Source: Nitrosopumilaceae archaeon (GTDB lineage Archaea; Thermoproteota; Nitrososphaeria; Nitrososphaerales; Nitrosopumilaceae). Taken from it: DNA of 64,000 nucleotides. Positions 1 to 64,000 of the stretch are shown here, piece by piece. How positions within the stretch are numbered: position 1 is the stretch's first letter; each line of letters opens with the position of its first letter. The notes under the pieces were generated by a model, which saw only the letters and a list, made by a program, of their open reading frames with translations, was not told the DNA's origin and ran no database searches. The DNA lies in contig CBDCCK010000002.1 of NCBI GenBank assembly GCA_965214835.1, positions 704,001-768,000 of the forward strand, in the 5' to 3' direction. The position numbers were made by a program, and so were the translations under genes.

Positions 1-110
1 TGGGTCGACGGCCTTTCATGTTGATGCTATACAGGCATCGTATTTGATCAGCATGATCGCAATATGTTAAGCAGGTTGTCAAAACACGTCAAAACTAGGT
101 GACCTCGTAC

Positions 111-948
111 CAGAAGCTTGACGTCGACATTGCAGAGAACATAATTACGGTGCGCGACAAGACCCGTAACCTGGTCATGATAGCCGATGCCACGGGCCTC
201 GCAGCACAACCGGGGCGAGTGGATACGCAAGAAATGGAAGGTAAGGCGCGGATTTGTCAAGATGCACCTGATGGTCGACGCAGACACCAAGCAGGTGCTG
301 GCAGTAGCCGTCACAGACGAGGCAGTCGGCGACAGCACGGAGCTGAAGGAACTGCTTGATGAGGCGTCCAGGAACATCAAGGAAGAGGAGAAAAATTGCA
401 CCGACAGCGCAGACGCAGTCAAGAATATCAAGGAAGAGGAGAAAAATTGCACCGACAGCGCAGACGCAGTCAAGATCCCCAACATGCTTGCAGACGGGAC
501 ATCGCCGCTGGCGCGGCTCGGCACCGGCGAGAACCAGGACATGCCGGGCAAGATCCTGCTTGCAGACGGCGGATACGGTTCAAGGAAAAACATAGCCGAG
601 TGCCACAAGCGAGGCATAAGGCCACTCATACGGCTCTTGACAAGCTGCAATGCAAAGGGCAGGGGCAGCGGCGACAAGTGGGGCCTGCTGGTGCGATGGC
701 AGCTCGGGGGCGGCCCCGAGGAGCCGGTGGGCAGCCTATCAAAGGAGGAGAGGCAGGAGAACCTGCGGTACTGGAAGAGCACGATCGGCTTTGGCATCAG
801 ATGGATCGTCGAGATCGTGATATCGGCCATAAAGCGCATGTTTGGCGAGGACGTAAAGGCCCTCAAGTGGTCCAATATAGTGCAGGAGGTAAAGTTGAGG
901 ATATGGCTGTACAACAAGTGGATCGCAGAGGCGGTGGCTGCCGTGTAG
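111..948 (+). pseudogene. IS5-family (IS903/ISH1-like) transposase, 5'-truncated and frameshifted
   Basis: ADATGL in one frame, then GEWIRKKW..RRGFVKMHL and LLADGGY..R-W-VE in another; probable right end near 1000-1014 (ttatgcaacaagct). Confidence 0.75.
370..471 (+). repeat. 51-bp in-frame tandem duplication inside the transposase
   Basis: (R/K)NIKEEEKNCTDSADAV encoded twice, 370-420 and 421-471. Confidence 0.9.
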
Positions 949-1028
949 GAACCGAGCGCCGGTAGTAATCCGGAAGAATTGGCTGGGCTCTAGTCGGAGT
1001 TATGCAACAAGCTACTACGTGAAGAATA

Positions 1029-2738
1029 GACCTTATGCGTAATCGACCGGATCGAAATATTCCGACGGTGGCCGGCCACACATGCAAGGCTGACGGCATC
1101 ACATGACGTGTATGAGGGCGGCAGAGTCCGTATATAGTGCAGCTACGAGCCATTACAGCTGGTAAAAACTACAGTATAGTGCGGCATCGTGTGGCGCCGC
1201 AATGCGCTCCGTATCGTGGTATCAGAACCCATGCATGAGCTTCTTGTTCCGCTTGTCCCACAGCAGCCTAAAGTTGGCAAGCCCGGCCGTCACCTGGAAC
1301 TCCCTGTCGAACTCCTCGGCGGTCCCGTCGTACGGATCACGCATCCGCTTGTACTGCTTTATCCGTCCTATGGCGTGCTCTACTGTCACCCTCTTGCTGC
1401 TTATCCTCCTGTTCTGCGCTTTCTGTTTCTTTGTAAGCTTGCCTTTCCTTGGCTTCTTGTCGGGCTGCACGGATGTGGCCCCGGGATACACCTCCTCGAT
1501 TCCCATGTATCCCAGGTCAGAGAACATCTTTACCTTCTCGTCCTCGGGGTGCTTTCTGTTGCTGCGCATCCTGGCAGTCAGGATTCCCAGATCCGGTGGG
1601 TTGTTCTTTATCATGGTGAGGTCGTGCGTGCTTCCGGGCGCCGACTTGCTTGCATACATCGCCAGTCCCTTCTTGTCGGCAATCACCTGGGTGTTGCGCG
1701 TAAAGCTCTTCTTCTTGCCAGAGTATGCCTCCTTTCTTGGCTCCTTGTCTGTGGGGCGCTGTATGTCGATGTGCGTGCCGTCTACAATCACGGTCAGATC
1801 CGGGACGATCTTCTTGACTTCCTTGATCGTGCGGGCGTTTCGTATCTTTCGCGATACGGCGTCCGGCGTGGGCAGTATCTTGGTGAATATCATGTCGCAA
1901 TACCTGAGGTACCTGCATACGGTGCTCTGGTCTATGCCAAAGAATGCCGCAAGCTGCTCCTGTGTCGGGTTTCCGTACTTGCGCATCAGCGACATCAGCA
2001 GGGCGTGGCGGTAGGACAGCTTGCACCGGTTTCCGGGCAAGTTGTCCTCGTCTTCTGAGAACAGGGGGCCTTCTGTGTGCTTTTTGGCAAGCTTCGTAAA
2101 CCGGTCATATATGTAGTCAAACTGGCGGAGGTTCATCGACGTGGTGGGCTGCAGGGACCCGCCACCGATTATGTCATCGAGCACCTCGAGCCTGTGCATG
2201 AGGGCGGCGTTGTCCGCGGAGCGCCTGTCGTCATCCCAGGTTGCGGGCCACATCCGGCGCTCGGCGTCCAGCTGCTGTTCCAGCTGCCCTATCCTCTCCT
2301 GATCCCACTCCTGCCTCCTGCCGTCCTGCCTGCTCTTCTTCTCGTACTCTCTGATCTCCTTCCTGTACTGCATCCTCTCCGTCCTGTCCCGCGCCTTCTT
2401 CCTGTCCTGCCTGCTCTTCTTCTCGTGCCTCTTGATCCTCTTCTCATACTTCTTGATCTTCTTTTTGTCCCGCGCCTTCTCCTTCCTGTCCTGTACCTTC
2501 TTCTCGTACTGCTCGATTCTCTTCTTCAGCAGTCGTATCTGCTCGGTCTCGGACTTTGCCATTACTCTTATGCGAGAATGGATCCCGGATCTAAATCAAT
2601 CGTCTGAAAATAGTTGTGGTTTTGATCAAATATTTTCAACGTTGTAAGGTACAGTCGCGCGTGCGCCGGCCCTGACTTGCCTCATTTGTAGCCCGTGCGC
2701 CAGGGGCATCGCCGCTAATTTCGTTTACGCATAAGGTC
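1029..2738 (-). mobile_element. IS5/ISL2-like (DDE_Tnp_4) element, copy A1
   Basis: TIRs GACCTTATGCGTAA / TTACGCATAAGGTC flanked by TA; near-identical to 46901-48616 in inverted orientation. Confidence 0.9.
1222..2562 (-). CDS. Transposase (HTH_Tnp_4 + DDE_Tnp_4) with charged N-terminal extension
   Basis: FGIDQSTVCRY HTH; IVDGTH, YSGKKK, SDLGY, RVTVEHAIGRIK. Confidence 0.9.
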   Translation of the reverse strand: MAKSETEQIRLLKKRIEQYEKKVQDRKEKARDKKKIKKYEKRIKRHEKKSRQDRKKARDRTERMQYRKEIREYEKKSRQDGRRQEWDQERIGQLEQQLDAERRMWPATWDDDRRSADNAALMHRLEVLDDIIGGGSLQPTTSMNLRQFDYIYDRFTKLAKKHTEGPLFSEDEDNLPGNRCKLSYRHALLMSLMRKYGNPTQEQLAAFFGIDQSTVCRYLRYCDMIFTKILPTPDAVSRKIRNARTIKEVKKIVPDLTVIVDGTHIDIQRPTDKEPRKEAYSGKKKSFTRNTQVIADKKGLAMYASKSAPGSTHDLTMIKNNPPDLGILTARMRSNRKHPEDEKVKMFSDLGYMGIEEVYPGATSVQPDKKPRKGKLTKKQKAQNRRISSKRVTVEHAIGRIKQYKRMRDPYDGTAEEFDREFQVTAGLANFRLLWDKRNKKLMHGF

Positions 2739-2767
2739 TATTATTCCCTGATGAAGTTAGAAGAATA

Positions 2768-3271
2768 ATGGTACATGAGAAAATTCACATGAAAAAATAC
2801 GATGATGCCCTCAAAGAACTGCAGGGAGAAGATTGCCAGGCATATCTTAATGGTGAACCTTTGCAGTTTCGAACCAAAAGCGATTTTTGTAAATTCAAAA
2901 GCAAGTACATGCCCAAATCTTTTAGAGATGTACTGTATGATGAAGAACGTAAAGCAGGAATTGACAGACTTTATGAAAAACTAAGCAACAGCTCACATGC
3001 CAATATAACACGTAATACCACGGCAGTAGGCTATGAGCCCAGAAATACTGAGATATTTTTTGAGTTTCTAAAGATCCTGTCTTACTTTAACATAGAGGCC
3101 TACTTGGAAAGCAACTTTGGTTTGTTGCATCGCTTGAATCTAATCCAAAAGTCAAAAGATTTTCTAAACATGACGGCTGAAAAGTTTGGAACCATAATGT
3201 CTGATGTGTACTTTATTCCAAACAATGGTGATTTGTCTTCAAGATTAAAATTAAAACCTATTTCAAGATAG
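2768..3271 (+). CDS. AT-rich hypothetical protein, probably 5'-truncated by the adjacent IS
   Basis: 167-aa ORF with low GC, starting 30 bp after the IS end. Confidence 0.5.
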   Translation: MVHEKIHMKKYDDALKELQGEDCQAYLNGEPLQFRTKSDFCKFKSKYMPKSFRDVLYDEERKAGIDRLYEKLSNSSHANITRNTTAVGYEPRNTEIFFEFLKILSYFNIEAYLESNFGLLHRLNLIQKSKDFLNMTAEKFGTIMSDVYFIPNNGDLSSRLKLKPISR

Positions 3272-3354
3272 ATTCCTTCTTTGTTACGTCTATAGTATTG
3301 CCATATCTTGACAAATCAGGCCATACTGCCTCGATCCCGTGCACATCAACGTCA

Positions 3355-4250
3355 TCACACCGAAGACGGACGTGCAACTGCGTCAATCCCCATATCCCGT
3401 ATGGCCTTTGCCAGCCTTTGTCCCTGCCCTCCGCGTACGGAGTCTGTCACAACGTGCTTTGGCCCTGCCTTTTTCACATATTCGATTATCGACGCATAGT
3501 CCGCATGATCCATGAACTCTATCTTATAGTCGCCGTTCTTTTTGATGGTGGTACCCGCTCCCAGAAACCTCCCACCCAGGTTGAAGACGGCCGTCCGCAG
3601 TCCCTTGAGGTCCGGCGCCACCAGGATGCATACCACCCTGCACCGGAACAGGCCCGAGTGGTTCTGCCTCATCGACGTCTCTGCGCGCTCTAATTTTTCG
3701 TACTCGGCTGCTGCAGACTTTGAGCGCAGCGAGGACTCGTAGACCAGCTCCTTTCTCTTGCGTATGCCCTCGAGCGCGTCCTGGTGCCGCACGGGCTCTA
3801 TCCAGATGTCCACCTCGTGGCATGCGGGAAATATCCCCGTCGCAATCCACCCCCACGCAATTTCGTAGGGGAGGCGGCGCAGCGTAAAGCACTTTGCCAC
3901 CGCGGCCGCCCCGTCGCCGACATCCACGTCCATGTGGCGCCAGCCCTCGCGCAGTATCCTGATCTGCCCGTGCCCGCCGATATCGGCGGTATACTCGTAG
4001 CGCAGCGCATCAAATATCCGGTTGAGCGGCTCGCCGCTTGAGACATACAGCTGCAGTATGGGCATCCCCACCATCTGCCCGTCCACGGGATTGTCAGCAT
4101 CTTTCTTGCCAGCCTTATCCGAATCGGCTTGGATATCACGCGCAGCAGATCAAAGAACTCGCCCAGATTCTTGCGCTGCTTTTGCTCGGGAAGCGTGACA
4201 AAGTTTGTCGGCGTTACGGTATAGTGGTACGAGAACCTCACACCAGACAA
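3355..4250 (-). pseudogene. Frameshifted, probably chimeric gene remnant (ICE-type N-terminus, possible beta-CASP-like C-terminus)
   Basis: ORFs 3798-4250 and 3355-4086 overlap with a frame change near 4085; C-terminus DHADY..IIEYV..P.HVVT resembles the RMMBL tail. Confidence 0.4.
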
Positions 4251-4289
4251 GCGGGCCCGGCCTTAAAAGGGCGGCACCGCTTGACGCGT

Positions 4290-5774
4290 GTGGAGCACCA
4301 TGCCGGGGAGTTCAGCATAGCGCGGTTTGAGACCAGCGATCCGGGAGACGTTATAGGGTCATACGGGGTAAACGGTGCTACCGTACACATAACGCGTGAC
4401 GGCAGGTACCTCGTGTCCGAGCCCGCACTGAGCGCCAGGGCGGAGAGGGTGTGGCGGGGACTGATGGAGAACCTGTACTATTCGTTTGCGGACACGCACG
4501 TGGGGGATGCCGTGCAGGCGGTAAAGGACAGGCTCGAGGAGGAGGCAAGGCAGACGGCGGTGCTCGACATATACGGGGCAGAAAAGGAGGCAATCGAGTA
4601 CTATCTGATACGCGACATCGCCGGATACAGGGAGCTTGACGTGCTGATGAGGGATCCGGGCATAGAGGATATAATATGCACCAGGTTTGACAGGGAGGTG
4701 GCAGTCATCCACCGCGACCACCCGGAGGCCGAGATGCTCAAGACCAACATCAGGTTTGCAACGCAGGAATCCCTTGACGGCCTGCTGCAGATAATGGCCC
4801 AGCGCAACGGCACGGCCCCCACGATATCCAAGCCCATATCGTACTGTTCCACCCACGACAACGACAGGATAACCATAACGTGGAAGGACGAGGTCTCAAG
4901 GCCCGGATCCACGCTTGCGATCAGAAAGTTTCCAAGGGAGCCGTATACGATAACGCACCTGCTGGAATCCGGCGTGCTCAGCCCCCTGCTTGCCGCATAC
5001 GTCTGGGTGATGAACGACGCAAGATCGTTCTCCTTCATAGTAGGCGAGACGGGCTCGGGCAAGACGACCATGATAAACGCCCTTGCCTGCATGATGCACC
5101 CCCGGTGGCACGTGCTGACCATCGAGGAGACGCGGGAGCTGAGCATACCGCACTACTGGAACGAGTACATGGTCACGCGGGCCAGCCCGCACCTTGCCAA
5201 GTCGGATTACGACATTGATATAATGGGCCTCGGCATGGCCGCGCTGAGAAAAAAGCCGCACTATGTCATAGTCGGCGAGGTCCGCGGAAGGGAGGCGCAG
5301 CAGCTGTTCCAGGTCGCGCTCACCGGGCACGGGTGCGTATCCAGCATACATGCGCCCGGCGCAGGCGACCTGATGGTCAGGCTGGGCGGCGACGAGATGG
5401 GAGTCACGCAGACCCAGCAGGCAAGCATAGACTATCTTATCCAGATACAGAAGGTGAAGACGGGCAGGGAAACCGTGGCAAGGAGGGTCACAAGTGTAAC
5501 GGAGGTGGCCGGGGGAGCCGTCCCGGAGCTGCACGAGCTGTTCTCGTATGATCCGGCAGCGGAGTCGTTCCTGCCGGGCGACATAGATGACGTGGTATCT
5601 AACAGCGTAAAGATAAGGGATGCCACCAAATTTCTCGGCATAGATGACATCGGGAAAGACATAGGGAGGCGCATCTCGCTTCTTGACGAGTGCGTGAGGA
5701 GCAGGGCGCACAGCGTGCGCGACGTGTTTGGGATAACCTCCAGATACTACGGCGTGGCATCGCCTGGCTCCTGA
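4290..5774 (+). CDS. Type II/IV secretion ATPase (VirB11/FlaI family)
   Basis: Walker A GETGSGKTT, TIEETREL, ALRKKPHYVIVGEVRG, TGHG..SSIHA; start position inferred. Confidence 0.9.
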   Translation: MEHHAGEFSIARFETSDPGDVIGSYGVNGATVHITRDGRYLVSEPALSARAERVWRGLMENLYYSFADTHVGDAVQAVKDRLEEEARQTAVLDIYGAEKEAIEYYLIRDIAGYRELDVLMRDPGIEDIICTRFDREVAVIHRDHPEAEMLKTNIRFATQESLDGLLQIMAQRNGTAPTISKPISYCSTHDNDRITITWKDEVSRPGSTLAIRKFPREPYTITHLLESGVLSPLLAAYVWVMNDARSFSFIVGETGSGKTTMINALACMMHPRWHVLTIEETRELSIPHYWNEYMVTRASPHLAKSDYDIDIMGLGMAALRKKPHYVIVGEVRGREAQQLFQVALTGHGCVSSIHAPGAGDLMVRLGGDEMGVTQTQQASIDYLIQIQKVKTGRETVARRVTSVTEVAGGAVPELHELFSYDPAAESFLPGDIDDVVSNSVKIRDATKFLGIDDIGKDIGRRISLLDECVRSRAHSVRDVFGITSRYYGVASPGS

Positions 5775-5779
5775 GTATA

Positions 5780-6181
5780 TCAGTTACTGTTTGATTCTAG
5801 GAACCTCTCGTTTGAGAGTATCGCAGTACCGTGAAGCGCGGCAAACATGTACGCTACTGCCATGCTTGCACCCGGGTCAAACTCATGCGTGACGATGACG
5901 GGCAGCGATGCAACGCATGCCGTCTCAACTACTGCGGTTATCAGCCAAGAGATTCTGATTGAGAATTTCCTGTATACCGCGGACAGTATGATGCTCTGCT
6001 CGTGTCCTGGTATGCGGAAGCTGTTCGCAAACGTGATGCGCAGATCCAGATACATGGCAGATGCCCACATCCCGAGTATTGCCGGTATGGAGGCCCAGTC
6101 TATATCGGGCCTTGTAAAAAAATACAAAAAGAGTATGGAGGCCGAGGATATGATCCCGGCACGGTCAGGGGCGCGGAACAA
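5780..6181 (-). CDS. Membrane protein
   Basis: Several hydrophobic segments; overlaps the stop of the upstream minus-strand gene. Confidence 0.6.
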   Translation of the reverse strand: MFRAPDRAGIISSASILFLYFFTRPDIDWASIPAILGMWASAMYLDLRITFANSFRIPGHEQSIILSAVYRKFSIRISWLITAVVETACVASLPVIVTHEFDPGASMAVAYMFAALHGTAILSNERFLESNSN

Positions 6182-6470
6182 ACCTGTACTGGATGCCCTT
6201 TATCCCAAAGGCAACTATGATCACCACGGCCCCACCTATCCGTATCGCGTTGAGGGCTATGCTTATCAGGCCCGTGACGTCCTCTGAGAATATCGCGTTC
6301 TCCTGACACTGCTCGTCCTCGCCCACCGCACAGAACGTGTTGATGTCGACCCCCATGAGGGGCGCTATGATTGTAGGTGCGGCAATGATGAATATCATCG
6401 CGACGAAGGCCTTCTTTCCGAACCTGACAAGGTCTCCCTTGCTCTTTCCCTCGTCATCGTCTCCGAACAT
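6165..6470 (-). CDS. Small two-TM pilin/VirB2-like protein
   Basis: Two hydrophobic helices; adjacent to the VirB11-like ATPase; start inferred. Confidence 0.45.
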   Translation of the reverse strand: MFGDDDEGKSKGDLVRFGKKAFVAMIFIIAAPTIIAPLMGVDINTFCAVGEDEQCQENAIFSEDVTGLISIALNAIRIGGAVVIIVAFGIKGIQYRFVPRP

Positions 6471-6517
6471 GGTGTGTATGATGCCGTTTGATTTAAGGGG
6501 CAAAAGATGACGTAGCG

Positions 6518-6605
6518 TAGTGTCTGCACCAAATAATTGATCATGTTTTTGACACATCGTGCCTATTTTGATACAAAACTGCTTGGTTTTCAATCGTAGA
6601 CACTA
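6518..6605. mobile_element. 88-bp TA-flanked MITE (family M1)
   Basis: Ends TAGTGTCT / AGACACTA; core ttttgacaYatcgtgcctattttgata shared with 8636-8723 and, inverted, 33438-33596. Confidence 0.75.
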
Positions 6606-6812
6606 CGTATTTCTAACTACTGAACCAATAGCTCGATTGTACCGACGACTAGCTTCCACTTCATCTATTATTTTGTAAAACTTTTCACCATCTGTGCCAA
6701 TACTTGCTTCTCCTATAATTTTTTCATCTTCAAGCTTTTTCCTTACCTCCTCTACAGTGTTAGGTGACGATACTTGAGGCAAATTCTGTATCATTTGCTT
6801 GTCTGAAAATTC

Positions 6813-8447
6813 GTATGAGGTCACCTACCCCTCACAATAGGGTAAACATTACTGACGGTGCTGATCCTTATACTATGATCGCGTAGACTAGGCATTGTGA
6901 AAGGTCAGCTCTCCGCATGCTACGAGATCAAGGCATCTACAGCATCGCCCACGGAGACGATAAAGAATCTAAAAAAGGACCTCAAGGAGCGTGACAATAT
7001 CATTGAGGAGCAGGGCAGGACCATTGAAAGGCTAAACAAGACACTTGAAAAGCGCGACAAGACCATCAGGGAGCAGGACAACCGGCTCCGGTACTACGAG
7101 AACGAGAACTCGCCCCCGTCGGCAGACTCGCTGGAGTGGAAGAGGCAAAAGGCGCAGAGGAGAAAGGAGAGGGCCCGGCCCGATGCTGCAGCCGGGGATG
7201 ACGGCACCGGGGAGGACAGAAAAAAGCCCGGCGGCCAGAAGGGCCACAAGGGCGTATCGCGCACCCACCGGCCCACCAGGGTACAGAAACACTGCTTTCC
7301 GGGTGGACGGGCGCCGGAGTGCAAGTGCGGCACCACCACAGAGATCATGAAAAAGCCGCAGGTGCGCGACATGATAGGATTCAAGATAAAGTACACCGAG
7401 ACGCGCCACGAGACACAGAGGGCAGTGTGCCCGAAATGCGGCACCATGCATACTGCCCCCGACGGCCTGCCCCGACGCGGCAGCTATGACACGAGCGTGG
7501 TCACAGCCGTCACAAAGCTGCGCAGCGAGGGCGTCCCACACAACAGGATCCCGGGTATAATGTCAGATATCCTGGGCGTGCACATGTCAAAGTCAACTGC
7601 AATCAACAGCATAGGACGCGTCTGCGACGCCGCAAAGGCGCCTGCCGAGGCCATCGCAGAGGAGGTAAGAAGCTCAAAGACGGTCTGCATAGACGAGACG
7701 GGGATCAACCTGGCAGGCAGGCTGGGATGGGCGTGGGCCATGCTGTCGGCGGTGGGCGTGTTCATGATATATGCAGACACCAGGAGCGCCCGGATCCTGG
7801 ACCAGTACATGGGCGGGTACGGGGGCGTCGTCACATCGGATGGATATCCCGCATACAAGAGGTTCGGGCTGCTGGGAAGGCTCCAGCGGTGCCGGGCGCA
7901 CGAGCTGCGGTTCCTCCTGTATGGCTCGCAGAAAAAGGGCGCCCTGCTGTTTGCAGGAGTCCTGTACCGGCAGATGCAGCAGCTGTTCAAGGATGCCAGG
8001 GAGTGTCTTGAGGGCTGGGACAAGCTGTCCGGGGAGGATCTCCGGGAGCTCGAGGAGAGGACGGGGATAAGCAGTGCCGACGGACTGATGGGGCGGCACT
8101 CGCCGGAGCTGCGCCGGCGGTTTGAGACCAACATGCAGAACATGCTGTTCGGATACGTTGATGCATGGGGCGGCCCGCTGGAGCCCCTTCTCAAGAGGAT
8201 GCACAGGGCCCTGCCGTGCATGTTTGCGTTTCTGGAATACGAGGGTGTCGAGCCGACCAACAATGGTGCAGAGCGGGCGCTGCGCCCCGTCGTACTTCAA
8301 TTCAAGATAAGCGGCCAGATCAAGGGCGGCCTGGTCTGGACGGAGAGGCATGGATGGCTCAATACATGCGTGTCGACATGGAAGCTGCAGGGCAAGTCCA
8401 TCATGGATGAGGTGGCCAAAATAATCTAGGGGTAGGTGACCACATAC
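6813..8447 (+). mobile_element. IS66-family element (single ORF)
   Basis: TIRs GTATGAGGTCACCTACCCC / GGGGTAGGTGACCACATAC; 8-bp TSD gaaaattc. Confidence 0.92.
6897..8429 (+). CDS. IS66 transposase TnpC
   Basis: Coiled coil, NSPPSAD, KPGGQKGHKG, CxxC, IDETG, SDGY, EPTNNGAERALRP. Confidence 0.92.
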   Translation: MKGQLSACYEIKASTASPTETIKNLKKDLKERDNIIEEQGRTIERLNKTLEKRDKTIREQDNRLRYYENENSPPSADSLEWKRQKAQRRKERARPDAAAGDDGTGEDRKKPGGQKGHKGVSRTHRPTRVQKHCFPGGRAPECKCGTTTEIMKKPQVRDMIGFKIKYTETRHETQRAVCPKCGTMHTAPDGLPRRGSYDTSVVTAVTKLRSEGVPHNRIPGIMSDILGVHMSKSTAINSIGRVCDAAKAPAEAIAEEVRSSKTVCIDETGINLAGRLGWAWAMLSAVGVFMIYADTRSARILDQYMGGYGGVVTSDGYPAYKRFGLLGRLQRCRAHELRFLLYGSQKKGALLFAGVLYRQMQQLFKDARECLEGWDKLSGEDLRELEERTGISSADGLMGRHSPELRRRFETNMQNMLFGYVDAWGGPLEPLLKRMHRALPCMFAFLEYEGVEPTNNGAERALRPVVLQFKISGQIKGGLVWTERHGWLNTCVSTWKLQGKSIMDEVAKII

Positions 8448-8635
8448 GAAAATTCTCTTAGAATGTTGTCTTTACCCAAAAGAATCAATTCTAAAAAATC
8501 TTTTGCAGCCTTGTCTTTTTCTGACTTGTCTCGTTCTGGTTTACCAGCTTCGTTTTCCAACAATATGTGGAGATATTTGCTAATATAATACCATGACGAT
8601 AAAACCTAGGTGTGAAGTCACCGCCCCATAGTGCA

Positions 8636-8723
8636 TAGTGCGCACATCAAAAAAATGGACCGTAATTTTGACATATCGTGCCTATTTTGATAAAAAATGT
8701 CCGGATTTCAACTGTGCGCACTA
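8636..8723. mobile_element. 88-bp TA-flanked MITE (family M1)
   Basis: Ends TAGTGCGCACA / TGTGCGCACTA; followed by a second MITE remnant (to 8807) similar to 34239-34330. Confidence 0.8.
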
Positions 8724-8839
8724 CAGATCAAAAGATCTTGGACACATGTGAATATGAGCTACGCAGGAAGATGCTTTTCGATGATCAGAGACTTTCAATC
8801 GCCACTATGCTTTATTTATCACTACATCTTTTCCTTGCT

Positions 8840-9493
8840 ATGGCGAAGAGTGTTTTTACTGTGGCCGAATCATGCGCCAGTAGCAAAAACCATGTAAACG
8901 TGAATGCAGTAATTCTGTTGGGATTTTTTTTATTGCTCTCAAGTATGGCGGTCATTGACTCTGTGTATGCAGAACAAGAGACACAGATTCTCATAACAGG
9001 TGAGACAAACCCAAAAGTCAGTTTGACGAGCAATCCATACGAATACAGAGTCGAAATTATTGGGGACATACAAAATAGTGGCAAGCTTGAACGTTGTTTT
9101 GGAGGCAACCCTGATTTTTGTGTTTTATCAAGAATTCTGGAGGGTGGCGATGATCGTGTTTTTTATCATCATTTTGACGGAGCTTGGCTTCTATCTAACG
9201 ATTTTTTACAATCGAAGGAAACCATAATGTACAAGAACGGCAAGGCTGTAGGATCATTGGATATTTTCCCTGTAGTCATATCTCAAAGCGTTAGAGTTGA
9301 CCCAGACTTGAGGGAAAAGCTGTCAAACTCATCTATCGATATTTTAGAATACCATGAACAATATGATTCCTCATATGTTGTACTTTTTGAACTATGTCCT
9401 GGCTCTCAAAGCGTTACTTCTCCAGAAATTTTTATAAAATCTGATCGTGGAGTTCAGTCATATACACTAGACTTTATGCGTAATCGACCGTGA
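8840..9493 (+). CDS. Secreted/membrane protein, 3' end cut by IS
   Basis: Hydrophobic signal-like segment; ORF runs into the IS TIR at 9470; upstream ORF extension is MITE sequence. Confidence 0.55.
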   Translation: MAKSVFTVAESCASSKNHVNVNAVILLGFFLLLSSMAVIDSVYAEQETQILITGETNPKVSLTSNPYEYRVEIIGDIQNSGKLERCFGGNPDFCVLSRILEGGDDRVFYHHFDGAWLLSNDFLQSKETIMYKNGKAVGSLDIFPVVISQSVRVDPDLREKLSNSSIDILEYHEQYDSSYVVLFELCPGSQSVTSPEIFIKSDRGVQSYTLDFMRNRP

Positions 9494-10957
9494 TTAAAAA
9501 TTCCGTAGGCTTTTCCAAACGCAAATGCGCTGATCGGATCAAATTACCGCATGCATCTCGTGTCATGACGCACGCAAAAGTCAGTTGCGCCAAAAGAACG
9601 TGCGCAACCATGCAGCACGGCAATGTGCCCCGCTGACAAGTCAGAAAGAATGGCGGTCCGTACCGCCGTATGTCATGTGTCTGGCAGCAGATGCAGCTGC
9701 TGCAGCAGCTGGCCGTAGTGTTTTTTCCTTTTCAGCATAGTCTTGAGGTTCTCAAGACCCGTGATTATCTGCATGAAATAATTGAGATCCTTGGCAGTTC
9801 CGCCAAACGGCATGGTAAGAATGCCATATCTTTTGAGCCGCCCTATGTGGTGCTCCACTCTGACGCGAACCCTGCTTGTCTGCCTGCGGCGCCTCTTTTG
9901 CGTTGCAGTAAGATCCCCGTCCCTGGGCTTCTTTGGGGGCTGCCTGTGTATGGCGCCCGGAAGCATCTTTTGAATGCCCTCAAATCCCAGGTCGCTGAAA
10001 ACGACAAACGCCTCTTCCGGATCGTCTGCGTTTTTTGCATTCCTCATTGATCCGGTGTGCCTTCCAAAGTCCGGGCCGCCCCCTGCGTTCATCACGCCCT
10101 TGTCGTTGACGCTTCCGTCCACAGTCTTGCCGCAGTGCAGTATGAGGCCGTCCAGGTTCGAGGTAATTATCGTGTTGAACATGTGCCGCTTTCTTCTTCC
10201 CGAGTATCTGGTCTTTCTTGCGGTCCTGTCCCCGGGCCTGTCTACCGGAGTCAGGGTGCCGTCAATCAGGAGCGTCTTTTTTGGGATCAGCACCTCCTCC
10301 AGCTTGCCTGCCGGGGTCTTGCAGATGATGCTTGTTAGCTTTTCGGAGGCAGGCAGGAGCTGGCGCAGTAACACGGCACCGTACCGGAGGTACCTGGACA
10401 TTGTGGACTGGTCAATATCAAATGTCGTAGCCAGATGATGCTGCGTTGCCTTGGTCCTTATGCTCATGAGTACTGCAAGCAGCGCGTGCCTGATGTACAG
10501 CTTGCACCGGTTTCCGGCATCGCCGCCTCTTACGTCGTCCTCCCAGAACAGGGGCCTGTCCTCGTCGTCCATGACCGTATCTGTAAAGCGCTCCAGTATG
10601 ATCCCAAACGACTCCCTTGTGCATCCCGTGACGCCGCAGAGGCGCGCCGGGTCGCCGATCATGCCGTCTACAAGCTCGATTGCGTGCATCCGCAGCGTGC
10701 CGCCGCCGACGCCGCGCGCGGCCCTTTCCCCCTGTTCTCCTCGGACTGCCACAACGAGTCCTCGAACGCAAGCCGGTTCCTCAGGCGCTCGTTCTGCTCG
10801 ACTAGCCCCCTGTTCTGTTCCTGCAGCTCATGGAGAAGCCTGTCATCCGGGCCCATACCGTCACAGGGTCATTGCTGATCTTTAGGTTTGCAGGTATGCA
10901 GGCCATGATCTGCCGCGTCATATTTTTAGATCAGATGGGCCAATTACGCATAAAGTC
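9470..10957 (-). mobile_element. IS5/ISL2-like element, copy B1
   Basis: TIRs GACTTTATGCGTAAT / ATTACGCATAAAGTC flanked by TA. Confidence 0.9.
9673..10856 (-). pseudogene. DDE_Tnp_4 transposase with homopolymer frameshift
   Basis: G5 near 10730 versus G6 in intact copy B2 splits it into ORFs 10668-10856 and 9673-10752. Confidence 0.85.
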
Positions 10958-10991
10958 TACTTGCTATTTTAAATAACGAAGTTTTAGAAAG

Positions 10992-12044
10992 TGTCTTATA
11001 TGGAAATTAGGTTCGCCTAAGATTTTGAGAAAAGCCAAGGAATACTTTACCCTTTACCGATCAAGAAAAACGACGAAAAAGAAAGCACTGACAGAGCGAC
11101 AGATAAGATACGCCACAAGACAGCGTAAGAAGGGCAGGACGCTCAAGGCAATAGCAGAGGAGCTGAAGGTGACGCCCCAGTACGTGGGCAGACTGTGCGC
11201 CGAGTTCGAAAGAACCGGCGTAATACACGTGCAAAAGAGTCCCGGCAGGCCAGCATCGCCGCCGCCCTCAAGCGATGAGGTTCGGACGGTACTTCGCCTG
11301 TACGCCGAGCAGGACATCGGTGTGGTGCGCACGGCCAGGCGTGCAAGGGAGGAATTGAATATAAGCTACAACTCTGTATACAGGATAATGAGTGAGAACA
11401 AGCTGGTCTCAAAGTCTGCTGCAAGATCCGGACAGCGCAAGTGGCTACGCTATGAGCGCAAGTACTCCAACGCAATGTGGCACGTGGACTGGCACGATAT
11501 GAAGGATCCACGCCTGAGAGGGCTCAAATTAGTCACGTTTTTGGACGATTCATCCAGATGTATCATGGCGGCACGGACGTTTGCCGAGGCCACATCAGAA
11601 AACGTGGTGATAACACTCAGGGATGCCATAGACAGATTTGGCACGCCGGCTACCATACTGTCTGACAACGGCAGGTGCTTCAACGGCGGCCGTAGCAAGA
11701 AGAACATGCCAAAGGGGACGTGGAAGCCGACTGCATTTGAGGCCGAGCTGCTGGACCGGGGCATCGGGCTGATAAACTCCAGGCCGTACCATCCGGAGAC
11801 CAACGGCAAGCTGGAACGGTTGCACGGCAGCATAGAGAAGGAAATCCACCACTATGAGAGCCTGGCTGCATACGTGGAGTACTATAACGAGCGCAGGCTG
11901 CACTTTGCACTGGATATCGACAAGTGTGAGACGCCACTGCAGGCCTTTTTGGCAAGGGAGGCTACAGAAGCGATCAGAAAAAAAGACCCAAAATGGATGG
12001 AGAGGGACATCAATGACTAACGAACCTAATTTTCATATAACACA
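10992..12044 (+). mobile_element. IS481-family element
   Basis: TGT...ACA ends with TIRs; 15-bp direct repeat cgaagttttagaaag on both sides. Confidence 0.9.
11025..12020 (+). CDS. IS481 transposase (rve)
   Basis: RYER, WHVDW, LDDSSR, LSDNG, HPETNGKLER, YYNERR.H. Confidence 0.9.
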   Translation: MRKAKEYFTLYRSRKTTKKKALTERQIRYATRQRKKGRTLKAIAEELKVTPQYVGRLCAEFERTGVIHVQKSPGRPASPPPSSDEVRTVLRLYAEQDIGVVRTARRAREELNISYNSVYRIMSENKLVSKSAARSGQRKWLRYERKYSNAMWHVDWHDMKDPRLRGLKLVTFLDDSSRCIMAARTFAEATSENVVITLRDAIDRFGTPATILSDNGRCFNGGRSKKNMPKGTWKPTAFEAELLDRGIGLINSRPYHPETNGKLERLHGSIEKEIHHYESLAAYVEYYNERRLHFALDIDKCETPLQAFLAREATEAIRKKDPKWMERDIND

Positions 12045-12336
12045 CGAAGTTTTAGAAAGATATAAGGTTTAATACATGAACAGTATCCATGTGAATTCTT
12101 TTTAAGCATTTTCCCGGATTTCGTGACATGGTGCATGGCTTTCGCTAGGGTTGATCCACTTCCAAAGGATGGGCGGACATGTATCCATTCGGGGCTTTCC
12201 CCCAGTACCATCTTCATCCATTTGTTAGGCGATCCCGCAGTTAGTTCCCCGAGGCATTATCCTCATACTGATAACGCGGTAAATTCCTAACCATGATATC
12301 CATTTGAAACGTTTCATGCCGTCGGGTGCAAGCATA

Positions 12337-12440
12337 TCCTATAAGATCATTGGGTGGGTGGGTGGGGGCTAGGGGGTGGACACCCCTACCACGACCGCAC
12401 CATGCAGCCTTGTGAACGTCCAGTCCCACGTATATCATGC
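12337..12440 (-). mobile_element. Internally deleted IS110-family remnant
   Basis: MIYVGLDVHK N-terminal motif joined directly to a hairpin and a CCCA-repeat end. Confidence 0.5.
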
Positions 12441-12585
12441 CCTTACTACGTCGATGGGTAATGAATTTGTTTGCCTTCCCTGACGCCTTCCTGGGCTTTG
12501 GCGTATCAGCGGAGGTACCACCTGATCGCCGCATTTTCGATGTCTTCACATATGGTTAGTTCCGATTGTAACCCCGCAGCCTGCC

Positions 12586-13780
12586 TCAGTCCGGATCAGG
12601 GGGCTTTTTGATCCGTACGCTTGTGAGCTGCCTGATGATGCGGGCAAGCAGCACCTTGAGCTTGACTGCTTTTTTCTTGCTCCCAAATCTTGCGATCATC
12701 CAGATGTTCGACATGGCAAGTGCCAGGTAGAACAGCATGAGCCTTATGGAGTCGTTCCGGCTGCAGGTGAGCGGCTTGGATCTCTTGGCGTCGCGGTATC
12801 CGGTCTCTATGCCCCACCTCTTGCGGTACTCCTCGGGAAGCTCCAGCAGGTCCTCGCGGGTGCAGCCGGTCATGTTGGTAAGAAAGGCGATGTGGAACTT
12901 TTTCTTCTTCTTGTCCTCCCTTTCCAGTATTATCATGTTGCATGTTATCTTGTCGCTGCCCGATGATACCGTATACCTGCTGACTGCATCCCTCCTGCCA
13001 TCGACGTACTCCTCTATGGCCCTCTTCACTGCCTCGGTGAGCCTGGCAGGAGTCACGAACTTCATCCGGGCACCCCTGACGGCCTTGAACACGCCGACGG
13101 AGTAAAACTCCCTGTCCATCAGAACCAGCCACGGCCTGATGCCCGCTCCCCTGGTAGTCTGCAGCAGTTTACGCACGAATTCGGGGTTGAATCCGTCCCT
13201 GGTGACCTGAAGGCACGCAAGGTGCACCTGGTGCTCCTCTCCGACGGTCCTTGCCGTAATGTAGGCCTCGGCCGTGTTGGTGCCCGGCCCCCTGTACTTT
13301 ATCTTGTGGGTCATGTCCGGCTTGTGGTCGTACCTGGGAATCTTGGTCTTGTCGATGGCGATTATCGGGTTCCTGCTGATCAGGCCGCCATCTATAGAGT
13401 CCCTGACCGTCCTGCCTAGGATCCGGTCTGCCTTCCTGTGCATCGTCTCGTACCGTATCTGACCCAGCTTGCCAAGCAGCCAGTCGGCGCCGGGGCTGCG
13501 GCCCGTAGAATCCCGGAGCGACTCCGAGATCCTCGTGGCCTAACGTGTAAGGATATACCGCAGAGGGGCTGCGGCCCGTAGAATCCCGGAGCGACTCCGA
13601 GGCCTGCTCGGCGCACATGCGCTCCTTGGACATCGTTGCCAGAAGAGCCGCGGCATCCACCTCGTTGTATATCGCGTTGGGCCTGTCAGAGAACCTCATG
13701 CCTATGGATGAGACGGCTGCTTGGTACATTTTGCGCTCCCTGTGTCCGCACAGCTGAACAACCTTGTCCCGTTTTGGCAT
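12586..13780 (-). pseudogene. ISH3 transposase frameshifted by a 73-bp insertion-duplication
   Basis: IAIDKT, LMDREFY, YRKRWGIETGYR; deleting 73 bp at 13492-13601 restores one ORF. Confidence 0.88.
13492..13601. repeat. 37-bp repeat / 36-bp unique insert / 37-bp repeat
   Basis: ggggctgcggcccgtagaatcccggagcgactccgag at 13492-13528 and 13565-13601. Confidence 0.95.
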
Positions 13781-13906
13781 GCAGGTACTGCCTGGCCCCC
13801 GTCTATAGATCTGGTTGATCAGAAAAACCTGTCATTTTACTGTATTTTCAGGCCACAATCGGAACTACTGATGAACAGTAGTTGAAAATGTACCCCACAA
13901 ATCCCG

Positions 13907-15131
13907 CTAGCCGGGATCGTGCCGCCGTCCTGCTCTTGCCCGGCATGCATCCTGGGCACAAAAGGCCATTGCATAAACGGCCACCAGAGTCACCAGCGCC
14001 TGCAGCGTCATGCTGCGGATCCTGGGATCATCCGAATCCCTCATTGTCAGCCATATGTTGCATACTGCAAGCGATACGTAGAACAAAAACATCCGCAGTG
14101 CCGGGTTCTTGCTGGTGGTCCGCGGCCTGATGCTCTTGGCACAGCGGTATCCGGTCTCTATGCCCCACCTGTCCCGGTACTCCTCTGTCACATAGTCTAT
14201 CAGCTCCGCATAGCCGCGACAGCGCTGCGTGGTCGCAAACACGTGGTACCGATCAAAGATGTTCTTTGCCTTGGATTTGGGGATCTTCTTGATGACCAGC
14301 GTGAACGTGAACCTCTTGCCGTCAGATGATTCCAGTGTATACCTTGATACTGCCGGCCTCCTGCCGCGGGCATGCTGTACTATGGCCTTCTTTATCCCGG
14401 GCGTCTTGACTGCGGGCATGATGAACGCAAACCCCATCTGCGATATCACAGACATCACGGCCACCGAAAAGAACCCCCTGTCAAGCAGGACGACGCTGCG
14501 CCTTGACCAGAGCCTGGCCTTGATGCCCAGGGCGATGCATTTTCGGAGCATATCACGCACCAAATCGGCCTTTTCGTCGCCCCGCCTCGCCGGGCTACAG
14601 GCCGTATGCACGTCGGGGCCGGCCTTGGATGTCAGCTTGCACGTCATGTACTCCTAAGTTGACGGTGCCCCTGTCGTGCTTTGACTTTACCAGGTGCTTC
14701 ATGTCGGGGTTCTTGTCGTACCTGGGCATCTTGGTCTCGTCTATGGCAACGACTGCCGCCCTGCGGCTTCTTCGGAGGGCGCGCAGCTGTGTACTCACCG
14801 CCTCGACTGCCGTGCAGTGCAGCATCGCGTCGCATCTTTTCCTCATCGTGTACGGTTTCATGGATTTCAGCTTCCCGAGAAGCCAGGCCGAGGTGGGCAC
14901 CGCGACCTTGGCACCCTCCATCTTGAGGTACAGGCGGTTTTGAACGGTCTCGTTTGCACATTTGGAGTGCTCACACATGGCCACGACCAGGTGGGCGGCG
15001 TCGGCCAGGCCCCACATGGCGTTGTGCCTTGAGGAGAACTTGATCTGCAGCAGGCCCATTGCGGCGACCAGCAGCTTGAACTTGCTCTGTCCGTAGCTTG
15101 TCCGGTGTTTCTGTTTGCCCTGCTTGCCCAT
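13907..15131 (-). pseudogene. ISH3 transposase, frameshifted near 14655
   Basis: VAIDET, LLDRGFF and YRDRWGIETGYR split across two ORFs. Confidence 0.85.
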
Positions 15132-15202
15132 CAGGGTAGACTGGAACGGCGTTGTTTATAGATCGACTGGCCAAAAAATCATGTCAGTCAGTTCAAAACA
15201 AT

Positions 15203-16255
15203 TGTCTTATACAGAAATTAGGTCCGCCTAAGATAAGGCGTACGATCGCTGACTATTTCAGGCTGTACCGATCAGATAAAGACATGACAAGAAAGATGTC
15301 GGACAAAGAGATCAGGTATATCGTCAAGGGACGTAATGCCGGAAAGAGCGCCACGTCGCTGGCCCGTGACATGAAGGTGACGCCACGGCACGTGAGGAGG
15401 ATTTACGCCAGGTACCGCCGGACCGGAAAGATGCATGTGCAACAAAAGGCTGGAAGAAAGGCCGCACCGCAGCCCGCGGCAGGCCAGGTGCAGGCAGTCT
15501 TGGACATGCACTGTATAGAGCACGTGGGCGTGATGCGCACTGCCATGCGCCTGCAGGATGCAGGTCACATTATAAGCTACAACAGCGTATATCGGATAAT
15601 GAAGGAGCAAAGACTCGTTACTGCATCAGATACCAAGTCGGGCCAAAAGAAATGGCTGCGCTATGAGCGCAAGTACTCCAACGCAATGTGGCACGTGGAC
15701 TGGCACGAAATGAAGGATCCACGCCTGAGAGGGCTCAAATTAGTCACGTTTTTGGACGATTCCTCCCGGTGTGTCACGGCGGCACGGACGTTTGCAGATG
15801 CCACATCAGAAAACGTGGTGATAACACTCAGGGAGGCCATAGGCAGGTTTGGCAAGCCGGCCACCATACTGTCTGACAACGGCAGGTGCTTCAACGGCGG
15901 CCGCAGCAAGAAGAACATGCCACGCGGGACGTGGACGCCGACTGCCTTTGAGGCCGAGCTGCTGGATCGGGGCATCGGGCTGATAAACTCCAGGCCGTAC
16001 CATCCGGAGACCAACGGCAAGTTGGAACGGCTCCACGGCAGCATAGAGGCTGAGATCCGCCACTATGAGAGCTTGGATGCATACATCAAGTATTACAACG
16101 AGCGCAGGCTACACTTTGGGCTGGACATAGCCCACCGCCAGACACCCATCATGGCGTTCTCGGACAAAACTGCCACAGAAGCGATCAGGAAATCCGACCC
16201 AAAATGGATGGAGAGGGACATCAATGAATAGCGGACATTATTTCCATATAACACA
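15203..16255 (+). mobile_element. IS481-family element
   Basis: TGT...ACA ends; 16-bp direct repeat gtcagttcaaaacaat. Confidence 0.9.
15284..16231 (+). CDS. IS481 transposase
   Basis: Same catalytic motifs as 11025-12020, divergent N-terminus. Confidence 0.88.
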   Translation: MTRKMSDKEIRYIVKGRNAGKSATSLARDMKVTPRHVRRIYARYRRTGKMHVQQKAGRKAAPQPAAGQVQAVLDMHCIEHVGVMRTAMRLQDAGHIISYNSVYRIMKEQRLVTASDTKSGQKKWLRYERKYSNAMWHVDWHEMKDPRLRGLKLVTFLDDSSRCVTAARTFADATSENVVITLREAIGRFGKPATILSDNGRCFNGGRSKKNMPRGTWTPTAFEAELLDRGIGLINSRPYHPETNGKLERLHGSIEAEIRHYESLDAYIKYYNERRLHFGLDIAHRQTPIMAFSDKTATEAIRKSDPKWMERDINE

Positions 16256-16361
16256 GTCAGTTCAAAACAATCAGACACTTAAAAAGGGGGTACATTTTCA
16301 ACTACTGATGAACATAATCGGCAGAATTTTTTCTTTTATTTTAAGAAGCAGGCTACCTTCT

Positions 16362-16622
16362 ATGACAAAAGGTCCGTTGATTAACATAGTAGATCATAAC
16401 CGGATAGAAAACGCTAATGATTTTTATCTTAAGGCTGATGTTGGCATCAACAGATATTTTGCTACGCTAATCTGTCCCAAATGTCAAGATATGATCCCCC
16501 TCACCTCCAATCATACGAAAATCATCGGCAGAGATGGCAAAATCACTTTAGATCCAAGTGTATTACATGAAGATTGTGGAGCCCATTTCTTCATCAAAGA
16601 TAACATAATCTATTTCGTCTAA
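16362..16622 (+). CDS. DUF6527-like metal-binding protein
   Basis: CPKC...ITLDPSV...CGAHFFIKDN pattern. Confidence 0.7.
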   Translation: MTKGPLINIVDHNRIENANDFYLKADVGINRYFATLICPKCQDMIPLTSNHTKIIGRDGKITLDPSVLHEDCGAHFFIKDNIIYFV

Positions 16623-16707
16623 TCAAATTGTTTGAATTTAGATCGCAGTGTTTTTAGTTTATATTAGGACTTGATCAACATGAAATTTGAAAACAGTGAG
16701 AGGTTAA

Positions 16708-17142
16708 ATGATGAGTGAAAGTAAAGATGGTTTCAATGTCAAAGTTTATGGTTGCATCCAAAAAGAATTAAAGATTAACCAGCCAAAAATTACTTTACAA
16801 AAAATATCAAAAATATTAGAAATTGATGAAAAAACATCTTATGTTGTTGATGGCAAAGTACTTGATCCTAATGAAGAAATACAATTACATGATGGCATAG
16901 AATTGGAATGTAGATTAATTAGTAAAGTAGAACCAATCTATCATGTCAAGGTATTTGGATGTACCCAAAAAGAATTAGAATTTGATAAACAAATCGTTAC
17001 TCTAAGTGAAGTATCTAAAAAGGCCGGACTGTCAGAAGATACTTTATACATTATAGATGGTAAGAGTGAAAGTGCATCTACTGAAATAACATTAACTGAT
17101 GGTATTGAATTGGAATGCAAAAAGCTTGGCAGGGATAGTTAG
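16708..17142 (+). CDS. Tandem ubiquitin-like (beta-grasp) protein
   Basis: Two ~65-aa repeats VKV.GC.QKEL...Y..DGK......I.L.DGIELEC; operon context. Confidence 0.65.
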   Translation: MMSESKDGFNVKVYGCIQKELKINQPKITLQKISKILEIDEKTSYVVDGKVLDPNEEIQLHDGIELECRLISKVEPIYHVKVFGCTQKELEFDKQIVTLSEVSKKAGLSEDTLYIIDGKSESASTEITLTDGIELECKKLGRDS

Positions 17143-17506
17143 TCCCATAATTGCTCAGTATATTGAAAAATTACAAGAGTTAGGATACAATGCACGATAT
17201 TTTGATTCCAAAAATATTTTACTGGTAGGTTATGGCTTGCCTCCCGGTTGGCATCAAACCATTACTGATTTGCTAATGAACATTCCTCCAGATCTTAACA
17301 ATGGCATACATGGTATTCAGATACCAGCCACACTAAAACACGATATAGATAAGAAATTATCGATACAAAGAAGACCAAATCACTATGTTCAAGGATGGGA
17401 CTTGTTATCTTGTATGTTAGATCAATCTCTTTGTGATGAAAATATTCTAAGAAATCACATGATACTTGTTAACAGAATATTATCTTTTCAGGAGCATAAA
17501 GCATAA
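17126..17506 (+). CDS. Prokaryotic E2-like protein (E2 family E / BubB-like)
   Basis: L..LG...LL..Y.LPPGW....TDLL..IP pattern; W..LS; lies between the Ubl and E1 genes. Confidence 0.6.
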   Translation: MAGIVSPIIAQYIEKLQELGYNARYFDSKNILLVGYGLPPGWHQTITDLLMNIPPDLNNGIHGIQIPATLKHDIDKKLSIQRRPNHYVQGWDLLSCMLDQSLCDENILRNHMILVNRILSFQEHKA

Positions 17507-18255
17507 TGATAGATTATGATTCATACTTGCTTACAGACAAACTCTATGAATTATTACCAAATATCTCTGTGTCAATTGTGGGTTTAGGAGGAGCAGGTTC
17601 TGTATTATGTCAAAGCCTGGCTCATATTGGAATACGCAAATTTGTTCTAGTTGATGATGACGATGTTGAGATGGACAATCTCAAAAAGCTAATAGGTAGT
17701 ACTCCTCAAGATACATTCAAACCAAAACATTATGTGATGGAACGTCTAATCAACAGCATTACTGGAAATGATGCCAAAGTCGAAATTATTCCATCTAAAT
17801 TTAATCGAGATAGTACTGATGAAATAAAAAACAAACTACTTGAAACCAATTTTATTTTTTTATGTGTAGATGATCCATCAGATAGTGAAGACATTAATAA
17901 TTTTTGTGTAAAAAATAAAAAACCTTTCGTGTATTTGGGTGTTGGAATGGAGAAAGAAGAATCAAACATTACATCTCTTGTTGGAAACGTGATATTGGTA
18001 CGGCCAGGAGATCCTTGTTTAGACTGCTACAATGTAAATAGCAAGTTACCGTATCTGAATAATAAAATTCCATATACGTATATTCATTCAATTGTTTCAA
18101 ATTTGGCCGTCTGGGAATTTTTAAAATTTATCACTGGTTTTGGTGACCTCTCTCATATGGTTTTTTATGACGCACTACAACAAACTGTTGAAAAATCCAT
18201 GATAAGTTCCACACTTTGTCGCTGTAATGTATGCAAAGATATTGGATATTCTTAA
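17506..18255 (+). CDS. ThiF/E1-like adenylyltransferase
   Basis: VGLGGAGS, VDDDDVE.DNL, CVD, PCLDC, C-terminal CxxC. Confidence 0.9.
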   Translation: MIDYDSYLLTDKLYELLPNISVSIVGLGGAGSVLCQSLAHIGIRKFVLVDDDDVEMDNLKKLIGSTPQDTFKPKHYVMERLINSITGNDAKVEIIPSKFNRDSTDEIKNKLLETNFIFLCVDDPSDSEDINNFCVKNKKPFVYLGVGMEKEESNITSLVGNVILVRPGDPCLDCYNVNSKLPYLNNKIPYTYIHSIVSNLAVWEFLKFITGFGDLSHMVFYDALQQTVEKSMISSTLCRCNVCKDIGYS

Positions 18256-18257
18256 TA

Positions 18258-19749
18258 GACTTTATGCGTAATTGGCCCATCTGATCTAAAAATATGACGC
18301 GGCAGATCATGGCCTGCATACCTGCAAACCTAAAGATCAGCAATGACCCTGTGACGGTATGGGCCCGGATGACAGGCTTCTCCATGAGCTGCAGGAACAG
18401 AACAGGGGGCTAGTCGAGCAGAACGAGCGCCTGAGGAACCGGCTTGCGTTCGAGGACTCGTTGTGGCAGTCCGAGGAGAACAGGGGGGAAAGGGCCGCGC
18501 GCGGCGTCGGCGGCGGCACGCTGCGGATGCACGCAATCGAGCTTGTAGACGGCATGATCGGCGACCCGGCGCGCCTTTGCGGCATCACGGGATGCACAAG
18601 GGAGTCGTTTGGGATCATACTGGAGCGCTTTACAGATACGGTCATGGACGACGAGGACAGGCCCCTGTTCTGGGAGGACGACGCGAGGAGCAGGGACGCG
18701 AGAAACCGGCGCAGGCTGCACGTCAGGCACGCGCTGTTTGCGGTACTCATGAGCCTGAGGACCGGCGCGACGCAGCAGCACCTGGCGGCAACGCTCGATG
18801 TCGACCAGTCCACCATGTCCAGGTACCTCCGGTACTGCATCGTAATACTCCATCAGATACTGCCTATTGCCGAAAAGATGACAGACGTGATCCGCAGAAC
18901 CCCGGCAGACAGGATAGAGGAGAAGCTGATCCCGAAAAGGACGATCCTGATCGACGGCACCCTGACTCCCGCAGGCAGGCCGTGGGACAGAACCGCAAGA
19001 AAGACCCGGTACGCGGGAAGAAGAAAGCGGCACACGTACGACACGCCGGTCACCGTGAACCTGGATGGCCTACTCATACTGCACTGCGACGATACCGCGA
19101 ACGGCAGCGTCAACGACAAGGGCGTGATGAACGCAGGGGGCGGCCCGGACTTTGGAAGGCACACCGGATCAATGAGGAATGCAAAAAACGCAGACGATCC
19201 GGAAGAGGCGTTTGTCGTTTACAGCGACCTGGGATTTGAGGGCATTCAAAAGATGCTTCCGGGCGCCATACACAGGCAGCCCCCAAAGAAGCCCAGGGAC
19301 GGGGATCTTACTGCAACGCAAAAGAGGCGCCGCAGGCAGATAAGCAGGGTTCGCGTCAGAGTGGAGCACCACATAGGGCGGCTCAAAAGATATGGCATTC
19401 TTACCATGCCGTTTGGCGGAACTGCCAAGGATCTCAATTATTTCATGCAGATAATCACGGGTCTTGAGAACCTCAAGACTATGCTGAAAAGGAAAAAACA
19501 CTACGGCCAGCTGCTGCAGCAGCTGCATCTGCTGCCAGACACATGACATACGGCGGTACGGACCGCCATTCTTTCTGACTTGTCAGCGGGGCACATTGCT
19601 GTGCTGCATGGTTGCGCACGTTCTTTTGGCGCAACTGACTTTTACGTGCGTCATGACACGAGATGCATGCGGTAATTTGATCCGATCAGCGCGTTTGCGT
19701 TTGGAAAAGCCTACGGAATTTTTAATCACGGTCGATTACGCATAAAGTC
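18258..19749 (+). mobile_element. IS5/ISL2-like element, copy B2
   Basis: Same TIRs as B1, TA flanks, inverted relative to B1. Confidence 0.9.
18359..19546 (+). CDS. DDE_Tnp_4 transposase
   Basis: DQSTMSRY, IDGT, SDLGF, RVRVEHHIGRLK. Confidence 0.9.
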   Translation: MGPDDRLLHELQEQNRGLVEQNERLRNRLAFEDSLWQSEENRGERAARGVGGGTLRMHAIELVDGMIGDPARLCGITGCTRESFGIILERFTDTVMDDEDRPLFWEDDARSRDARNRRRLHVRHALFAVLMSLRTGATQQHLAATLDVDQSTMSRYLRYCIVILHQILPIAEKMTDVIRRTPADRIEEKLIPKRTILIDGTLTPAGRPWDRTARKTRYAGRRKRHTYDTPVTVNLDGLLILHCDDTANGSVNDKGVMNAGGGPDFGRHTGSMRNAKNADDPEEAFVVYSDLGFEGIQKMLPGAIHRQPPKKPRDGDLTATQKRRRRQISRVRVRVEHHIGRLKRYGILTMPFGGTAKDLNYFMQIITGLENLKTMLKRKKHYGQLLQQLHLLPDT

Positions 19750-19757
19750 TAGTATGT

Positions 19758-20777
19758 ATGGCAAAAGAAACAGACATCCTGTCAGAGGCCATGCGCAAAG
19801 AAAAGGATGCCAAAGTCTACAAGAAGATCATGGCGCTGATGTTTGTGCTAGAAGACGACATGGGCGTACCCGAGACTGCAAGAAAGATCCGGTGCAGTGA
19901 GAATTCCGTGCGTAACTGGCTGGCGAGGTTTTCGGAGGGCGGCATAGACGGTCTCCGGGATCTTCCCCGTTCCGGATGCAGGCCAAAGGTGGACAGGAAA
20001 AGTATTGCAGCCATAATGGATCTGTCTACTGCATGCAAAAGTACCGATGTCATGACGGTACGCGATGACATAAGGGATGCCACCGGCATACAATACAGTA
20101 TAGAGCATGTCCGGAGAATGATGCGCCAGCATGGCCTGTCGCGCCGCAAGGTGCAAAACATACATGTCAACCATGCCACCCCAAGCTCGGTATACTCGTG
20201 GCAGTGGTATCTTGAAAACGTGCGTATTCCGTGCCTGAAAAACGACGGTTTTACGCTGGTGTCATCTGATGAGGCGTTCTTCGTGCAGGGCGCATATGAC
20301 AGATACGTGTGGGATCCGGTCGGCACCAGAAGCGTGGCATCGTACTCTGGAGACCACACAAAGGTGGCCGTGTTTGGAAGCATCGCAGAAGACGGCAGAA
20401 GGCTGTTCAGGACGTTTACGGGATCCTTTACGTCGGTGCAGTTCATAGAATGTCTGGAGGCGCTGCGCGCCAAGTTTGGTAAGGTTGCCGTCTTTTGCGA
20501 CAGGTGGAGTGTGCACAGATCTACTGATGTCGCAGAATATCTGGTCGACCATCCCTATGTCAAACTGATAATGATCCCGAAAGGATCGCCGTACCTCAAT
20601 ATCGTGGAAGAATGCTGGAACTTGGGCAAGCCTGTCGTTTTCAGGGGGATAGTGTACAGGAAAATCAGCGAGCTACGGCATGCCATATCCGAGTACTACA
20701 GGACGGTGTCGTTTGCCCACCTTAGCATGTACAAGTACATTTACAGATCGCCGGTCAAAGCCCTCAATTACTTGTGA
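19758..20777 (+). CDS. IS630-family transposase
   Basis: W..RF..GG.DGL.D.PRSG, DEA, SPYLNIVEECW. Confidence 0.88.
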   Translation: MAKETDILSEAMRKEKDAKVYKKIMALMFVLEDDMGVPETARKIRCSENSVRNWLARFSEGGIDGLRDLPRSGCRPKVDRKSIAAIMDLSTACKSTDVMTVRDDIRDATGIQYSIEHVRRMMRQHGLSRRKVQNIHVNHATPSSVYSWQWYLENVRIPCLKNDGFTLVSSDEAFFVQGAYDRYVWDPVGTRSVASYSGDHTKVAVFGSIAEDGRRLFRTFTGSFTSVQFIECLEALRAKFGKVAVFCDRWSVHRSTDVAEYLVDHPYVKLIMIPKGSPYLNIVEECWNLGKPVVFRGIVYRKISELRHAISEYYRTVSFAHLSMYKYIYRSPVKALNYL

Positions 20778-20841
20778 CCGTTGCTATAAGATAAGGCGTA
20801 CGATCGCTGACTATTTCAGGCTGTACCGATCAGATAAAGAT

Positions 20842-21766
20842 ATGACAAGAAAGATGTCGGACAAAGAGATCAGGCATATCGTCAAGGGACGTAATGCCGG
20901 AAAGAGCGCCACGTCGCTGGCCCGTAACATGAAGGTGACGCCACGGCACGTGAGGAGGATTTACGCCAGGTACTGCCGGACCGGAAAGATGCACGTGCAG
21001 CAAAAGGCTGGAAGAAAGGCCGCACCGCAGCCTACGGCAGGCCAGGTGCAGACAGTCTTGGACATGCACTGTATAGAGCACGTGGGCGTGATGCGCACTG
21101 CCATGCGCCTGCAGGATGCAGGTCACATTATAAGCTACAACAGCGTATATCGGATAATGAAGGAGCAAAGACTCGTTACTGCATCAGATGCCAAGTCGGG
21201 CCAAAAGAAGTGGCTGCGCTATGAACGCAAGTACTCCAACGCAATGTGGCACGTGGACTGGCACGATATGAAGGATCCACGCCTGAGAGGGCTCAAATTA
21301 GTCACGTTTTTGGACGATTCATCCAGGTGTGTCACGGCAGCACGGACGTTTGCAGATGCCACATCAGAAAACGTGGTGATAACCCTCAGGGAGGCCATAG
21401 GCAGGTTTGGTACGCCGGCCACCATACTGTCTGACAACGGCAGGTGCTTCAACGGCGGCCGCAGCAAGAAGAACATACCCAAGGGGACATGGAAGCCGAC
21501 GGCATTTGAGGCCGAGCTGCTGGAGAGGGGCATCGGGCTGATAAACTCTAGGCCCTACCACCGAGACCAACGGCAAGCTGGAGAGAGCTTGTCTGCATAC
21601 ATAGGCTACTGCAACGAGGACAGGCTGCGCCGGTCGCCGGATACATACAACTGCCAGACGCCTCCGGGCATTTTGCGACAGGAAGGCCACGGATGCGATC
21701 AGGAAAGGCAACCCGAAATGGATGGAGGATACCGGTGATGGTGCGACATAATTTTCATGCAATACA
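20842..21766 (+). pseudogene. IS481 copy with degenerate 3' end and lost left end
   Basis: Near-identical to 15284 onward until ~21560, then deletions. Confidence 0.85.
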
Positions 21767-22191
21767 ATGACAGCTAAGTGAAATGTAAACTGGATTGTTG
21801 CTTTTGTCTTGCTGCTGAGGCGTTGCGCCTCATGCCCAGTTTTTGTTTTTGCTCGATTTCATGGTACTTTTCACTTAGCTGAATGAAGGATAAGAATAAT
21901 GTGACAGATAAAACAAGGCGGCTTGTGACGCCAGACATCAGAAAGTGAAGCATACCCAATATCTGACGTTAAGATGGGCGCAGCCGCTACACGGTAAATA
22001 CCCTTTCAGTCCGGAGAAGATCCAGGTTTCATGTCCCGAAGATTGCACAGAACCCTATGACCGGTTCTGTGTAAAATTGGGGATGTGGGTCCCCTAAAAA
22101 ATCACTCCGTGGCTCTGTCGAGGCTGGCGTTCTGGATTATCGTCTTCCACTTGTTTATACCATCCACGCTTACCAAGGCCAATTCTGCCTA

Positions 22192-23382
22192 TACTGATGA
22201 TCATTGAAAATTTCGCCTCCCTTACACGCTGCGCTCAAGATACTTGTAGATGCCAATCTTGATGGAGCACGTCCTAAAGTATTCCGAGACGGCCCTTTTG
22301 AGGTGATCTACCGTGTCATAAAAGGCCGACGTGACCGGCCCGTACTTGGCATCCTTCCAGACTGCCTCCATGGCGCTCAGCTCCGGCCTGGCTACCGGCA
22401 GGTACAGCAGGACAACGTCGGGATTTTTCTTCAGGTACCTGCGGACCTTGCTGGTCTTGTGCTGTATTGCGTTGTCCATCACCATCAGGATCCTTCCCCA
22501 CTTTTTGCGTGCCTGTTCGAGATACTTTACAAAGTTTGCGCGTGTGTGGTCACGTCCCCTTGTTAGCTAGGCACGAAAATCACAATCATGCATCTAATTC
22601 GTGCCTGACTGATGGGGGTAGGTGACCTCGTACGTTTGCGCTGTTGAATTTGTCGTACGTGCGCATCAGCCTGGTTCCGTCGTCTACAATCGTTCCGTAT
22701 ACCACGACGCGCTCCCTTCTGCCGGATCGTTGCACCTCGATCCTGTCCCCCACGGGCGACCAGAACCTCTTGCCGTCCCTTCCCGCACTGGCGAACATCG
22801 ACTCGTCCTGTACGGTTATCCTAAATCCGCGCCTTTTTGCAAGCTTGATTGCAGCTTTTGCCTCCCTTTGCCACCGTCTTACCGCCTTTGCGTCGGCAGC
22901 ATCTGCCAGCCTAGTGGTTGACGTCTTTAGCGAGAATCCCATCGCGTGCAGGATTCTCCTGATGCTTCCCACGCTGTATGTGACGTGTAGCCTGCGGCGC
23001 ACCCAGTTGCACAGCTTCTTCGGAGTGAGCTTTTCCATCCTGCGCAGCCTCGTGGCGATCTTTTTTATCCTGCCGACTGGAACCTTTGGTTTTTTGTCCC
23101 TGTTAGGAGTCACGGAGGCCGTCGATGCCGTCAAGCTCAAACCTCTCGATCCACATCTGTACGGTACGCTGTGTCACGTCGGCAATCTCTGCGGTCTGTG
23201 CAGTGGTGTTGCCAAGCAGCACGGAGCGCACCGCCAGGATTCTGGTGTGAATCTTGAGATCCTTTTCGACATGCATGGCATTCGTGAGGATTTTCGTCTT
23301 GTTCATACCGGGAGTGACATAGTGGAGAGCTATAAACCTTACAAGATGTGTAATCAGGCGAAATTTTCAATGATCATCAGTA
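22192..23382 (-). mobile_element. IS630-family element with broken transposase
   Basis: TIRs TACTGATGATCATTGAAAAT / ATTTTCAATGATCATCAGTA, TA flanks; ORFs 23103-23306, 22586-23140, 22222-22485. Confidence 0.88.
22542..22633. mobile_element. IS66-derived MITE (92 bp)
   Basis: Ends match the IS66 6813-8447 TIRs; 8-bp TSD gtttgcgc. Confidence 0.9.
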
Positions 23383-23444
23383 TAGGTACAGACTTTCAAC
23401 CTCGAGAAGATCCATGCCTCGAGTGGCTAAGATTACACAGAACC

Positions 23445-23615
23445 CTATGATCTTGGGCTGTGATCTTGCACAGTCCACATTTTTCCGATCTTAAACATCC
23501 ATGTGCCGCAGGCAGGACGCATGTCCCTTATGGCCGGTCTGCCGTTTTTCATGTAGGTCTGCTCCGGGCTTGCCATGTCTTGCCTGTAGTGGCACTTGAT
23601 ACAGTAGCCATTCAT
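23445..23615 (-). CDS. DUF5679-like small zinc-ribbon protein (56 aa, not in ORF track)
   Basis: MNGYCIKC...MKNGRPA...CGTWMFKIG; paralogous to the C-terminal domain of the upstream gene. Confidence 0.6.
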   Translation of the reverse strand: MNGYCIKCHYRQDMASPEQTYMKNGRPAIRDMRPACGTWMFKIGKMWTVQDHSPRS

Positions 23616-23621
23616 GGCTGT

Positions 23622-25841
23622 TTACGATCTTTTGTTCTCCAGATCGGCTATCTGCCTCTCCAGCTCTGCGACCCTGTCCAGCTGCTCCTGGGTAGGTGCG
23701 TCATCTCTTGGTTTTGACTTGCCGCTGCCAATCCTGAACATCTTGGTGCCGCAGGCAGAGCATGTCCCCCTCGTGGCAGGTCTGCCGTTTTTCATCGTGG
23801 TCTCCTCAGGATCAGACATGCTGCGCTTTGCCTTGCACCTTACACAGTAGGCTATGACATCGGATGCGGCCTCTGCCCGTTTTTGCTTCTCCTCTAGCTC
23901 CGCGATCTGCCTCTCAAGTGCTGTTGCCCGGTCGATTTGTTCCTGTGTCGGCTCCTGCGAGCTGGCAATTCTTTGCTCTATTGCATCTAGTCTGTCCACC
24001 TGCCTGCGTAGTTTTGCAAGCAGTGTTGATTCGATATCGGCATCCTCAATCTGGCCGATTTGCTCCTCTAGTTTTTCAAGCTGCTCGAGCTGCTCGTCTG
24101 AGGCCTCATCAAACCTCTCAATCATTCCCTCAACCGTTTCAGGCTCGGGTTCCAAGGCAGGCTCCGTCTTTGGGGCACTGGCTAGGGCAGACTCAAGCTC
24201 CCTGATTTTATCAGACAGGATCGAGATCTGCTCGTACTGCTCTGCAATGGATTGGCCTTCGGGTATCGGTTCGGTCTCCGGCCTAGCGGCGGGTTCTGGC
24301 TCTGCCTGCTCTGGCTGAGTTTCCTCAAATGGAACCGCCACCTCACCGTCTGCAGGCAGTGCCCCATGCGGGGATTCCGCAGGCTCGTCCGGCTCGGCCT
24401 CTGCTTGGGCTTTGAGCGATTCTAGCTCTGCAACTTTTTTTTCAAGATCCTCCAGTTTTGCCAGGTCCTCATCAGTTGCCTCGTCTTCAGATCCGGCCTC
24501 GACCTGCTCGCTTTGTTGTATGGCCTCCTCTAGCTGCTTTTCAAGCTCCTCAAATCTCTGGAGCTGTTCAGGGGTTGGATCCTTGTCTTCATCGTCGTCA
24601 TCAAAGTCCATCTCCTGGCCCTCGGGCTGTCCGATTTTACCCCCGGCTACCTCAGGGGGTTCGGGCCGGGGAGTCGTCCCAGCTACAATCCGCTTGAATT
24701 CCTCCTCAGAGATTCCAACTGCCCGGTAGATTGTATGGTCTGGGTAATTTTGATTAAACCATTCCTTGTATCCGGGCTCATTCAAAAAGCGCCTGACATA
24801 ATGCTCAGGCTCCTTTGCAGGATCTACAAAATTCAAGACTCCTTCCTCCGGCTCAGCTGCAGGTTCTGGCTTTGCCTGTTCTGGCTGCAAGTCCTCAAAC
24901 GGAATGCCTATCTCGCCTGCGGCGGGCAGTGAGCCGCGGATAGAGCCTGCGGTTTCTGCGGGTCTTGCCTCAGCTTTGCGTTTTTGTCTTTGCACCTCCT
25001 CACGCTCTAGTCTGACCTGTCTTTGGGCCTCCTCCTGTTTTTCTTGCTCTGCCCTTGCCTGGTCTGCAAGCTCCTCTTCCCGTTTTTTCTGCTCCTCTAG
25101 CCTTCTAAGATAACCTTGCTCATAGTCTAGAAACTCCTGATCGGCTCTTCTCTTTGGCCTTTCTTCAACCCCGGAAGGTTCCTGCTCTTGCTGTGCGACA
25201 GAATCCTCTGCAACTGGATCAGGCTGCAAGTCCTCAAACGGAACGCCTACCTCGCCTGCGGCGGGCAGTGAGCCGCGAGGCGATGCCGGTATTTCTTCTG
25301 CAGGCTCCAGCTGTGTGACAGAATCCTCTGCAACTGGATCAGGCTGCAAGTCCTCAAACGGAACGCCTACCTCGCCTGCGGCGGGCAGTGAGCCGCGAGG
25401 CGATGCCGGTATTTCTTCTGCAGGCTCTGGCTCAGGTCTGGCTCTGGCCTCCGGTTTTGGCTTTTCTGCCGGCTTTGGTGGATCTGGCCTGTCACCGGTA
25501 GGGGCTGTGTAGGTCAGGGGGGGATCTTTTTTTTTACTGTAATCAATCTCTGGAACGTCCCCAAGGTTGTCCAGACTGACCTTGTTTTTGTCGATTCGAA
25601 GATACGGGCTCCCGCCAACCGAAAACATGTGAACTCGCTCCCCCCGCCTCCAGGAGTTCAGCGTCTTGAAGATTGTCATGTATGTCTTCCCCTTTTGCAT
25701 GTTGTGCGATATGGTAAGCTTGTCAACTATCTCGGCAGGGCCCATTTTGCCGTCAAGGTCTTCGTGTACCTCGGCCTCGACGATCTCCCTGTTCGAGTCG
25801 TACGATGCGGCAGCTACTAGATAGTCAGCCCATTTTGCCAT
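23622..25841 (-). CDS. DUF3892-like N-terminus, acidic repeats/coiled coil, DUF5679-like C-terminus
   Basis: KWADYL N-terminus; YCVRCK..MKNGRPATRGTCSACGTKMFRIG. Confidence 0.8.
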   Translation of the reverse strand: MAKWADYLVAAASYDSNREIVEAEVHEDLDGKMGPAEIVDKLTISHNMQKGKTYMTIFKTLNSWRRGERVHMFSVGGSPYLRIDKNKVSLDNLGDVPEIDYSKKKDPPLTYTAPTGDRPDPPKPAEKPKPEARARPEPEPAEEIPASPRGSLPAAGEVGVPFEDLQPDPVAEDSVTQLEPAEEIPASPRGSLPAAGEVGVPFEDLQPDPVAEDSVAQQEQEPSGVEERPKRRADQEFLDYEQGYLRRLEEQKKREEELADQARAEQEKQEEAQRQVRLEREEVQRQKRKAEARPAETAGSIRGSLPAAGEIGIPFEDLQPEQAKPEPAAEPEEGVLNFVDPAKEPEHYVRRFLNEPGYKEWFNQNYPDHTIYRAVGISEEEFKRIVAGTTPRPEPPEVAGGKIGQPEGQEMDFDDDDEDKDPTPEQLQRFEELEKQLEEAIQQSEQVEAGSEDEATDEDLAKLEDLEKKVAELESLKAQAEAEPDEPAESPHGALPADGEVAVPFEETQPEQAEPEPAARPETEPIPEGQSIAEQYEQISILSDKIRELESALASAPKTEPALEPEPETVEGMIERFDEASDEQLEQLEKLEEQIGQIEDADIESTLLAKLRRQVDRLDAIEQRIASSQEPTQEQIDRATALERQIAELEEKQKRAEAASDVIAYCVRCKAKRSMSDPEETTMKNGRPATRGTCSACGTKMFRIGSGKSKPRDDAPTQEQLDRVAELERQIADLENKRS
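25191..25427. repeat. 120-bp coding tandem repeat
   Basis: EPAEEIPASPRGSLPAAGEVGVPFEDLQPDPVAEDSV twice; two more degenerate copies downstream in the gene. Confidence 0.9.
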
Positions 25842-26177
25842 TTAAAAATACGTCAATAAAGTAGTAAATAAGCAGTGATGCCTTCAGGCGTGCACGCAGT
25901 GGAGTTTTCACCGTTTTTAGTCCCAAATTTTAGAGTTGCCTGAAAAAACCAGGCGATCCGCAAGGTGGTTTTTTTGAAGACGGCCTGCTGTTTTACGGAG
26001 GCGTGCGAGTCACCAAGGGGAAAGCTTCCAGTCTAATTGATTCACCAGATGTGTCCCAGTCCCGCTCAGTTTTGACTCATGAATGGAGGGCCATGATTTT
26101 GCAATGCCGGCTTTGCCATGGAATTTCGAATGCACAAGATGGCCTAGAGTTTGCATGCATTATCCAGATCAAAAATG

Positions 26178-26350
26178 AGGAGAGTCGCAGTCCCACTCGT
26201 GGATTGCCGGATCCCCGTCACCGGACCAGTCCGAGTACGGCGATCCCGGATCCCGGCGCATGCCGGGGACTAGGTTTTTGTCAGGCGAGTCGACGATCGC
26301 TGTCGCCTCCCCCGAACACGAGCTCCGGGCGGTCGGCCCCCGGTTCCTGA
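26178..26350 (-). ncRNA. Candidate structured non-coding RNA (unassigned)
   Basis: GC-rich intergenic stretch with several hairpins; strand uncertain. Confidence 0.3.
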
Positions 26351-26389
26351 TGCAAAGCTATAATTTTACAGTCCGCCTCAGAGTCCCCA

Positions 26390-26755
26390 TTGGAGATCAA
26401 GATCGAGCCATGGAAGGCGCTGGTAATTCACGAGGTCATAGAATACAGGTTCGATGAATGGGTAAACCAGATAGCGTTTAACGCAAAGTCATCGGGGGGA
26501 GGAATCCCGACAATGCAGTGGGCAGACGGAATAGTCTTCTCGCCTGCAAATTTTCCCTCGACTAACTCGGTGGTAAAAGAGCAGATGGACGGGACGCTCC
26601 ACTGGTCGTCGGTGTCGTTTGCCATCAAGGAAAGGTTCGAAAAGCAGATCGTACAGGACAACGCGACGATCAACCTGATGGACGTAAGCGTAAACGAGAT
26701 CTTTAGGAGCCTTGCAAAAAAGCTAAAGAAAGGCTCAAAGTACAGGGCAGGGTAG
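26390..26755 (+). CDS. Hypothetical protein
   Basis: Clean ORF, co-oriented and 3 bp from the next gene. Confidence 0.75.
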   Translation: MEIKIEPWKALVIHEVIEYRFDEWVNQIAFNAKSSGGGIPTMQWADGIVFSPANFPSTNSVVKEQMDGTLHWSSVSFAIKERFEKQIVQDNATINLMDVSVNEIFRSLAKKLKKGSKYRAG

Positions 26756-26758
26756 GAG

Positions 26759-27259
26759 ATGTCACGGGAACTCCTCAGTGTAATCTATGATGCGCCGATC
26801 ATGTGGAGGAGGATCAACTCCATTGGCATCATACTTGACTGCAATGCGGCATATTCGCAGAGGCTGGGCTATACCAAGGGGGAGATAGTCGGCAGGACGG
26901 TCTTTGAGCACGTCCCGGCACGGGAGCGGGAGGCGATGAACGAGTCGCTCAAGGCATGGTTTGAGACCGGGGAGGTTCACGGGAAAAGGCTGACGTTCAG
27001 GAGGCGGGACGGCACGGAGTTTGAGGTGACGCTTGATGCGACCAGCCTGTTTGACTCGGAGGGAAACCTGCTGGGAAGCAATACGGTAATCTTTGAGGCT
27101 GCAGACATTGACAGTGAAAAGATCAGTGGATTCCTGGCAGGCGCAAGGGACAGGCTTGATGCGCTTGCAGGATCATATGGCTCGATGGACGAGAGTGCAA
27201 AAAGAGAGTTTGACGGGATGAAAAAGATGATAGAGAAGCTCCTTGCCAGGGATCTCTGA
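26759..27259 (+). CDS. PAS-domain protein
   Basis: ILDCN.A....LGY...EIVGR; RRDGT.F.V. Confidence 0.85.
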   Translation: MSRELLSVIYDAPIMWRRINSIGIILDCNAAYSQRLGYTKGEIVGRTVFEHVPAREREAMNESLKAWFETGEVHGKRLTFRRRDGTEFEVTLDATSLFDSEGNLLGSNTVIFEAADIDSEKISGFLAGARDRLDALAGSYGSMDESAKREFDGMKKMIEKLLARDL

Positions 27260-27264
27260 TCCTG

Positions 27265-27669
27265 CTACTTGCGTGGCCACATGTCGTTCCATGTTTCGGC
27301 GAATTTTTTCATCATGTCCCCGTAGGCCCTCATCTGTTCAAGGCCGCCGTCGGAGATTGACTTCTGCCACGACTCTGCAAACTGCATGAACCCGCCGTCT
27401 GGCTGGCCCATTGCCTTTTGCCAATAGTCGCCGAACTCCCTAGCAGACCTTACGCCGGCATCGCCCATTGCCTTTTGCCAGTTTTCTCCAAACCGTCTCA
27501 TGGTATCCATGTTGGATTCCTTTGAGGCCTTTTCCATTACGGCGTTGAATTTTGCCTGCATCTCGGAGCTTGCCTTTAGAACCTCATCGAAGGCCTTTCG
27601 CCAGATCTCAAGCGAGCTGCCATAGTCCCTCCACAGCCTGTCCCACTCGCTTTGGTCGTCATTTGACAT
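27265..27669 (-). CDS. Helical protein with WQK repeats
   Basis: F.E.WQK motif repeated three times. Confidence 0.7.
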   Translation of the reverse strand: MSNDDQSEWDRLWRDYGSSLEIWRKAFDEVLKASSEMQAKFNAVMEKASKESNMDTMRRFGENWQKAMGDAGVRSAREFGDYWQKAMGQPDGGFMQFAESWQKSISDGGLEQMRAYGDMMKKFAETWNDMWPRK

Positions 27670-27879
27670 GCCGTACTTGTGACATGCTGCCAATTAAAAT
27701 GATCTGCAGGTTTTCGGGCCAGGGGGCCGCTTTTGGGTTTTTTTGGGCCGGATTTTCAGGGCATGTCTCCCCGGCCGGTGAGCCGGCGAGATCAGCGGTG
27801 GCATTACCGGTTCAGGCCTCCGCAGTCCCCGGTCGCCTTGCATGGCATGAACGGAATCCAAAAATGAGGTGCTATGCAG

Positions 27880-27972
27880 GTACGAGGTCACCGCCACTTT
27901 AACCAGTTAAGCATGGATCTGCATATGCCTGTGATTTTCATGCCCTGCCAACAAGAGGACGTGACCTCGTAC
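27880..27972. mobile_element. IS66-derived MITE (93 bp)
   Basis: GTACGAGGTCAC / GTGACCTCGTAC; TSD ctatgcag / ttatgcag. Confidence 0.85.
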
Positions 27973-28018
27973 TTATGCAGTCCCCAGGCAAAGGCCTGGC
28001 AGGCTGCCACATCCCACA

Positions 28019-28450
28019 TCAGACCTTCTTGAGGATCTCCTTTTTCTTGTCTTGAAACTCCTTGTTGCTGATTATCCCCTTCTTGTTGAGGGCTGCCAGC
28101 TTTTCTAAAAGCTCCAGGCTCTTTTCTGGGGAGTATGCCATCTTTTTGGCGGTACTAACCCCGGATGACAGGGTGTCAGATGCCTGCCTTATTAGTCTGG
28201 AGCTGATCTCGCCCCCCTTTGAGGTGGCGATCTTTCGCAGGACGTCGGACTGTTGCTTTGCAATCTCGGTCTGGACCCGCAGCTTGTCGATTACCTTCTT
28301 GGAGTTTTGCGCATTGAACCTCTTCTGGTACTCATTCATGATGAGAACCGGAAACGCGGTCCATTCCAGATCCTTGTAGTATTTTCTTACCTGGCTGTCA
28401 CTCATGTCCTTGAGCAGCTTCCTAAATGACGCCTCGGATTTTTCTACCAA
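28019..28450 (-). CDS. SHOCT-domain protein
   Basis: C-terminal LEKLAAL..KGIIS..EF..KK.EIL. Confidence 0.8.
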   Translation of the reverse strand: MVEKSEASFRKLLKDMSDSQVRKYYKDLEWTAFPVLIMNEYQKRFNAQNSKKVIDKLRVQTEIAKQQSDVLRKIATSKGGEISSRLIRQASDTLSSGVSTAKKMAYSPEKSLELLEKLAALNKKGIISNKEFQDKKKEILKKV

Positions 28451-28471
28451 TGATCTGTGTAGGATCTACTC

Positions 28472-29803
28472 CTATTTGAAATAATCCCCGAGCTCGTACC
28501 TGTCCTGTCTTGGGATTTTTGCCAGCTCAAACCCCCCGGGCCTTTTGTCCAGGGGCCTGGTCGCGTCGATTCCCATCTTGGCAGTCCTCAGGTTCCTCTG
28601 GTCGCTGGACGGATCCAGGCTTGAGCCGCGCACGTCTTTGACGGTTACAAGGTCCCTGTCGGCTTGGAACCGGGTTGCCATCGCATACTCGACGGCCTCT
28701 GCACTACCCGGGTCAATGTCCTCGTCCACCACGGTCACCTGCTTGAGGGAGCGGTGCGTCTCAAGTGCCTTCCTGATTATATCCTTGCCGTCAGATGGGG
28801 ACCTCTTTTTGATCTGCACCACCGCATGCAGCCAGTTGCAGCCGCCGCTGCTCATCGATACCGCCCGCGTCTGTGGATAGGCCCTCTTGATCTCGCCGTA
28901 AAGCTTTGACTCTATTGGCATGCCCATCAGCAGGCGGTGTTCCGCATATCCGGACAGGATGTCATGAAATATCGGATTACTGCGGTGGTACAAGTCCTCC
29001 AGCTCAAAGACGGGCTGCTCCCTTGGGTGGTCATACGTCCGAAGCATCTCGACCATCCACTCGGGATGCGTCCTGTCCTGCAGGATTCGTCCCTCCATCA
29101 CGATCTCGGCCCCCGACGGGACGCTCATCCCGGAGTACGGCGTCCTGGCAAGCGTCAGCTCCCCGCCAAGCAGGGAGTTTGCAATGTCCAGCTCGTCCTT
29201 TCCCCAGTCATATTGGTATGCACCGGCAATCGATACTGCGGGATGGACTCCTACCGTGATGGCGACCCTGAGATCCTGGCCGTGATCCCCTGCATCTACA
29301 AAGCACCGATGCAGGTGGCGTCCTTCCACCATGCGGATTGAGAAATGGGTCCTGTCAATCGGCATGAGCCTGTGAAACGAGGAGTTTTGCCTGCCGGTTT
29401 CCGGATTCTTGGCATATACGATTGATGATGTGATAAACGGGCCGGATTCCTTTTCAAAGTGGGTGACTACCGGAAGCTCCCCGATATTCCTAGAGTGGTT
29501 TTCTGTGAATTTTGCCTCCGATATTACTCTGGGCTTTCTTGCACCGCGGATTGCCTTGAGGATCCTTTGATGTATGGCAGGCTCGTCTGCTCCTATGGCC
29601 CGGGCAAAACGCGCCCGTGTGCCGACTAGGTTGGCGGCAAGGCGGAATTTGCTCCCCTTGACGTTCTCAAAGAGTACCGCGTATAGGCCGTCGGTCTTGG
29701 CGGTGACTGCTGCAATCTCATACTTTGTCGAGACCGGCTTTTTGACGGTCTTGAGCTCCCTGTTTTTCCTAATGAGTGAAATGTAGCCTCTAAGGTCAGA
29801 CAT
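28472..29803 (-). CDS. UbiD-family prFMN decarboxylase
   Basis: AEIVMEG, VVDEDID, ATRFQADRD, GSSLDPS, KMGIDAT. Confidence 0.92.
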   Translation of the reverse strand: MSDLRGYISLIRKNRELKTVKKPVSTKYEIAAVTAKTDGLYAVLFENVKGSKFRLAANLVGTRARFARAIGADEPAIHQRILKAIRGARKPRVISEAKFTENHSRNIGELPVVTHFEKESGPFITSSIVYAKNPETGRQNSSFHRLMPIDRTHFSIRMVEGRHLHRCFVDAGDHGQDLRVAITVGVHPAVSIAGAYQYDWGKDELDIANSLLGGELTLARTPYSGMSVPSGAEIVMEGRILQDRTHPEWMVEMLRTYDHPREQPVFELEDLYHRSNPIFHDILSGYAEHRLLMGMPIESKLYGEIKRAYPQTRAVSMSSGGCNWLHAVVQIKKRSPSDGKDIIRKALETHRSLKQVTVVDEDIDPGSAEAVEYAMATRFQADRDLVTVKDVRGSSLDPSSDQRNLRTAKMGIDATRPLDKRPGGFELAKIPRQDRYELGDYFK

Positions 29804-30137
29804 TGCGTATCATCTCTGTGATCTCACGCATTATAGCCTTTGCAGAGCTGACATCGATCTCCCTTTGCACGCTGACTGAGACTATGGCTATGCCCCAGAT
29901 CGCGGAGCTGATTTTTTCTGCTGCCAGTTTAATAAAAAAGGATTCGCTCCTAGCCGGAATCACCGTGGTGGTGACAGGCTTTGGCCCTGTTGCCAGTGAG
30001 ACGACCATGGATCCTATTTTCTCATTGCCCTCGGTTACGGACACAAAGTTTCCATTTTCGAATCTGAGCACCTGAACCTGAAACGTTCGACCTTCCACAT
30101 CGACGGTCTTTTTCAAAAACGCGGACGTGGAGGTCAT
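29796..30137 (-). CDS. Proteasome assembly chaperone PAC4-like protein
   Basis: Small beta-rich ORF coupled to the UbiD gene; family recognised by eye. Confidence 0.55.
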   Translation of the reverse strand: MTSTSAFLKKTVDVEGRTFQVQVLRFENGNFVSVTEGNEKIGSMVVSLATGPKPVTTTVIPARSESFFIKLAAEKISSAIWGIAIVSVSVQREIDVSSAKAIMREITEMIRNV

Positions 30138-30152
30138 TGCATTGAATTTCTT

Positions 30153-30392
30153 CTATGCATCGACGGTCATTGCTTCTTCCTTGGAGTCGGCCTCGACTCT
30201 TGCACGGAGTTTGGCCTTGTACTTCAAGTTTCTTGGCTTTGTTCGGAGTCTGTATCCACAGCACGGACACCAGAGACCCTCCCATTTGATGAAGATCTCA
30301 CAAATCTGACATCTTCTTTGGCCAGAAGCATATCTGCCGGTTCCAACGGGTTTTTGAGCTTTGTATCTTACGCAAATTCCTTTACATGTCAT
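30153..30392 (-). CDS. Small Cys-rich zinc-finger protein
   Basis: CKGIC, CQIC, CPCCG.RLR..PR. Confidence 0.8.
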   Translation of the reverse strand: MTCKGICVRYKAQKPVGTGRYASGQRRCQICEIFIKWEGLWCPCCGYRLRTKPRNLKYKAKLRARVEADSKEEAMTVDA

Positions 30393-30913
30393 ATCAAATC
30401 ACTCTTGTAGGGTATTGTAGAAAATTTAACTATATAAGCATGGATCGATAATTTTTGTAAAATTTTATAGAAAATATTATAAGATTTCCAATCCAGATTG
30501 TGATTAAGGAAAATAAATTCTCTGAAAACGGCCAAATGTTGTATAAATATCTATAGCTGATTTTGGCATGTCTGCTGTTGAAATTCGTGACTGACCACAT
30601 ATAGTTCTTTGAACAGTTTTTACACTTTTTTTCAAAAAAGTTAGAAAACATCCAATAAAGACAGGGTAAACGTGAATTTGGGAGGCAAAGATGCGTTAGC
30701 TGTCCTGCAAGGCCCCCCACCAGCAGACATGACGTATGGGATCGCCTTACCTTGATCAGTTAGGCGCACATCTGCCTGCAGTTGGTAACAACTCGGACTC
30801 TGGAAATTCAGGCGTGAGTTTTGCTACTAGTGGATGCCGATCAAAACAGAATTTGTGCCTGAAATCGTAAATCACTTCGAGCCCGATCAGTTACCAAAAA
30901 CAATAAAAAATTC

Positions 30914-31004
30914 GTACGAGGTCACCTACCCCACAAATCAGGCACGAATTGGCATGTACAATTGTGATTTCCATGCCTAGCCAGCAAGGGACGTGACCAC
31001 ATAC
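30914..31004. mobile_element. IS66-derived MITE (91 bp)
   Basis: GTACGAGGTCACCTACCCC / GTGACCACATAC; 8-bp TSD aaaaattc. Confidence 0.9.
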
Positions 31005-31169
31005 AAAAATTCTATTCGTATTTTGCTTAGCTGTACACGGATCTTGGCTCTAGGTCTGGCGACAAGCTTGCTGGGGCGGCCCCGAGCCTGTTTTGAGTTC
31101 ATGGGGTTAGGGGATGCATCTCGCCGTCAGCAACAACTCCACAAAACGGAGAATTTTTGTGTCGTGAGT

Positions 31170-31718
31170 CTAACATTCGATAATATTTTCAAGTGACACC
31201 ATGGAATCCGCGAAATAAACCGTTTTGTGCCCCTTGAGGTGGTTCTTGAAATCATCCATGGATGCCCGATCCCGCGTCGCCACGATCAGTCCCCAGTCAG
31301 ATCCCGGGCTACCGCGCAGAACCGTCTCGGTCAAATCAAGGAACTTTTCATCCCCTCTGTCGCGCATCCGGCGGCGTCCATCCCCGCCGCCGGCATCGGT
31401 TTTTTTTATTGACAGGTGGATGTTGTCAAGGCCCGGCAGAGGAATCTTGTGTGTTAACATCTTGTCGATAAGAAAATCGATCTGGTTTGCTGTTCCCTTG
31501 AGGCGTTTTTTTGAAAGGCCCGTTTTGTAATCATGTATAACCGGACGGCTGATCCACAGCCTGACCATTTTGCCTTGAGGGGCATCCTTTGTGCGCTCCA
31601 ACACACCTCCAATCCATCCGAGTAGTACGGATTTCAGGTCTTTTTCCGAGCTATTCTTGGCAATGTCTATCAGAATATTAGTGTCAACGACTAGACCCAC
31701 ATTCTTTTTCGTTATCAT
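31170..31718 (-). CDS. PIN-domain nuclease
   Basis: VVDTNILI, D..D.KFL, IVATRD. Confidence 0.7.
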   Translation of the reverse strand: MITKKNVGLVVDTNILIDIAKNSSEKDLKSVLLGWIGGVLERTKDAPQGKMVRLWISRPVIHDYKTGLSKKRLKGTANQIDFLIDKMLTHKIPLPGLDNIHLSIKKTDAGGGDGRRRMRDRGDEKFLDLTETVLRGSPGSDWGLIVATRDRASMDDFKNHLKGHKTVYFADSMVSLENIIEC

Positions 31719-31719
31719 G

Positions 31720-32949
31720 TTATGCGGAAAACTCCCCTATCAGCGTGTCAAGGGCATCCTGAAAGAGCGGCTGCTCAGCCTCGCCCGATTCATCTGCATT
31801 GATCCGCCTTATCGTAGTAAGGCCAGAATCAGCGCGATCAAAATAGTACAGTCCCAGATCCGTGCGCCTGATTTTTTTCTTCCATACTAGGGCCAGCAGT
31901 TTTTTCACCACATAGTCGCTGTGTGTGGTAAAGATCAGATTGGCATTCTTTGCGCACGCGGCATTTTGCACCCATTCGATCATTTTTATCTGTTTTGACG
32001 GCTCCAGATGTGCCTCGGGCTCCTCTATGATCAATGTACCGCCGTCGTTGACGTGATTCATTCCGGCAGCAATCGGAAACGTCGCAACAGTTCCAGAACC
32101 TGCAGATTCCAGATCGGTGACAAATCCGACCGGATCCTCGTACGTTATTTGAGCTAATCCACTTGGCGTTTTTACGGTATCAATCGAGCCAGGAAATATA
32201 CCGGAGAACAGTGCTTGCGTGTCCTGAGCCAATCCGTCGGCGTGGGATGAGAGAATGATATCATAAAACTGTTCCAAATATTCTGAAATACCATGCAAAC
32301 GCGTAAAGCTTTGAATGCTTTTAGTCGATGGTTTTGTCGCCTTCATTGGTCTGTCTTCACCAGACATGCCCAACAGGTCACCAAGCAGCCTGTTGCGAAC
32401 GCGCATGATGCTGGTAAAAAACTGCATAGTGCCAGTCCTGCCAGCTGGAATATAGATACTTGTGCGCGTGTTTCTGGCCACGTGACGGAAATACAGAACC
32501 GACAGAAGAGCTAGTTTCTTGTTTGGTAATCGCCGCTTCCTGTGCAGCGTACGGGACAGAGTCTTTGCTCTGAACTTGATCTCAATGTGGCCTTTGTTTT
32601 GGCCGTGCGTTATGGCATCCGGATGCGGTAATCCGGCATTTTGCAGGATGGAATCAATGTAAGCGTTTTCAACATCAGCCGCCTTAGGTTGGACTGTCGG
32701 ATACCCGTATCGTTTCAGCTGAAGTTTTGCCGACCGCAGGGACGGTGTTGGTGTAGAGTTGATGGTGTGGATCAATCTTGACACTATAGATTTTCCAGAA
32801 TTGTTGGGGCCAAAAAAAACATTGATTTTGTTTTGTCGGACAACTCCGTCTTTTATCGGTCCTATGTTCTTGACCGTCAATTCTTGGAGTTTACGTGGTG
32901 GCTTTGAATTGCTCTCACTTGCAGAAAGCATCACATGACCTACGAGCAA
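31720..32949 (-). CDS. ABC/AAA_21-type ATPase (AbiEii/OLD-like)
   Basis: KNIGPI, GPNNSGKS, GSG, IIEEPEAHLEP, TTHSDY. Confidence 0.88.
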   Translation of the reverse strand: MLVGHVMLSASESNSKPPRKLQELTVKNIGPIKDGVVRQNKINVFFGPNNSGKSIVSRLIHTINSTPTPSLRSAKLQLKRYGYPTVQPKAADVENAYIDSILQNAGLPHPDAITHGQNKGHIEIKFRAKTLSRTLHRKRRLPNKKLALLSVLYFRHVARNTRTSIYIPAGRTGTMQFFTSIMRVRNRLLGDLLGMSGEDRPMKATKPSTKSIQSFTRLHGISEYLEQFYDIILSSHADGLAQDTQALFSGIFPGSIDTVKTPSGLAQITYEDPVGFVTDLESAGSGTVATFPIAAGMNHVNDGGTLIIEEPEAHLEPSKQIKMIEWVQNAACAKNANLIFTTHSDYVVKKLLALVWKKKIRRTDLGLYYFDRADSGLTTIRRINADESGEAEQPLFQDALDTLIGEFSA

Positions 32950-33437
32950 GATATCTATAATCTTTATTAGGATGGGTTCTAGACCTTATGCGTAATCGAC
33001 CGGATTGAAACATTCCGACGGCGGGCCGATCATGCATGCCAAGCCGGCAGACGCCGCGGTGTCCAACATATTTGATCAAATCCGCAACTATTTTCAGGCG
33101 ATTGGTTTAGATCCGGGATCCATTCCCGCAGTAGCGGCATGGCAGAATCCGAGGCCCAACTAGCACGACGGCTGAAAAGTGATCTCAGGCAGTGCAGAAA
33201 GGAGATTACACAGTACGAGAAAAGACACGAGAAGGATCAGAAGAAGATAGAGCAGCTGAGCCGGCAGACGGACACCGAACGCAGGATGTGGCCGGCCTCC
33301 GGAAACGATGACAGGCGTACAACGGAGAACGCCGCGTTCTTTCACAGTCGCGAGGTACTCGAGGACATAATCGGCGGTAAGCTGCTGCGTGCCACGACAT
33401 CTATGGACCGCACCCAGTTTGATTACATATCCGACCG

Positions 33438-33596
33438 TAGTGCGCACAGTTAAAATGAGATATTTTCTTATTAAAATAGGCACGATATGCCAAAATTATG
33501 TTGCAGTTTTTGATGCCACGGCAACTATTCGACAGTCAGAATTTCCGAGGAACACGATATGCCAAAATTATGTTGCAGTTTTTGATGCGTGTACTA
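33438..33596. mobile_element. M1 MITE expanded by a 72-bp insertion-duplication
   Basis: Inverted homolog of 8636-8723; 159 minus 72 is 87 bp. Confidence 0.8.
33481..33588. repeat. 36-bp repeat / 36-bp unique insert / 36-bp repeat
   Basis: cacgatatgccaaaattatgttgcagtttttgatgc at 33481-33516 and 33553-33588. Confidence 0.95.
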
Positions 33597-34238
33597 CGGT
33601 TCACAAGGCAGGCCCGGAAGCACACACGACATCAGCATGGTAAAGGACAATCCACCCCCTGACATGGGACTGCTGTCGGCTAGGATGCGCAGCAACAGAA
33701 GGCATACCAGAGGCGAGAAGGTAAAGATGTTAGCGAACCTGGGATGTCTTGGAATCAAGAAAATATATCCGGGCGTAATACTCAGGCAGCCCCACAAAAA
33801 GCCAAAGGGGGGCAAGCTTGGGAGCAGCACGCGCAGAACAGGAGGATAAGCGGCAAGAGGGTGACAGTCGAGCACGCCATAGGGCGCATCAAGCAGTACA
33901 GGCTGGTGTGCATCCCGTATGACGGGACTGCCGGCGAGTTTGACCGGGAGTTGGAGGTGATCACCGGGCTTGTCAACTTTAAGTTGCTGTGGGACAGGCG
34001 GCGCAAGAAGCTCAGGCTTGGATTCTGATACCACGATACGGAGTGCATTGCGGTGCCACGCGGTGCCGCACGACACTGCAGTTTTTGTCAGACATGTGGG
34101 TCCGTAACTGCGCGGTATGCGGCCTTTGCCGCCCTTGCATACGTCGCCTGATGCTGTCGGCCCTGCATGCATGATCGGCTTTCAAACATAATATTTCGAT
34201 CAGGTCGATTACACATAAGGTCTAATGCAAGGAACGCG

Positions 34239-34330
34239 TATAGTGGCGATTAAAGTTCTTGAGCACATGCGGGCATGAACTATGCATGGAGAGGCCCTTT
34301 GATGATCAAAGACATTCAACTGCCACCATA
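34239..34330. mobile_element. ~90-bp TA-flanked MITE (family M2)
   Basis: Imperfect TIR tagtggc / gccacca; homologous to ~8730-8807. Confidence 0.55.
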
Positions 34331-34345
34331 GGATCGGTCAACGAC

Positions 34346-35008
34346 TCAGCCTGTCACGGATAGTGGCAGAACATGCCTTGCAAGTCCGTCACGCCTGGAG
34401 ATGAACTTGGCAGAAAGCATGTCTCGCCTTCCCCTCTGGTTGTGGCTCTTGATTTTCATGGTGGTTCGCCTCTCATCAACAAGGTGAAGCTCAAATGCAG
34501 AGCAGTACCTAAGATTGAGCATGGCGCCTATCTCCCTGGCAATCCTCATCTTGCCGTTTCCAACCTTGACTATCTTCCTCTCAGCCCTCAAGCCGCCTAG
34601 TACCTCAATCATGTGAATCACAAGCTGCTCTACTGACGAGAAGACGGAGCTCTCAATTTCACGGCCATAGTATGACACGGACAGCCCGATGTGCTTTCCC
34701 GGGTCGACGCCGAGAACCAGGTTTGGATCCTCGAATCGGTTGTCAAGAATCCGGACAAGCAGTCCCCGGGTGACGGTCGGATGTTGATCAAAGACCTCCT
34801 CACGGATCAGGTGCGCGCTGCAGTCCTGGGGAGACTCCTCCATCGTCGTAAAGACTACGTTTCCGGCATAGCGAGGAATCTCTTGGGGCACTAGGGAGTC
34901 AAAGCGAAGGCCAAGCTGGCTTAGTGCCCTTGAGAACTTAAAGTAGGGCCTCCCATACGCGGTGGCAACTCCGATGCGGATAAGAGAGAGAGGATCCATG
35001 GCTTGCAA
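34346..35008 (-). CDS. RNase H-fold (YqgF/RuvC-like) protein
   Basis: VLGVDPGK..G, VGNG, LVDERRTT. Confidence 0.7.
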   Translation of the reverse strand: MQAMDPLSLIRIGVATAYGRPYFKFSRALSQLGLRFDSLVPQEIPRYAGNVVFTTMEESPQDCSAHLIREEVFDQHPTVTRGLLVRILDNRFEDPNLVLGVDPGKHIGLSVSYYGREIESSVFSSVEQLVIHMIEVLGGLRAERKIVKVGNGKMRIAREIGAMLNLRYCSAFELHLVDERRTTMKIKSHNQRGRRDMLSAKFISRRDGLARHVLPLSVTG

Positions 35009-35029
35009 GTCACAAGATGTGTTAAAGGT

Positions 35030-35362
35030 CTATGCCTTCAGGACTGTTGACACGACAGTGGCAACTGCCTCGTCAAAACTCGCATCGATTTTAGACTGGG
35101 TCTCGGACAGCCGCGATTGGCCTGCCTGGGCAATCTGTGACGCCTCGGACTCGGCCCTAGATTTTGCTGCGTTGATGATGGATTCGGCTTCCCGGGTCGC
35201 CATATCCCGGGTTTTTTGCCTAAGGGCGGCCAGTTCTGACTGGGTGGCAGAACTGATGGATTTTTGCACCTCAGACACCCTTGCGTTCAAGGAGTCAATG
35301 TCTTCCTCCAGGGACGACAGTGCCTTTACAATGCCTGTAACCTTTGATTCTGCTACGCTCAT
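35030..35362 (-). CDS. Coiled-coil protein resembling an A/V-ATPase peripheral stalk subunit
   Basis: EAESIINAAK..AE.EA..I pattern. Confidence 0.6.
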   Translation of the reverse strand: MSVAESKVTGIVKALSSLEEDIDSLNARVSEVQKSISSATQSELAALRQKTRDMATREAESIINAAKSRAESEASQIAQAGQSRLSETQSKIDASFDEAVATVVSTVLKA

Positions 35363-35412
35363 CTAGTCAAAATCCTCCCATCCCAATAATTAAACCTTCA
35401 ATCGGTCTTCAG

Positions 35413-35494
35413 GTGAGTTTACCCCTCCCCTGAGATACGGCGTGATCATGAAGGCTCCGGCCAGCAGTGTTGCCCAAGGGGTAAACTCTCTTAC
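35413..35494. mobile_element. 82-bp MITE of the 43948-45570 IS66 type
   Basis: GAGTTTACCCCT / AGGGGTAAACTC; 8-bp TSD gtcttcag. Confidence 0.88.
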
Positions 35495-35832
35495 GTCTTC
35501 AGACTCATGATCGCCTGGGCCAGATCTCCCTTTGACTCTGTCAGTGCCTCGATTGCCCTCTCCTTGTCGACGTTTGCCTGAAGACACACCAGCTCGATGT
35601 CGTCGTTGCGAAATATAGGCACCTCAAGCTCCCTTTCCTCGTAGCTTTCAGCGGCAACTGTAAAAATTGTACTGTCTTGCGCCTTCATTTCGGTAACGGA
35701 GGGATTTGAGATTATGATCTCCTTTTTGTCAGTCTTTATGATGACCTCCTGGACGTTCGGGAGCTCTTGCAGGTCAAGGCCCATCTTGTCCATCATTCTT
35801 CGCATTTGACGGTTGCCACCACCACGCATCAT
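35491..35832 (-). CDS. nac: Nascent polypeptide-associated complex protein
   Basis: RQMRRMM.KMG, V.EVIIK, UBA-like DIELV..QANV..GDLAQAI. Confidence 0.93.
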   Translation of the reverse strand: MMRGGGNRQMRRMMDKMGLDLQELPNVQEVIIKTDKKEIIISNPSVTEMKAQDSTIFTVAAESYEERELEVPIFRNDDIELVCLQANVDKERAIEALTESKGDLAQAIMSLKT

Positions 35833-36307
35833 ACTACTTTCTTACCCCCTATCTGACTTTTTAAACTATCCCTGACCCTCACTGCCACGCCCCTGTCAAA
35901 ATCACCCATCATCTCGGCAGACAGAACCGCCCTGCCCACGGCAATCACCCTGCCCCCGTACAAAACGGGAGTGTCGGCTGAAATTCTGACATTTTTGCCG
36001 CACCAGGTCACGTGCTTTGCAAAAACGGAGTATCCGTCCTCAACGAAGGGCCGGGCGTCCTTTGTGATCTCCACACAGTTGTCCCGGAACCTTTTGCTCT
36101 TGAGAAGCATCTGCGCAAGTTTTGGCGTGATTGCCAGGCCGCCGTCGATTCTCAAGGTGCAAAGCAGATCGCCCTTGTGAAACACGCTTTTGATTCGGCC
36201 GGTCTTTCTTGAAAACGTAAGCTCGATGTCCCTTGGCAGCTGTCTTGCTATGCCGTTTCCAAACAGCGCATCAATCGTCTGCCTGAGTTTTTCGACCGGC
36301 TCCAATG
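35829..36307 (-). CDS. PUA-domain protein (archaeosine TGT C-terminal-like)
   Basis: SRKTGRIK, G.SVFAKHV, AVGRA, GVAVRVR; start inferred. Confidence 0.85.
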
Positions 36308-36391
36308 GTTTCTGCAGTTCTTCTTTACATATTAGTCCAGTGCAAAGTGGCAAGGATCAATCTATATAGATCATTTCGAGTTCTATAGGAT

Positions 36392-37438
36392 GTGGAAGAA
36401 AGGGAAGAGACAAGAAAAATTCAATTTACCGGCAAGTCATCATACATAGTTTCCTTGCCTAAACAGTGGGTTATGGATTTGGGCCTAAAGCAGGGAGACC
36501 AGATCAGAATGCAGCGGCAGGGCTCTGCGGGGCTGCAGGTATACCCCGTCAAGCACCAGGCCGCGCCGAGGCAAAAGGAGGATGCCACCATTGAGATCGG
36601 GGCAGACGAGGAGACATCGACTGTCATCCGAAAGTTAATCTCGCTTTACTTTCTGGGATTCAAAACAGTCAACGTAAAGCCAAGGGGGGGAAGGCTCGGC
36701 CCCCAGCAAAGGACGGCCGTAAAAAACGCAGTCAAGAGGATGCTCATGGGATCTGAGATCATCGCAGACTCTACCGGCGGGATCACGATCCAGGTCCTGG
36801 TAAACCTCATGGAGCTCTCAATTGACGGCGCATTCAAGAGAATGATTCACCTGGCAAAGTCAATGCTGAGTGACGCCATTTTGGCAGTAAGGGAGGAAAA
36901 CATGGACTTGGCAGAGGAGGTCATCAACACGGATGACGAGGTAGACAGGTTTGGATTCTACATCATCAGGCAGATCAAGATTGCCATCCAAAACGAGCAC
37001 ATGCTAGAGGAGATGGGCCTGGATAGCGCCAGAAACTGCCTGGGATACAGGATTGTGGTAAAAAACATCGAAAGGACCGGAGACCATGCCGCCTTTATTG
37101 CAAGGGACGTGCTGGAGTTCAAAAAGGGCATCAACAATAAGATTCTTGACAGGATTCAGGACATGAACGACTTTGCCATAGGGGTCCTAGACGAGGCATG
37201 CCTGGCCCTGTTCAAGGGGGACTATATCCAGGCAGAGAAAACCATCACTAGGACACAGGACATCTCAAGGTTTGAAGGGAGGATTCTGGATGCGTCCAAG
37301 AACCTCAGGGACGAGGAGGCCCTGTTCAGGGTCAAGAGAATGACTGAAAACATCAAGAGAATCGCAGAATACGCAAGCGATATCGCAGAAATTGTACTCA
37401 ATATCAACATCGAAAAGGCGCTGCTAAAGAAACCCTAA
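36392..37438 (+). CDS. AbrB-PhoU phosphate uptake regulator
   Basis: RKIQ.TG.SSY.VSLPK.W; DDEVDR; IER.GDHA; RIAEY. Confidence 0.92.
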   Translation: MEEREETRKIQFTGKSSYIVSLPKQWVMDLGLKQGDQIRMQRQGSAGLQVYPVKHQAAPRQKEDATIEIGADEETSTVIRKLISLYFLGFKTVNVKPRGGRLGPQQRTAVKNAVKRMLMGSEIIADSTGGITIQVLVNLMELSIDGAFKRMIHLAKSMLSDAILAVREENMDLAEEVINTDDEVDRFGFYIIRQIKIAIQNEHMLEEMGLDSARNCLGYRIVVKNIERTGDHAAFIARDVLEFKKGINNKILDRIQDMNDFAIGVLDEACLALFKGDYIQAEKTITRTQDISRFEGRILDASKNLRDEEALFRVKRMTENIKRIAEYASDIAEIVLNINIEKALLKKP

Positions 37439-37463
37439 TCTTTGCCCCCTCCAGAGTCAACTC

Positions 37464-38072
37464 ATGACAATAATGGACGCGGGAGGCCTTCCGGACTGGG
37501 ACGCGTACTATAGGGAAAACGAGGTGCAGGCCATGCCTTGGTTTTCAGCAGAGCTTGACCCGGACGTCAGTGGGGCACTGGAGGGCCTGGGCGTCAGTGA
37601 GGGGGATCTTCTTGACCTGGGCTCAGGCCCGGGCACGCAGGCAGTAGAGCTTGCAAGGATGGGATTCAATGTGACGGGCTCGGATGTATCAGAGGCCGCC
37701 ATGAGAAAGGCCGCAGGGCTCGGGGATGCAAGCTTTGTAGTGGATGACATCCTAGATACAGGGCTTCCAGAGGACGGATTTGACCTGGTTTTGGACAGGG
37801 GGTGCTTTCATGTCTTTGGCCCAGACAGGCACGCAGGCTATCTGAACGGCGTAAAAAAAATCCTAAGGCAGGACGGGATTTTGCTCCTAAAGTGCATGAG
37901 CAAAAAGGAGACAAGCCTGCCCGAGGATCGGGGCCCCTACAGGTATGATGAGGAGGAGATCAGGAGGATCTTCTCAGGCTACTTTGACATACAGGATGCA
38001 AGGGATACGGTCTACTACTGTACAGTCGACCCCCTCCCGAGGGCGCTGTTTTTTGTAATGAGAAAAAGATAG
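37464..38072 (+). CDS. Class I SAM-dependent methyltransferase
   Basis: LDLGSGPG, FDLVLDRGCFH. Confidence 0.9.
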   Translation: MTIMDAGGLPDWDAYYRENEVQAMPWFSAELDPDVSGALEGLGVSEGDLLDLGSGPGTQAVELARMGFNVTGSDVSEAAMRKAAGLGDASFVVDDILDTGLPEDGFDLVLDRGCFHVFGPDRHAGYLNGVKKILRQDGILLLKCMSKKETSLPEDRGPYRYDEEEIRRIFSGYFDIQDARDTVYYCTVDPLPRALFFVMRKR

Positions 38073-38075
38073 AAG

Positions 38076-39200
38076 ATGAAGTCGTCCATTCTTATAACAT
38101 ATGACAACGAGGATGCCATAAACGAGGCGGCCGCACTGTGCGATGCGGCAGGATACAGGGTAGACCACATCATGAGGCAGGATCATCTTCTCAGGCCAAA
38201 GTACGGAATCAGCGAGGCGGTAATGGAGAGGCTCGAGCAGGCGGCACAGAAAATCAGTCCGGACGTAATAGTGTATGACGAGATTCTCAGGCCCAGCCAG
38301 AACTACAACCTGGCATCAAAGCTGCACAGGAACATCCTGGACCGGGAGTCGCTGATTTTGGAGATTTTTGAGAGCAGGGCATCGAGTGCGGAATCAAAGC
38401 TGCAGGTGAGGCTGGCACAGATGAGATACGAGATGGGCCGTGCAAAGGAAAAGGTCAGGCTGGCAAGGATGGGCGAGCAGCCGGGGTTCATGGGGATAGG
38501 AAAGTTCGAGGTTGACGCGTATCACGACGACATCAGGCACAGGATGCAGTCTGTCAAGAAAAAACTGGCAAAGGCAGGAAAGCAGAGGGAGCTTCACAGG
38601 GAGGGGAGGAAGAGGCAGGGATTCAAGACGATATCGCTTGCAGGGTACACGTCTGCAGGAAAGACTACGCTGTTCAACGCACTTACCGGAGAGCAGAAGG
38701 AGGAGGGTGCGGAGCTGTTCACCACGCTGTCCACGACGATACGAAGACTGGAGATCGGAGGTAATGCGTTTTTGGTCTCAGATACGGTGGGCTTTATCAG
38801 CAAGCTTCCCGCATACATGATTGACGCGTTCAGATCGACCCTGGAGGAGCTGCTTTACTCGGACGTTGTAATCGTGGTAATCGATGTAAGCGACACCGTT
38901 ACCCGCCTGAGGGAGAAGTTCCGCAGCTGTAAGAGGACGATAAGTGACCTAGGGGTGGATGGGGGCCGGATAATCCTTGCGCTAAACAAGTCGGATCTGA
39001 CAGACCCGGAGGACATCAGGGACAAGATCGGGGAGCTGGGACTGGACGGGGCAAAAAAATGCATTGCAGTCTCAGCTGAGACCGGGGACAATCTGGAGGA
39101 GCTAAAAACGCTGGTCAGGGATGTGATTCTCACGCAGGATCCCGGTTCCGAAAAGCCGGACGGAAAATCATCCGAGTCAGGGGACGCCTATGGAAATTGA
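38076..39200 (+). CDS. hflX: GTPase HflX
   Basis: [31 protein letters not shown]. Confidence 0.95.
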
Positions 39201-39747
39201 GGTCTTGAGGATAGGGCAGAGGGTGGTCCGGGACGACAGGGTGACCACGCATGTTGCGCTGGTAGCCAGGGCATTTGGCGCATCGCGCATCTACATGAAT
39301 GAGGTCAATCCGGAGATCAAGGACACCATCAAAAAAATCAACGAGACATGGGGGGGTGGCTTTGAGATAATCATGATAAACAGCTGGAGGAGGACCCTCA
39401 AGGAAAAACTCGGGGAGGGATTCATTGCGGTACACCTGACAATGTACGGGGAGCCGGTACACAAGATGGGCAGGAAGATTTCAGTGGAGGACAAAATCCT
39501 AGTCGTCGTAGGTGCAAAAAAGACTCCAAGGGAGGTCTATGAGCTATCAAGATATAACGTCGCAGTTGCAAGCCAGCCCCACTCTGAGATCGGCGCGCTG
39601 GCAGTACTGCTTGACAGGATCCAGGACGGCAGGCAGTTTGAAAAGAGGTTCGGCGGTGCAAAAAGGATTATTGTGCCCACAAACCGCGGCAAAAACGTCA
39701 GGGTAGACCAGTCTTCCCAGAATGCCCCACAGGGCGGCCAAGATTGA
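39190..39747 (+). CDS. tRNA (cytidine56-2'-O)-methyltransferase aTrm56
   Basis: [30 protein letters not shown]. Confidence 0.95.
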
Positions 39748-40027
39748 CACAATTCGGATTGGGCGGCCTGCAGATCCGCACGCCGCTGCCTGCAGCCACG
39801 AGTCAGGCACGTGTGGGAGGGGGGGATGTATGATTTTGGCTATCATGCACCCTGCCGTTTAGGGCGAGGTGGCCTAGTACGCCGAAAGGTAAGAGCTTGC
39901 CCCATATGCGGCACTGCCAGCCAAGGCCTTGATCACCATTCCACCACGCCGTGTATTCGGGGGGACAGACCCCCATCACTACAAGTGAAAAAAGGGATTA
40001 ATACAGGATGCGGGAAAGGGAGGACAG

Positions 40028-40543
40028 TTGGTTGACAAGTACGAGGATCCCTTTGTGAGGATCTCTGCCATGATTGGGGGCGACGAGTATCTCAAGGTTG
40101 CAAGATCACTGCTAAAGGCGGAGGATGCCACAGACGAGGAGATTGCAAGCTCCACCGGCCTTAGGATCAACATGGTAAGAAAGGTCCTCTACGACCTCTT
40201 TGGCAAGTCGCTGATTACCGGAATCAGGGTAAAAGACGAGCGAAAGGGGTGGTTCGTCTACAGGTGGAGGACCAGGAGGGAGGAGGTCGAGAACTTTATC
40301 GAAAACCAGAAGAAAAAGATCACAGAGAGGCTCCAACAGAGGCTGGACTACGAGGAGTCCTCGGAGTTTTATCACTGCGGGAACGAGGACTGCGCAAGGG
40401 TGACGTTTGAGGCTGCACTGGAGGACATGTTCAAGTGTACCTCGTGCGGAAAGATTCTGAACCTCAAAAAGAATGAAAGGTCCAAAAAGGCGTACCGCAA
40501 AAAGATCGACGAGATCAAAAAGGATATGCAGCAGATATTCTAG
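40028..40543 (+). CDS. tfe: Transcription factor E
   Basis: TDEEIA, VRKVLY, GWFVYRW, zinc ribbon FKCTSCG. Confidence 0.95.
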   Translation: MVDKYEDPFVRISAMIGGDEYLKVARSLLKAEDATDEEIASSTGLRINMVRKVLYDLFGKSLITGIRVKDERKGWFVYRWRTRREEVENFIENQKKKITERLQQRLDYEESSEFYHCGNEDCARVTFEAALEDMFKCTSCGKILNLKKNERSKKAYRKKIDEIKKDMQQIF

Positions 40544-40610
40544 CTCTGGGCAAAGGCTGTTTTGCGACTATAATCCCATGCAACAAGCGGCGCAATGGAT
40601 CATATTATTA

Positions 40611-40688
40611 GACTTTATGCGTAATCGACCTGAATGAGATGAATTTATTCCTAATAATCCTGGATCTGAACCGATTACGCATAAAGTC
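40611..40688. mobile_element. 78-bp MITE of the IS5/ISL2-like family
   Basis: Perfect 17-bp TIR GACTTTATGCGTAATCG, TA flanks. Confidence 0.92.
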
Positions 40689-40715
40689 TAATAAAGCCAA
40701 AGTCTAAAACAAGCC

Positions 40716-41453
40716 ATGACTTCGTTCAAGATGGCTGCAATCAAGGTTCTGAGAAAGTCAAAGGAGCCGCTTCACTATCAAGAAATCACCAAGATGGCAA
40801 TTGATCAAAACCTCATTGAAACATCTGGCGCGACACCCGAGGCCACAATGAATGCCCAGATTGCAGTGGACATAAAGTACAAGAAGGACAGGTCAGCATT
40901 CATTAAAACCAGGCCCGGAATATTCAAACTAAACCCAAAATACACACACGAAGAACAGATGCAGGAAGAAAAGACGGAAATTTTAGATGCTGGAGAAAGA
41001 GAGGCCGAAACAAAACATTCCCAATTTATTGGAAAAGCTGGGGAGCATCTTGTTGTCAGCAAGCTACTCTTCCAAGAGTTTAATGCAAACATCATGAGTG
41101 TTGATGAGGGGATAGACGTCGTAGCCACAAAGGGTGACCGTGTATACAACATTCAAGTAAAGACTGCAAATGAAAAACATGGAAAATACATCACAGACAT
41201 AAGCATCAGCTCGTATCAGAAACACAATAACTCCAATACATTCTACATATTTGTGCTCAGAGGAAAAGAGGAAAAATTTATGATTCTCCCATTTAATGAA
41301 ATTCAAAAAAACATCGACCAGAAAAACATCCTGGTGGTCAACCGTGGAAAAAGATACAGGGTCAATTTTAGGCTAAAAGGCGGCAAAATCTACATCGGGA
41401 ACCTAGATAACGACGCCACGTATTTTGAAAACAACTGGGAGTCAATTAGGTAG
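40716..41453 (+). CDS. HARE-HTH + PD-(D/E)XK nuclease (restriction-like)
   Basis: EPLHYQEI..GATPEATM; GKAGE..V, DEGID, IQVKT. Confidence 0.85.
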   Translation: MTSFKMAAIKVLRKSKEPLHYQEITKMAIDQNLIETSGATPEATMNAQIAVDIKYKKDRSAFIKTRPGIFKLNPKYTHEEQMQEEKTEILDAGEREAETKHSQFIGKAGEHLVVSKLLFQEFNANIMSVDEGIDVVATKGDRVYNIQVKTANEKHGKYITDISISSYQKHNNSNTFYIFVLRGKEEKFMILPFNEIQKNIDQKNILVVNRGKRYRVNFRLKGGKIYIGNLDNDATYFENNWESIR

Positions 41454-41520
41454 CTTGTCCTATCCTTTCAGTGTATCTCCAAGGGTATTGCCCGACCCGT
41501 CTGAGGATGGTCCGAAGCAA

Positions 41521-42072
41521 TCAGCGCCCTGAGGCGTGCTTTGCCAGACTGTCTGCCAGCTCCTCGTAATGCCGGCGGGTCTTGCCAATCTCCCCGAGCT
41601 TGGCATCCTCGATCTCATGAAGCTCCCGGTCTACCTGCGATGCGACATGCTGCAGCCGGGCCTCGGCCATCATGAACAGCCGGTTGTTCTCCTTCCACAG
41701 GTGCTCTGTAACGTGCTGGATGTACCGGTCCATTACGGCAATCAGGCCTGTAGCATCGCCGGAATCCAGGTACCGCCTTGCGGCATCTGCCATCTCCCCC
41801 GCAATCTCCCTCTGGCGCTCATGATCCATCAGCATCATTGCAATCGGCCCCATGTTCCTGGGCATCCCGGCCTTTTCCAGCGACGGAAACAGCGATCCCT
41901 CCTCCTTGCCGTGATGGCACACGTCCGTAAAGTTGGTTGAAAAGTCAATCACCTGTGCCAGTATCGGCTCTGGAATCTGTCTTCCATCACGCAGCATCTG
42001 AGCGGTGGACTCCATGGCCCTGAGTACCTTGTCTATCAGATCATGATCCCTTCTCAGCGATGCAGTCGACAT
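41521..42072 (-). CDS. Hemerythrin-domain protein
   Basis: DH, HHGKEE..LFP, DH, HLWKEN..LF. Confidence 0.9.
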   Translation of the reverse strand: MSTASLRRDHDLIDKVLRAMESTAQMLRDGRQIPEPILAQVIDFSTNFTDVCHHGKEEGSLFPSLEKAGMPRNMGPIAMMLMDHERQREIAGEMADAARRYLDSGDATGLIAVMDRYIQHVTEHLWKENNRLFMMAEARLQHVASQVDRELHEIEDAKLGEIGKTRRHYEELADSLAKHASGR

Positions 42073-42377
42073 GAGTCAAGTTCCCCGGGTGCTTGGTATA
42101 TGTGATTCGCCTGTACCAACTAAGTGAAATGTGAGTGGAAATTGTTTTTGCCTTGCTGGTGGACATAACTTGAGGCGTCGTCTTCCTACTCACCGTCTGT
42201 TTTTACTTGGTTTTTTGGCACATTTCACTTGGCTAATAACGGCTCATACTCCTACAGCGTTCCAGATCCACGGTTGCATTCAGCAGTTACCTGCCGGTCT
42301 AATTCCACTAGGGCTACTTAGATGACCTTCTGTGTAACAGAGTCCAGTATTTTCTGATAAAACTGTTCTGACGCAGT

Positions 42378-42716
42378 GGGACTGGTAAGTTAACGGGAGT
42401 TGATTTCTCTTGGAAAACATCGGGAGCTGGTATGGGCGTTCTGGATTATCGTCTTCCATTTATTCTCGCCCTGAACCCTGATTCTGGCCCTGTCTGCCGC
42501 TGTGTCGCCGTCAAGACCCTGATGCGGCCTGTGCGGTCGTGTTGCCAGGCAGCACGGAGCGCACCGCCAGGATTCTGGTGTATGCCCTGTTATTCTTCTC
42601 GGCATGCATGGCATCCGTGAGGATTTTCGTCTTGTCCATACCAAGGGGCCGTGGCGGAGATCCATAAACCTTCACAGGGCGTGCAATCAGGCGAAATTTT
42701 CAATGATCGTCAGTAT
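42378..42716. mobile_element. Chimeric remnant: IS6 3' end fused to IS630 5' end
   Basis: GGGACTGGTAAG end and NKWKTIIQNA as at 63514-63735; right part matches ~23208-23382. Confidence 0.75.
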
Positions 42717-42719
42717 GGA

Positions 42720-43279
42720 TTATCTGATTGTGTTTTGTAATTCAGGAAATATGTCGGCGTACATCATGGTGTATTTGTTACCATCTTCAATTATTTCTGC
42801 CTCTTGAAAGTCAGGTTGCAGATAGAACTCTTTTGCCTCTTTTGTAAATAATACAATGTATCTGCATCCTATCTGTTTGGCAATTTTTCTTGCCAATCCA
42901 CTACACCACAATAAAACATATTCGCCAAAACCGCACCTTCTTGATGGCTTGTCTATGCAAAATTCTTGAATGATCACTGCTGGAAAAAATGAGCCATCTC
43001 TGCTTCTGGGTCTTGCTTTTTTAAATATGTGATTTTTGTGTATGCTTGATGTCGACAGCGTTATGTAACCAATTGGTTTTCTTTTGTACCTTATCACATA
43101 TGTAGTACCGAGATGCTTTTCTTGCATGCCCACTGCATCCTTGTCTATGAATCTTTGAAGTCTCTGAGTATCTTTGCCGTAGTCATCAGTACGTCCAGAC
43201 ATAGTTTATGTCTTTTTGAAAGTTGACTATAATACATCTCGTGTGGATCGACTCTAAACCTAATGCTTTCTGACAACAT
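42720..43279 (-). pseudogene. GNAT acetyltransferase toxin-like gene, probable frameshift near 43200
   Basis: IGYITL, PAV.I....D...RR.G.G..L, GCRYI, A.EFY; upstream ATG at 43279 is in another frame. Confidence 0.65.
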
Positions 43280-43305
43280 GTAACTTTAGAGAATTAGATC
43301 TTTAA

Positions 43306-43473
43306 TTATTTTTTTGCAGTTCGTTTCTTTACTACTTTCTTACAGCGATCCTTGTAATATTCGTCTGCTCTTTTGAAGAATTCAATCTCTTTTTTTGTAG
43401 CCTTGCGCCTCATATATTTGTCAAAGTTCTCGGCATTCTTGCCTTCCAGTACGATTGGTTTGTTTGGAATCAT
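43306..43473 (-). CDS. Small basic protein, putative antitoxin (55 aa, not in ORF track)
   Basis: MIPNKPIVLEGKNAENFDKYM...; directly upstream of the GNAT gene. Confidence 0.6.
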   Translation of the reverse strand: MIPNKPIVLEGKNAENFDKYMRRKATKKEIEFFKRADEYYKDRCKKVVKKRTAKK

Positions 43474-43947
43474 TCTTGACTTTCTCCTCTCACGGATGGA
43501 ATACTGGCAAAACTCCTTATTAACCCAGTCTTAGAATTCCTGCTCGGGTTGCTAAGATTGGCTTTATTGACAAAAACCGATCTACTTTTCCCCATTGCAA
43601 GACATACAGTTGGGAATACTATAAGCATTGCCTAAACTGCACCCTGGCTACGGCGGGGGTGTTTTTATCATGTGTTCAACAAACTAGATTTTTTGCACGG
43701 AAACTTTTGCGTGTTGCTATAGATCATATGCATAGTCAAGGACAAAAAGATCCGACCATTTTCAAACCAAATCCGTGCCTCTGATTGGCTAAAAATGAGC
43801 GGATCATTATGGCCGGCACTACGCGTGTTCAATCGAACTGCCATAATTCCTTACGTCTATTCCATCTGATCCATTTTGGTCGTCAAATTTAACGCAATTT
43901 ACGCGACTGGCCATGCTTATTATTAATATTTTTATTCAATTTAAATT

Positions 43948-45570
43948 GTAAGAGTTTACCCCTCATCCGTATAATTTAGATTGAGCACAAGGCCAATTTT
44001 TGATCACCATCTGGATCCATATGCATCCAGATCACACCTGTATTCATTGCCTGATTCAGAGACCAAGATACTACGCGACGAGTTGGCCCGCACCATAGCC
44101 GAATTAGGCAGGAAGGACAGGATCATCGCAGACAAGGATCAGACGATAACCATGCTTGTCGAACAGATGGCCGAGTCCTCGGTGACAATCGTGATGCAGG
44201 CATCACAGATCAGCTGGTACAGGCAAAAGGGACCAGAGGGGGTAGCAGCATCTGAGGCGCAGACTGCCGAACTGAAAGCAGAAAACCAGCAGCTCAGACA
44301 GCACATCAAATATTACGAAAACCCGCACACCCCATCCTCGCAGAACTCGATTCCGACCAAGCAGAAAAAGACTGCTGCTGCAAAGGCATCAGGCAACGTA
44401 CCGGCATCTGCAAAGGCAAAGCCGGGCCGCAGGCAGGGACACGAGGGGATATCACACAAGAGAATGCCGACCGAATTTGTAAAGCACTGCCCCAAAAAGT
44501 GCGGCAAGTGCGGCAGCACCAACATGAAGAAGCCGAAAAAGATCTTCTCCAAACTTGTGACCGATACCCCCAGGAGGCCCGAGCCGGTCACGACACAGCA
44601 CACCGCATACAGGCGCAAATGCGCCGACTGCGGCAACATGTGCATCGAAGACGACAGGTCATGGAACGTGCCGGGAACCGAGTTTGGACCAAACATCACG
44701 GGGATGATGGCCGCAATACGCGTGGCACCTGCCTCCATACAGGCCACGGCCACACTGTGCTCAGAAATCCTGGGCATGGACGTCTCAGAGGCAGGCGTGC
44801 TGCAGTGCCTGAGGGCCGGTGCCAATGCGATAAAGCCCAGCGTAGAGGGCATCAAGCAGGCCATCAAGGATTCTGATTATCTGCATATTGACGAGACTGC
44901 CATGCCATACAACGGCAGGACGGCCCGCATATGGGTAATAGTAGGCAGGAACAAGGACGGCACCACAACCGGCGTCCACACGCTGGCCGCACCCAGTAGA
45001 GGCAGGGCCGTAGTTGACATGAACTTTCCGTATTATGACAAACCGGTCACAGTCGACGGGTACGGCGTATACGCCGCATTCAAGACCAGGCAGTGGTGCT
45101 GGGCCCACATACTCCGGGAGGCCAGGGAGGCCTGCAAGGCTTCTAGGCAGGCCCACGCGCTGTATGTGGCCCTTAAGAAAAAGTTCATCCATGCCAAGGG
45201 GCTGGGGCCGCCGGAGGAGGGCGCCGCCCGGCACGACATGCTGGTGGCAGAAACGCGCGGGCTGGCCGAGGCATTCGGCATGGAGGCCGGATGCGAGAGC
45301 TTTGCCACAAAGCTTGGGAACGCCTCGGAATACTTGTACACGTTCACATTGCATCCTGGCATGGAGCCCACCAACAACCTGGCCGAGCGCATGCTGAGGC
45401 CGTCCGTAATTGCGCGCAAGGTATTCCAGGGACTCCGTACCATGGAAGGCATGGAGATGTTCACCGTATTGATGACGTGCGCGATGAACTGGCGCGCCCG
45501 GGGGTGCGGCGTGAGGGAAATGCTCGTCAAGACCCTGACTGGCAGCGTCGCCTGAGGGGTAAACTCATAC
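43948..45570 (+). mobile_element. IS66-family element (second type)
   Basis: TIRs GTAAGAGTTTACCCCTCA / TGAGGGGTAAACTCATAC; direct repeat atttaaatt. Confidence 0.92.
43981..45555 (+). CDS. IS66 transposase
   Basis: NPHTPSS, PG..GH.G, two CxxC, HIDET, VDGY, CWAHILRE, EPTNNLAER. Confidence 0.92.
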   Translation: MSTRPIFDHHLDPYASRSHLYSLPDSETKILRDELARTIAELGRKDRIIADKDQTITMLVEQMAESSVTIVMQASQISWYRQKGPEGVAASEAQTAELKAENQQLRQHIKYYENPHTPSSQNSIPTKQKKTAAAKASGNVPASAKAKPGRRQGHEGISHKRMPTEFVKHCPKKCGKCGSTNMKKPKKIFSKLVTDTPRRPEPVTTQHTAYRRKCADCGNMCIEDDRSWNVPGTEFGPNITGMMAAIRVAPASIQATATLCSEILGMDVSEAGVLQCLRAGANAIKPSVEGIKQAIKDSDYLHIDETAMPYNGRTARIWVIVGRNKDGTTTGVHTLAAPSRGRAVVDMNFPYYDKPVTVDGYGVYAAFKTRQWCWAHILREAREACKASRQAHALYVALKKKFIHAKGLGPPEEGAARHDMLVAETRGLAEAFGMEAGCESFATKLGNASEYLYTFTLHPGMEPTNNLAERMLRPSVIARKVFQGLRTMEGMEMFTVLMTCAMNWRARGCGVREMLVKTLTGSVA

Positions 45571-45618
45571 ATTTAAATTGAAATAATCCATAAAAAATAA
45601 ACTTGGCAGAACTAGGCA

Positions 45619-46203
45619 ATGACTAGAACAACGACAACCATGCTGTTGGGCATCATAGCAGCATTGGCGATAGGTATCACTGCACCGGCATACGCAAATC
45701 ATGGCACGGGTAGCGGGTATTGGTCGGACGGAAGCGTCACGTACCATTGCATGGACTCGTTAGACGATTTGAGCACAACTTCAAACGTCGACCCGTGCAG
45801 CGACATTGCCGAAGCTGTAGAGGCATGGAACGATGTAGATTCCTCGTTCGAATTAAGCGAAGTTCAAAGCAACGGCGAATCGACGTACGGCGCACAGAAC
45901 TTGGCATCATATGTCCGGGGAGTCAACTCAAACACCGTTTCAAACTCGGGCGGTTCAACAATGACGTATGCAGACATATCCTTCAACACGGATCACACGT
46001 GGGCCGACAGGGTCGGCGGCGATTGGTGGAAGGTCTGGCTTTGCCATGACTTCATAAGCGTGGCGACGCACGAATCAGGACATACGGTAAGGCTGACACA
46101 TGATTCAGCCTCAACGCTGATGAAAGGCTCACACAGTTGCGGCGAGGTTTACCGTACACTGTCAGATCACGACGAGGCCGCCGTGGAGGCAAAATACCCA
46201 TGA
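45619..46203 (+). CDS. Secreted matrixin-like zinc metallopeptidase
   Basis: Signal peptide; HESGHTVRLTH; Met-turn TLM. Confidence 0.8.
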   Translation: MTRTTTTMLLGIIAALAIGITAPAYANHGTGSGYWSDGSVTYHCMDSLDDLSTTSNVDPCSDIAEAVEAWNDVDSSFELSEVQSNGESTYGAQNLASYVRGVNSNTVSNSGGSTMTYADISFNTDHTWADRVGGDWWKVWLCHDFISVATHESGHTVRLTHDSASTLMKGSHSCGEVYRTLSDHDEAAVEAKYP

Positions 46204-46766
46204 CTTCCAAAAAGATAGCAATCCCATTACTGGTTGTTGCTGTTTTGATACCGGCAGTTTTGGTGTTTGTCAATTCTGATGCAGGACTACAGGCAAACGA
46301 GACGATCGTCACGACTGTAAGCCTTGACGAGGACACGTTGGATTTTGCCACGCTGACAGGGGGTAGCGACTTGATAATTGAGGGGAACATTTTGCATTCG
46401 CACGTGTTCACGAAACCCGTACACGATGACCAGGCATTCCCTGACATATACACGAAATACGAGATCAAGGTTGCAAACGTTCTGAAAGGCGAGACCGATC
46501 AGGACACAGTCACAATCGTGACCCACGGAGGCGAATTCAACGACCGGATTTCCGTGACGGAGGCGGTGCCGATCAAGGATACCGATACAGTGATCCTGTT
46601 TCTGGAAAAGAACGGAGCCCACTACACAGATACAGAAGACTACAATCCGATTGCACCGATACAAGGCGTGTTTCTCGTAAAAGACGACATCGTGAAATCC
46701 GGCGCATACAGTGACGTCGGCAAGTCAGATCTTATAGACGCAATCGACACAGCCAAACAAAACTAA
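46200..46766 (+). CDS. Membrane-anchored partner protein
   Basis: ATGA overlap with the peptidase stop; N-terminal TM; poly-T tract downstream. Confidence 0.75.
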   Translation: MTSKKIAIPLLVVAVLIPAVLVFVNSDAGLQANETIVTTVSLDEDTLDFATLTGGSDLIIEGNILHSHVFTKPVHDDQAFPDIYTKYEIKVANVLKGETDQDTVTIVTHGGEFNDRISVTEAVPIKDTDTVILFLEKNGAHYTDTEDYNPIAPIQGVFLVKDDIVKSGAYSDVGKSDLIDAIDTAKQN

Positions 46767-46900
46767 CCACACCCTTTTCTTTTTTTTGTACCCATGCTTG
46801 TAAAAAATGTCTTGAAAGCTCTATTTCACCCCAGATGTCACGGTGTCATTCCGCTAGATACCACGACGTGCCTGATTGAAAACGACATGAAGCAACACTA

Positions 46901-48616
46901 GACCTTATGCGTAAACGAAATTAGCGGCGATGCCCCCGGCGCACGGGCTACAAATGAGGCAAGTCAGGGCCGGCGCACGCGCGACTGTACCTTACAACGT
47001 TGAAAATATTTGATCAAAACCACAACTATTTTCAGACGATTGATTTAGATCCGGGATCCATTCTCGCATAAGAGTAATGGCAAAGTCCGAGACCGAGCAG
47101 ATACGACTGCTGAAGAAGAGAATCGAGCAGTACGAGAAGGAGAAGGTACAGGACAGGAAGGAGAAGGCGCGGGACAAAAAGAAGATCAAGAAGTATGAGA
47201 AGAGGATCAAGAGGCACGAGAAGAAGAGCAGGCAGGACAGGAAGGAGAAGGCGCGGGACAGGACGGAGAGGATGCAGTACAGGAAGGAGATCAGAGAGTA
47301 CGAGAAGAAGAGCAGGCAGGACGGCAGGAGGCAGGAGCGGGATCAGGAGAGGATAGGGCAGCTGGAACAGCAGCTGGACGCCGAGCGCCGGATGTGGCCC
47401 GCAACCTGGGATGACGACAGGCGCTCCGCGGACAACGCCGCCCTCATGCACAGGCTCGAGGTGCTCGATGACATAATCGGTGGCGGGTCCCTGCAGCCCA
47501 CCACGTCGATGAACCTCCGCCAGTTTGACTACATATATGACCGGTTTACGAAGCTTGCCAAAAAGCACACAGAAGGCCCCCTGTTCTCAGAAGACGAGGA
47601 CAACTTGCCCGGAAACCGGTGCAAGCTGTCCTACCGCCACGCCCTGCTGATGTCGCTGATGCGCAAGTACGGAAACCCGACACAGGAGCAGCTTGCGGCA
47701 TTCTTTGGCATAGACCAGAGCACCGTATGCAGGTACCTCAGGTATTGCGACATGATATTCACCAAGATACTGCCCACGCCGGACGCCGTATCGCGAAAGA
47801 TACGAAACGCCCGCACGATCAAGGAAGTCAAGAAGATCGTCCCGGATCTGACCGTGATTGTAGACGGCACGCACATCGACATACAGCGCCCCACAGACAA
47901 GGAGCCAAGAAAGGAGGCATACTCTGGCAAGAAGAAGAGCTTTACGCGCAACACCCAGGTGATTGCCGACAAGAAGGGACTGGCGATGTATGCAAGCAAG
48001 TCGGCGCCCGGAAGCACGCACGACCTCACCATGATAAAGAACAACCCACCGGATCTGGGAATCCTGACTGCCAGGATGCGCAGCAACAGAAAGCACCCCG
48101 AGGACGAGAAGGTAAAGATGTTCTCTGATCTGGGATACATGGGAATCGAGGAGGTGTATCCCGGGGCCACATCCGTGCAGCCCGACAAGAAGCCAAGGAA
48201 AGGCAAGCTTACAAAGAAACAGAAAGCGCAGAACAGGAGGATAAGCAGCAAGAGGGTGACAGTAGAGCACGCCATAGGACGGATAAAGCAGTACAAGCGG
48301 ATGCGTGATCCGTACGACGGGACCGCCGAGGAGTTCGACAGGGAGTTCCAGGTGACGGCCGGGCTTGCCAACTTTAGGCTGCTGTGGGACAAGCGGAACA
48401 AGAAGCTCATGCATGGGTTCTGATACCACGATACGGAGCGCATTGCGGCGCCACACGATGCCGCACGACATTGTCGTTTTTACCAGCTGTAATGGCTCGT
48501 AGCTACACTATATACGGACTGTGCCGCCCTCATGCACGTCATGTGATGCCGTCAGCCTTGCATGTATGGCCGGTCACCGTCGGAATATTTCGATCCGGTC
48601 GATTACGCATAAGGTC
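46901..48616 (+). mobile_element. IS5/ISL2-like element, copy A2
   Basis: TIRs and TA flanks; near-identical to A1. Confidence 0.92.
47077..48423 (+). CDS. DDE_Tnp_4 transposase
   Basis: Near-identical to 1222-2562, two codons longer. Confidence 0.92.
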   Translation: MAKSETEQIRLLKKRIEQYEKEKVQDRKEKARDKKKIKKYEKRIKRHEKKSRQDRKEKARDRTERMQYRKEIREYEKKSRQDGRRQERDQERIGQLEQQLDAERRMWPATWDDDRRSADNAALMHRLEVLDDIIGGGSLQPTTSMNLRQFDYIYDRFTKLAKKHTEGPLFSEDEDNLPGNRCKLSYRHALLMSLMRKYGNPTQEQLAAFFGIDQSTVCRYLRYCDMIFTKILPTPDAVSRKIRNARTIKEVKKIVPDLTVIVDGTHIDIQRPTDKEPRKEAYSGKKKSFTRNTQVIADKKGLAMYASKSAPGSTHDLTMIKNNPPDLGILTARMRSNRKHPEDEKVKMFSDLGYMGIEEVYPGATSVQPDKKPRKGKLTKKQKAQNRRISSKRVTVEHAIGRIKQYKRMRDPYDGTAEEFDREFQVTAGLANFRLLWDKRNKKLMHGF

Positions 48617-48691
48617 TACTGTAAGGAAAACCGCCGACGGCAGACTTGAAAGGCACAACCAAGACGACCCAAATTCACGATCTGTGCATGA

Positions 48692-49231
48692 TCAATTCTT
48701 CTTGCGCGCGTAGATTCTGTCTATTATCACCCCGACTACCACTATTGCCAAACCAACCACCAAGGCACTTGGCAAGTCCAAGATAACGTCAGAATCTGAA
48801 TCCACACCATAATCAGTCTGGACGTTCAATACATGCAACGCTAGCGGCATTAGACCTGTAATGCCGAGCGCCACGAACTTCACACTGCCGCGAAGAATTC
48901 GTTTCAGGAATCTGGCTTCGTCCTTGTTTTGGGTTCCGGGCAGCACCAGCAAACCCTTTGCTATTCTGAAATGCCTGCGCTCTACACCCTTCCTGATAAT
49001 TTTCTTACTGGTGATCTCTAGCAGGCCTATTGATTCCATCTTGTGCAGGTGGTGGACCACCAAGTTGGGGCGAAGTTCAAGATCCCTTGCGATTTCATTG
49101 GCATACATGGTCCGGTCAATCAACGCCTTGATCATTTTGCGACTGGATTCGTTGCCAAGGAGCTCGCCAAGAATCTTCAAGGATTCGTCGGTGGATAAAA
49201 CCTTGATCTCGTCATTTCCTTCTTCGTCCAC
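48692..49231 (-). CDS. ArsR-type wHTH regulator with C-terminal TM helices
   Basis: LGN.SSR.., EIA..L...LV.HHL.KM...GLL; two hydrophobic segments. Confidence 0.8.
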   Translation of the reverse strand: MDEEGNDEIKVLSTDESLKILGELLGNESSRKMIKALIDRTMYANEIARDLELRPNLVVHHLHKMESIGLLEITSKKIIRKGVERRHFRIAKGLLVLPGTQNKDEARFLKRILRGSVKFVALGITGLMPLALHVLNVQTDYGVDSDSDVILDLPSALVVGLAIVVVGVIIDRIYARKKN

Positions 49232-49373
49232 ATCGTTGGGTTGAAACCATGAACCCTAAATACCATTCCACGACCTAATTCAAAGATCGATTGGTCTGGA
49301 GTTGCAGGACTGACCGTCATGACCTGCGAGTTTGAGCAAATTTCAGGCTGTCATGATAACTGATGATGATTTT

Positions 49374-49480
49374 GTGAACTACCAACGACTAAAGCCGTTG
49401 GCTTCCTCGTTCAACGAGCCGGCTTGACCATGGCGATTTGTCATGACCAGAGGCCTTCTCTCCGGAGGCGTGACTTTCCC
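49374..49480 (-). mobile_element. IS200/IS605 right end / TnpB omega-RNA remnant
   Basis: Minus strand ends GAAGCCAACGGCTTTAGTCGTTGGTAGTTCAC, the subterminal hairpin plus TTCAC. Confidence 0.7.
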
Positions 49481-49633
49481 GCGTCCCACAGACAAGGATC
49501 CAAGAAAGGAGGCGTACTCGGGCAAGAAGAAGAGCTTTACGCGCAACGTCCAGGTACTGGCCGACAAGAGGGACCTGACGATGTATGCAAGCGAGTCGGC
49601 TCCCGGAAGCGCGCACGACCTCACCATGATAAG
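49481..49633 (+). pseudogene. Internal fragment of family A transposase
   Basis: RPTDKDPRKEAYSGKKKSF...HDLTMI matches A1/A2. Confidence 0.85.
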
Positions 49634-51044
49634 GGACAACTCGCTTTCTACGCTGCCCCTGCGGCAGATAATTCCGGATGATGACGCCAACTGGCTGAAC
49701 CAGACAGACAACGACTTTGATGAATTGGTTCCAGTCATAGATACGGATGGCGGAACTTCGCTGTTTAGGACACTGTTGATGGGATCAACGTCAGGTCGAG
49801 ACGAGTGGGTATGTGACTTTACTAAATCATCACTTCAGAGCAAGATGAAATACTTTGCTAAATTTTACAATGACACAATTAAAAAATATAATGAAGAGAA
49901 ACTAGATGGTGATCTAAAAGACTGGGTGGATAAGAAGATCAAATGGGGTAGGGAAATTATTAAACGATTGAAGCATGGAGATGAAATAGTCTACTCTGAC
50001 ACCAACATCAAAAATCTACTGTATAGACCGTTTGTATTAAAATTTCATTATTTTGATAGGATAATAGTCGATTATCAAAGAAAGTTCCCACAAATTTTTA
50101 AAGATAACAACCCAAACAAAATCATTTGTTTTGTAAACCCGCAAAATAATTCAACATTCCAAACCTTGGCAACTAATCAGATTGCAGAATATCATCTAAC
50201 TGACACGACACAATGTATTCCGCTTCATACATACGATATGGATAATTACAGTTCCAGCAATGTGACAGAATCTGGACTAGAACTATTCCAAAAACATTAC
50301 AAGGACAAAACGATAACTGATGAAGACATATTCTACTACACCTACGCCATCTTCAGCGATCCAAAATACTCTGGCAAATACAAGTTTAACCTGCAGCGCA
50401 AATTTCCGCGAATCCCGCTGGCTGAGAATTTCAGGGAGTGGGTGAGGATAGGTCAGAGGCTGTACATCCTGCATACGGAGTTTGAGGATGCAGAGCCTTA
50501 CGCGTTGCACAGAATAGACAAAAAAACCCGCAAAAATGGCACCAAGCTAAGACTGAAAAAATCCGACGAAAACCAATCTGTGATAATAATAGATGAGCAG
50601 ACCGTCCTTGACGGTGTCCCAAGCCAGGCTTTGGAATACAAGCTCGGTTCAAAGTGTGCACTGGAGTGGATTCTGGAGTTCTACAAGGAATCAAAGAACG
50701 TCATAAAAGAAAAGTCATGCGATGATCCCGCAATACGCGAGAGATTCAACACGTACAGGTTTGCAGACCACAAGGAGCATGTCATAGACCTGCTGCAAAG
50801 GGTTACCACGGTCTCGGTAGAGACAGTGAAGCTGCAGCGAGAACTCGAAAGAATGCCCTGGGGGGAACAGCCAAAACCATACCTTGGAAAATCTGACGTC
50901 AGTGTCGACAAGGCAACGAAAAAACCGCAAATGAGGAAATCCAAACAGCCCAAAAAGCCAAAAGTCGCAAAGAAGAACAGAAGGAAATCCGGGCTCCAGG
51001 ACACGCTTGACGGATCCGGGCAGAAAAGGCTGTTTGGGAACTAG
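49634..51044 (+). pseudogene. Orphan Type ISP-like specificity cassette 3
   Basis: Open frame homologous to 61149-62565 (WLNQTDNDF, YRPF, FPRIPL, ALEWILE) with different variable loops. Confidence 0.85.
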
Positions 51045-51141
51045 GCCACGGCAGAGTCACATACAGCCCAGCTCCCTAAGTTAACGCCAGAAACCCCTAA
51101 CTTAACACCCCGCTGAAAAGCCCCGAAGATTTACCAGAGTA

Positions 51142-51149
51142 CTAAACTG
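51142..51149 (+). repeat. Left 8-bp direct repeat ctaaactg (probable TSD)
   Basis: Identical to 62704-62711 in direct orientation. Confidence 0.85.
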
Positions 51150-53159
51150 TACTCTGGTAAATCTCCGAGAGTTTTCAGAGACCTGTTAAATTAGGGTGCT
51201 GGGGTGTTAAATTAGAGTGTTAGAGACGTCGGCAAGAACAAACGATTGATGGCACGCTACAAGCGTTGGCTTCGGGAATGTTGAAGGTCAGAACAGCCTT
51301 TTCTGGCCGGTTCCGTCAAGCGTGTCTTGGAGCTTGGATTTCTTTGATTTCTTGGGTTTTTTAGGCTGTTGTCTGGTTTTTTTTGTTTGCAATTTTCTCA
51401 TCGTCTTGTCATTGCCGGCATCAGACTTCTTAAGGTGCAGTTCCGGCTGCTTCCCCCAAGGCATGTTTTCAAGATCCCGCCGCAGATTCATCGTCTCGAC
51501 TGAGATACTGGTGACCTTTTGTAGTAGGCCTATGACATGTTCCTTGTAATCTGCAAACCTGTACGTGTTGAACTTTTCCCGGATTTTGGGATCATCGCAG
51601 GATTTGTCGGATATGACGTTCTTTGATTCCTTGTAGAATTCTAAGATCCATTCCAGTGCGCATTTTGAGCTGAATTTGTATTCCAATGCTTGATCAGGTA
51701 CATCCTCAAGTATGGTCTGCTCATCAATCACTATTTTCAATGACTCGCTTTCTGATTTTTTTAAACTCAATTTGGTGCTGTTCTTGTTTGTTTTCCTGTC
51801 TGTGCGTTTTAACGGAAATGGCTCTGCCTCTTCAAAATGGACATGAAGGTCATAGAGTTTTTTGCCTAGCCGTACCCATTTCGAAAAATTTTCTGCGAGA
51901 GGTATTCTTGGGAACTTGCGCTGGAGATTGAACTTGTATTTTTCTTGGTATTTCGGATCATTGAAAATGGCATAAGTATAGTAGAATACGTCCTCGTCTG
52001 TTATCGTTTTGCTCCCGTAGTGTTTTTGAAATAACTCCAAACCAAAGTCAGTAATGTTGCTGTGACGCTTGCCCTCGTCATCGTATGTGTAAAGCGGGAT
52101 GCACTGAGTGCCAACAACACAATCAAGATCCATGATTTTATCAGTTGCCAATGTCTGAAATAACACATTAGTTTTTGGATTGGCAAAACCAATTAGCCTG
52201 TTTGATCTAGAATTTTTGAAGATGTTAGGAAATTTTCTCTGCCTATGTGTTATTATTTTATCAAAATAATTCTTCTTCAATACAAATGGCCTATACATTA
52301 CGTCTTTGATGTTGGATTTTGAATATGCGATTTTATTTCCACGTTTTATATGCTTAAAGAAATCCTCGGTCCACTTGATTTTTTTATCTGCCCAGTCTTT
52401 TAGACTAACCGCTAGGTTTTCTTCATCATATTTAGAAAGTGTTTTGCTGTAAAAATCAACAAAATATTTTATCTTGTTTTCAAGCGATGTTTGGTCAAAA
52501 TCATACACCCATTCGTTCCTGTTTGATGCCAGTCCCATAGACAGTACTCCAAATATGGAATTTTCTTTATCAGACACGATCGGAACCAGTTTTTTAAAAT
52601 CATTGTCAGTCTGGTTCAGCCAGACCGCATCCTCGTCGGGCACTATCTCCCTTAGCTGCAGGGTAGAAAGCGAGTTGTCCGCAAGCCATTTTAGCTTAGC
52701 TTCACTTTTCATATAGTCTGCAATTTCTGTGTATCTAATCTCAGATTTTTCTTCACCCGTTTTGATAAAAAAGGATATGGTTACACCAACCTTGATGGTG
52801 TCTCGAAACACGTTGCCTTTCTGTTTGCGGCGTTCCTCGCCTGATGTACGAGCATTTCCCTTCAGGTTGACAGTATAGATGTAATCAAACTCTTCAAACA
52901 CCGACCTCCTGAACCCATCGTCTGACTTTGCGTCAAGAAAGGAGTTGTTGCTCACAAATATGACCATGCCGTTGTTCTTGATGCGCTCGCTTGCCCACTT
53001 GAGAAAGCGCTTGTACATGTCATACTGCTTATCCTTGTTCCCTACAGTGGAATTTTTGACGTACGTTTCTTCTATTTTCTTATCAAGGTCAGGATATTTG
53101 TCAGCAGGATTTGCGTCGTTAAAGCTTACCTGGACCGCGTTGTACGGCGGGTTTCCCAA
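51150..53159 (-). repeat. Left inverted arm (pairs with 60670-62703)
   Basis: Identical blocks 52852-53159, 52561-52698, 52210-52400; near-identical block 51150-51682. Confidence 0.95.
51288..53159 (-). pseudogene. Silent alternative C-terminal half (NPPY to TRD) of the methyltransferase, cassette 2
   Basis: Open frame from LGNPPY to KRLF; lacks motif I and an N-terminus. Confidence 0.88.
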
Positions 53160-54330
53160 AACTCGCCTTAGTATGTGTGAGCATATCCAGAACACAGTTA
53201 ATCTGTTGCGGTGTTGCCCGCTCTAAGATCTCCTGTATTTGCTGTTTCGGTTCTGATCTAGAAATTACACCCACCTGATCCAAGTATTCCTCGGATCTTG
53301 CAAAGGCATCACTCATTTCATTTAGCAAAACTTCTGGAAGGATCCCCTTGTTTGTGGTGTATCTTGATTCGATGGTGCCTTTATGCCCCATGAAGAAGAC
53401 TCGGAAATCATGCGCAATCTTTCCTTTAGACTCTGCTATTAGCAGCTGTGTGTCAAAATATGCACGTAGCACATACGGCCTCCACCCAAATTTGGGTCGG
53501 AGCGTATTGCGTATTTTGTCGCTTATTCGTTGTGTTGGAAGGAACGCCTTTTGCGATCTTCTCCAAGCATGTACTTCACTATGATCGTTGGGGGATATTA
53601 CGGGTGAGTTCTCGTCCAGATTCTCCCCAGACGCAAGTCTGTCGTTTAGATACGTCACTAGCTGTTCTGTTGCTTGACATGTGGAGAATGTAAAGTACTG
53701 GTGTCCTGCCTTTGACAATTCACGTCTTACGATGATTCGGTTTGGCGTCCGGATGCATTTTACTGTTCCATGTAAAATCGAAATATCTGGAAGATCCCTC
53801 ATCTGTAACCCATCTGTCCCTCTGTGGTTACCAATTACGCCCGGTCTCATACCTGATTTTGCCATAAGTGATATCAGCACGGATTCTCGCAATCCTGCAT
53901 TGCTGTATATGTCTGTCATTTCATGTGCATCAGGCACCCGTTCATTCTGCAGTGTGGGAGAAAACCCAGCAGATGCAATTCTTATTCGTCGCTTTACCAC
54001 CACATCAAAATGCCTGAACCAGGATTTTACGGTGTTTATATGATCCTCTATGTATCCAGGAGAATAGTTGTTGGACTCCATCATGGTTATGTGATCCTCC
54101 AGCAGGTCTGTTGCAGTCCTCAGATCGTTGACTGCAAGATCTGCAAGCTGGGAGGGAGTCATCTTGTGCATCTCACAGAACCTTCCCAGCTTCCGCAGGC
54201 GTCCCTCGGCGGTAAGAGGACTTCCACGCATCAGATTGTCATACCACCGTTGGACATCCTGATTAGATAGTAATTTTGATTTCTTGGTGTGGTTGGCAAC
54301 GTCTTTTGCACACGCTTTACGGGTTTTCAT
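53119..54330 (-). CDS. Tyrosine recombinase/integrase
   Basis: SGMRPG (R), RPYVLRAYF (YxxR), FMGH, SRYTTNK (Y). Confidence 0.9.
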   Translation of the reverse strand: MKTRKACAKDVANHTKKSKLLSNQDVQRWYDNLMRGSPLTAEGRLRKLGRFCEMHKMTPSQLADLAVNDLRTATDLLEDHITMMESNNYSPGYIEDHINTVKSWFRHFDVVVKRRIRIASAGFSPTLQNERVPDAHEMTDIYSNAGLRESVLISLMAKSGMRPGVIGNHRGTDGLQMRDLPDISILHGTVKCIRTPNRIIVRRELSKAGHQYFTFSTCQATEQLVTYLNDRLASGENLDENSPVISPNDHSEVHAWRRSQKAFLPTQRISDKIRNTLRPKFGWRPYVLRAYFDTQLLIAESKGKIAHDFRVFFMGHKGTIESRYTTNKGILPEVLLNEMSDAFARSEEYLDQVGVISRSEPKQQIQEILERATPQQINCVLDMLTHTKASFGKPAVQRGPGKL

Positions 54331-54400
54331 ACGGATTGGTTTTAGATGCCTAATCTTATCCTTATGCGTGACAGGGCATCCACTGTTAAAAAATAAGGCA

Positions 54401-55744
54401 TCAGGAAAGCAGTTTCATCCAGCAGCTGTTTTTTCCATTTGACAGCCAGCTGAATCCGTGCAGACGTAGTATATCATTGATTTCCCGCCAGATGTGCTTG
54501 TCAATCCATGCCCTGGGAGATATTTTGATAGAATCCCCCTCGTTCACAATTGAAACTTTGCTAATTCTCTTTCCCAAATTGCTTGTAAAACTCGGTGTCG
54601 TCATCGACTGTTTTATCAGGTCCAAATACTTGTCGTTTCCAAGTCCAAGCTCGATCCCTGATGCCTGAGCCGGAGTCCTGCCGTCAAGCCCCTGATGCGG
54701 TTTTACAAAATTGTGGTTTATTTTCAGCAACTCTGCAAAGTCCTGTGCTGACTCGTCATTGCCAAGGCCGCGTCTTGCCTTTAGGTTCTCTCTGATCTCG
54801 TTGTGATACCTCTCTATGGGCCTGTTTGCAAACCCGTCCCTGATGGATTTTGTTTTGACATGTGCTGTCATTTCTTTGAATTCTTTTCGCATTGCCTCCT
54901 GATACGAGTTTAAGGCATCTGTAATGACATAGTTAGGATACTTGGGTATCAGCTTCTTACCGCTTGCTATGATTCTTCTTGCATCTGCAATCTCGCGTCT
55001 CTTGGAGACTTCGGTAGCAATCAGAAATCGGGTCTTGGGATCAATGATGCTCCACAACCAGTCATAGAATCCCTTTCCAGTCTTCTCTGTGTTTTTTACG
55101 TTCAGCGTCATCTCATCCAAAGACCATACATCACCAAGCGTTGGACAAAATGACTCCACGTATTCTTTGATCAGTTGGGTGTATTTTTTTATCCAATTTC
55201 TAACGGAGACGTAACTGATCTTAATTCCGTGGACGGAATTGATGTGTCTTGAAATGTTTCTGTACGAGACGCCTGACATGACTAGGTTGATTGATTCGGA
55301 TATTATCTTTGGATCAGACGACATCTTTGAAAACCCGCTTTCTCCAAGGTTGAACCTATAGCCGCATTGCTTGCATTTGTATAGTTGTCTCTTTGTATCA
55401 TCCTTGAGAATTCTGAACCCAGACTTGATTATTGTAGTCGAATAACATTTGGGACAGATTCTTGGCTGTTCCGTCTTTTCAATCCTATTTTGGGTCTTGA
55501 TGTTGTCCTTTAGCATTATGCAACATATGATATGCTTGCAATGCTTGTCGTCTTGTGTTCTGAGCCGGTTATGAAAATCCGGACACTCGCATGTCCATAT
55601 GTCTATGTCATGCAGTTTTTTTACGCTATATTCCTTGTCGGAGTTTTGTGATTTTACTACATAGTGGTTCTTTGTTATCTTTCTGACCGAGTTGACCTTT
55701 GAGAGGATCTGGACTGCTTTTTCATCCCTACTTGTATACTTCAT
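54401..55744 (-). CDS. IS6-like DDE transposase with SWIM and zinc-ribbon domains
   Basis: CECPDF..HCKH, CPKC/CKQC, WSLDEM, VITDAL, NRPIERYH, HNFVKPH..L.GRTPA. Confidence 0.88.
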   Translation of the reverse strand: MKYTSRDEKAVQILSKVNSVRKITKNHYVVKSQNSDKEYSVKKLHDIDIWTCECPDFHNRLRTQDDKHCKHIICCIMLKDNIKTQNRIEKTEQPRICPKCYSTTIIKSGFRILKDDTKRQLYKCKQCGYRFNLGESGFSKMSSDPKIISESINLVMSGVSYRNISRHINSVHGIKISYVSVRNWIKKYTQLIKEYVESFCPTLGDVWSLDEMTLNVKNTEKTGKGFYDWLWSIIDPKTRFLIATEVSKRREIADARRIIASGKKLIPKYPNYVITDALNSYQEAMRKEFKEMTAHVKTKSIRDGFANRPIERYHNEIRENLKARRGLGNDESAQDFAELLKINHNFVKPHQGLDGRTPAQASGIELGLGNDKYLDLIKQSMTTPSFTSNLGKRISKVSIVNEGDSIKISPRAWIDKHIWREINDILRLHGFSWLSNGKNSCWMKLLS

Positions 55745-55829
55745 ATTGTATAGATAACGGTATATCTATAAAACATTATCTGCCTAAAGCCAGATATCCT
55801 TTATATATGTGGATTCACATATTCGAATA

Positions 55830-55988
55830 TTGGCAAGGAAAAAAACAAGTCTCACTTTGGATGAGAAAATCTGGAATAACTTTCAGGCATACGCATTAAA
55901 AAAACACGGAAACACTCGTAACGCCAACACAGAACTGGAGCTTGCCATGTATGAATACATTAAGAATCACCCTGTGGAGAAAAAATAG
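55830..55988 (+). CDS. Small ribbon-helix-helix regulator (52 aa, not in ORF track)
   Basis: MARKKTSLTLDEKIWNNFQAYALKKHG...ELELAMYEYI; divergent from the transposase. Confidence 0.7.
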   Translation: MARKKTSLTLDEKIWNNFQAYALKKHGNTRNANTELELAMYEYIKNHPVEKK

Positions 55989-56074
55989 AATGAATGTTAA
56001 CCGCAAATCGTCAAGGATGCCTGTATTGGGCGGTAAAAATCTAAAAATTCAAAAACAAGCCAAACGCGTGATTC

Positions 56075-59000
56075 ATGGGTAACGGTGAACTAATCATGGG
56101 TAGTGAGGATACGGTAATTGACAATGAGAGTGTCGTACTTTTAGATCAACTAAGAGAGATACTGCCAGATACGAACAGGGCAAGCATTGCGGTGGGCTAT
56201 TTCTTCATCTCTGGATTCAGCGCAATAATGGGTAGCTTAAACAAGATAGAGTCAAGCAGCGACCCAAACCACGTTATACGGCTGTTGATCTCACCGACTA
56301 CAAACCGGGCCACGGCAGAGGCGTTACTTGCAAGCAACGAGTCTTATGAAACAGCAAGAATGAGGGGCAAACAAACCGGTTCTGAGGAAAGAGGAAAAAA
56401 GACCGCAAAAGAAGAGGTCAAAAAAACGCTTGAGTACATGTCGCAAACAAACGAGGATCAAAAGGCTACAGCGAAACTTGCCGAACTGATCAAAAAGAAA
56501 AAAGTGCAGGTGAAGGTATATACAAAGGATCAACTTCATGCAAAGGCGTATATTTTCGAGCTTGACAACAGACAGCTTTCAAAGATGGCAATAGTAGGTT
56601 CCAGCAACCTCTCAATGTCGGGGATAAAGGAGCATACTGAGCTTAATCTGAGAACAAATCACTCAGGCGACTCTGGCAAACTGCTAGAATGGTTTGATCG
56701 ACATTGGAACGATCCCAGCTGCCAGGAATTCACGCGGGAGATAGCTGACATCATAGATGAATCCTGGATTGCCAAACACTCGCCAAATGACGTGTACGAC
56801 AAGGCGGTTCTTCATGAGCATGAAGAACTTTTTGAAGAGCCCGACGGAGTAGATGAAAAAACACGAGAGTTGTTTGACTTTCAAAAGACGGCAGTAAGCA
56901 ACGCCATAAAAAAACTCGACAGGTATGGGGGTGTCATGATTGCCGATGTGGTGGGTACAGGCAAATCCTACATTGGTAGTGCCATTCTAAAGCATCTCAA
57001 GGAGAACAACCGCTCAAAACCACTGATAATATGCCCACCCCACCTCAAGGAGATGTGGCAGGAATACATGAAAGATTTTGACATTTACTGCCAGATAGAA
57101 TCAAGATACAAGATAGGCATGGAGGATAACATACTCTCACGCTACACAAACTGCGACGCGGTGTTGATAGACGAGAGTCACAACTTTCGCAATTCAAGCA
57201 CAAACGCATACAGGGCACTGCTTGCATTCATGGAGGAAAAGACAGAAGAGGCCAAGATAATCATGCTGTCTGCCACCCCGATATCAAACCGCATCACGGA
57301 TCTAAAGAACCAGCTAAGGCTTTTCCCAAGAGAGATGCTCTTGCAGATACCTCCCCTGAACAACACAACACTTGATGAATACTTTAAGGGATTAGACGGC
57401 CCAAAAGACGAGCTCAGAGAGGAGGCCGACACCAAGATACGGGAACTTCTCAAGTATATTCTAATCCGACGTACCCGCAAGCAGATCATGAAAAAGTATG
57501 CCAAAAAAGACGGCAAACGGTACTATCTTGAAAAGGACGGGCAACGAAAGTACTTTCCAAGAAGAGAGTTACAGAATCCAAAGGAGTACAATGTTGACAA
57601 GGTGTACAACAACTCCTTTGACATGATCCAAAGCGCGATTGAGGATCTTACCCTTGCGAGGTTTGCCCCGGGAAACTACATCAAGAAAGAATATCTGAAC
57701 GACTCTAACCCGGACCACAAAAAATATGTCGATTTGAACAGTACGACAAAGCCACTGGTTGGCATAGTTCGGACATCGCTACTCAAGAGGATGGAAAGTA
57801 GCATCATGGCGTTTGCATCCAGCGTAAAGCACTATCAGGAAGGGTACAAGGAGTTCAGAAAGCAGCTTGACAAGGGCAAGGTTCCCATCGGAAAGGACTT
57901 TCATGATGAGATATACAAGAAGATCGCATACGAGGGGGAAGACTATGACGACGAGGAGTACGAGCAGAAAATGGCAAAGATCTCATCTCAGTACGACATA
58001 GAGGCGTTTGACGTGGAACGTTGGAAGAGGGACATAGCAGAGGACATTAACCGTTTTTCAAGCATCAAGGGGAATCTGGTGTCAAAGTCCGAGTATACCA
58101 AATATGATGACAAGCTCCACACGCTGGTAAAACTGGTCAACGGAATGGACAGGGAAAAGATTCTGATCTTTTCTGAATCTGCCGTAACCGCAAAATACGT
58201 CTACGAATACATGAAAAAGGAACTAAATCCGCCTCGTCGTATTGCGCAGATTGACTCTAAACAGGGAAACAGGGAGAAAAATGTCTTGATCAGGAAGTTT
58301 GATCCGAAGAACAACAACGCTACTGCTGATGTTCCAAAAAGCGAGGAGATTGACGTGTTGATAAGCACGGACGTACTGTCTGAGGGAGTGAACTTGCAAG
58401 CTGGCAAGACGGTAATCAACTATGACTTTCACTGGAATCCCGTCAGGCTCATACAGAGAGTAGGAAGGATAGACAGGATAGGCACGCAACACGAAACTGT
58501 CGACGTGATCAATTTCCTTCCTACGGCAAAGATTGACGCGACTCTCTCGCTCAAAGAAAGGGTTGCAAACAAGATTGAGACCATCCGCAGGATAATAGGA
58601 CATGATCAGCAGATACTAGAGTCAACAGAAGTATTGGACGAAAAGGGCGTGCTTGACATTTATGCTGGTAACGAGGACGTACTGGATTCTGATGTTGCAA
58701 GCATCATTGATATGGGCGAATCAAAGTCAGAACAAGACGCAGACAATATAAAAAGAGATGAGACAAGAAGACAACATATCGAGCAGATGCCCTTTGGCAT
58801 AAGAAGCGTTTCAGGCACGGGTAAGCTTCTGATAGCGTGCGAGGCACGGGAGATTGTAATGGATCAGCGTGGCCGCCACATGTCTGAACGTCCGTTTAGA
58901 AGACACTACGAAATAACGAAGGACAGCATTACTCAGATCTGGCAGTCATCCTTCCTGAACGAGTTGGGGAAAAACCAAGGAAACCTATCCGGCACGGAGG

Positions 59001-59374
59001 ATTCCACATATAACGAGCTTGTGGCTGAAGCGTGGAAAAAGTTCGATAAGGACATGAAAAATTCCAGTGCAAAAAAGACCATGCTAAAGCACCAGCAATA
59101 CTTTGATAAAAAATTAAGACAGATGTCCGAAAGTCAGGACTTGGGCCGTCGCGCAATGTCCATGCTGCCGTTCGTAGGACAGAGAATGCTTACAAATCTC
59201 CAGCCGTACAAGAGGCTAACCGAGCTTCGCAAGGAGATTGACAGGAATCCCGACACTGATGACAAGATGATAATCGAGGGGTTGGAAACGATCAGGGATA
59301 AATACGGACAGACGGAATATGAAAAGACGATAAGCAAGCCTCGTATACTGTATAGCATGATGGTGGCCAAATGA
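56075..59374 (+). CDS. PLD nuclease-SNF2/SF2 helicase (restriction subunit)
   Basis: LHAKAY..GSSN; ADVVGTGKS; IDESHN; SATP; LSEGVNLQ; WNPVRLIQRVGRIDR. Confidence 0.92.
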   Translation: MGNGELIMGSEDTVIDNESVVLLDQLREILPDTNRASIAVGYFFISGFSAIMGSLNKIESSSDPNHVIRLLISPTTNRATAEALLASNESYETARMRGKQTGSEERGKKTAKEEVKKTLEYMSQTNEDQKATAKLAELIKKKKVQVKVYTKDQLHAKAYIFELDNRQLSKMAIVGSSNLSMSGIKEHTELNLRTNHSGDSGKLLEWFDRHWNDPSCQEFTREIADIIDESWIAKHSPNDVYDKAVLHEHEELFEEPDGVDEKTRELFDFQKTAVSNAIKKLDRYGGVMIADVVGTGKSYIGSAILKHLKENNRSKPLIICPPHLKEMWQEYMKDFDIYCQIESRYKIGMEDNILSRYTNCDAVLIDESHNFRNSSTNAYRALLAFMEEKTEEAKIIMLSATPISNRITDLKNQLRLFPREMLLQIPPLNNTTLDEYFKGLDGPKDELREEADTKIRELLKYILIRRTRKQIMKKYAKKDGKRYYLEKDGQRKYFPRRELQNPKEYNVDKVYNNSFDMIQSAIEDLTLARFAPGNYIKKEYLNDSNPDHKKYVDLNSTTKPLVGIVRTSLLKRMESSIMAFASSVKHYQEGYKEFRKQLDKGKVPIGKDFHDEIYKKIAYEGEDYDDEEYEQKMAKISSQYDIEAFDVERWKRDIAEDINRFSSIKGNLVSKSEYTKYDDKLHTLVKLVNGMDREKILIFSESAVTAKYVYEYMKKELNPPRRIAQIDSKQGNREKNVLIRKFDPKNNNATADVPKSEEIDVLISTDVLSEGVNLQAGKTVINYDFHWNPVRLIQRVGRIDRIGTQHETVDVINFLPTAKIDATLSLKERVANKIETIRRIIGHDQQILESTEVLDEKGVLDIYAGNEDVLDSDVASIIDMGESKSEQDADNIKRDETRRQHIEQMPFGIRSVSGTGKLLIACEAREIVMDQRGRHMSERPFRRHYEITKDSITQIWQSSFLNELGKNQGNLSGTEDSTYNELVAEAWKKFDKDMKNSSAKKTMLKHQQYFDKKLRQMSESQDLGRRAMSMLPFVGQRMLTNLQPYKRLTELRKEIDRNPDTDDKMIIEGLETIRDKYGQTEYEKTISKPRILYSMMVAK

Positions 59375-62300
59375 GTTTTGAGGATCGCCTGGAATCCCTT
59401 CAAAGGACGCTGAAATTAAGCGGATATGAGAATATACGCCATTTCGTTGACATAAGCGCGCTAGTAAGGGACGAATCAGTAAGCGACTGTGAGATAATAG
59501 CGCGCAAGGATTTCTACAACATCTTATATCTGGAGGCAAAGTCAAACTGGCGCGGCATTGCCACCGACGTGGCCAAAAAGCAGTCAAAGCCATGCCTTGT
59601 CATCACTGGCTACGGGGAATCACACCTGATCCTATCCACCATCAAGGATTACTTTACAAATCCAAGACCGCGCCATGTCATCATCGACACAAGATCCAAG
59701 ACACATTCTTTTGACGGATTTGCAAAGCTGATCAAGGTAAGGCCGGAGGACGATTTTGTATCTATAGATGAGCAAGTACACCATGCGTTTGATGAATTTG
59801 CGGCGTACGAGGAGGCGCTTGACGAATTCGGCGAGAACCTCAAAAACGCAATAAAAAACACACGGGAAATCATAGTAAAGGCATCAAAAAACAACAAGAG
59901 ATACGACGCAGAGTCTGAACAGTTTCTGGAGATGTGTCACAAGGTGATAAGCAACAAGCTCAAATCAGACGACATTACAGAGATGATTCTTCAGCATGTC
60001 CTGACATACAAGATCTTCTCCCTGATATACGACGAGCACGAACTCCACAGCACCAATGCAATAGCACGGTCACTTGAGGGCATAATAGATACGCTTGGAG
60101 TCGATATGGAGCAGATTAGTACCGGCTACCAGACGACAAAACTGGTAGCCGAATCGCTTACAGATTTTGCCGAAAAGCAGGACTTTCTCAAACGCGTGTA
60201 TGAGACGTTTTATGCAGAGTATGACCCAAAAAACAAGGACAGTTGGGGAATAGCATACACCCCATCAGAGGTTGTGGATTTCATGGTAAGGTCGACCGAC
60301 CAGCTGCTTGAAAAACACTTTGGAAAATCAATGTCCGATGATTGTGTTACCCTACTTGATCCGGCCACCGGTACGGGAACATTCATTACACAGATCCTGA
60401 GGCACCTGAAGCACAACTCTGTCAAAACCAAATACGAAAATGACATATTTGCAAACGACATATCGTTACTGGCATACTACATTGCTGCGCTGAACATAGA
60501 GAATACATACCAAGAGATAACAGGGCAAGTCAAAGAGTTTGAGAACATATGCTGGATGGATACCCTTGCTACTGGCACAAAGGACTTTGGGAAGGTAAGC
60601 ACGTATTTTGATGAGCAGGACAATGTAAAGAGGATCTCAAAGCAGCAAGTAAAGGACATATGTGTGGTCTTGGGAAACCCGCCGTACAACGCGGTCCAGG
60701 TAAGCTTTAACGACGCAAATCCTGCTGACAAATATCCTGACCTTGATAAGAAAATAGAAGAAACGTACGTCAAAAATTCCACTGTAGGGAACAAGGATAA
60801 GCAGTATGACATGTACAAGCGCTTTCTCAAGTGGGCAAGCGAGCGCATCAAGAACAACGGCATGGTCATATTTGTGAGCAACAACTCCTTTCTTGACGCA
60901 AAGTCAGACGATGGGTTCAGGAGGTCGGTGTTTGAAGAGTTTGATTACATCTATACTGTCAACCTGAAGGGAAATGCAAGACTGTCTGGTGATGCATGGA
61001 GACGCGAGGGGGATAAAATATTTGGCCAGAGTGCGCGTGTTGGCATATCCATATCTTTTTTTATAAAAACGGGAGAAAATCATTCAGAGATACGATACGT
61101 GGAAATAGACGATTATTTGAAGAGGGAAGATAAGCTAAAATGGCTTGCGGACAACTCGCTTTCTACCCTGCAGCTAAGGGAGATAGTGCCCGACGAGGAT
61201 GCGGTCTGGCTGAACCAGACTGACAATGATTTTAAAAAACTGGTTCCGATCGTGTCTGATAAAGAAAAATCTGTCTTTGAATTGCTTTCAATGGGTTTAA
61301 CATCTAATAGAGACGAATGGGTGTATGATCTAGGCCGGAAATCACTTGAAAACAAAATGAGGTATTTCGTTGATTTTTACAACAAATCAGTCGCACAATA
61401 TCAGAATGAACATCCTAAGGATACAGAATTCAAAGACTGGGCAGATAAAAAAATCAAGTGGACCGAGGATTTCTTTAAGCATATAAAACGTGGAAATAAA
61501 ATCGCATATTCAAAATCCAACATCAAAGACGTAATGTATAGGCCATTTGTATTGAAGAAGAATTATTTTGATAAAATAATAACACATAGGCAGAGAAAAT
61601 TTCCTAACATCTTCAAAAATTCAAGCCGTAATAGACTGATTAATTTTACAAATCCTACACCAAAAAGCCGATTTCATGCGCTTGTGTCAGACAAGATCGT
61701 TGATCTTCATTATGTTATTGACACTCAATGCATTCCGCTTTACACATATGATGATGGGGGCAAGCGTCACAGCAACGTCACTGACTTTGGTTTGGAGTTA
61801 TTTCAAAAACACTATAGGAACAAAGCGATAGCAGACGAGGACATATTCTACTACACCTATGCCATTTTCAATGATCCGAAATACCAAGAAAAATACAAGT
61901 ACGATCTGCAGCGCAAATTCCCAAGAATTCCGCTGGCTGAGAATTTTGGTGATTGGGTGAAAATAGGCAGGAAACTGTATGATCTCCATGTCAACTTTGA
62001 ATGTGTCAAAAAGTATCCATTGAAGCGAACAGACAAAAAGACTGCAAAAAATCAAACCCGACTCCTGCTGAAAAAACCGAAAGAGGAAGACAACTCTCAG
62101 GATTTTACCATAATGATTGATGATAATACGATGCTTGAAGGAGTGCCAAAAGAAACGTTGCAATACAAATTCAGCTCAAAATGCGCACTGGAGTGGATCT
62201 TAGAATTCTACAAGGAATCAAAGAACGTCATATCCGACAAATCCTGCGATGATCCCAAAATCCGGGAAAAGTTCAACACGTACAGGTTTGCAGATTACAA

Positions 62301-62565
62301 GGAACATGTCATAGGCCTACTACAAAAGGTCACCAGTATCTCAGTCGAGACGATGAAGCTGCGGCGGGATCTTGAAAACATGCCTTGGGGGAAGCAGCCG
62401 GAACTGCACCTTAAGAAGTCTGATGCCGGCAATGACAAGACGATGAGAAAATTGCAAACAAAAAAAACCAGACAACAGCCTAAAAAACCTAAAAAACCCA
62501 AGAAATCAAAGAAATCCAAGCTCCAAGACACGCTTGACGGAACCGGCCAGAAAAGGCTGTTCTGA
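59371..62565 (+). CDS. N6-adenine methyltransferase with Type ISP-like specificity domain
   Basis: YTPSEVVDFMV, LDPATGTGTF, GNPPY, YRPF, FPRIPL; ATGA overlap with the helicase. Confidence 0.93.
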   Translation: MSFEDRLESLQRTLKLSGYENIRHFVDISALVRDESVSDCEIIARKDFYNILYLEAKSNWRGIATDVAKKQSKPCLVITGYGESHLILSTIKDYFTNPRPRHVIIDTRSKTHSFDGFAKLIKVRPEDDFVSIDEQVHHAFDEFAAYEEALDEFGENLKNAIKNTREIIVKASKNNKRYDAESEQFLEMCHKVISNKLKSDDITEMILQHVLTYKIFSLIYDEHELHSTNAIARSLEGIIDTLGVDMEQISTGYQTTKLVAESLTDFAEKQDFLKRVYETFYAEYDPKNKDSWGIAYTPSEVVDFMVRSTDQLLEKHFGKSMSDDCVTLLDPATGTGTFITQILRHLKHNSVKTKYENDIFANDISLLAYYIAALNIENTYQEITGQVKEFENICWMDTLATGTKDFGKVSTYFDEQDNVKRISKQQVKDICVVLGNPPYNAVQVSFNDANPADKYPDLDKKIEETYVKNSTVGNKDKQYDMYKRFLKWASERIKNNGMVIFVSNNSFLDAKSDDGFRRSVFEEFDYIYTVNLKGNARLSGDAWRREGDKIFGQSARVGISISFFIKTGENHSEIRYVEIDDYLKREDKLKWLADNSLSTLQLREIVPDEDAVWLNQTDNDFKKLVPIVSDKEKSVFELLSMGLTSNRDEWVYDLGRKSLENKMRYFVDFYNKSVAQYQNEHPKDTEFKDWADKKIKWTEDFFKHIKRGNKIAYSKSNIKDVMYRPFVLKKNYFDKIITHRQRKFPNIFKNSSRNRLINFTNPTPKSRFHALVSDKIVDLHYVIDTQCIPLYTYDDGGKRHSNVTDFGLELFQKHYRNKAIADEDIFYYTYAIFNDPKYQEKYKYDLQRKFPRIPLAENFGDWVKIGRKLYDLHVNFECVKKYPLKRTDKKTAKNQTRLLLKKPKEEDNSQDFTIMIDDNTMLEGVPKETLQYKFSSKCALEWILEFYKESKNVISDKSCDDPKIREKFNTYRFADYKEHVIGLLQKVTSISVETMKLRRDLENMPWGKQPELHLKKSDAGNDKTMRKLQTKKTRQQPKKPKKPKKSKKSKLQDTLDGTGQKRLF

Positions 62566-62703
62566 CCTTCAACATTCCCGAAGCCAACGCTTGTAGCGTG
62601 CCATCAATCGTTTGTTCTTGCCGACGTCTCTAACACTCTAATTTAACACCCCAGCACCCTAATTTAACAGGTCTCTGAAAACTCTCGGAGATTTACCAGA
62701 GTA
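60670..62703 (+). repeat. Right inverted arm
   Basis: Identical blocks 60670-60977, 61131-61268, 61432-61622; near-identical block 62162-62703. Confidence 0.95.
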
Positions 62704-62711
62704 CTAAACTG
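62704..62711 (+). repeat. Right 8-bp direct repeat ctaaactg
   Basis: Matches 51142-51149; followed by another IS6-like end (tacactggtaagttaacgggag). Confidence 0.85.
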
Positions 62712-62918
62712 TACACTGGTAAGTTAACGGGAGCTGATTTCTCCTGGAAGGCGTCGGGAGCCGGAACCGGTGGCTATCCCTCATGCTAACGGCCGGGTGA
62801 TGTCGGAGGAGGTGACCTAGTACAAAAGAAGGCTTCTTGGTTTTGTCTGGATTTGGCTCAGCGTCTCATTTGGCATCTTGGGTTGGCCGGTTGATGCTAG
62901 TCACGCACAGAATATACG

Positions 62919-63200
62919 CTAGTCTAGAATGACTGGTCTCCAGTCAGACAGATTACGGGAGTTATAATTGCACTCATCCTGATCGTTGTACATCCATTCG
63001 TTATTGTCTAATATCACAACGCCGCCAAAGAGGCTCTTGGAGTTCTTTATGTATCGCGTAAGCGCTTCGGCCTTGTATTTGGCCTCTTTTGCAGTAAATC
63101 CTTCCTTGGTATCGAACAGCCCTACCTTGCCATTCTCCATGCGGATTATAAAATCAAGCCGGAGCAAATCCGGATGAGTATTTCCTGACGAAGGTATCAA
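62919..63200 (-). pseudogene. Type III restriction Res endonuclease C-terminal fragment
   Basis: DFII....KVGLFDTK.G......KAEAL..Y. Confidence 0.6.
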
Positions 63201-63239
63201 AAACTCACTGTATTTCTTCCGCGCTAGCTGGATTCCGAG

Positions 63240-63735
63240 ACACGGTTCTGGCTGGCCCAGACGGTCTCAGAACACAAGGGAAACGACGACGTGTCCCCGA
63301 TGTTCAGGGATGCCAAGAGGAAGGCAAGCAAAATCCCAAAGATGCTGATATCGGACAGGGCTGCAAACTTTCACCATGCATGGAGGGAGCAGTACCGATC
63401 CAAGAACTTCCTCCACAAGGACACCGAACATCACAGGAACATCCATCTCTCCGGCGACATGAACAACAACCAGATGGAGTCATTCAACGGCAACACACAG
63501 GGCCTGCGAGAAGGTGATCCGTGGGATTAAGAGGGACGATTCTGCCATACTCAGGGGGATGCAGATCCACCACAACTACATCAGGCCCCATCAGGGTCTT
63601 GACGGCGACATGCCGGCAGACAGGGCCGGAATCAGAATAATGGGAGAAAACAAGTGGAAGACCATAATCCAGAACGCCCATACCAGCTCCCGACGCTTTC
63701 CGGGAGAAATCAGCTCCCGTTAGCTTACCAGTCCC
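63240..63735 (+). pseudogene. IS6-family transposase 3' fragment with right end
   Basis: LISD, NNNQMESFNG, HNYIRPH, NKWKTIIQNA; end cttaccagtccc. Confidence 0.85.
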
Positions 63736-63744
63736 CATGAGCAA

Positions 63745-64000
63745 TATGCCTGAAATAGAAAGCGAATATTCTCCGACGTACAAACGCATACCTGTGGCGG
63801 GGATTTTTGGAGGCATACGGCCATTTGGCGTCGAAGTCGTCCTGTATTCTGAAAGCATGGACATAAAAAACATTGGAAACCCATCCTCCGTCAAACAGTA
63901 GAACATCAATCAAGCGTACCGCCAAATGCGAACTCCTCATCGATCCAATGCAGATGAGGAGTATACACAAGTGGCTGGAAAATAAAATCAAAGAGTATGA
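63745..64000 (+). pseudogene. Frameshifted hypothetical gene running off the window
   Basis: MPEIESEYSPTYKRIPVAGIFGG..., then ..CELLIDP..IHKWLENKIKEY in another frame. Confidence 0.4.

Follow-up and report, generated by a model that had tools for sequence, protein, structure and literature searches.

The window analysed here is a 64,000-nt stretch of the genome of a Nitrosopumilaceae archaeon. At 11025-16231 it holds a nest of IS copies, in which two ORFs for rve-type integrases (11025-12020 and 15152-16231) flank two ISH3-like copies. The first of these copies took an insertion in its transposase gene (Table 1) and carries terminal inverted repeats of 13 nt (12557-12569 and 13855-13867). The second, a diverged copy at 13907-15131, lies beside it and is also broken into two ORFs, and a pair of 24-nt inverted repeats lies in the nest at window positions 12021-12044 and 15203-15226. 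Inside the hit IS, a 37-nt sequence occurs in two copies, found by repeat search at 100% identity with starts 73 nt apart, and a 36-nt insert of 50% GC stands between them. Allowing up to three mismatches, the 37-mer has two matches in the window, a number reached in 0 of 100 shuffles, and the insert has one, its own site. The initial annotation had described exact 37-bp repeats around a unique 36-bp sequence, and its coordinates and lengths were exact. Because the host CRISPR repeat is 36 nt, one boundary base is ambiguous: 37 + 36 may be 36 + 37 with one chance-identical base, and the firm value is the 73-bp total.

Table 1. Features of the window that belong to the interrupted IS and to the triplets of target, insert and target.
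Feature	Position in window	Strand	Basis
ISH3-like IS copy that took the insertion, 1315 bp (1242 + 73)	12557..13871	-	alignment to paralog
Transposase C-terminal fragment (DDE domain), from an internal ATG	12586..13443	-	Pfam DDE_Tnp_1, E = 9.7e-11
Transposase N-terminal fragment, out of frame past the insertion	13169..13780	-	ORF; first residues are those of the 373-aa paralog
Duplicated target, first copy, 37 nt	13492..13528	n/a	exact repeat; true staggered-cut distance probably 36-37
Inserted spacer-like DNA, 36 nt	13529..13564	n/a	unique in window and genome
Duplicated target, second copy, 37 nt	13565..13601	n/a	100% identical to first copy
Second, independent triplet, 36 + 36 + 36 nt, period 72	33481..33588	n/a	genome scan

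The site is preserved elsewhere in the genome in its empty form. A paralog on chromosome C2 (C2:2636016-2637257) aligns with the hit IS in two blocks that flank the insertion, one of 972 nt at 99.9% identity and one of 307 nt at 99.7% identity, and 2 of the 1279 aligned bases are mismatched. It contains the 37-mer once (C2:2636951-2636987), without an insert, and both alignment blocks overlap on this single copy. Four paralogs of differing divergence cross the site uninterrupted; therefore, the empty form is ancestral, and the copy in the window has gained the 73 bp. Empty sites were also sought in 20 relatives, which are too distant for this comparison, the best DNA identity being 75-84% and confined to IS fragments.

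The paralog at C2:2636016-2637257 codes for an unbroken 373-aa DDE transposase containing STGRSPGADWLLGKL, the residues that the initial annotation had predicted for the single ORF restored by removing 73 bp. Its further claim that the insertion knocks out the transposase also holds: two minus-strand ORFs replace the one 373-aa frame in the hit copy, and the product of the downstream fragment is identical to the C-terminal part of the paralog. The motif PTSAWLLGKL, which had been cited as the paralogous match to the restored frame, is present in the translation of the neighbouring diverged copy. The name given to the gene, an ISH3 transposase, has to be softened. ISH3 is the best NCBIfam match, but its score of 130.3 bits lies below the curated cut-off of 225, and "ISH3-like" is the safe name for the hit IS.

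The insert occurs once in the 3.22-Mb genome, and the best match outside its own site is 13 nt long. Template switching from adjacent sequence, which the initial annotation had set against its own reading, is contradicted by this result. The annotation had also called the 36-bp insert foreign. The insert stands, but the adjective is unproven, as no source was matched in any collection searched: no exact 36-mer was found in viral, metagenome or genome contig collections, a search that sources with one mismatch would escape, whereas blastn returned no match among plasmids and, among phages, only two 17-nt matches at the chance level (E = 9). An assembly artefact might be suspected at a site within a multi-copy IS, where assemblies are prone to error. 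However, the insert is unique sequence, and repeat, insert and repeat also appear, over 13499-13594/13601 and with 0 differences, in contigs of three public runs, all of one study, although these runs may be the source sample of the assembly and their support is not independent. The run contigs are short and end at the repeats, and one run (X5) barely covers the insert, an observation that carries no weight for or against a coexisting empty allele. The same precise metrics are also found at 47 loci, as described below, and an origin in the assembly is exceedingly improbable.

The initial annotation had interpreted the insertion as a natural off-target spacer acquisition, a reading at odds with any lineage devoid of cas1. 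The genome contains exactly one Cas1 match (C2:2480729-2481571), and it forms the C-terminal half of a fusion with Cas4 that is 566 aa long (NCBIfam Cas4g/Cas1g, 754.8 bits; cut-off 560), with Cas2 directly after it (Pfam, E = 3.1e-16). The main array, with 148 repeats (C2:2482178-2492954), starts approximately 170 bp downstream of these cas genes. Beyond the array lie Cas3g (630.3 bits; NCBIfam cut-off 400), Csb1/Cas7g (140.7 bits; cut-off 38), Csb2 (210.7 bits; cut-off 45) and a Cas8g2-like protein, for which the Cas8g2 model gives 100.8 bits, under its cut-off of 125. The host system is a type I-G CRISPR-Cas system. Just beyond the I-G effector genes, the opposite strand encodes a 1045-aa protein with a UvrD helicase and a PD-(D/E)XK (Cas4-like) nuclease (C2:2500864-2504001).

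The repeat of the main array is 36 nt long, with all 36 positions invariant in 148 of 148 copies and variable positions on its flanks. The array units measure 73 (54), 72 (45), 74 (18), 75 (16), 71 (7) and 76 nt (4), and the 147 spacers accordingly measure 37 (54), 36 (45), 38 (18), 39 (16) and 35 nt (7). The triplet in the IS has the same dimensions. Its 36-nt insert is inside the length range of the array spacers, and its unit of 37 + 36 = 73 nt is the modal unit of the host array. The duplication is 37 nt as against the invariant 36-nt repeat, and one extra chance base is expected in approximately 28% of events. A second array of 8 repeats (C2:135821-136367, minus strand) has an upstream leader homologous to that of the main array; therefore, the leader side of both arrays is fixed. 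This second array has two repeat variants and carries one spacer twice in succession. In the main array, spacer 41 (C2:2485136) matches a 13-kb contig (C1:6366-6401) at 36 of 37 positions, the lone mismatch being the first base. The match falls in a gene for a 1270-aa glycosyltransferase, and the contig also has an IS66 transposase; spacer 41 could be self-targeting; alternatively, the contig may represent a mobile element.

We scanned the whole genome for all pairs of identical direct repeats whose starts lie 30-300 nt apart. When the main array is left aside, pairs of 30-45 nt concentrate at periods of 72 (19), 73 (13), 74 (4) and 75 (9), with 2 each at periods of 71 and 76 and 0-3 at almost all remaining periods between 30 and 120; peaks at periods of 156 and 165 are tandem repeats in large ORFs. 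A mismatch-tolerant scan (4 in 34) found 45 sites at periods 71-76 (3, 20, 8, 5, 7 and 2, respectively), and the remainder of the range 45-120 gave 0-4 per period, except for 18 at a period of 84, which is an IS-internal repeat. The initial annotation had held that insert and duplication lengths broadly distributed over the genome would speak against spacer acquisition. The lengths are instead peaked at periods of 72-75, matching the array units.

The event set was defined by duplications of 31-42 nt and periods of 69-79, once both arrays and three regions of protein tandem repeats had been removed. It comprises 47 loci, which amount to 43 unique events when copies on duplicated elements are collapsed, and each of the 43 duplicates its own, different local sequence. 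The duplications measure 36 (15), 37 (11), 38 (3) or 39 nt (3), with ten of 31-35 nt and one of 42 nt. If the true duplication is 36 nt and chance identity lengthens some copies, 18.3, 9.1, 3.4 and 1.1 events are expected at 36, 37, 38 and 39 nt, respectively. Empty-site paralogs of at least 90% identity are present for 10 of the 43 events. Events 1308256 (the one with the 42-nt duplication) and 1736693 are older, because they are common to diverged IS copies, and the former could be an intrinsic feature of its IS. The second triplet of the window, 20 kb away from the one in the ISH3-like copy, belongs to an element present in multiple copies. Elsewhere, at C2:34440-36100, 32-nt palindromic units recur at irregular spacings of 64-195 nt and are not CRISPR-like.

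The inserts of the 43 events are informative about where the DNA came from. By BLAST against the genome, 12 of the 43 are exact or near-exact copies of chromosomal sequence elsewhere, whereas 0 of the 147 array spacers match the chromosome, none of them beyond 17 nt (Fisher p = 4.7e-9). Immediately 5′ of the source on one strand, at -3 to -1, the trinucleotide TTN stands in 7 of the 12 cases (five TTC and two TTG; one of the seven sources has imperfect ends), with binomial p values of 1e-4 for TTN in 7/12 and 1.5e-5 for TTC in 5/12. The sources of the other five self-derived inserts lack TTN. In the only characterised Cas4/1 fusion, TTN accompanies approximately 50% of unique spacers and a length of 36 bp predominates, according to the available part of the report (PMC6547450). 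We infer from the contrast that spacers of self origin are eliminated from the expressed array, whereas inert ectopic sites can retain them. One 4-kb stretch is the source of three of the 12 self-derived inserts (C2:902180-906409), which adjoins cdc6/orc1 (C2:900127-901338), the gene for the PolD small subunit and a 38%-GC segment. This stretch is probably a replication origin and possibly an acquisition hot spot. Priming was considered as the cause of the cluster and rejected, as no array spacer matches the region better than 16/18.

Two explanations that dispense with the CRISPR adaptation machinery have to be weighed against these data. Break repair can yield direct repeats around filler DNA, and the triplet might in principle be an accident of repair or replication, in which tandem duplication, slippage or break repair left filler between the two 37-mers without any Cas protein. 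The insert has no template nearby or elsewhere in the genome, however, and neither a duplication of 36-37 nt with period peaks at 72-75 across 43 sites, a distribution that is not flat, nor TTN beside 7 of 12 sources would be expected from such accidents, which makes this origin very unlikely. Another integrase or a tiny mobile element with 36-bp target duplications could also be imagined, such as a casposase-like enzyme that works on short DNA; casposases belong to the Cas1 family and likewise duplicate their targets, as stated in the available part of PMC5137440. Yet the CRISPR Cas4/1 is the sole Cas1-family match in the genome, and a search of that family found no second integrase. The inserts also differ at every site and have no common ends, and several are plain copies of chromosomal genes. 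We consider the involvement of such an element highly improbable.

The sites themselves carry traces of sequence preference. At the 86 junction ends, T is depleted at -2 (3/86; p = 2e-7), C is enriched at -4 (38/86) and A at -3 (32/86), and the first duplicated base (+1) is G or C in 66 of 86 (p = 7e-5). The pattern C[AG]GN, which was picked post hoc, terminates both real leaders and is found at 15 of the 86 ends and 14 of the 43 sites, against a background of 4% (p = 1.7e-6). The flanks of the events are slightly leader-like (7.67 vs 6.81 identities of 20; P = 0.0004), and the targets are weakly repeat-like, with a mean identity of 12.07 vs 10.45 in the 15 events with L = 36 (P = 0.004). Events 3125695 and 3161274 are the two that have both a TTC source and a leader-like end, and in both of these, few as they are (n = 2), the insert is oriented as it would be in a real array, with its PAM-proximal end towards the leader-like flank. 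A preference for hairpin-prone targets was tried and rejected (mean folding energy of -7.38 over 35 sites vs -7.03 for GC-matched controls; P = 0.23). The site in the ISH3-like copy does not itself resemble the host repeat or leader. Its 37-mer shares 11 of 36 positions with the host repeat (random mean, 10.4), and its flank shares 5 of 20 with either leader, the lowest class; a CAGG at this site is one base off the junction.

These features bear on whether the triplet could be a functional mini-CRISPR ("neo-CRISPR"), in which the 37-mers serve as repeats, crRNA is made and further spacers are gained. The repeat-spacer-repeat build and the host-like lengths agree with this idea, and off-target integration has been proposed as the seed of new arrays (10.1101/148544 and PMC6698737, in their available parts). 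However, the 37-mer and its flank are no closer to the host repeat and leader than just described, the site holds a single spacer, and more than one insert is found in 0 of the 43 events. Additionally, the 12 inserts that match the chromosome, many with TTN, would be autoimmune if expressed as crRNAs. A working locus of this kind is thus a most improbable outcome. The initial annotation had offered a nascent array as an alternative wording, which in the functional sense is not borne out by the repeat comparison and by the lack of a second spacer in any of the 43 events. The product is a scar, without a working CRISPR locus.

Overall, because the anatomy, the empty site, the host unit length, the peaked distribution, the self-derived inserts and the PAM all agree, we conclude that the triplet very probably arose when the type I-G adaptation complex of the host integrated a spacer ectopically, in a full-site, off-target reaction. 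The central proposal of the initial annotation, off-target spacer acquisition in nature, is strongly supported by the empty site, the one Cas4/Cas1, the unit length and the 43 events. From the sequence data we provide a putative mechanism, in which the identity of the enzyme, Cas4/1-Cas2, and the sequence of strand transfers are deduced. The Cas4/Cas1 fusion and Cas2, loaded with a prespacer of 36-37 bp, would engage the ISH3-like transposase gene as a target in place of the leader-proximal CRISPR repeat. The attack would fall on two phosphodiester bonds, one on each strand, at a distance of 36-37 bp. The spacer would be joined to both staggered cuts, and gap filling would duplicate the stretch between them, leaving target, spacer and target. 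The extra 73 bp shift the frame and split the 373-aa transposase, and recombination between the two 37-mers could revert the insertion.

The closest precedent is experimental. Off-target, or "non-canonical", integration was described in Escherichia coli by Nivala, Shipman and Church in 2018 (as cited in 10.1101/148544, PMC7054753 and PMC9456107). As far as the available parts of these reports go, the two cases share a spacer-sized insert, a local duplication of repeat length, a non-CRISPR chromosomal site and an adaptation complex, and the E. coli work concerns rare events under over-produced type I-E Cas1-Cas2 in a bacterium. Here, in contrast, the I-G system is native and archaeal-type and has a Cas4/1 fusion, and it is associated with approximately 43 fixed events in one genome, for which self sources and PAMs can be identified. 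For natural occurrence, the available part of a preprint that cites the E. coli work refers to "circumstantial evidence" in two other species (10.1101/148544). In Pyrococcus furiosus, Cas1-Cas2 integrated in vitro into non-CRISPR sites of plasmid targets with a spacing of 30 bp, and the available part of that report describes paired sites one repeat length apart on opposite strands, a preference for G/C and a weak likeness to repeat and leader (PMC6698737). The events described here resemble this pattern in the G/C bias at +1 and the weak repeat-likeness, but they are chromosomal, fixed and spaced by 36 bp.

Two further systems are comparable in part. The I-U/I-G Cas4/1-Cas2 of Geobacter sulfurreducens resembles the host system in its fusion, its 36-bp spacer and the share of TTN, approximately half; integration was scored in the array only, and no off-target sites are reported, as the available part of the study presents it (PMC6547450). 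In Streptococcus thermophilus, spacers are acquired ectopically inside arrays (PMC7999890, available part). This is similar to our case in that the spacer is joined away from the leader-proximal repeat, but the target there is a genuine internal CRISPR repeat, whereas the targets here are unrelated genomic sequences. In the literature searched, we found no report of a natural genome with dozens of off-target integrations, and nothing on the subject apart from the papers cited here. The mechanism is one already known from the E. coli experiments, and it is the natural scale seen here that we did not find in print.

The placement of the events within the genome carries signs of selection. DNA with other genomic copies houses 32 of the 43 events, compared with 209 of 400 random windows, and the median length of the open frame across the restored site is 163 aa, compared with 325 aa at random positions. 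Periods divisible by three account for 26 of the 43 events vs 62 of the 147 array units (p = 0.038). The events in single-copy genes are in frame and outside Pfam domains, and the genes struck encode an HtrA-like protease, a sulfotransferase and a family-2 glycosyltransferase, together with the tail of a ribosomal S4 ORF. Single-copy DNA houses 11 of the 43 events, and those at C2:204691, 2366624 and 3127496 are examples in unique genes. The region of chromosome C2 beyond 1.6 Mb contains 34 of the 43 events (p = 1.7e-4 against a uniform spread). This half of the chromosome also has the cas locus and denser repeats, and exactly repeated 24-mers cover approximately 19% of the genome.

It is likely, in our judgement, that this genome constitutes a natural and largely unselected ledger of adaptation errors, with approximately 43 fixed off-target spacers alongside approximately 155 on-target ones. 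Cas4/1-Cas2 would then be a significant endogenous mutagen, and the scars would record capture before the autoimmunity filter. If this ledger reading is true, adaptation has knocked out IS copies and added 23-25 residues in frame to proteins, and capture before the filter takes 28% self DNA, uses a TTN PAM and has a source cluster by the probable replication origin. A bolder version would see in mis-integration into IS a check on transposon load that the host tolerates or even favours.

The natural frequency and the cost of off-target integration are almost undocumented in the searchable literature. With approximately 43 mappable events, the misfire rate of adaptation becomes countable, as do the sequences that attract the integrase (G/C at the cut sites and the leader-like C[AG]GN flank), the self DNA captured before selection (12 of 43 ectopic inserts vs 0 of 147 array spacers) and adaptation as a genotoxic load that shapes genes and transposons. 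A simple scan would extend the count to other genomes, looking for solitary direct repeats with the repeat length and the unit spacing of the host. Within the genus, Cas4g/Cas1g scores above its cut-off in three of five genomes, the host included. A 400-kb sample of another genome of the same genus contains a homologous I-G array with a 36-nt repeat, as well as one clean solitary triplet (period 72, 37/35/37, C1:1938377) and one doubtful triplet. Solitary triplets are probably not unique to the host genome, but they are several-fold denser there.

Follow-up and report, generated by a model that had tools for sequence, protein, structure and literature searches.

A repeat-spacer-repeat unit within a MITE-like element of an ammonia-oxidising archaeon, a very probable product of off-target spacer integration by a type I-G Cas4/Cas1 fusion

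Overproduced type I-E Cas1-Cas2 of E. coli is reportedly able to integrate spacers off-target, with duplication of the target segment, and non-CRISPR sites are said to be capable of seeding new arrays. Events of this kind have been predicted as a price that CRISPR adaptation exacts, and they have also been proposed as a route to new arrays. Papers citing the E. coli work (Nivala, Shipman and Church, Nat Microbiol 2018) refer, at least in their available passages, to its 'circumstantial evidence' for two other species. The accessible part of a study of Pyrococcus furiosus (PMC6698737) describes in vitro use by Cas1-Cas2 of non-CRISPR sites spaced by the repeat length, there 30 bp, with G strongly preferred where integration occurs and with leader-like bases upstream. 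For the Cas4-Cas1 fusion module of the type I-U (now I-G) system of Geobacter sulfurreducens, the available portion of Almendros et al. (2019, PMC6547450) reports TTN as the upstream PAM and 36 bp as the predominant length of the spacers. Ectopic spacer acquisition is also described for S. thermophilus and S. mutans, in the accessible accounts as occurring inside arrays, at internal native repeats.

The unit considered here, at 33481-33588, lies in a stretch of 64,000 nucleotides (C2:704001-768000 of a 3.22-Mb assembly), hereafter the window, positions within which are given without a prefix. The assembly carries amoA and the organism is therefore an ammonia-oxidising archaeon. Judged from sequence comparison, the unit very probably results from off-target (non-CRISPR-site) spacer integration by the host type I-G Cas4/Cas1 fusion together with Cas2. 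It shares with the E. coli products, in so far as these are described in the accessible accounts, the presence of a spacer at a non-CRISPR genomic site with target duplication. By contrast with those products, the events described here are natural, occur in an ammonia-oxidising archaeon, involve an I-G Cas4/Cas1 fusion and a 36-bp ruler, and number about 42 in one genome, one of the sites being empty in another dataset. As in the available accounts of S. thermophilus and S. mutans, an integrase apparently uses a site other than the leader-proximal repeat; here, however, it is unrelated genomic DNA that is targeted, with creation of a new 'repeat'. A search of the literature, largely outside subscription journals, returned no account of ammonia-oxidising archaea together with type I-G, nor of off-target integration occurring naturally across a genome. 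The process itself is familiar from experiments in E. coli, but to our knowledge natural events in such numbers, including one at a site filled only in the later dataset, are unreported. Evidence from natural genomes has so far been called circumstantial, in the sources as accessible; here the natural events come with empty-site controls.

At the studied locus the 36-mer CACGATATGCCAAAATTATGTTGCAGTTTTTGATGC is present twice, with 0 mismatches and a start-to-start distance of 72 nt, the two copies being separated by a 36-nt insert (Table 1), as an initial annotation of the window had described and with the insert sequence that it quoted. An exact 36-mer recurring 72 nt apart in 64 kb cannot be chance. 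The unit lies in a MITE-like element, which measures 159 bp as it stands and 87 bp once the 72 bp are removed, as in the rest of the family, so the claim that such a removal restores the family length is upheld. When the element with the 72 bp deleted in silico was used as a query, BLAST against the genome gave 47 rows, from which 23 other copies, each matched over at least 70 nt, were aligned together. The insert is present in none of these 23 copies and the 36-nt target segment occurs once in every one of them; the possibility that the insert is an intrinsic sequence of the MITE family, against which the initial annotation had proposed exactly this comparison, is thereby ruled out. The second target copy is interpreted as the product of gap repair after staggered integration. 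An Rfam search of 33000-34000 matched no family. Just upstream of the element lies a 409-aa ORF (31720-32949, - strand) with AAA_15/AAA_21 (AbiEii-like) ATPase domains, which may be a defence gene.

Table 1. Features of the studied unit and of the sister unit (window positions)
Feature	Position	Strand	Remarks
Target copy 1	33481-33516	.	Exact repeat; single-copy in all other MITE copies
Insert, spacer-like, 36 nt	33517-33552	.	Missing from 23/23 other MITE copies and from the run X5 contig
Target copy 2	33553-33588	.	Identical to copy 1
TAGG immediately 5' of copy 1	33477-33480	+	Partial match to the C[A/G]GG of ectopic cut sites and native leader ends
MITE-like element, integration target	33438-33596	.	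Imperfect terminal inverted repeats; aligned with 23 other copies
Sister target copy 1, 37 nt, inside IS transposase gene	13492-13528	.	
Sister insert, spacer-like, 36 nt	13529-13564	.	
Sister target copy 2	13565-13601	.	
IS transposase gene, DDE_Tnp_1	12586-13780	-	Frameshifted by the 73-bp sister insertion

The locus was also compared with contigs of four public runs, two of which (X7 and X8) have no cover over the insert. Contigs of run X1 (study P1, 2024) cover 33250-33510, 33487-33582 (a contig spanning 96 nt) and 33559-33850 with 0 differences; they match across both insert junctions, both of which are therefore real. A 747-nt contig of run X5 (study P2, 2019) matches 33250-33480 and then 33553-33850, again with 0 differences, joining 33480 directly to 33553 and skipping exactly 72 bp (33481-33552 or equivalent). 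It follows that an empty allele exists, either in a near-identical strain or in an earlier population. The X1 and X5 data are contigs from different studies, which bear on allele frequencies and on the direction of change over time by inference only, and the difference between them could be one between strains, not necessarily one of time. A DNA search for an empty orthologous site in 30 relatives gave partial matches in one genome only.

A sister unit is present at 13492-13601, within an IS transposase gene. The initial annotation regarded the two as having the same geometry, and they are indeed alike in consisting of repeat, spacer and repeat with a 36-nt insert; the sister unit, however, is 37/36/37 with a period of 73, and not 36/36/36. 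The transposase gene is now split into two ORFs, 13169-13780 and 12586-13443, the longest ORF being of 285 aa with the insert and of 373 aa without it. An IS copy at C2:2636759-2637186, which is 99.6% identical, has the sister target once and so represents an empty site. No counterpart of the sister insert exists elsewhere in the assembly, nor was an exact one found among viral contigs. Both window inserts carry TCCTCG near an end, which had been noted with the caution that it may be chance. Chance is the probable explanation, the hexamer being found near the insert end in 2/42 ectopic inserts (the two window units) and in 1/147 native spacers, with no support elsewhere.

The genome-wide scan that had been suggested at the outset was made for isolated direct-repeat pairs at least 29/30 identical, the repeat being at least 15 nt shorter than the period and two native arrays being excluded. 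Non-native pairs at periods 71, 72, 73, 74, 75 and 76 number 3, 23, 10, 4, 9 and 3, respectively (total 52), versus 105 pairs together, with a mean of 1.1 per period, at the remaining 95 periods in the range 40-140. The 53 candidates at periods 70-77 were reduced by 11 rows to 42 units (about forty) outside arrays. The rows dropped comprise two in a palindromic-motif array at ~C2:35.5 kb, two that are microsatellite-like, three collagen-like coding repeats, two 75-nt coding tandems, one 72-nt tandem the 'spacer' of which is repeated too, and one row that is the second copy of the event at C2:1921439. Separately, a 42/37/42 unit with a period of 79 bp, present in four IS copies (C2:1308256, 1624026, 2343414 and 2692095), was not accepted as an event, since in diverged relatives of that IS the 'spacer' belongs to the element itself, which makes the unit an intrinsic internal repeat.

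The repeat is different in each of the ~42 units. Exact repeats are of 36 nt in 14 units, 37 nt in 11, 38 nt in 3, 39 nt in 2, 35 nt in 3 and 34 nt in 2, with 7 being degenerate; the tail above 36 is as expected from a fixed 36-bp duplication plus extension by chance matches. Periods of the ectopic units range from 71 to 76, with modes at 72 and 73, and those of the native repeat plus spacer from 71 to 77, with modes at 73 and 72; the ectopic inserts are 33-40 nt long, their lengths following those of the native spacers. None of the 42 units of this genome (G000) has a second spacer, i.e. there is no ectopic site that has grown. When the 42 ectopic inserts and the 147 native spacers were compared all against all, a single weak match, of 20 nt, was seen between ectopic inserts.

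Paralogous empty sites are available for 20/42 units, including the sister unit. By the same criterion a paralog is found at 502/1500 random sites (33%; p=0.04). The remark in the initial annotation that both window units lie in mobile DNA thus corresponds, genome-wide, to only a weak trend towards multi-copy DNA. The targets cluster at 2.2-2.47 Mb, and 11 of them lie within 150 kb of cas1 versus 3.9 expected (p=0.001, the interval having been set after seeing the data). The GC skew reaches its minimum in the same region, at 2.36 Mb, and proximity to cas1 and to the skew minimum are inseparable as explanations.

Some of the units have direct effects on genes. In addition to the frameshifted IS transposase, several ORFs, e.g. 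those for a glycosyltransferase, a sulfotransferase and an IS3 integrase, are extended in frame by 24-25 codons and stay open, while some other units break reading frames. The proportion of periods divisible by 3 (24/42 for ectopic units versus 62/147 for native ones, p=0.11) is not significantly raised, and so gives no indication of in-frame selection. A further 36/36/36 unit, at C2:558201-558308, introduces a stop into an ORF that encodes ribosomal protein S4 domains and at the 3' end of which the unit lies, the open frame across the site being of 228 aa with the insert and of 635 aa without it; its repeat is G-rich and internally repetitive, for which reason this event is less certain.

The genome encodes a candidate integrase. 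There is a single match to cas1, a full-length Cas4g/Cas1g fusion at C2:2480012-2481712, scoring 754.8 bits over the full model (cut-off 560), and Cas2 scores 32.1 bits (cut-off 24.5). The order at the locus is cas4/1 fusion, cas2, a 171-nt leader, the array, and then cas3g, cas8g2, cas7g and csb2; Cas3g, Cas7g and Csb2 are above their cut-offs and Cas8g2 is below (100.8 bits versus 125). The native array (C2:2482178-2492954) has 148 identical 36-nt repeats and 147 spacers, with lengths of 26 nt (1), 35 (7), 36 (45), 37 (54), 38 (18), 39 (16), 40 (4), 41 (1) and 51 (1). The 36-nt duplication in the studied unit is thus of the same length as all 148 native repeats, and its 36-nt insert is within the main range of native spacers, 35-41 nt. 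A tRNA-like sequence, read by eye, lies at C2:2479740-2479815, between a ribosomal-protein operon ending in L6 and cas4/1, and the whole I-G locus may be on an island integrated next to a tRNA.

Comparison of the targets with the native leader and repeat, also proposed in the initial annotation, was informative for the class of units but less so for the studied site. The analysis covered the 35 units with exact repeats of 34-39 nt, one half-site per strand, i.e. 70 half-sites. Position -4 is occupied by C in 34 of these, position -2 by G in 34 and by T in 1, and position +1 by G in 35 (each p<=6e-5), giving a cut-site consensus of C[A/G]GG↓G for the ectopic class; GG directly precedes either cut in 15/35 units, versus 13.4% expected, and in 18 motif-oriented events there are no conserved columns outside -4 to +1. 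The native leader ends in CGGG in the present genome, in CAGG in two relatives (G055 and G004) and in GAGG at the main array of a third (G066). Given this likeness in four genomes, the motif copies the last leader bases. The studied unit's own cut site, TAGG↓C, matches C[A/G]GG at 3/4 positions. With respect to P. furiosus, the G preference and the leader-like bases upstream recur here, at a spacing of 36 bp; by contrast with the plasmid substrates used in vitro there, according to the accessible part of that report, the products here are fixed in the chromosome. A further difference is that resemblance to the native repeat is weak, the in-register identity being 12.2/36 on average for the ectopic class versus 10.4 for random 36-mers (p about 0.004) and 11/36 for the studied duplicated segment. 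The events provide an in vivo target rule for a type I-G integrase, i.e. a C[A/G]GG anchor combined with a 36-bp ruler.

The predicted folding of the studied and native repeats is likewise dissimilar. The native repeat forms a 7-bp hairpin (-11.7 kcal/mol, z -3.0), whereas the studied repeat is without a stable hairpin (-2.5 kcal/mol, z +1.0). Processing of a crRNA from the studied unit is therefore unlikely, and, because the native hairpin is missing, the unit is most likely an inert scar rather than a working mini-array.

A search for the source of the studied insert, as had been recommended, was without success: the insert is not matched elsewhere in the assembly, viral and metagenome contigs yielded nothing identical to it, and 300 family genomes gave no match at <=3 mismatches. 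For the class as a whole, sources were found for some of the inserts. Matches elsewhere in the assembly were found for 14/42 ectopic inserts and, with one of these being a paralogous copy of a whole unit, there are 13 chromosomal protospacers, versus none for the 147 native spacers (p=6e-10). At 8 of these 13 protospacers TTN, mostly TTC, lies directly 5' in one orientation, versus 12.1% expected from random 36-mers (p=3e-5); it is missing at the other 5. In few events can the orientations given by the PAM and by the cut-site motif both be read; the two are consistent in 3 events and in conflict in 1 or 2. In its Cas4/Cas1 fusion with Cas2, its TTN PAM and the length of its inserts the present system resembles that of G. 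sulfurreducens; the difference is that canonical integration at the leader-proximal repeat was scored there, according to the available portion of that work, while the inserts here are outside any array.

Four of the protospacers are within 6.3 kb (C2:900193-906409), beside the sole orc1/cdc6 gene. This gene adjoins a gene for the PolD small subunit, and the cumulative GC skew has its global maximum at 900,498; the region C2:900127-906409 is probably the replication origin. The simplest reading of the excess of chromosomal sources is that self DNA is captured often and is tolerated only where it is unable to guide interference, such that the ectopic inserts offer a view of uptake before selection. 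Only one native spacer, number 41 (C2:2485136-2485172), matches sequence beyond the array, at a site on the 13-kb contig C1. The match to C1:6365-6401 is of 36/37, with the mismatch at spacer position 1 and with GTT, not TTN, upstream; these features could let the C1 replicon escape interference by spacer 41.

Several other explanations of the unit can be considered. Replication slippage or unequal recombination, duplicating part of the MITE with no integrase, can yield direct repeats 72 bp apart, and there are true tandem duplications in the window, of 2 x 120 bp (99%) at 25190-25427 and of 2 x 51 bp (98%) at 372-475, which are exact or near-exact and unlike the repeat-spacer-repeat units. 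Slippage, however, copies pre-existing sequence, and the insert is missing from the other MITE copies, from the X5 allele and from the rest of the assembly; neither the sharp peak at periods 72-75 with 36-nt repeats nor the TTN beside the insert sources is explained. We therefore consider it extremely improbable, in line with the preference for an integrase over slippage expressed in the initial annotation. Repeats in multi-copy MITEs are also prone to misassembly, but the independent X1 contigs span both insert junctions and about 42 analogous units are present at unrelated loci, leaving an assembly artefact with almost no probability.

The layout of the unit and its CRISPR-like sizes are those that would be expected of a functional mini-array carried by a mobile element, as in some viruses and plasmids. 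Such an array is nevertheless very unlikely, given that the repeat is a piece of the MITE and not the host repeat, to which it is hardly closer than a random 36-mer, that it is without the native hairpin, that the other MITE copies are without the unit, that each unit in the genome has a different repeat, and that each, including the one studied, has a single spacer. Target-site duplication around inserted DNA is a general mark of transposition-like integration, and another element or enzyme might be proposed, e.g. a transposon with a 36-bp target-site duplication, a casposase or filler DNA at staggered breaks. The inserts, however, have no common sequence and their lengths track those of native spacers; the sole Cas1-family gene belongs to the I-G module, and both the TTN PAM and the leader-like cut motif point to a CRISPR adaptation complex, making such alternatives highly improbable too. 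The geometry, the empty sites, the cas genes and, at the level of the class, the PAM and cut motif are directly observed, and together they support the Cas1-like, ruler-based integrase that the initial annotation had put forward from two units. The best explanation for the about 42 scars in this genome, the sister unit included, is that the same process left them all.

With off-target integration by the I-G complex as the preferred reading, a sequence of steps can be proposed. A complex loaded with a prespacer of ~36 nt would make its first attack beside the short leader-like GG motif (TAGG↓C) in the MITE. The second attack would then be on the opposite strand, 36 bp away, that being the distance measured across the native 36-nt repeat, and gap filling would leave a copy of the 36-bp target to either side of the spacer. 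We infer both this order of chemical steps and the capture of the studied insert from foreign DNA.

The I-G fusion is not confined to this genome. Of 61 family genomes searched, 7, the present one among them, have a Cas4g/Cas1g that scores above the cut-off, and three I-G relatives were sampled over about 380-400 kb around the locus each. Such units are carried by two of the three, G066 and G055. In G066 (GC 70.6%), which has 530 native repeats in adjacent I-G arrays of 69, 70 and 391 repeats at C1:2941283-2981980, there is an excess of non-native pairs, with 13 at periods 70-72 and 2 at period 74 after removal of units with internal sub-repeats, in a genome the high G+C of which makes spurious repeats more likely. 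At C1:2989807-2989986 of G066, 5.7 kb from cas4/1, three copies of a non-native repeat enclose two different spacers, i.e. a neo-array. G055 has 6 isolated units with unique repeats, and in G004, of the same genus and with a native array of 37 repeats, there is no ectopic unit in the 400 kb around the I-G locus. The cut-site motif is weak in these comparators, being present in 2/6 events of G055 and in about 1/7 of those of G066.

Taking these results together, we lean, if only slightly, towards a broader proposal, in which the I-G Cas4/Cas1-Cas2 of these archaea habitually integrates spacers genome-wide, guided by little beyond a 4-nt leader-terminal (C)AGG anchor and a 36-bp ruler, and is active now, mutating ordinary genes, occasionally seeding arrays and leaving an unselected record of uptake. 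If this is correct, present activity would be manifested in the studied site, empty in the 2019 dataset and filled in the 2024 one, and gene damage in the frameshifts and in-frame insertions described above, while the two-spacer site in G066 would be an example of the occasional seeding of new arrays. Ectopic units would, moreover, be invisible to interference and so constitute an unselected record of raw spacer uptake. In this record self DNA would make up about one-third and have its hot spot next to the replication origin, such spacers having been purged from the native array. From a practical viewpoint, array finders can mistake such units for mini-CRISPRs, and the units are usable as strain markers.

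The adjacent native spacers 105 and 106 are 97% identical over 37 nt, which suggests local array duplication or repeated uptake. A second, degenerate I-G array (C2:135821-136367) consists of 8 repeats that differ from the native repeat at 2-5 positions, and it adjoins a cas3g fragment, a DNA methyltransferase and VirB4/VirD4-like conjugation genes, suggesting that the region is an integrated conjugative element. Outside the window, C2:34440-36100 has a dense 24-nt palindromic motif, AAAATGTGGCAA(T)ATTGCCACATT, at an irregular spacing of 64-126 bp, after which comes an 84-bp tandem array.

Follow-up and report, generated by a model that had tools for sequence, protein, structure and literature searches.

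A probable integrase-borne restriction–modification island with a putatively invertible specificity cassette in a Nitrosopumilaceae archaeon

Most of the closest described systems are bacterial. In Bacteroides ovatus, programmed inversions were reported in a Cj0031-like Type II restriction–modification (RM) enzyme with an adjacent PLD and SNF-helicase CDS (CP083813.1, CP044495.1; Milman, Yelin & Kishony 2023, PMC9881135). Inverted partial methyltransferase copies yield alternative alleles at these loci, and the inversion variants are described there as coexisting, confirmed by long reads; the survey, as it states, scanned bacteria only. The same source describes recombinase-adjacent inversions that swap internal parts of the specificity-setting N6-adenine methyltransferase in BREX type 1 (PglX) and Class 1 DISARM (DrmMI) (PMC9881135). 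In Type I hsdS shufflons (S. pneumoniae ivr/SpnD39III, PsrA), a tyrosine recombinase is described beside inverted partial specificity genes, in which constant blocks alternate with variable TRDs (PMC4948785, PMC7096588). Integrated elements of Thaumarchaeota, in turn, are described with tyrosine-recombinase (XerC/D-like) integrases, RM cargo, short att repeats, integration at gene 3' ends and site re-use forming arrays (Krupovic et al. 2019, PMC6563490).

Here we describe a locus of an archaeon of the ammonia-oxidising type, within a window of 64,000 nucleotides (the whole stretch analysed), that we consider reasonably likely to be an integrase-borne RM island with an invertible specificity cassette (Table 1). 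It shares with the B. ovatus loci a PLD-SNF2 protein beside a single-chain RM methyltransferase, a likeness of gene content; the PLD-SNF2 CDS lies immediately upstream, as in CP083813.1 (in CP044495.1 it lies downstream). Unlike those loci as described, ours is archaeal, its recombinase gene lies inside the putative invertible segment with the 3' end in the repeat, and the unit looks discrete and mobile. The swapping of internal methyltransferase parts recalls BREX and DISARM, but the unit contains no BrxC/PglZ or DrmA/B genes. It resembles the hsdS shufflons in its recombinase, inverted partial genes and alternating blocks; in Type I systems, however, a small gene of its own encodes the specificity subunit, whereas in our unit the variation falls in the C-terminal 60% of the catalytic methyltransferase itself, one loop of the MTase domain (V1) included. 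Compared with the Thaumarchaeota elements, for which the available text of PMC6563490 mentions no invertible specificity cassette, the putative integration site, a palindrome of 30 bp, adjoins the tail of an earlier copy of the same gene family. The preliminary description of this DNA knew of no archaeal equivalent, and we likewise found no archaeal invertible RM specificity cassette in print; as far as the bacterial survey describes it, however, the principle has been published for this gene pair and confirmed by long reads (PMC9881135), and what is new here is the archaeal occurrence.

Table 1. Coordinates of the unit, its arms and neighbouring features within the window.
Feature	Position	Strand	Details
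Remnant of multicopy DDE_Tnp_4 IS	49481..49640	+	89% identical to active copies; cuts cassette A 5' end
Cassette A, older 5'-truncated TRD cassette	49634..51044	+	Type_ISP_C domain; ~68% identical to arms B and C; inside ORF 49443-51044
Cassette A tail module	51068..51142	+	Repeated end sequence of ~70 nt, always stopping at ...TTACCAGAGTAC; 8 genome copies
Left 30-bp palindromic site	51131..51160	+	TTACCAGAGTAC-TAAACT-GTACTCTGGTAA; spacer 51143-51148
Arm B, silent inverted cassette	51149..53162	-	624 open codons (53162-51288) + 139 bp 3' tail
Tyrosine recombinase/integrase, 403 aa	53119..54330	-	Last 14 codons inside first identical block, different frame
Putative invertible core	53163..60666	.	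7,504 bp; recombinase, IS6-like gene, RHH-like ORF, PLD-SNF2 gene, methyltransferase codons 1-432
IS6-like DDE transposase, N-terminal zinc motifs	54401..55744	-	Single copy in genome; absent from L028
RHH-like small ORF, 59 aa	55809..55988	+	Resemblance by eye only
PLD (HKD) nuclease-SNF2 helicase fusion, 1099 aa	56075..59374	+	Stop overlaps methyltransferase start
RM methyltransferase, 1064 aa, expressed	59371..62565	+	In order: nuclease-like N-domain, ISP coupler, gamma N6-MTase (NPPY 436-439), Type_ISP_C TRD
Arm C, expressed cassette	60667..62704	+	Codons 433-1064 + 139 bp 3' tail
Identical block 1	60670..60977	+	308 bp, aa 434-536; N436, N474, K475, K477 = equivalents of DrdV contacts
Variable segment V1	60978..61130	+	57% identical; spans equivalents of DrdV N548, R554, D564, K567
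Identical block 2	61131..61268	+	138 bp
Variable segment V2	61269..61431	+	68% identical; N646 (equivalent of DrdV N673) unchanged between arms
Identical block 3	61432..61622	+	191 bp
Variable segment V3	61623..62161	+	72% identical overall, ~90% in one stretch; spans equivalents of DrdV D803, K807
Near-identical terminal block	62162..62704	+	532/543; extends 139 bp beyond stop codon
Right 30-bp palindromic site	62693..62722	+	One mismatch; spacer TAAACT at 62705-62710; direct orientation to left copy
MITE-like element, 50-nt terminal inverted repeats	62715..63732	.	Abuts right site; outside unit

Two inverted arms of about 2 kb each, B and C, lie on either side of the core. Their global alignment resolves three exact-match blocks separated by divergent segments, and the same repeat pairs were recovered by repeat search (e.g. 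I3, 311 nt). Block 1 of arm C corresponds to 53159-52852 in arm B, the terminal block contains 2 SNPs and a 9-bp indel, and the stretch from the stop codon to the site is the same in both arms at 139/139 positions. In both arms the reading frame runs without interruption from NPPY to the stop (632 codons in arm C, 624 in arm B). This anatomy agrees exactly with that proposed in the preliminary description, whose quoted peptides were also found.

The methyltransferase is homologous to DrdV (E=5e-190) and also to LlaGI and LlaBIII (E values across the set of 5e-190, 3e-130 and 7e-112). These enzymes have in common a helical coupler, a gamma-class MTase and a TRD, and the Pfam domains ISP_coupler and Type_ISP_C are found here. 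The N6_Mtase match of the full protein begins at residue 269, and its N-domain weakly resembles the nuclease domains of BpuSI and DrdV (Z 6.7 and 5.8). An earlier Type ISP label does not hold in the strict sense: of the solved relatives, DrdV, a Type IIL enzyme, matches best, and unlike Type ISP enzymes the protein has no fused Mrr-helicase, the helicase-nuclease being a separate PLD-SNF2 protein encoded upstream. A second cassette is not reported for the solved DrdV/ISP-type relatives in the source material available. The base-contact residues described for DrdV in a preprint (10.1101/2021.01.06.425610) were transferred by alignment. The R554 and D564 equivalents (and that of K567) fall in V1, the D803 and K807 equivalents fall in V3, and all differ between the arms (arm C/arm B: W/R543, Q/D553 and R/K556 in V1; H/D780 and D/G784 in V3), while the equivalents of N448, Q485, K486, K488, R721 and Y764 fall in identical blocks. 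Since residues with a base-reading role in DrdV fall within V1 and V3, the alleles should methylate and restrict different motifs.

Together, the sequence comparisons strongly support a shufflon reading, in which the arms would act like alternative specificity cassettes of one gene, and the arrangement probably allows the cell to switch from one target specificity to another. The locus encodes a two-gene restriction system, comprising a PLD-nuclease/SNF2-translocase and then a translationally coupled 1064-residue methyltransferase-TRD protein. Arm B, a silent, promoterless, inverted copy of the last 632 codons of the methyltransferase, immediately follows the recombinase gene. A reciprocal exchange between the arms in any perfectly identical block would invert the 7.5-kb core together with the sequence inside the crossovers. 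The single methyltransferase N-half would then continue in frame into arm B or into a hybrid of B and C, and the three variable segments could yield up to eight alleles. The operon promoter and the recombinase gene would travel inside the core, with both reading frames intact in either orientation. For homologous recombination, 308 bp of perfect inverted identity make a good substrate. We infer that inversion occurs in living populations and changes specificity, catalysed by either the recombinase or general homologous recombination; no copies of the tail half-site were found inside the arms, so any recombinase-driven inversion of the core must use other sequences.

A second element of this kind was identified in a Nitrosopumilus MAG (L028), with the order arm(-), recombinase(-), PLD-SNF2(+), methyltransferase(+) and amino acid identities to our unit of 78% for the recombinase, 57% for PLD-SNF2 and 64% for the methyltransferase. 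The two L028 arms match each other in inverted orientation over 1804 bp (86.8% identity). The first block (307 bp, 100% identical between its own arms) starts at the same codon (433) and nucleotide junction, and the silent arm retains an intact 617-codon frame. The architecture, junction codon included, is conserved in this second species. Within each element the two copies of block 1 are 100% identical, and between the elements only 235/312 positions (75%) match; at the protein level, constant blocks are 93-100% identical within an element versus 52-79% between elements. Such homogenisation within and divergence between elements shows continuing exchange between arms. Variable segments occupy the same places in both elements, and V1 of silent arm B is closest to V1 of the expressed arm of L028 (76% amino acid identity, versus 50-53% for other pairs), which is what exchange between silent and expressed positions would produce.

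These comparisons bear on the view that the second arm is a conserved but static duplicate, in which rare gene conversion is the only exchange, the core keeps one orientation, and arm B is a reservoir or relic with no functional switching. Three observations are consistent with it: the arms carry no recognisable recombinase site; the Logan contigs of four runs contain no orientation variant and no hybrid allele, these contigs breaking 33 nt into the identical blocks so that they cannot span the orientation; and a second arm is found at 2 of 12 distinct PLD-SNF2 and methyltransferase loci (ours and L028), several of which have short flanks. Yet the silent arms (624 and 617 codons) are still open in two lineages that are 25% apart in block 1 nucleotides, the perfect blocks lie at matching positions in both elements, V1 alleles stand in swapped positions between the two, and the bacterial counterpart, as described, does invert (PMC9881135). 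We regard a static duplicate as unlikely, if still worth weighing.

L028 also bears on whether the two arms came from a single fusion event between sister elements or from an assembly that wrongly merged two strains. Mosaic alleles of the methyltransferase family do exist elsewhere in the genome, such as a remnant (F1) that matches part of arm C's V3 at 93.5% identity, which counts in favour of this reading. L028 is, however, an independent assembly from another species that shares the junction to the nucleotide, and a one-off fusion is refuted by this common architecture. Against an artefact, contigs of three runs, which may be the source of the assembly and hence not independent, carry the variable segments of both arms and show no differences in them. 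In run X3 the V2 contig has a depth of 11.8 versus 12.0 for the core, and the collapsed tail contig 26.4; depths in run X6 are less regular (146 and 207 versus 89). Overall, a fusion or artefact is extremely improbable.

Arm B might instead give rise to a protein of its own, made from a separate start or through read-through of the recombinase transcript: a stand-alone TRD with half a methyltransferase that modulates or competes with the full enzyme. In arm B a GTG start precedes the repeat by 11 codons, and a genome of the same genus (G061) contains two ATG-started frames of 579-581 residues from the NPPY boundary with no N-half nearby. However, the product would be without the SAM-binding motifs upstream of NPPY, the start region is set by the overlapping recombinase frame, and such a role would not need blocks of perfect identity; we consider it improbable.

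Against the inversion reading stands the rarity of a second arm, which was found in none of 25 viral-contig relatives. A third locus (L032/L024) keeps the recombinase, PLD-SNF2 and methyltransferase without one. Ten recombinase loci were examined in the genome, and none of the nine paralogues lies between inverted gene copies. Recombinase orthologues in two other genomes (G001, G134; 66-68% identity) have no methyltransferase nearby. These relatives of the recombinase look like ordinary integrases, which also counts against that reading.

A sister strain lacks almost all of the 11.6-kb unit (51149-62704), which looks like a discrete insertion at the tail of the older, decayed cassette A. In run X1, depth is 72-108 in the flanks versus 0-8 in the unit, and one contig (depth 86) covers 49592-51160 and continues with 22 letters equal to 62723-62744, a candidate empty-site join that is below our 31-letter bridging rule and whose letters belong to a repeat end present elsewhere in the genome. 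In the candidate empty site the palindrome is complete and has one spacer, as one would expect for the core site of a tyrosine recombinase, and the 30-bp site has only two copies in the genome, one at each end of the unit in direct orientation. The whole unit is probably mobile, gained or lost in one piece by site-specific recombination at these sites, and we infer that the integrase moves it. The related L028 element sits in a different genomic neighbourhood; no att-like repeats were found around it.

The preliminary description had the unit moving as one transposon, of which the discrete, probably mobile insertion stands, on the 30-bp sites and the X1 depth, and nothing backs an IS6-driven element. 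A composite or TIR-bounded transposon, with the 2-kb arms as terminal inverted repeats and the SWIM/IS6-like DDE transposase as mover, could be read from the transposase gene inside the unit, and from unit termini that are inverted copies of the repeated end module flanked by a 6-bp direct repeat, TAAACT. Transposition of IS6 elements produces cointegrates and duplications of 8 bp, a pattern absent here; no terminal repeats or IS6-type ends lie beside the transposase, the gene is single-copy and missing from L028 (whose recombinase-to-helicase gap of 359 bp has no IS6-like gene), its family score is below the IS6 cut-off, and the candidate empty site is a whole palindrome. We judge such a transposon very improbable; the IS6-like gene is best read as a later passenger insertion.

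The gene content is otherwise as first described, with some assignments qualified. The recombinase has no Pfam or NCBIfam match, and its identity as a tyrosine recombinase is confirmed by predicted fold only: its structure model (mean pLDDT 76) has 40 Foldseek PDB matches at E<=0.001, and the matches listed (ranks 1-50, with gaps) are tyrosine recombinases headed by XerA, IntI and Cre, except for one entry, Phi3T SroF (rank 46), not classifiable from its title. The IS6 match of the transposase scores 99 bits against an NCBIfam cut-off of 125, and its SWIM motif was recognised by eye, as was the RHH resemblance of the small ORF, which has no family match, nor a Pfam match even at E<=10; in L028, sequence weakly similar to the 3' end of this ORF lies upstream of the PLD-SNF2 gene. 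PADLOC matches of the PLD-SNF2 protein to DrmD and BrxH cover the helicase part only.

Beside the unit lies a third, older cassette (cassette A), overlooked in the preliminary description, which is oriented directly to arm C and tail-to-tail with arm B.

Repeat search and global alignment bore out the anatomy of arms, blocks and divergent segments set out in the preliminary description. A core of 7,504 bp is flanked by two inverted arms: arm C, expressed as the 3' part of the methyltransferase gene, and arm B, a silent cassette. Exact identity runs of 308, 138 and 191 bp are common to both, and over the terminal 543 bp 532 positions match, this last block extending 139 bp past the stop codon. 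The divergent segments between the blocks, here V1, V2 and V3, are 57%, 68% and 72% identical, and arm B remains open for 624 codons, counted from the repeat start. The inventory of two arms was nonetheless incomplete, since a third cassette (cassette A) had been overlooked. Its 5' end is truncated by a remnant of a multicopy IS, and the genome contains two more decayed fragments of the methyltransferase family at other places, both interrupted by an internal stop. The truncating sequence is a 160-nt remnant of a DDE_Tnp_4 IS, an element with more than 20 genome copies, many of them ~99% identical. One decayed fragment, the remnant F1 (C2:855228-855552), matches part of arm C's V3 at 93.5% identity, while its tail is only ~79% identical and ends in a tandem duplication 72 nt apart; the disparity suggests that variable segments circulate between loci.

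Features of the locus, and residues of the methyltransferase equivalent to the DNA-reading residues of DrdV
Feature	Position in window	Strand or segment	Description
DDE_Tnp_4 IS	46896-48620		448-aa transposase
Cassette A	49634-51044	+	~68% identical to both arms; tail-to-tail with arm B
30-bp site, two copies	51131-51160 and 62693-62722
Whole unit	51149-62704
Arm B	51149-53162	-	silent cassette
Core	53163-60666
Expressed methyltransferase gene	59371-62565		1064 codons; arm C is its 3' part
PLD (HKD) nuclease fused to SNF2 helicase			1099 aa; upstream gene, its stop overlapping the methyltransferase start
Arm C	60667-62704	+	expressed cassette
Segments V1; V2; V3	60978-61130; 61269-61431; 61623-62161 (arm C); V1 of arm B 52699-52851
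MITE-like element, ~1 kb	62715-63732		50-nt terminal inverted repeats, 92% complementary
DrdV N448, Q485, K486, K488 (MTase contacts)	N436, N474, K475, K477	block 1	arms identical
DrdV N548 (MTase contact)	R537	V1	same in C and B
DrdV R554 (MTase contact)	543	V1	C/B = W/R
DrdV D564 (MTase contact)	553	V1	C/B = Q/D
DrdV K567 (flipped-base space)	556	V1	C/B = R/K
DrdV N673 (TRD contact)	N646	V2	same in C and B
DrdV R721, Y764 (TRD contacts)	E699, R742	block 3	arms identical
DrdV D803 (TRD contact)	780	V3	C/B = H/D
DrdV K807 (TRD contact)	784	V3	C/B = D/G

The architecture that the preliminary description had proposed to look for in other genomes was found, second arm included, in a Nitrosopumilus sp. 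MAG (L028), one of 8 loci returned by a scan of genome contigs with an alignment of five homologues. Both elements combine a full-length methyltransferase gene with an inverted, promoterless partial copy bearing identical repeats. The inverted arm of L028 spans methyltransferase residues 433-1017, the recombinase (78% identical to that of the window) lies directly beside it, and the PLD-SNF2 gene (57%) and the methyltransferase gene (64%) follow in that order. Its arms are 86.8% identical over 1804 bp; the repeat has the same starting codon as that of the window, down to the nucleotide, the first block comprises 307 bp of perfect identity, the variable segments coincide with the places of V1, V2 and V3, and the silent arm holds an intact frame of 617 codons.

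Block 1 is 100% identical inside each element, yet only 235 of 312 positions agree between the window and L028; for the encoded protein, identity in the constant blocks is 93-100% inside an element and 52-79% from one element to the other. The preliminary description had offered a one-off fusion of two sister elements as its alternative. These identities rule it out, since blocks that are homogenised within elements and diverged between them cannot be explained by a recent event of that kind. The pattern requires instead a single origin of the arrangement, its retention over a long period of divergence, and continuing sequence exchange between the arms of each element. For V1 in the silent arm of the window, the nearest counterpart is V1 in the expressed arm of L028 (76%, against 50-53% for the other pairs), a pattern that exchange between silent and expressed positions would produce. 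Taken on this comparative evidence, the reading of the locus as a shufflon is well supported.

The methyltransferase (1064 aa) comprises ISP_coupler (PF22240), N6_Mtase/Eco57I (PF02384) and Type_ISP_C (PF18135) domains, and matches PADLOC models for 'Type IIG REase-MTase'. Among relatives of known structure, the best is the Type IIL enzyme DrdV (7lo5_A, E=5.3e-190, residues 145-998 aligned), followed by LlaGI (E=2.7e-130) and LlaBIII. No sequence match in the PDB was obtained for residues 1-144. Residues 1-170 were modelled at pLDDT 85.8; Foldseek matched this N-domain to nothing at E<=0.001, and the top VIA-align rows, BpuSI 24-173 (Z 6.7) and DrdV 27-142 (Z 5.8), both fall below the tool's caution level of 8. 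The N-domain features a putative D47-x7-E55-x-K57 motif that is not conserved, K57 being present in 5 of 11 aligned homologues. The coupler, gamma N6-MTase and Type_ISP_C TRD resemble their counterparts in LlaGI and LlaBIII, which are Type ISP enzymes, and the connector, MTase and TRD are likewise homologous to those of the Type IIL enzymes MmeI, DrdV and BpuSI. Type ISP enzymes, however, are single chains of Mrr nuclease, SF2 helicase, coupler, MTase and TRD, whereas here the nuclease-helicase is a separate PLD-SNF2 protein and there is no Mrr domain. The original designation as Type ISP is thus better replaced by that of a DrdV/Type ISP-like methyltransferase-TRD protein with a separate PLD-SNF2 partner. 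Related methyltransferase genes at two loci (L036 in G345, L020 in G052) are split by insertions of 1.3-1.7 kb; that of L036 lies at residues 420-426, just ahead of the NPPY boundary where the window's arms begin.

The arms differ at positions that are likely to matter for DNA recognition. Residues of DrdV that contact bases in its MTase and TRD, together with K567, which occupies the gap that the flipped base leaves behind, were taken from the excerpted text of the DrdV study (10.1101/2021.01.06.425610). Window positions were assigned through sequence alignment to DrdV, and the residues of each arm were read from the arm alignment (see table). The contact-equivalent residues that differ suggest that at least V1 and V3 alter base-reading positions of the closest solved homologue, and specificity likely differs between the arm alleles.

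The PLD-SNF2 and methyltransferase pair is a conserved module in 12 distinct loci (the window, L019, L022, L023, L028, L029, L030=L025, L031, L032=L024, L033=L037, L034 and L035), two of which feature a second arm; the flanks of L022 and L023 are short. A family-level search returned a methyltransferase match in 24 of 151 genomes, and from the resulting table an opposite-strand partial copy within 10 kb was read in three of these 24 (G000, G028 and G083). A class-level search, in which three candidates were scored per genome, gave matches in 30 of 401 genomes, all from the window's family. In G028 no nucleotide-level repeat was found. In G083 (L016, C1:2078000-2096000), a canonical Type ISP gene (Mrr-helicase-coupler-MTase-TRD) is disrupted by an IS, and an inverted TRD cassette of 470 codons lies just upstream of its start; gene and cassette share a perfect block of 486 bp and one of 963 bp at 92%, and no recombinase separates them. 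TRD cassettes thus turn up again within this archaeal family, there in another class of enzyme. All 25 distant relatives on viral contigs lack a second arm. A metagenome scan found two relatives only, both 53% identical and on short contigs in which no second arm was seen. Ten recombinase loci of this genome were examined, the window's included, and none of the nine paralogues is flanked by inverted gene copies. Two stand-alone frames of 579-581 aa (L017 and L018, at ~709 kb and ~733 kb of G061:C1) begin with ATG at the NPPY boundary and correspond to query residues 429-949, and neither has an N-terminal half in its vicinity. One of them sits among GmrSD, Schlafen-AlbA_2 and DUF4145 genes, and the two could be orphan cassettes or have a separate function.

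The recombinase has no Pfam or NCBIfam match, and phmmer against the PDB returned none at E<=10. A model was built from 37 homologues, with a mean pLDDT of 76, and Foldseek found 40 matches to it in the PDB at E<=0.001. Of the matches listed, at ranks 1-50 with gaps, all are tyrosine recombinases, headed by XerA, IntI and Cre, except Phi3T SroF (rank 46), whose class is not evident from its title. By alignment, the catalytic tyrosine would be Y324. Homologues are annotated as 'site-specific integrase' of Nitrososphaerota, and the relatives P0002-P0004 share 82-84% identity. From the predicted structure, the locus encodes a site-specific recombinase with a tyrosine recombinase fold, the gene of which adjoins arm B in the window and the equivalent arm in L028. 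Its last ~14 codons lie inside block 1, in a different frame from the methyltransferase, in the window (53119-53162) and in L028 (5113-5070 region) alike, and the encoded C-termini read ...GKPAVQRGPGKL and ...GKPAVQRDTGILQ, respectively. The recombinase would thus retain the same C-terminus whichever arm adjoins it. Since the recombinase gene and the N-terminal half of the methyltransferase both read outward from the core into an arm, each remains intact in either orientation.

Seven sequencing runs were found for the locus, all as Logan contigs, of which X1, X3, X4 and X6 were mapped. In X3, X4 and X6, which may be the source of the assembly itself, the core is one contig of 7,570 nt (53130-60699) that ends 33 nt into both identical blocks. 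Differing bases in arm B, at 51486 (X4 and X6) and 51651 (X6), are arm-C bases on a contig of ~2x depth; they were considered as inter-arm exchange, which was rejected, and are read as assembly collapse of two near-identical tails.

Each cassette closes with a similar tail of ~70-100 nt that stops at ...TTACCAGAGTAC, and where the tail of cassette A meets the inverted tail of arm B they form a perfect palindrome, TTACCAGAGTAC-TAAACT-GTACTCTGGTAA. The two 30-bp sites match at 29 of 30 positions, have the same spacer orientation and are the sole two copies in the genome. The whole unit therefore lies between direct repeats shaped like the core site of a tyrosine recombinase, with 12-bp inverted arms and a 6-bp spacer. 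The exact pattern of this site had no matches in the collections of genome contigs and viral contigs searched. A scan for tail half-sites across 49-63.2 kb, allowing up to 2 mismatches, found none inside arms B or C; beyond the four half-sites of the two tail sites, it returned two matches with 2 mismatches (49525 and 50377), both assigned to cassette A, where ~1 would be expected by chance. An integrase gene stands at one end of the element, and the integrase-PLD-SNF2-MTase module recurs in L028, whose genomic neighbourhood differs from that of the window and around which no att-like repeats were found, and in L032/L024, where it lacks a second arm.

In run X1, which represents a sister strain under another organism label and comes from another study, cassette A and the right flank are covered at a depth of 72-108 and the unit at 0-8. 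A contig of depth 86 carries 49592-51160 with 2 differences, followed by 22 letters equal to 62723-62744. This join looks like an empty site, although its 22 letters are fewer than the 31 that the bridging rule asks for and are part of a repeat end found at 8 genome places. Short core contigs in X1 (52852-57769, depth 4-6, 0-1 differences) could reflect a minority subpopulation with the island or carry-over between samples.

A tail module of ~70 nt (51068-51142), with two CTAAnTTAAC repeats and always ending TTACCAG(A/T)GTA(C/G), occurs at 8 genome places, including C2:65240, 854480, 854552, 2242429 and 2465381, one of them directly after a tRNA-Thr gene. It is detached from any methyltransferase gene beside the tRNA-Thr gene, at two other genome places and as a solo copy in another species of the genus (L039 in G080), and may be an element end or an arm of an att site. 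The end sequence of the MITE-like element likewise occurs at 8 genome places, one of which lies upstream of remnant F2 of the methyltransferase, at a distance of 45 nt. This end (..ACTGGTAAG..) is similar to the tail module's inverted end (..CTCTGGTAAA..).

Together, the direct-repeat site, the X1 depths, the differing context of L028 and the tail modules indicate an island gained or lost as one piece, for which the simplest agent would be the tyrosine recombinase acting at the palindromic site. Cassette A would then be what remains of an earlier occupant, the site having come from its tail. The unit might, less probably, be read as a DDE transposon with terminal inverted repeats and a 6-bp duplication, and the preliminary description had called it a transposon. 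The internal IS6-like gene is, however, an unlikely agent of such movement. It matches DDE_Tnp_IS240, with the IS6 equivalog below cut-off, and is a single copy with no genome paralogue and no convincing flanking terminal repeats; the repeat flanking the unit is 6 bp within a palindrome, as opposed to the 8-bp target duplication of IS6-type elements. L028 lacks the gene, its gap between recombinase and helicase being 359 bp against 1744 bp in the window, and this suggests that the transposase is a passenger. The unit is thus better described as an integrase-borne island with a passenger IS. The neighbouring RHH-like ORF has no Pfam or NCBIfam match. Integrated elements of Thaumarchaeota have short att sites, insert at gene 3' ends, re-use sites and carry RM cargo, as described in the portion of PMC6563490 available, and the island fits that description.

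A single tyrosine recombinase, its gene lying in the invertible segment and running at its 3' end into the repeat, might both move the island and invert the core. It would integrate and excise the 11.6-kb RM island at the palindromic site on the methyltransferase-gene tail, and would also flip the core, shuffling the three specificity segments. We regard this double role as a speculative and rather improbable proposal. If true, ammonia-oxidising archaea would possess a horizontally transferable, phase-variable restriction or epigenetic system, the first such archaeal switch documented for a single-chain RM enzyme.

Switching of RM specificity by DNA inversion is a known form of bacterial bet-hedging against phages, and also drives epigenetic phase variation. 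Milman et al. (2023) report programmed inversions, confirmed by long reads, at 11 Type II RM enzyme loci. In the text available, a Cj0031-like RM CDS is paired in two of them with an adjacent phospholipase D/SNF helicase CDS, immediately upstream in CP083813.1 (B. ovatus, 5322008-5329826) and downstream in CP044495.1 (PMC9881135). The gene pair is that of the window, and the order in CP083813.1 is the same. According to the same excerpt, bacteria only were scanned and archaea were named as future work; systematic scans have left Archaea out or covered very few archaeal sets. Chanin et al. analyzed 42 archaeal long-read sets with 12 putative invertons, and the only archaeal example described in the accessible part of their report concerns an adenylosuccinate synthase gene; a computational prediction of archaeal Type I invertons (Atack et al. 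2020) is also cited there (PMC10028968). Our literature search found no archaeal single-chain RM enzyme with invertible TRD cassettes, in keeping with the preliminary statement that no described archaeal equivalent was known, and a bacterial equivalent with the same gene pair is published (PMC9881135, in the part available). The mechanism is thus already known, and the archaeal, integrase-borne instance appears new. With a conserved example in Nitrosopumilaceae, the mechanism would reach ammonia oxidisers of worldwide abundance and the viruses that infect them, and the locus would also be a case of such a switch being carried by a small integrative island. Moreover, comparison of the two species would indicate which segments of DrdV/Type ISP-like enzymes can be swapped to change specificity, which would be of use for enzyme engineering.

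The gene pair was also detected under a bacterial label. Two contigs of a MAG labelled Dehalococcoidia bacterium (L034 and L035) carry PLD-SNF2 and methyltransferase genes at 57% and 39-49% identity to the archaeal genes, with a short stretch that matches the IS6-like transposase at its C-terminus directly upstream of the helicase gene; these could reflect horizontal transfer or a binning error.
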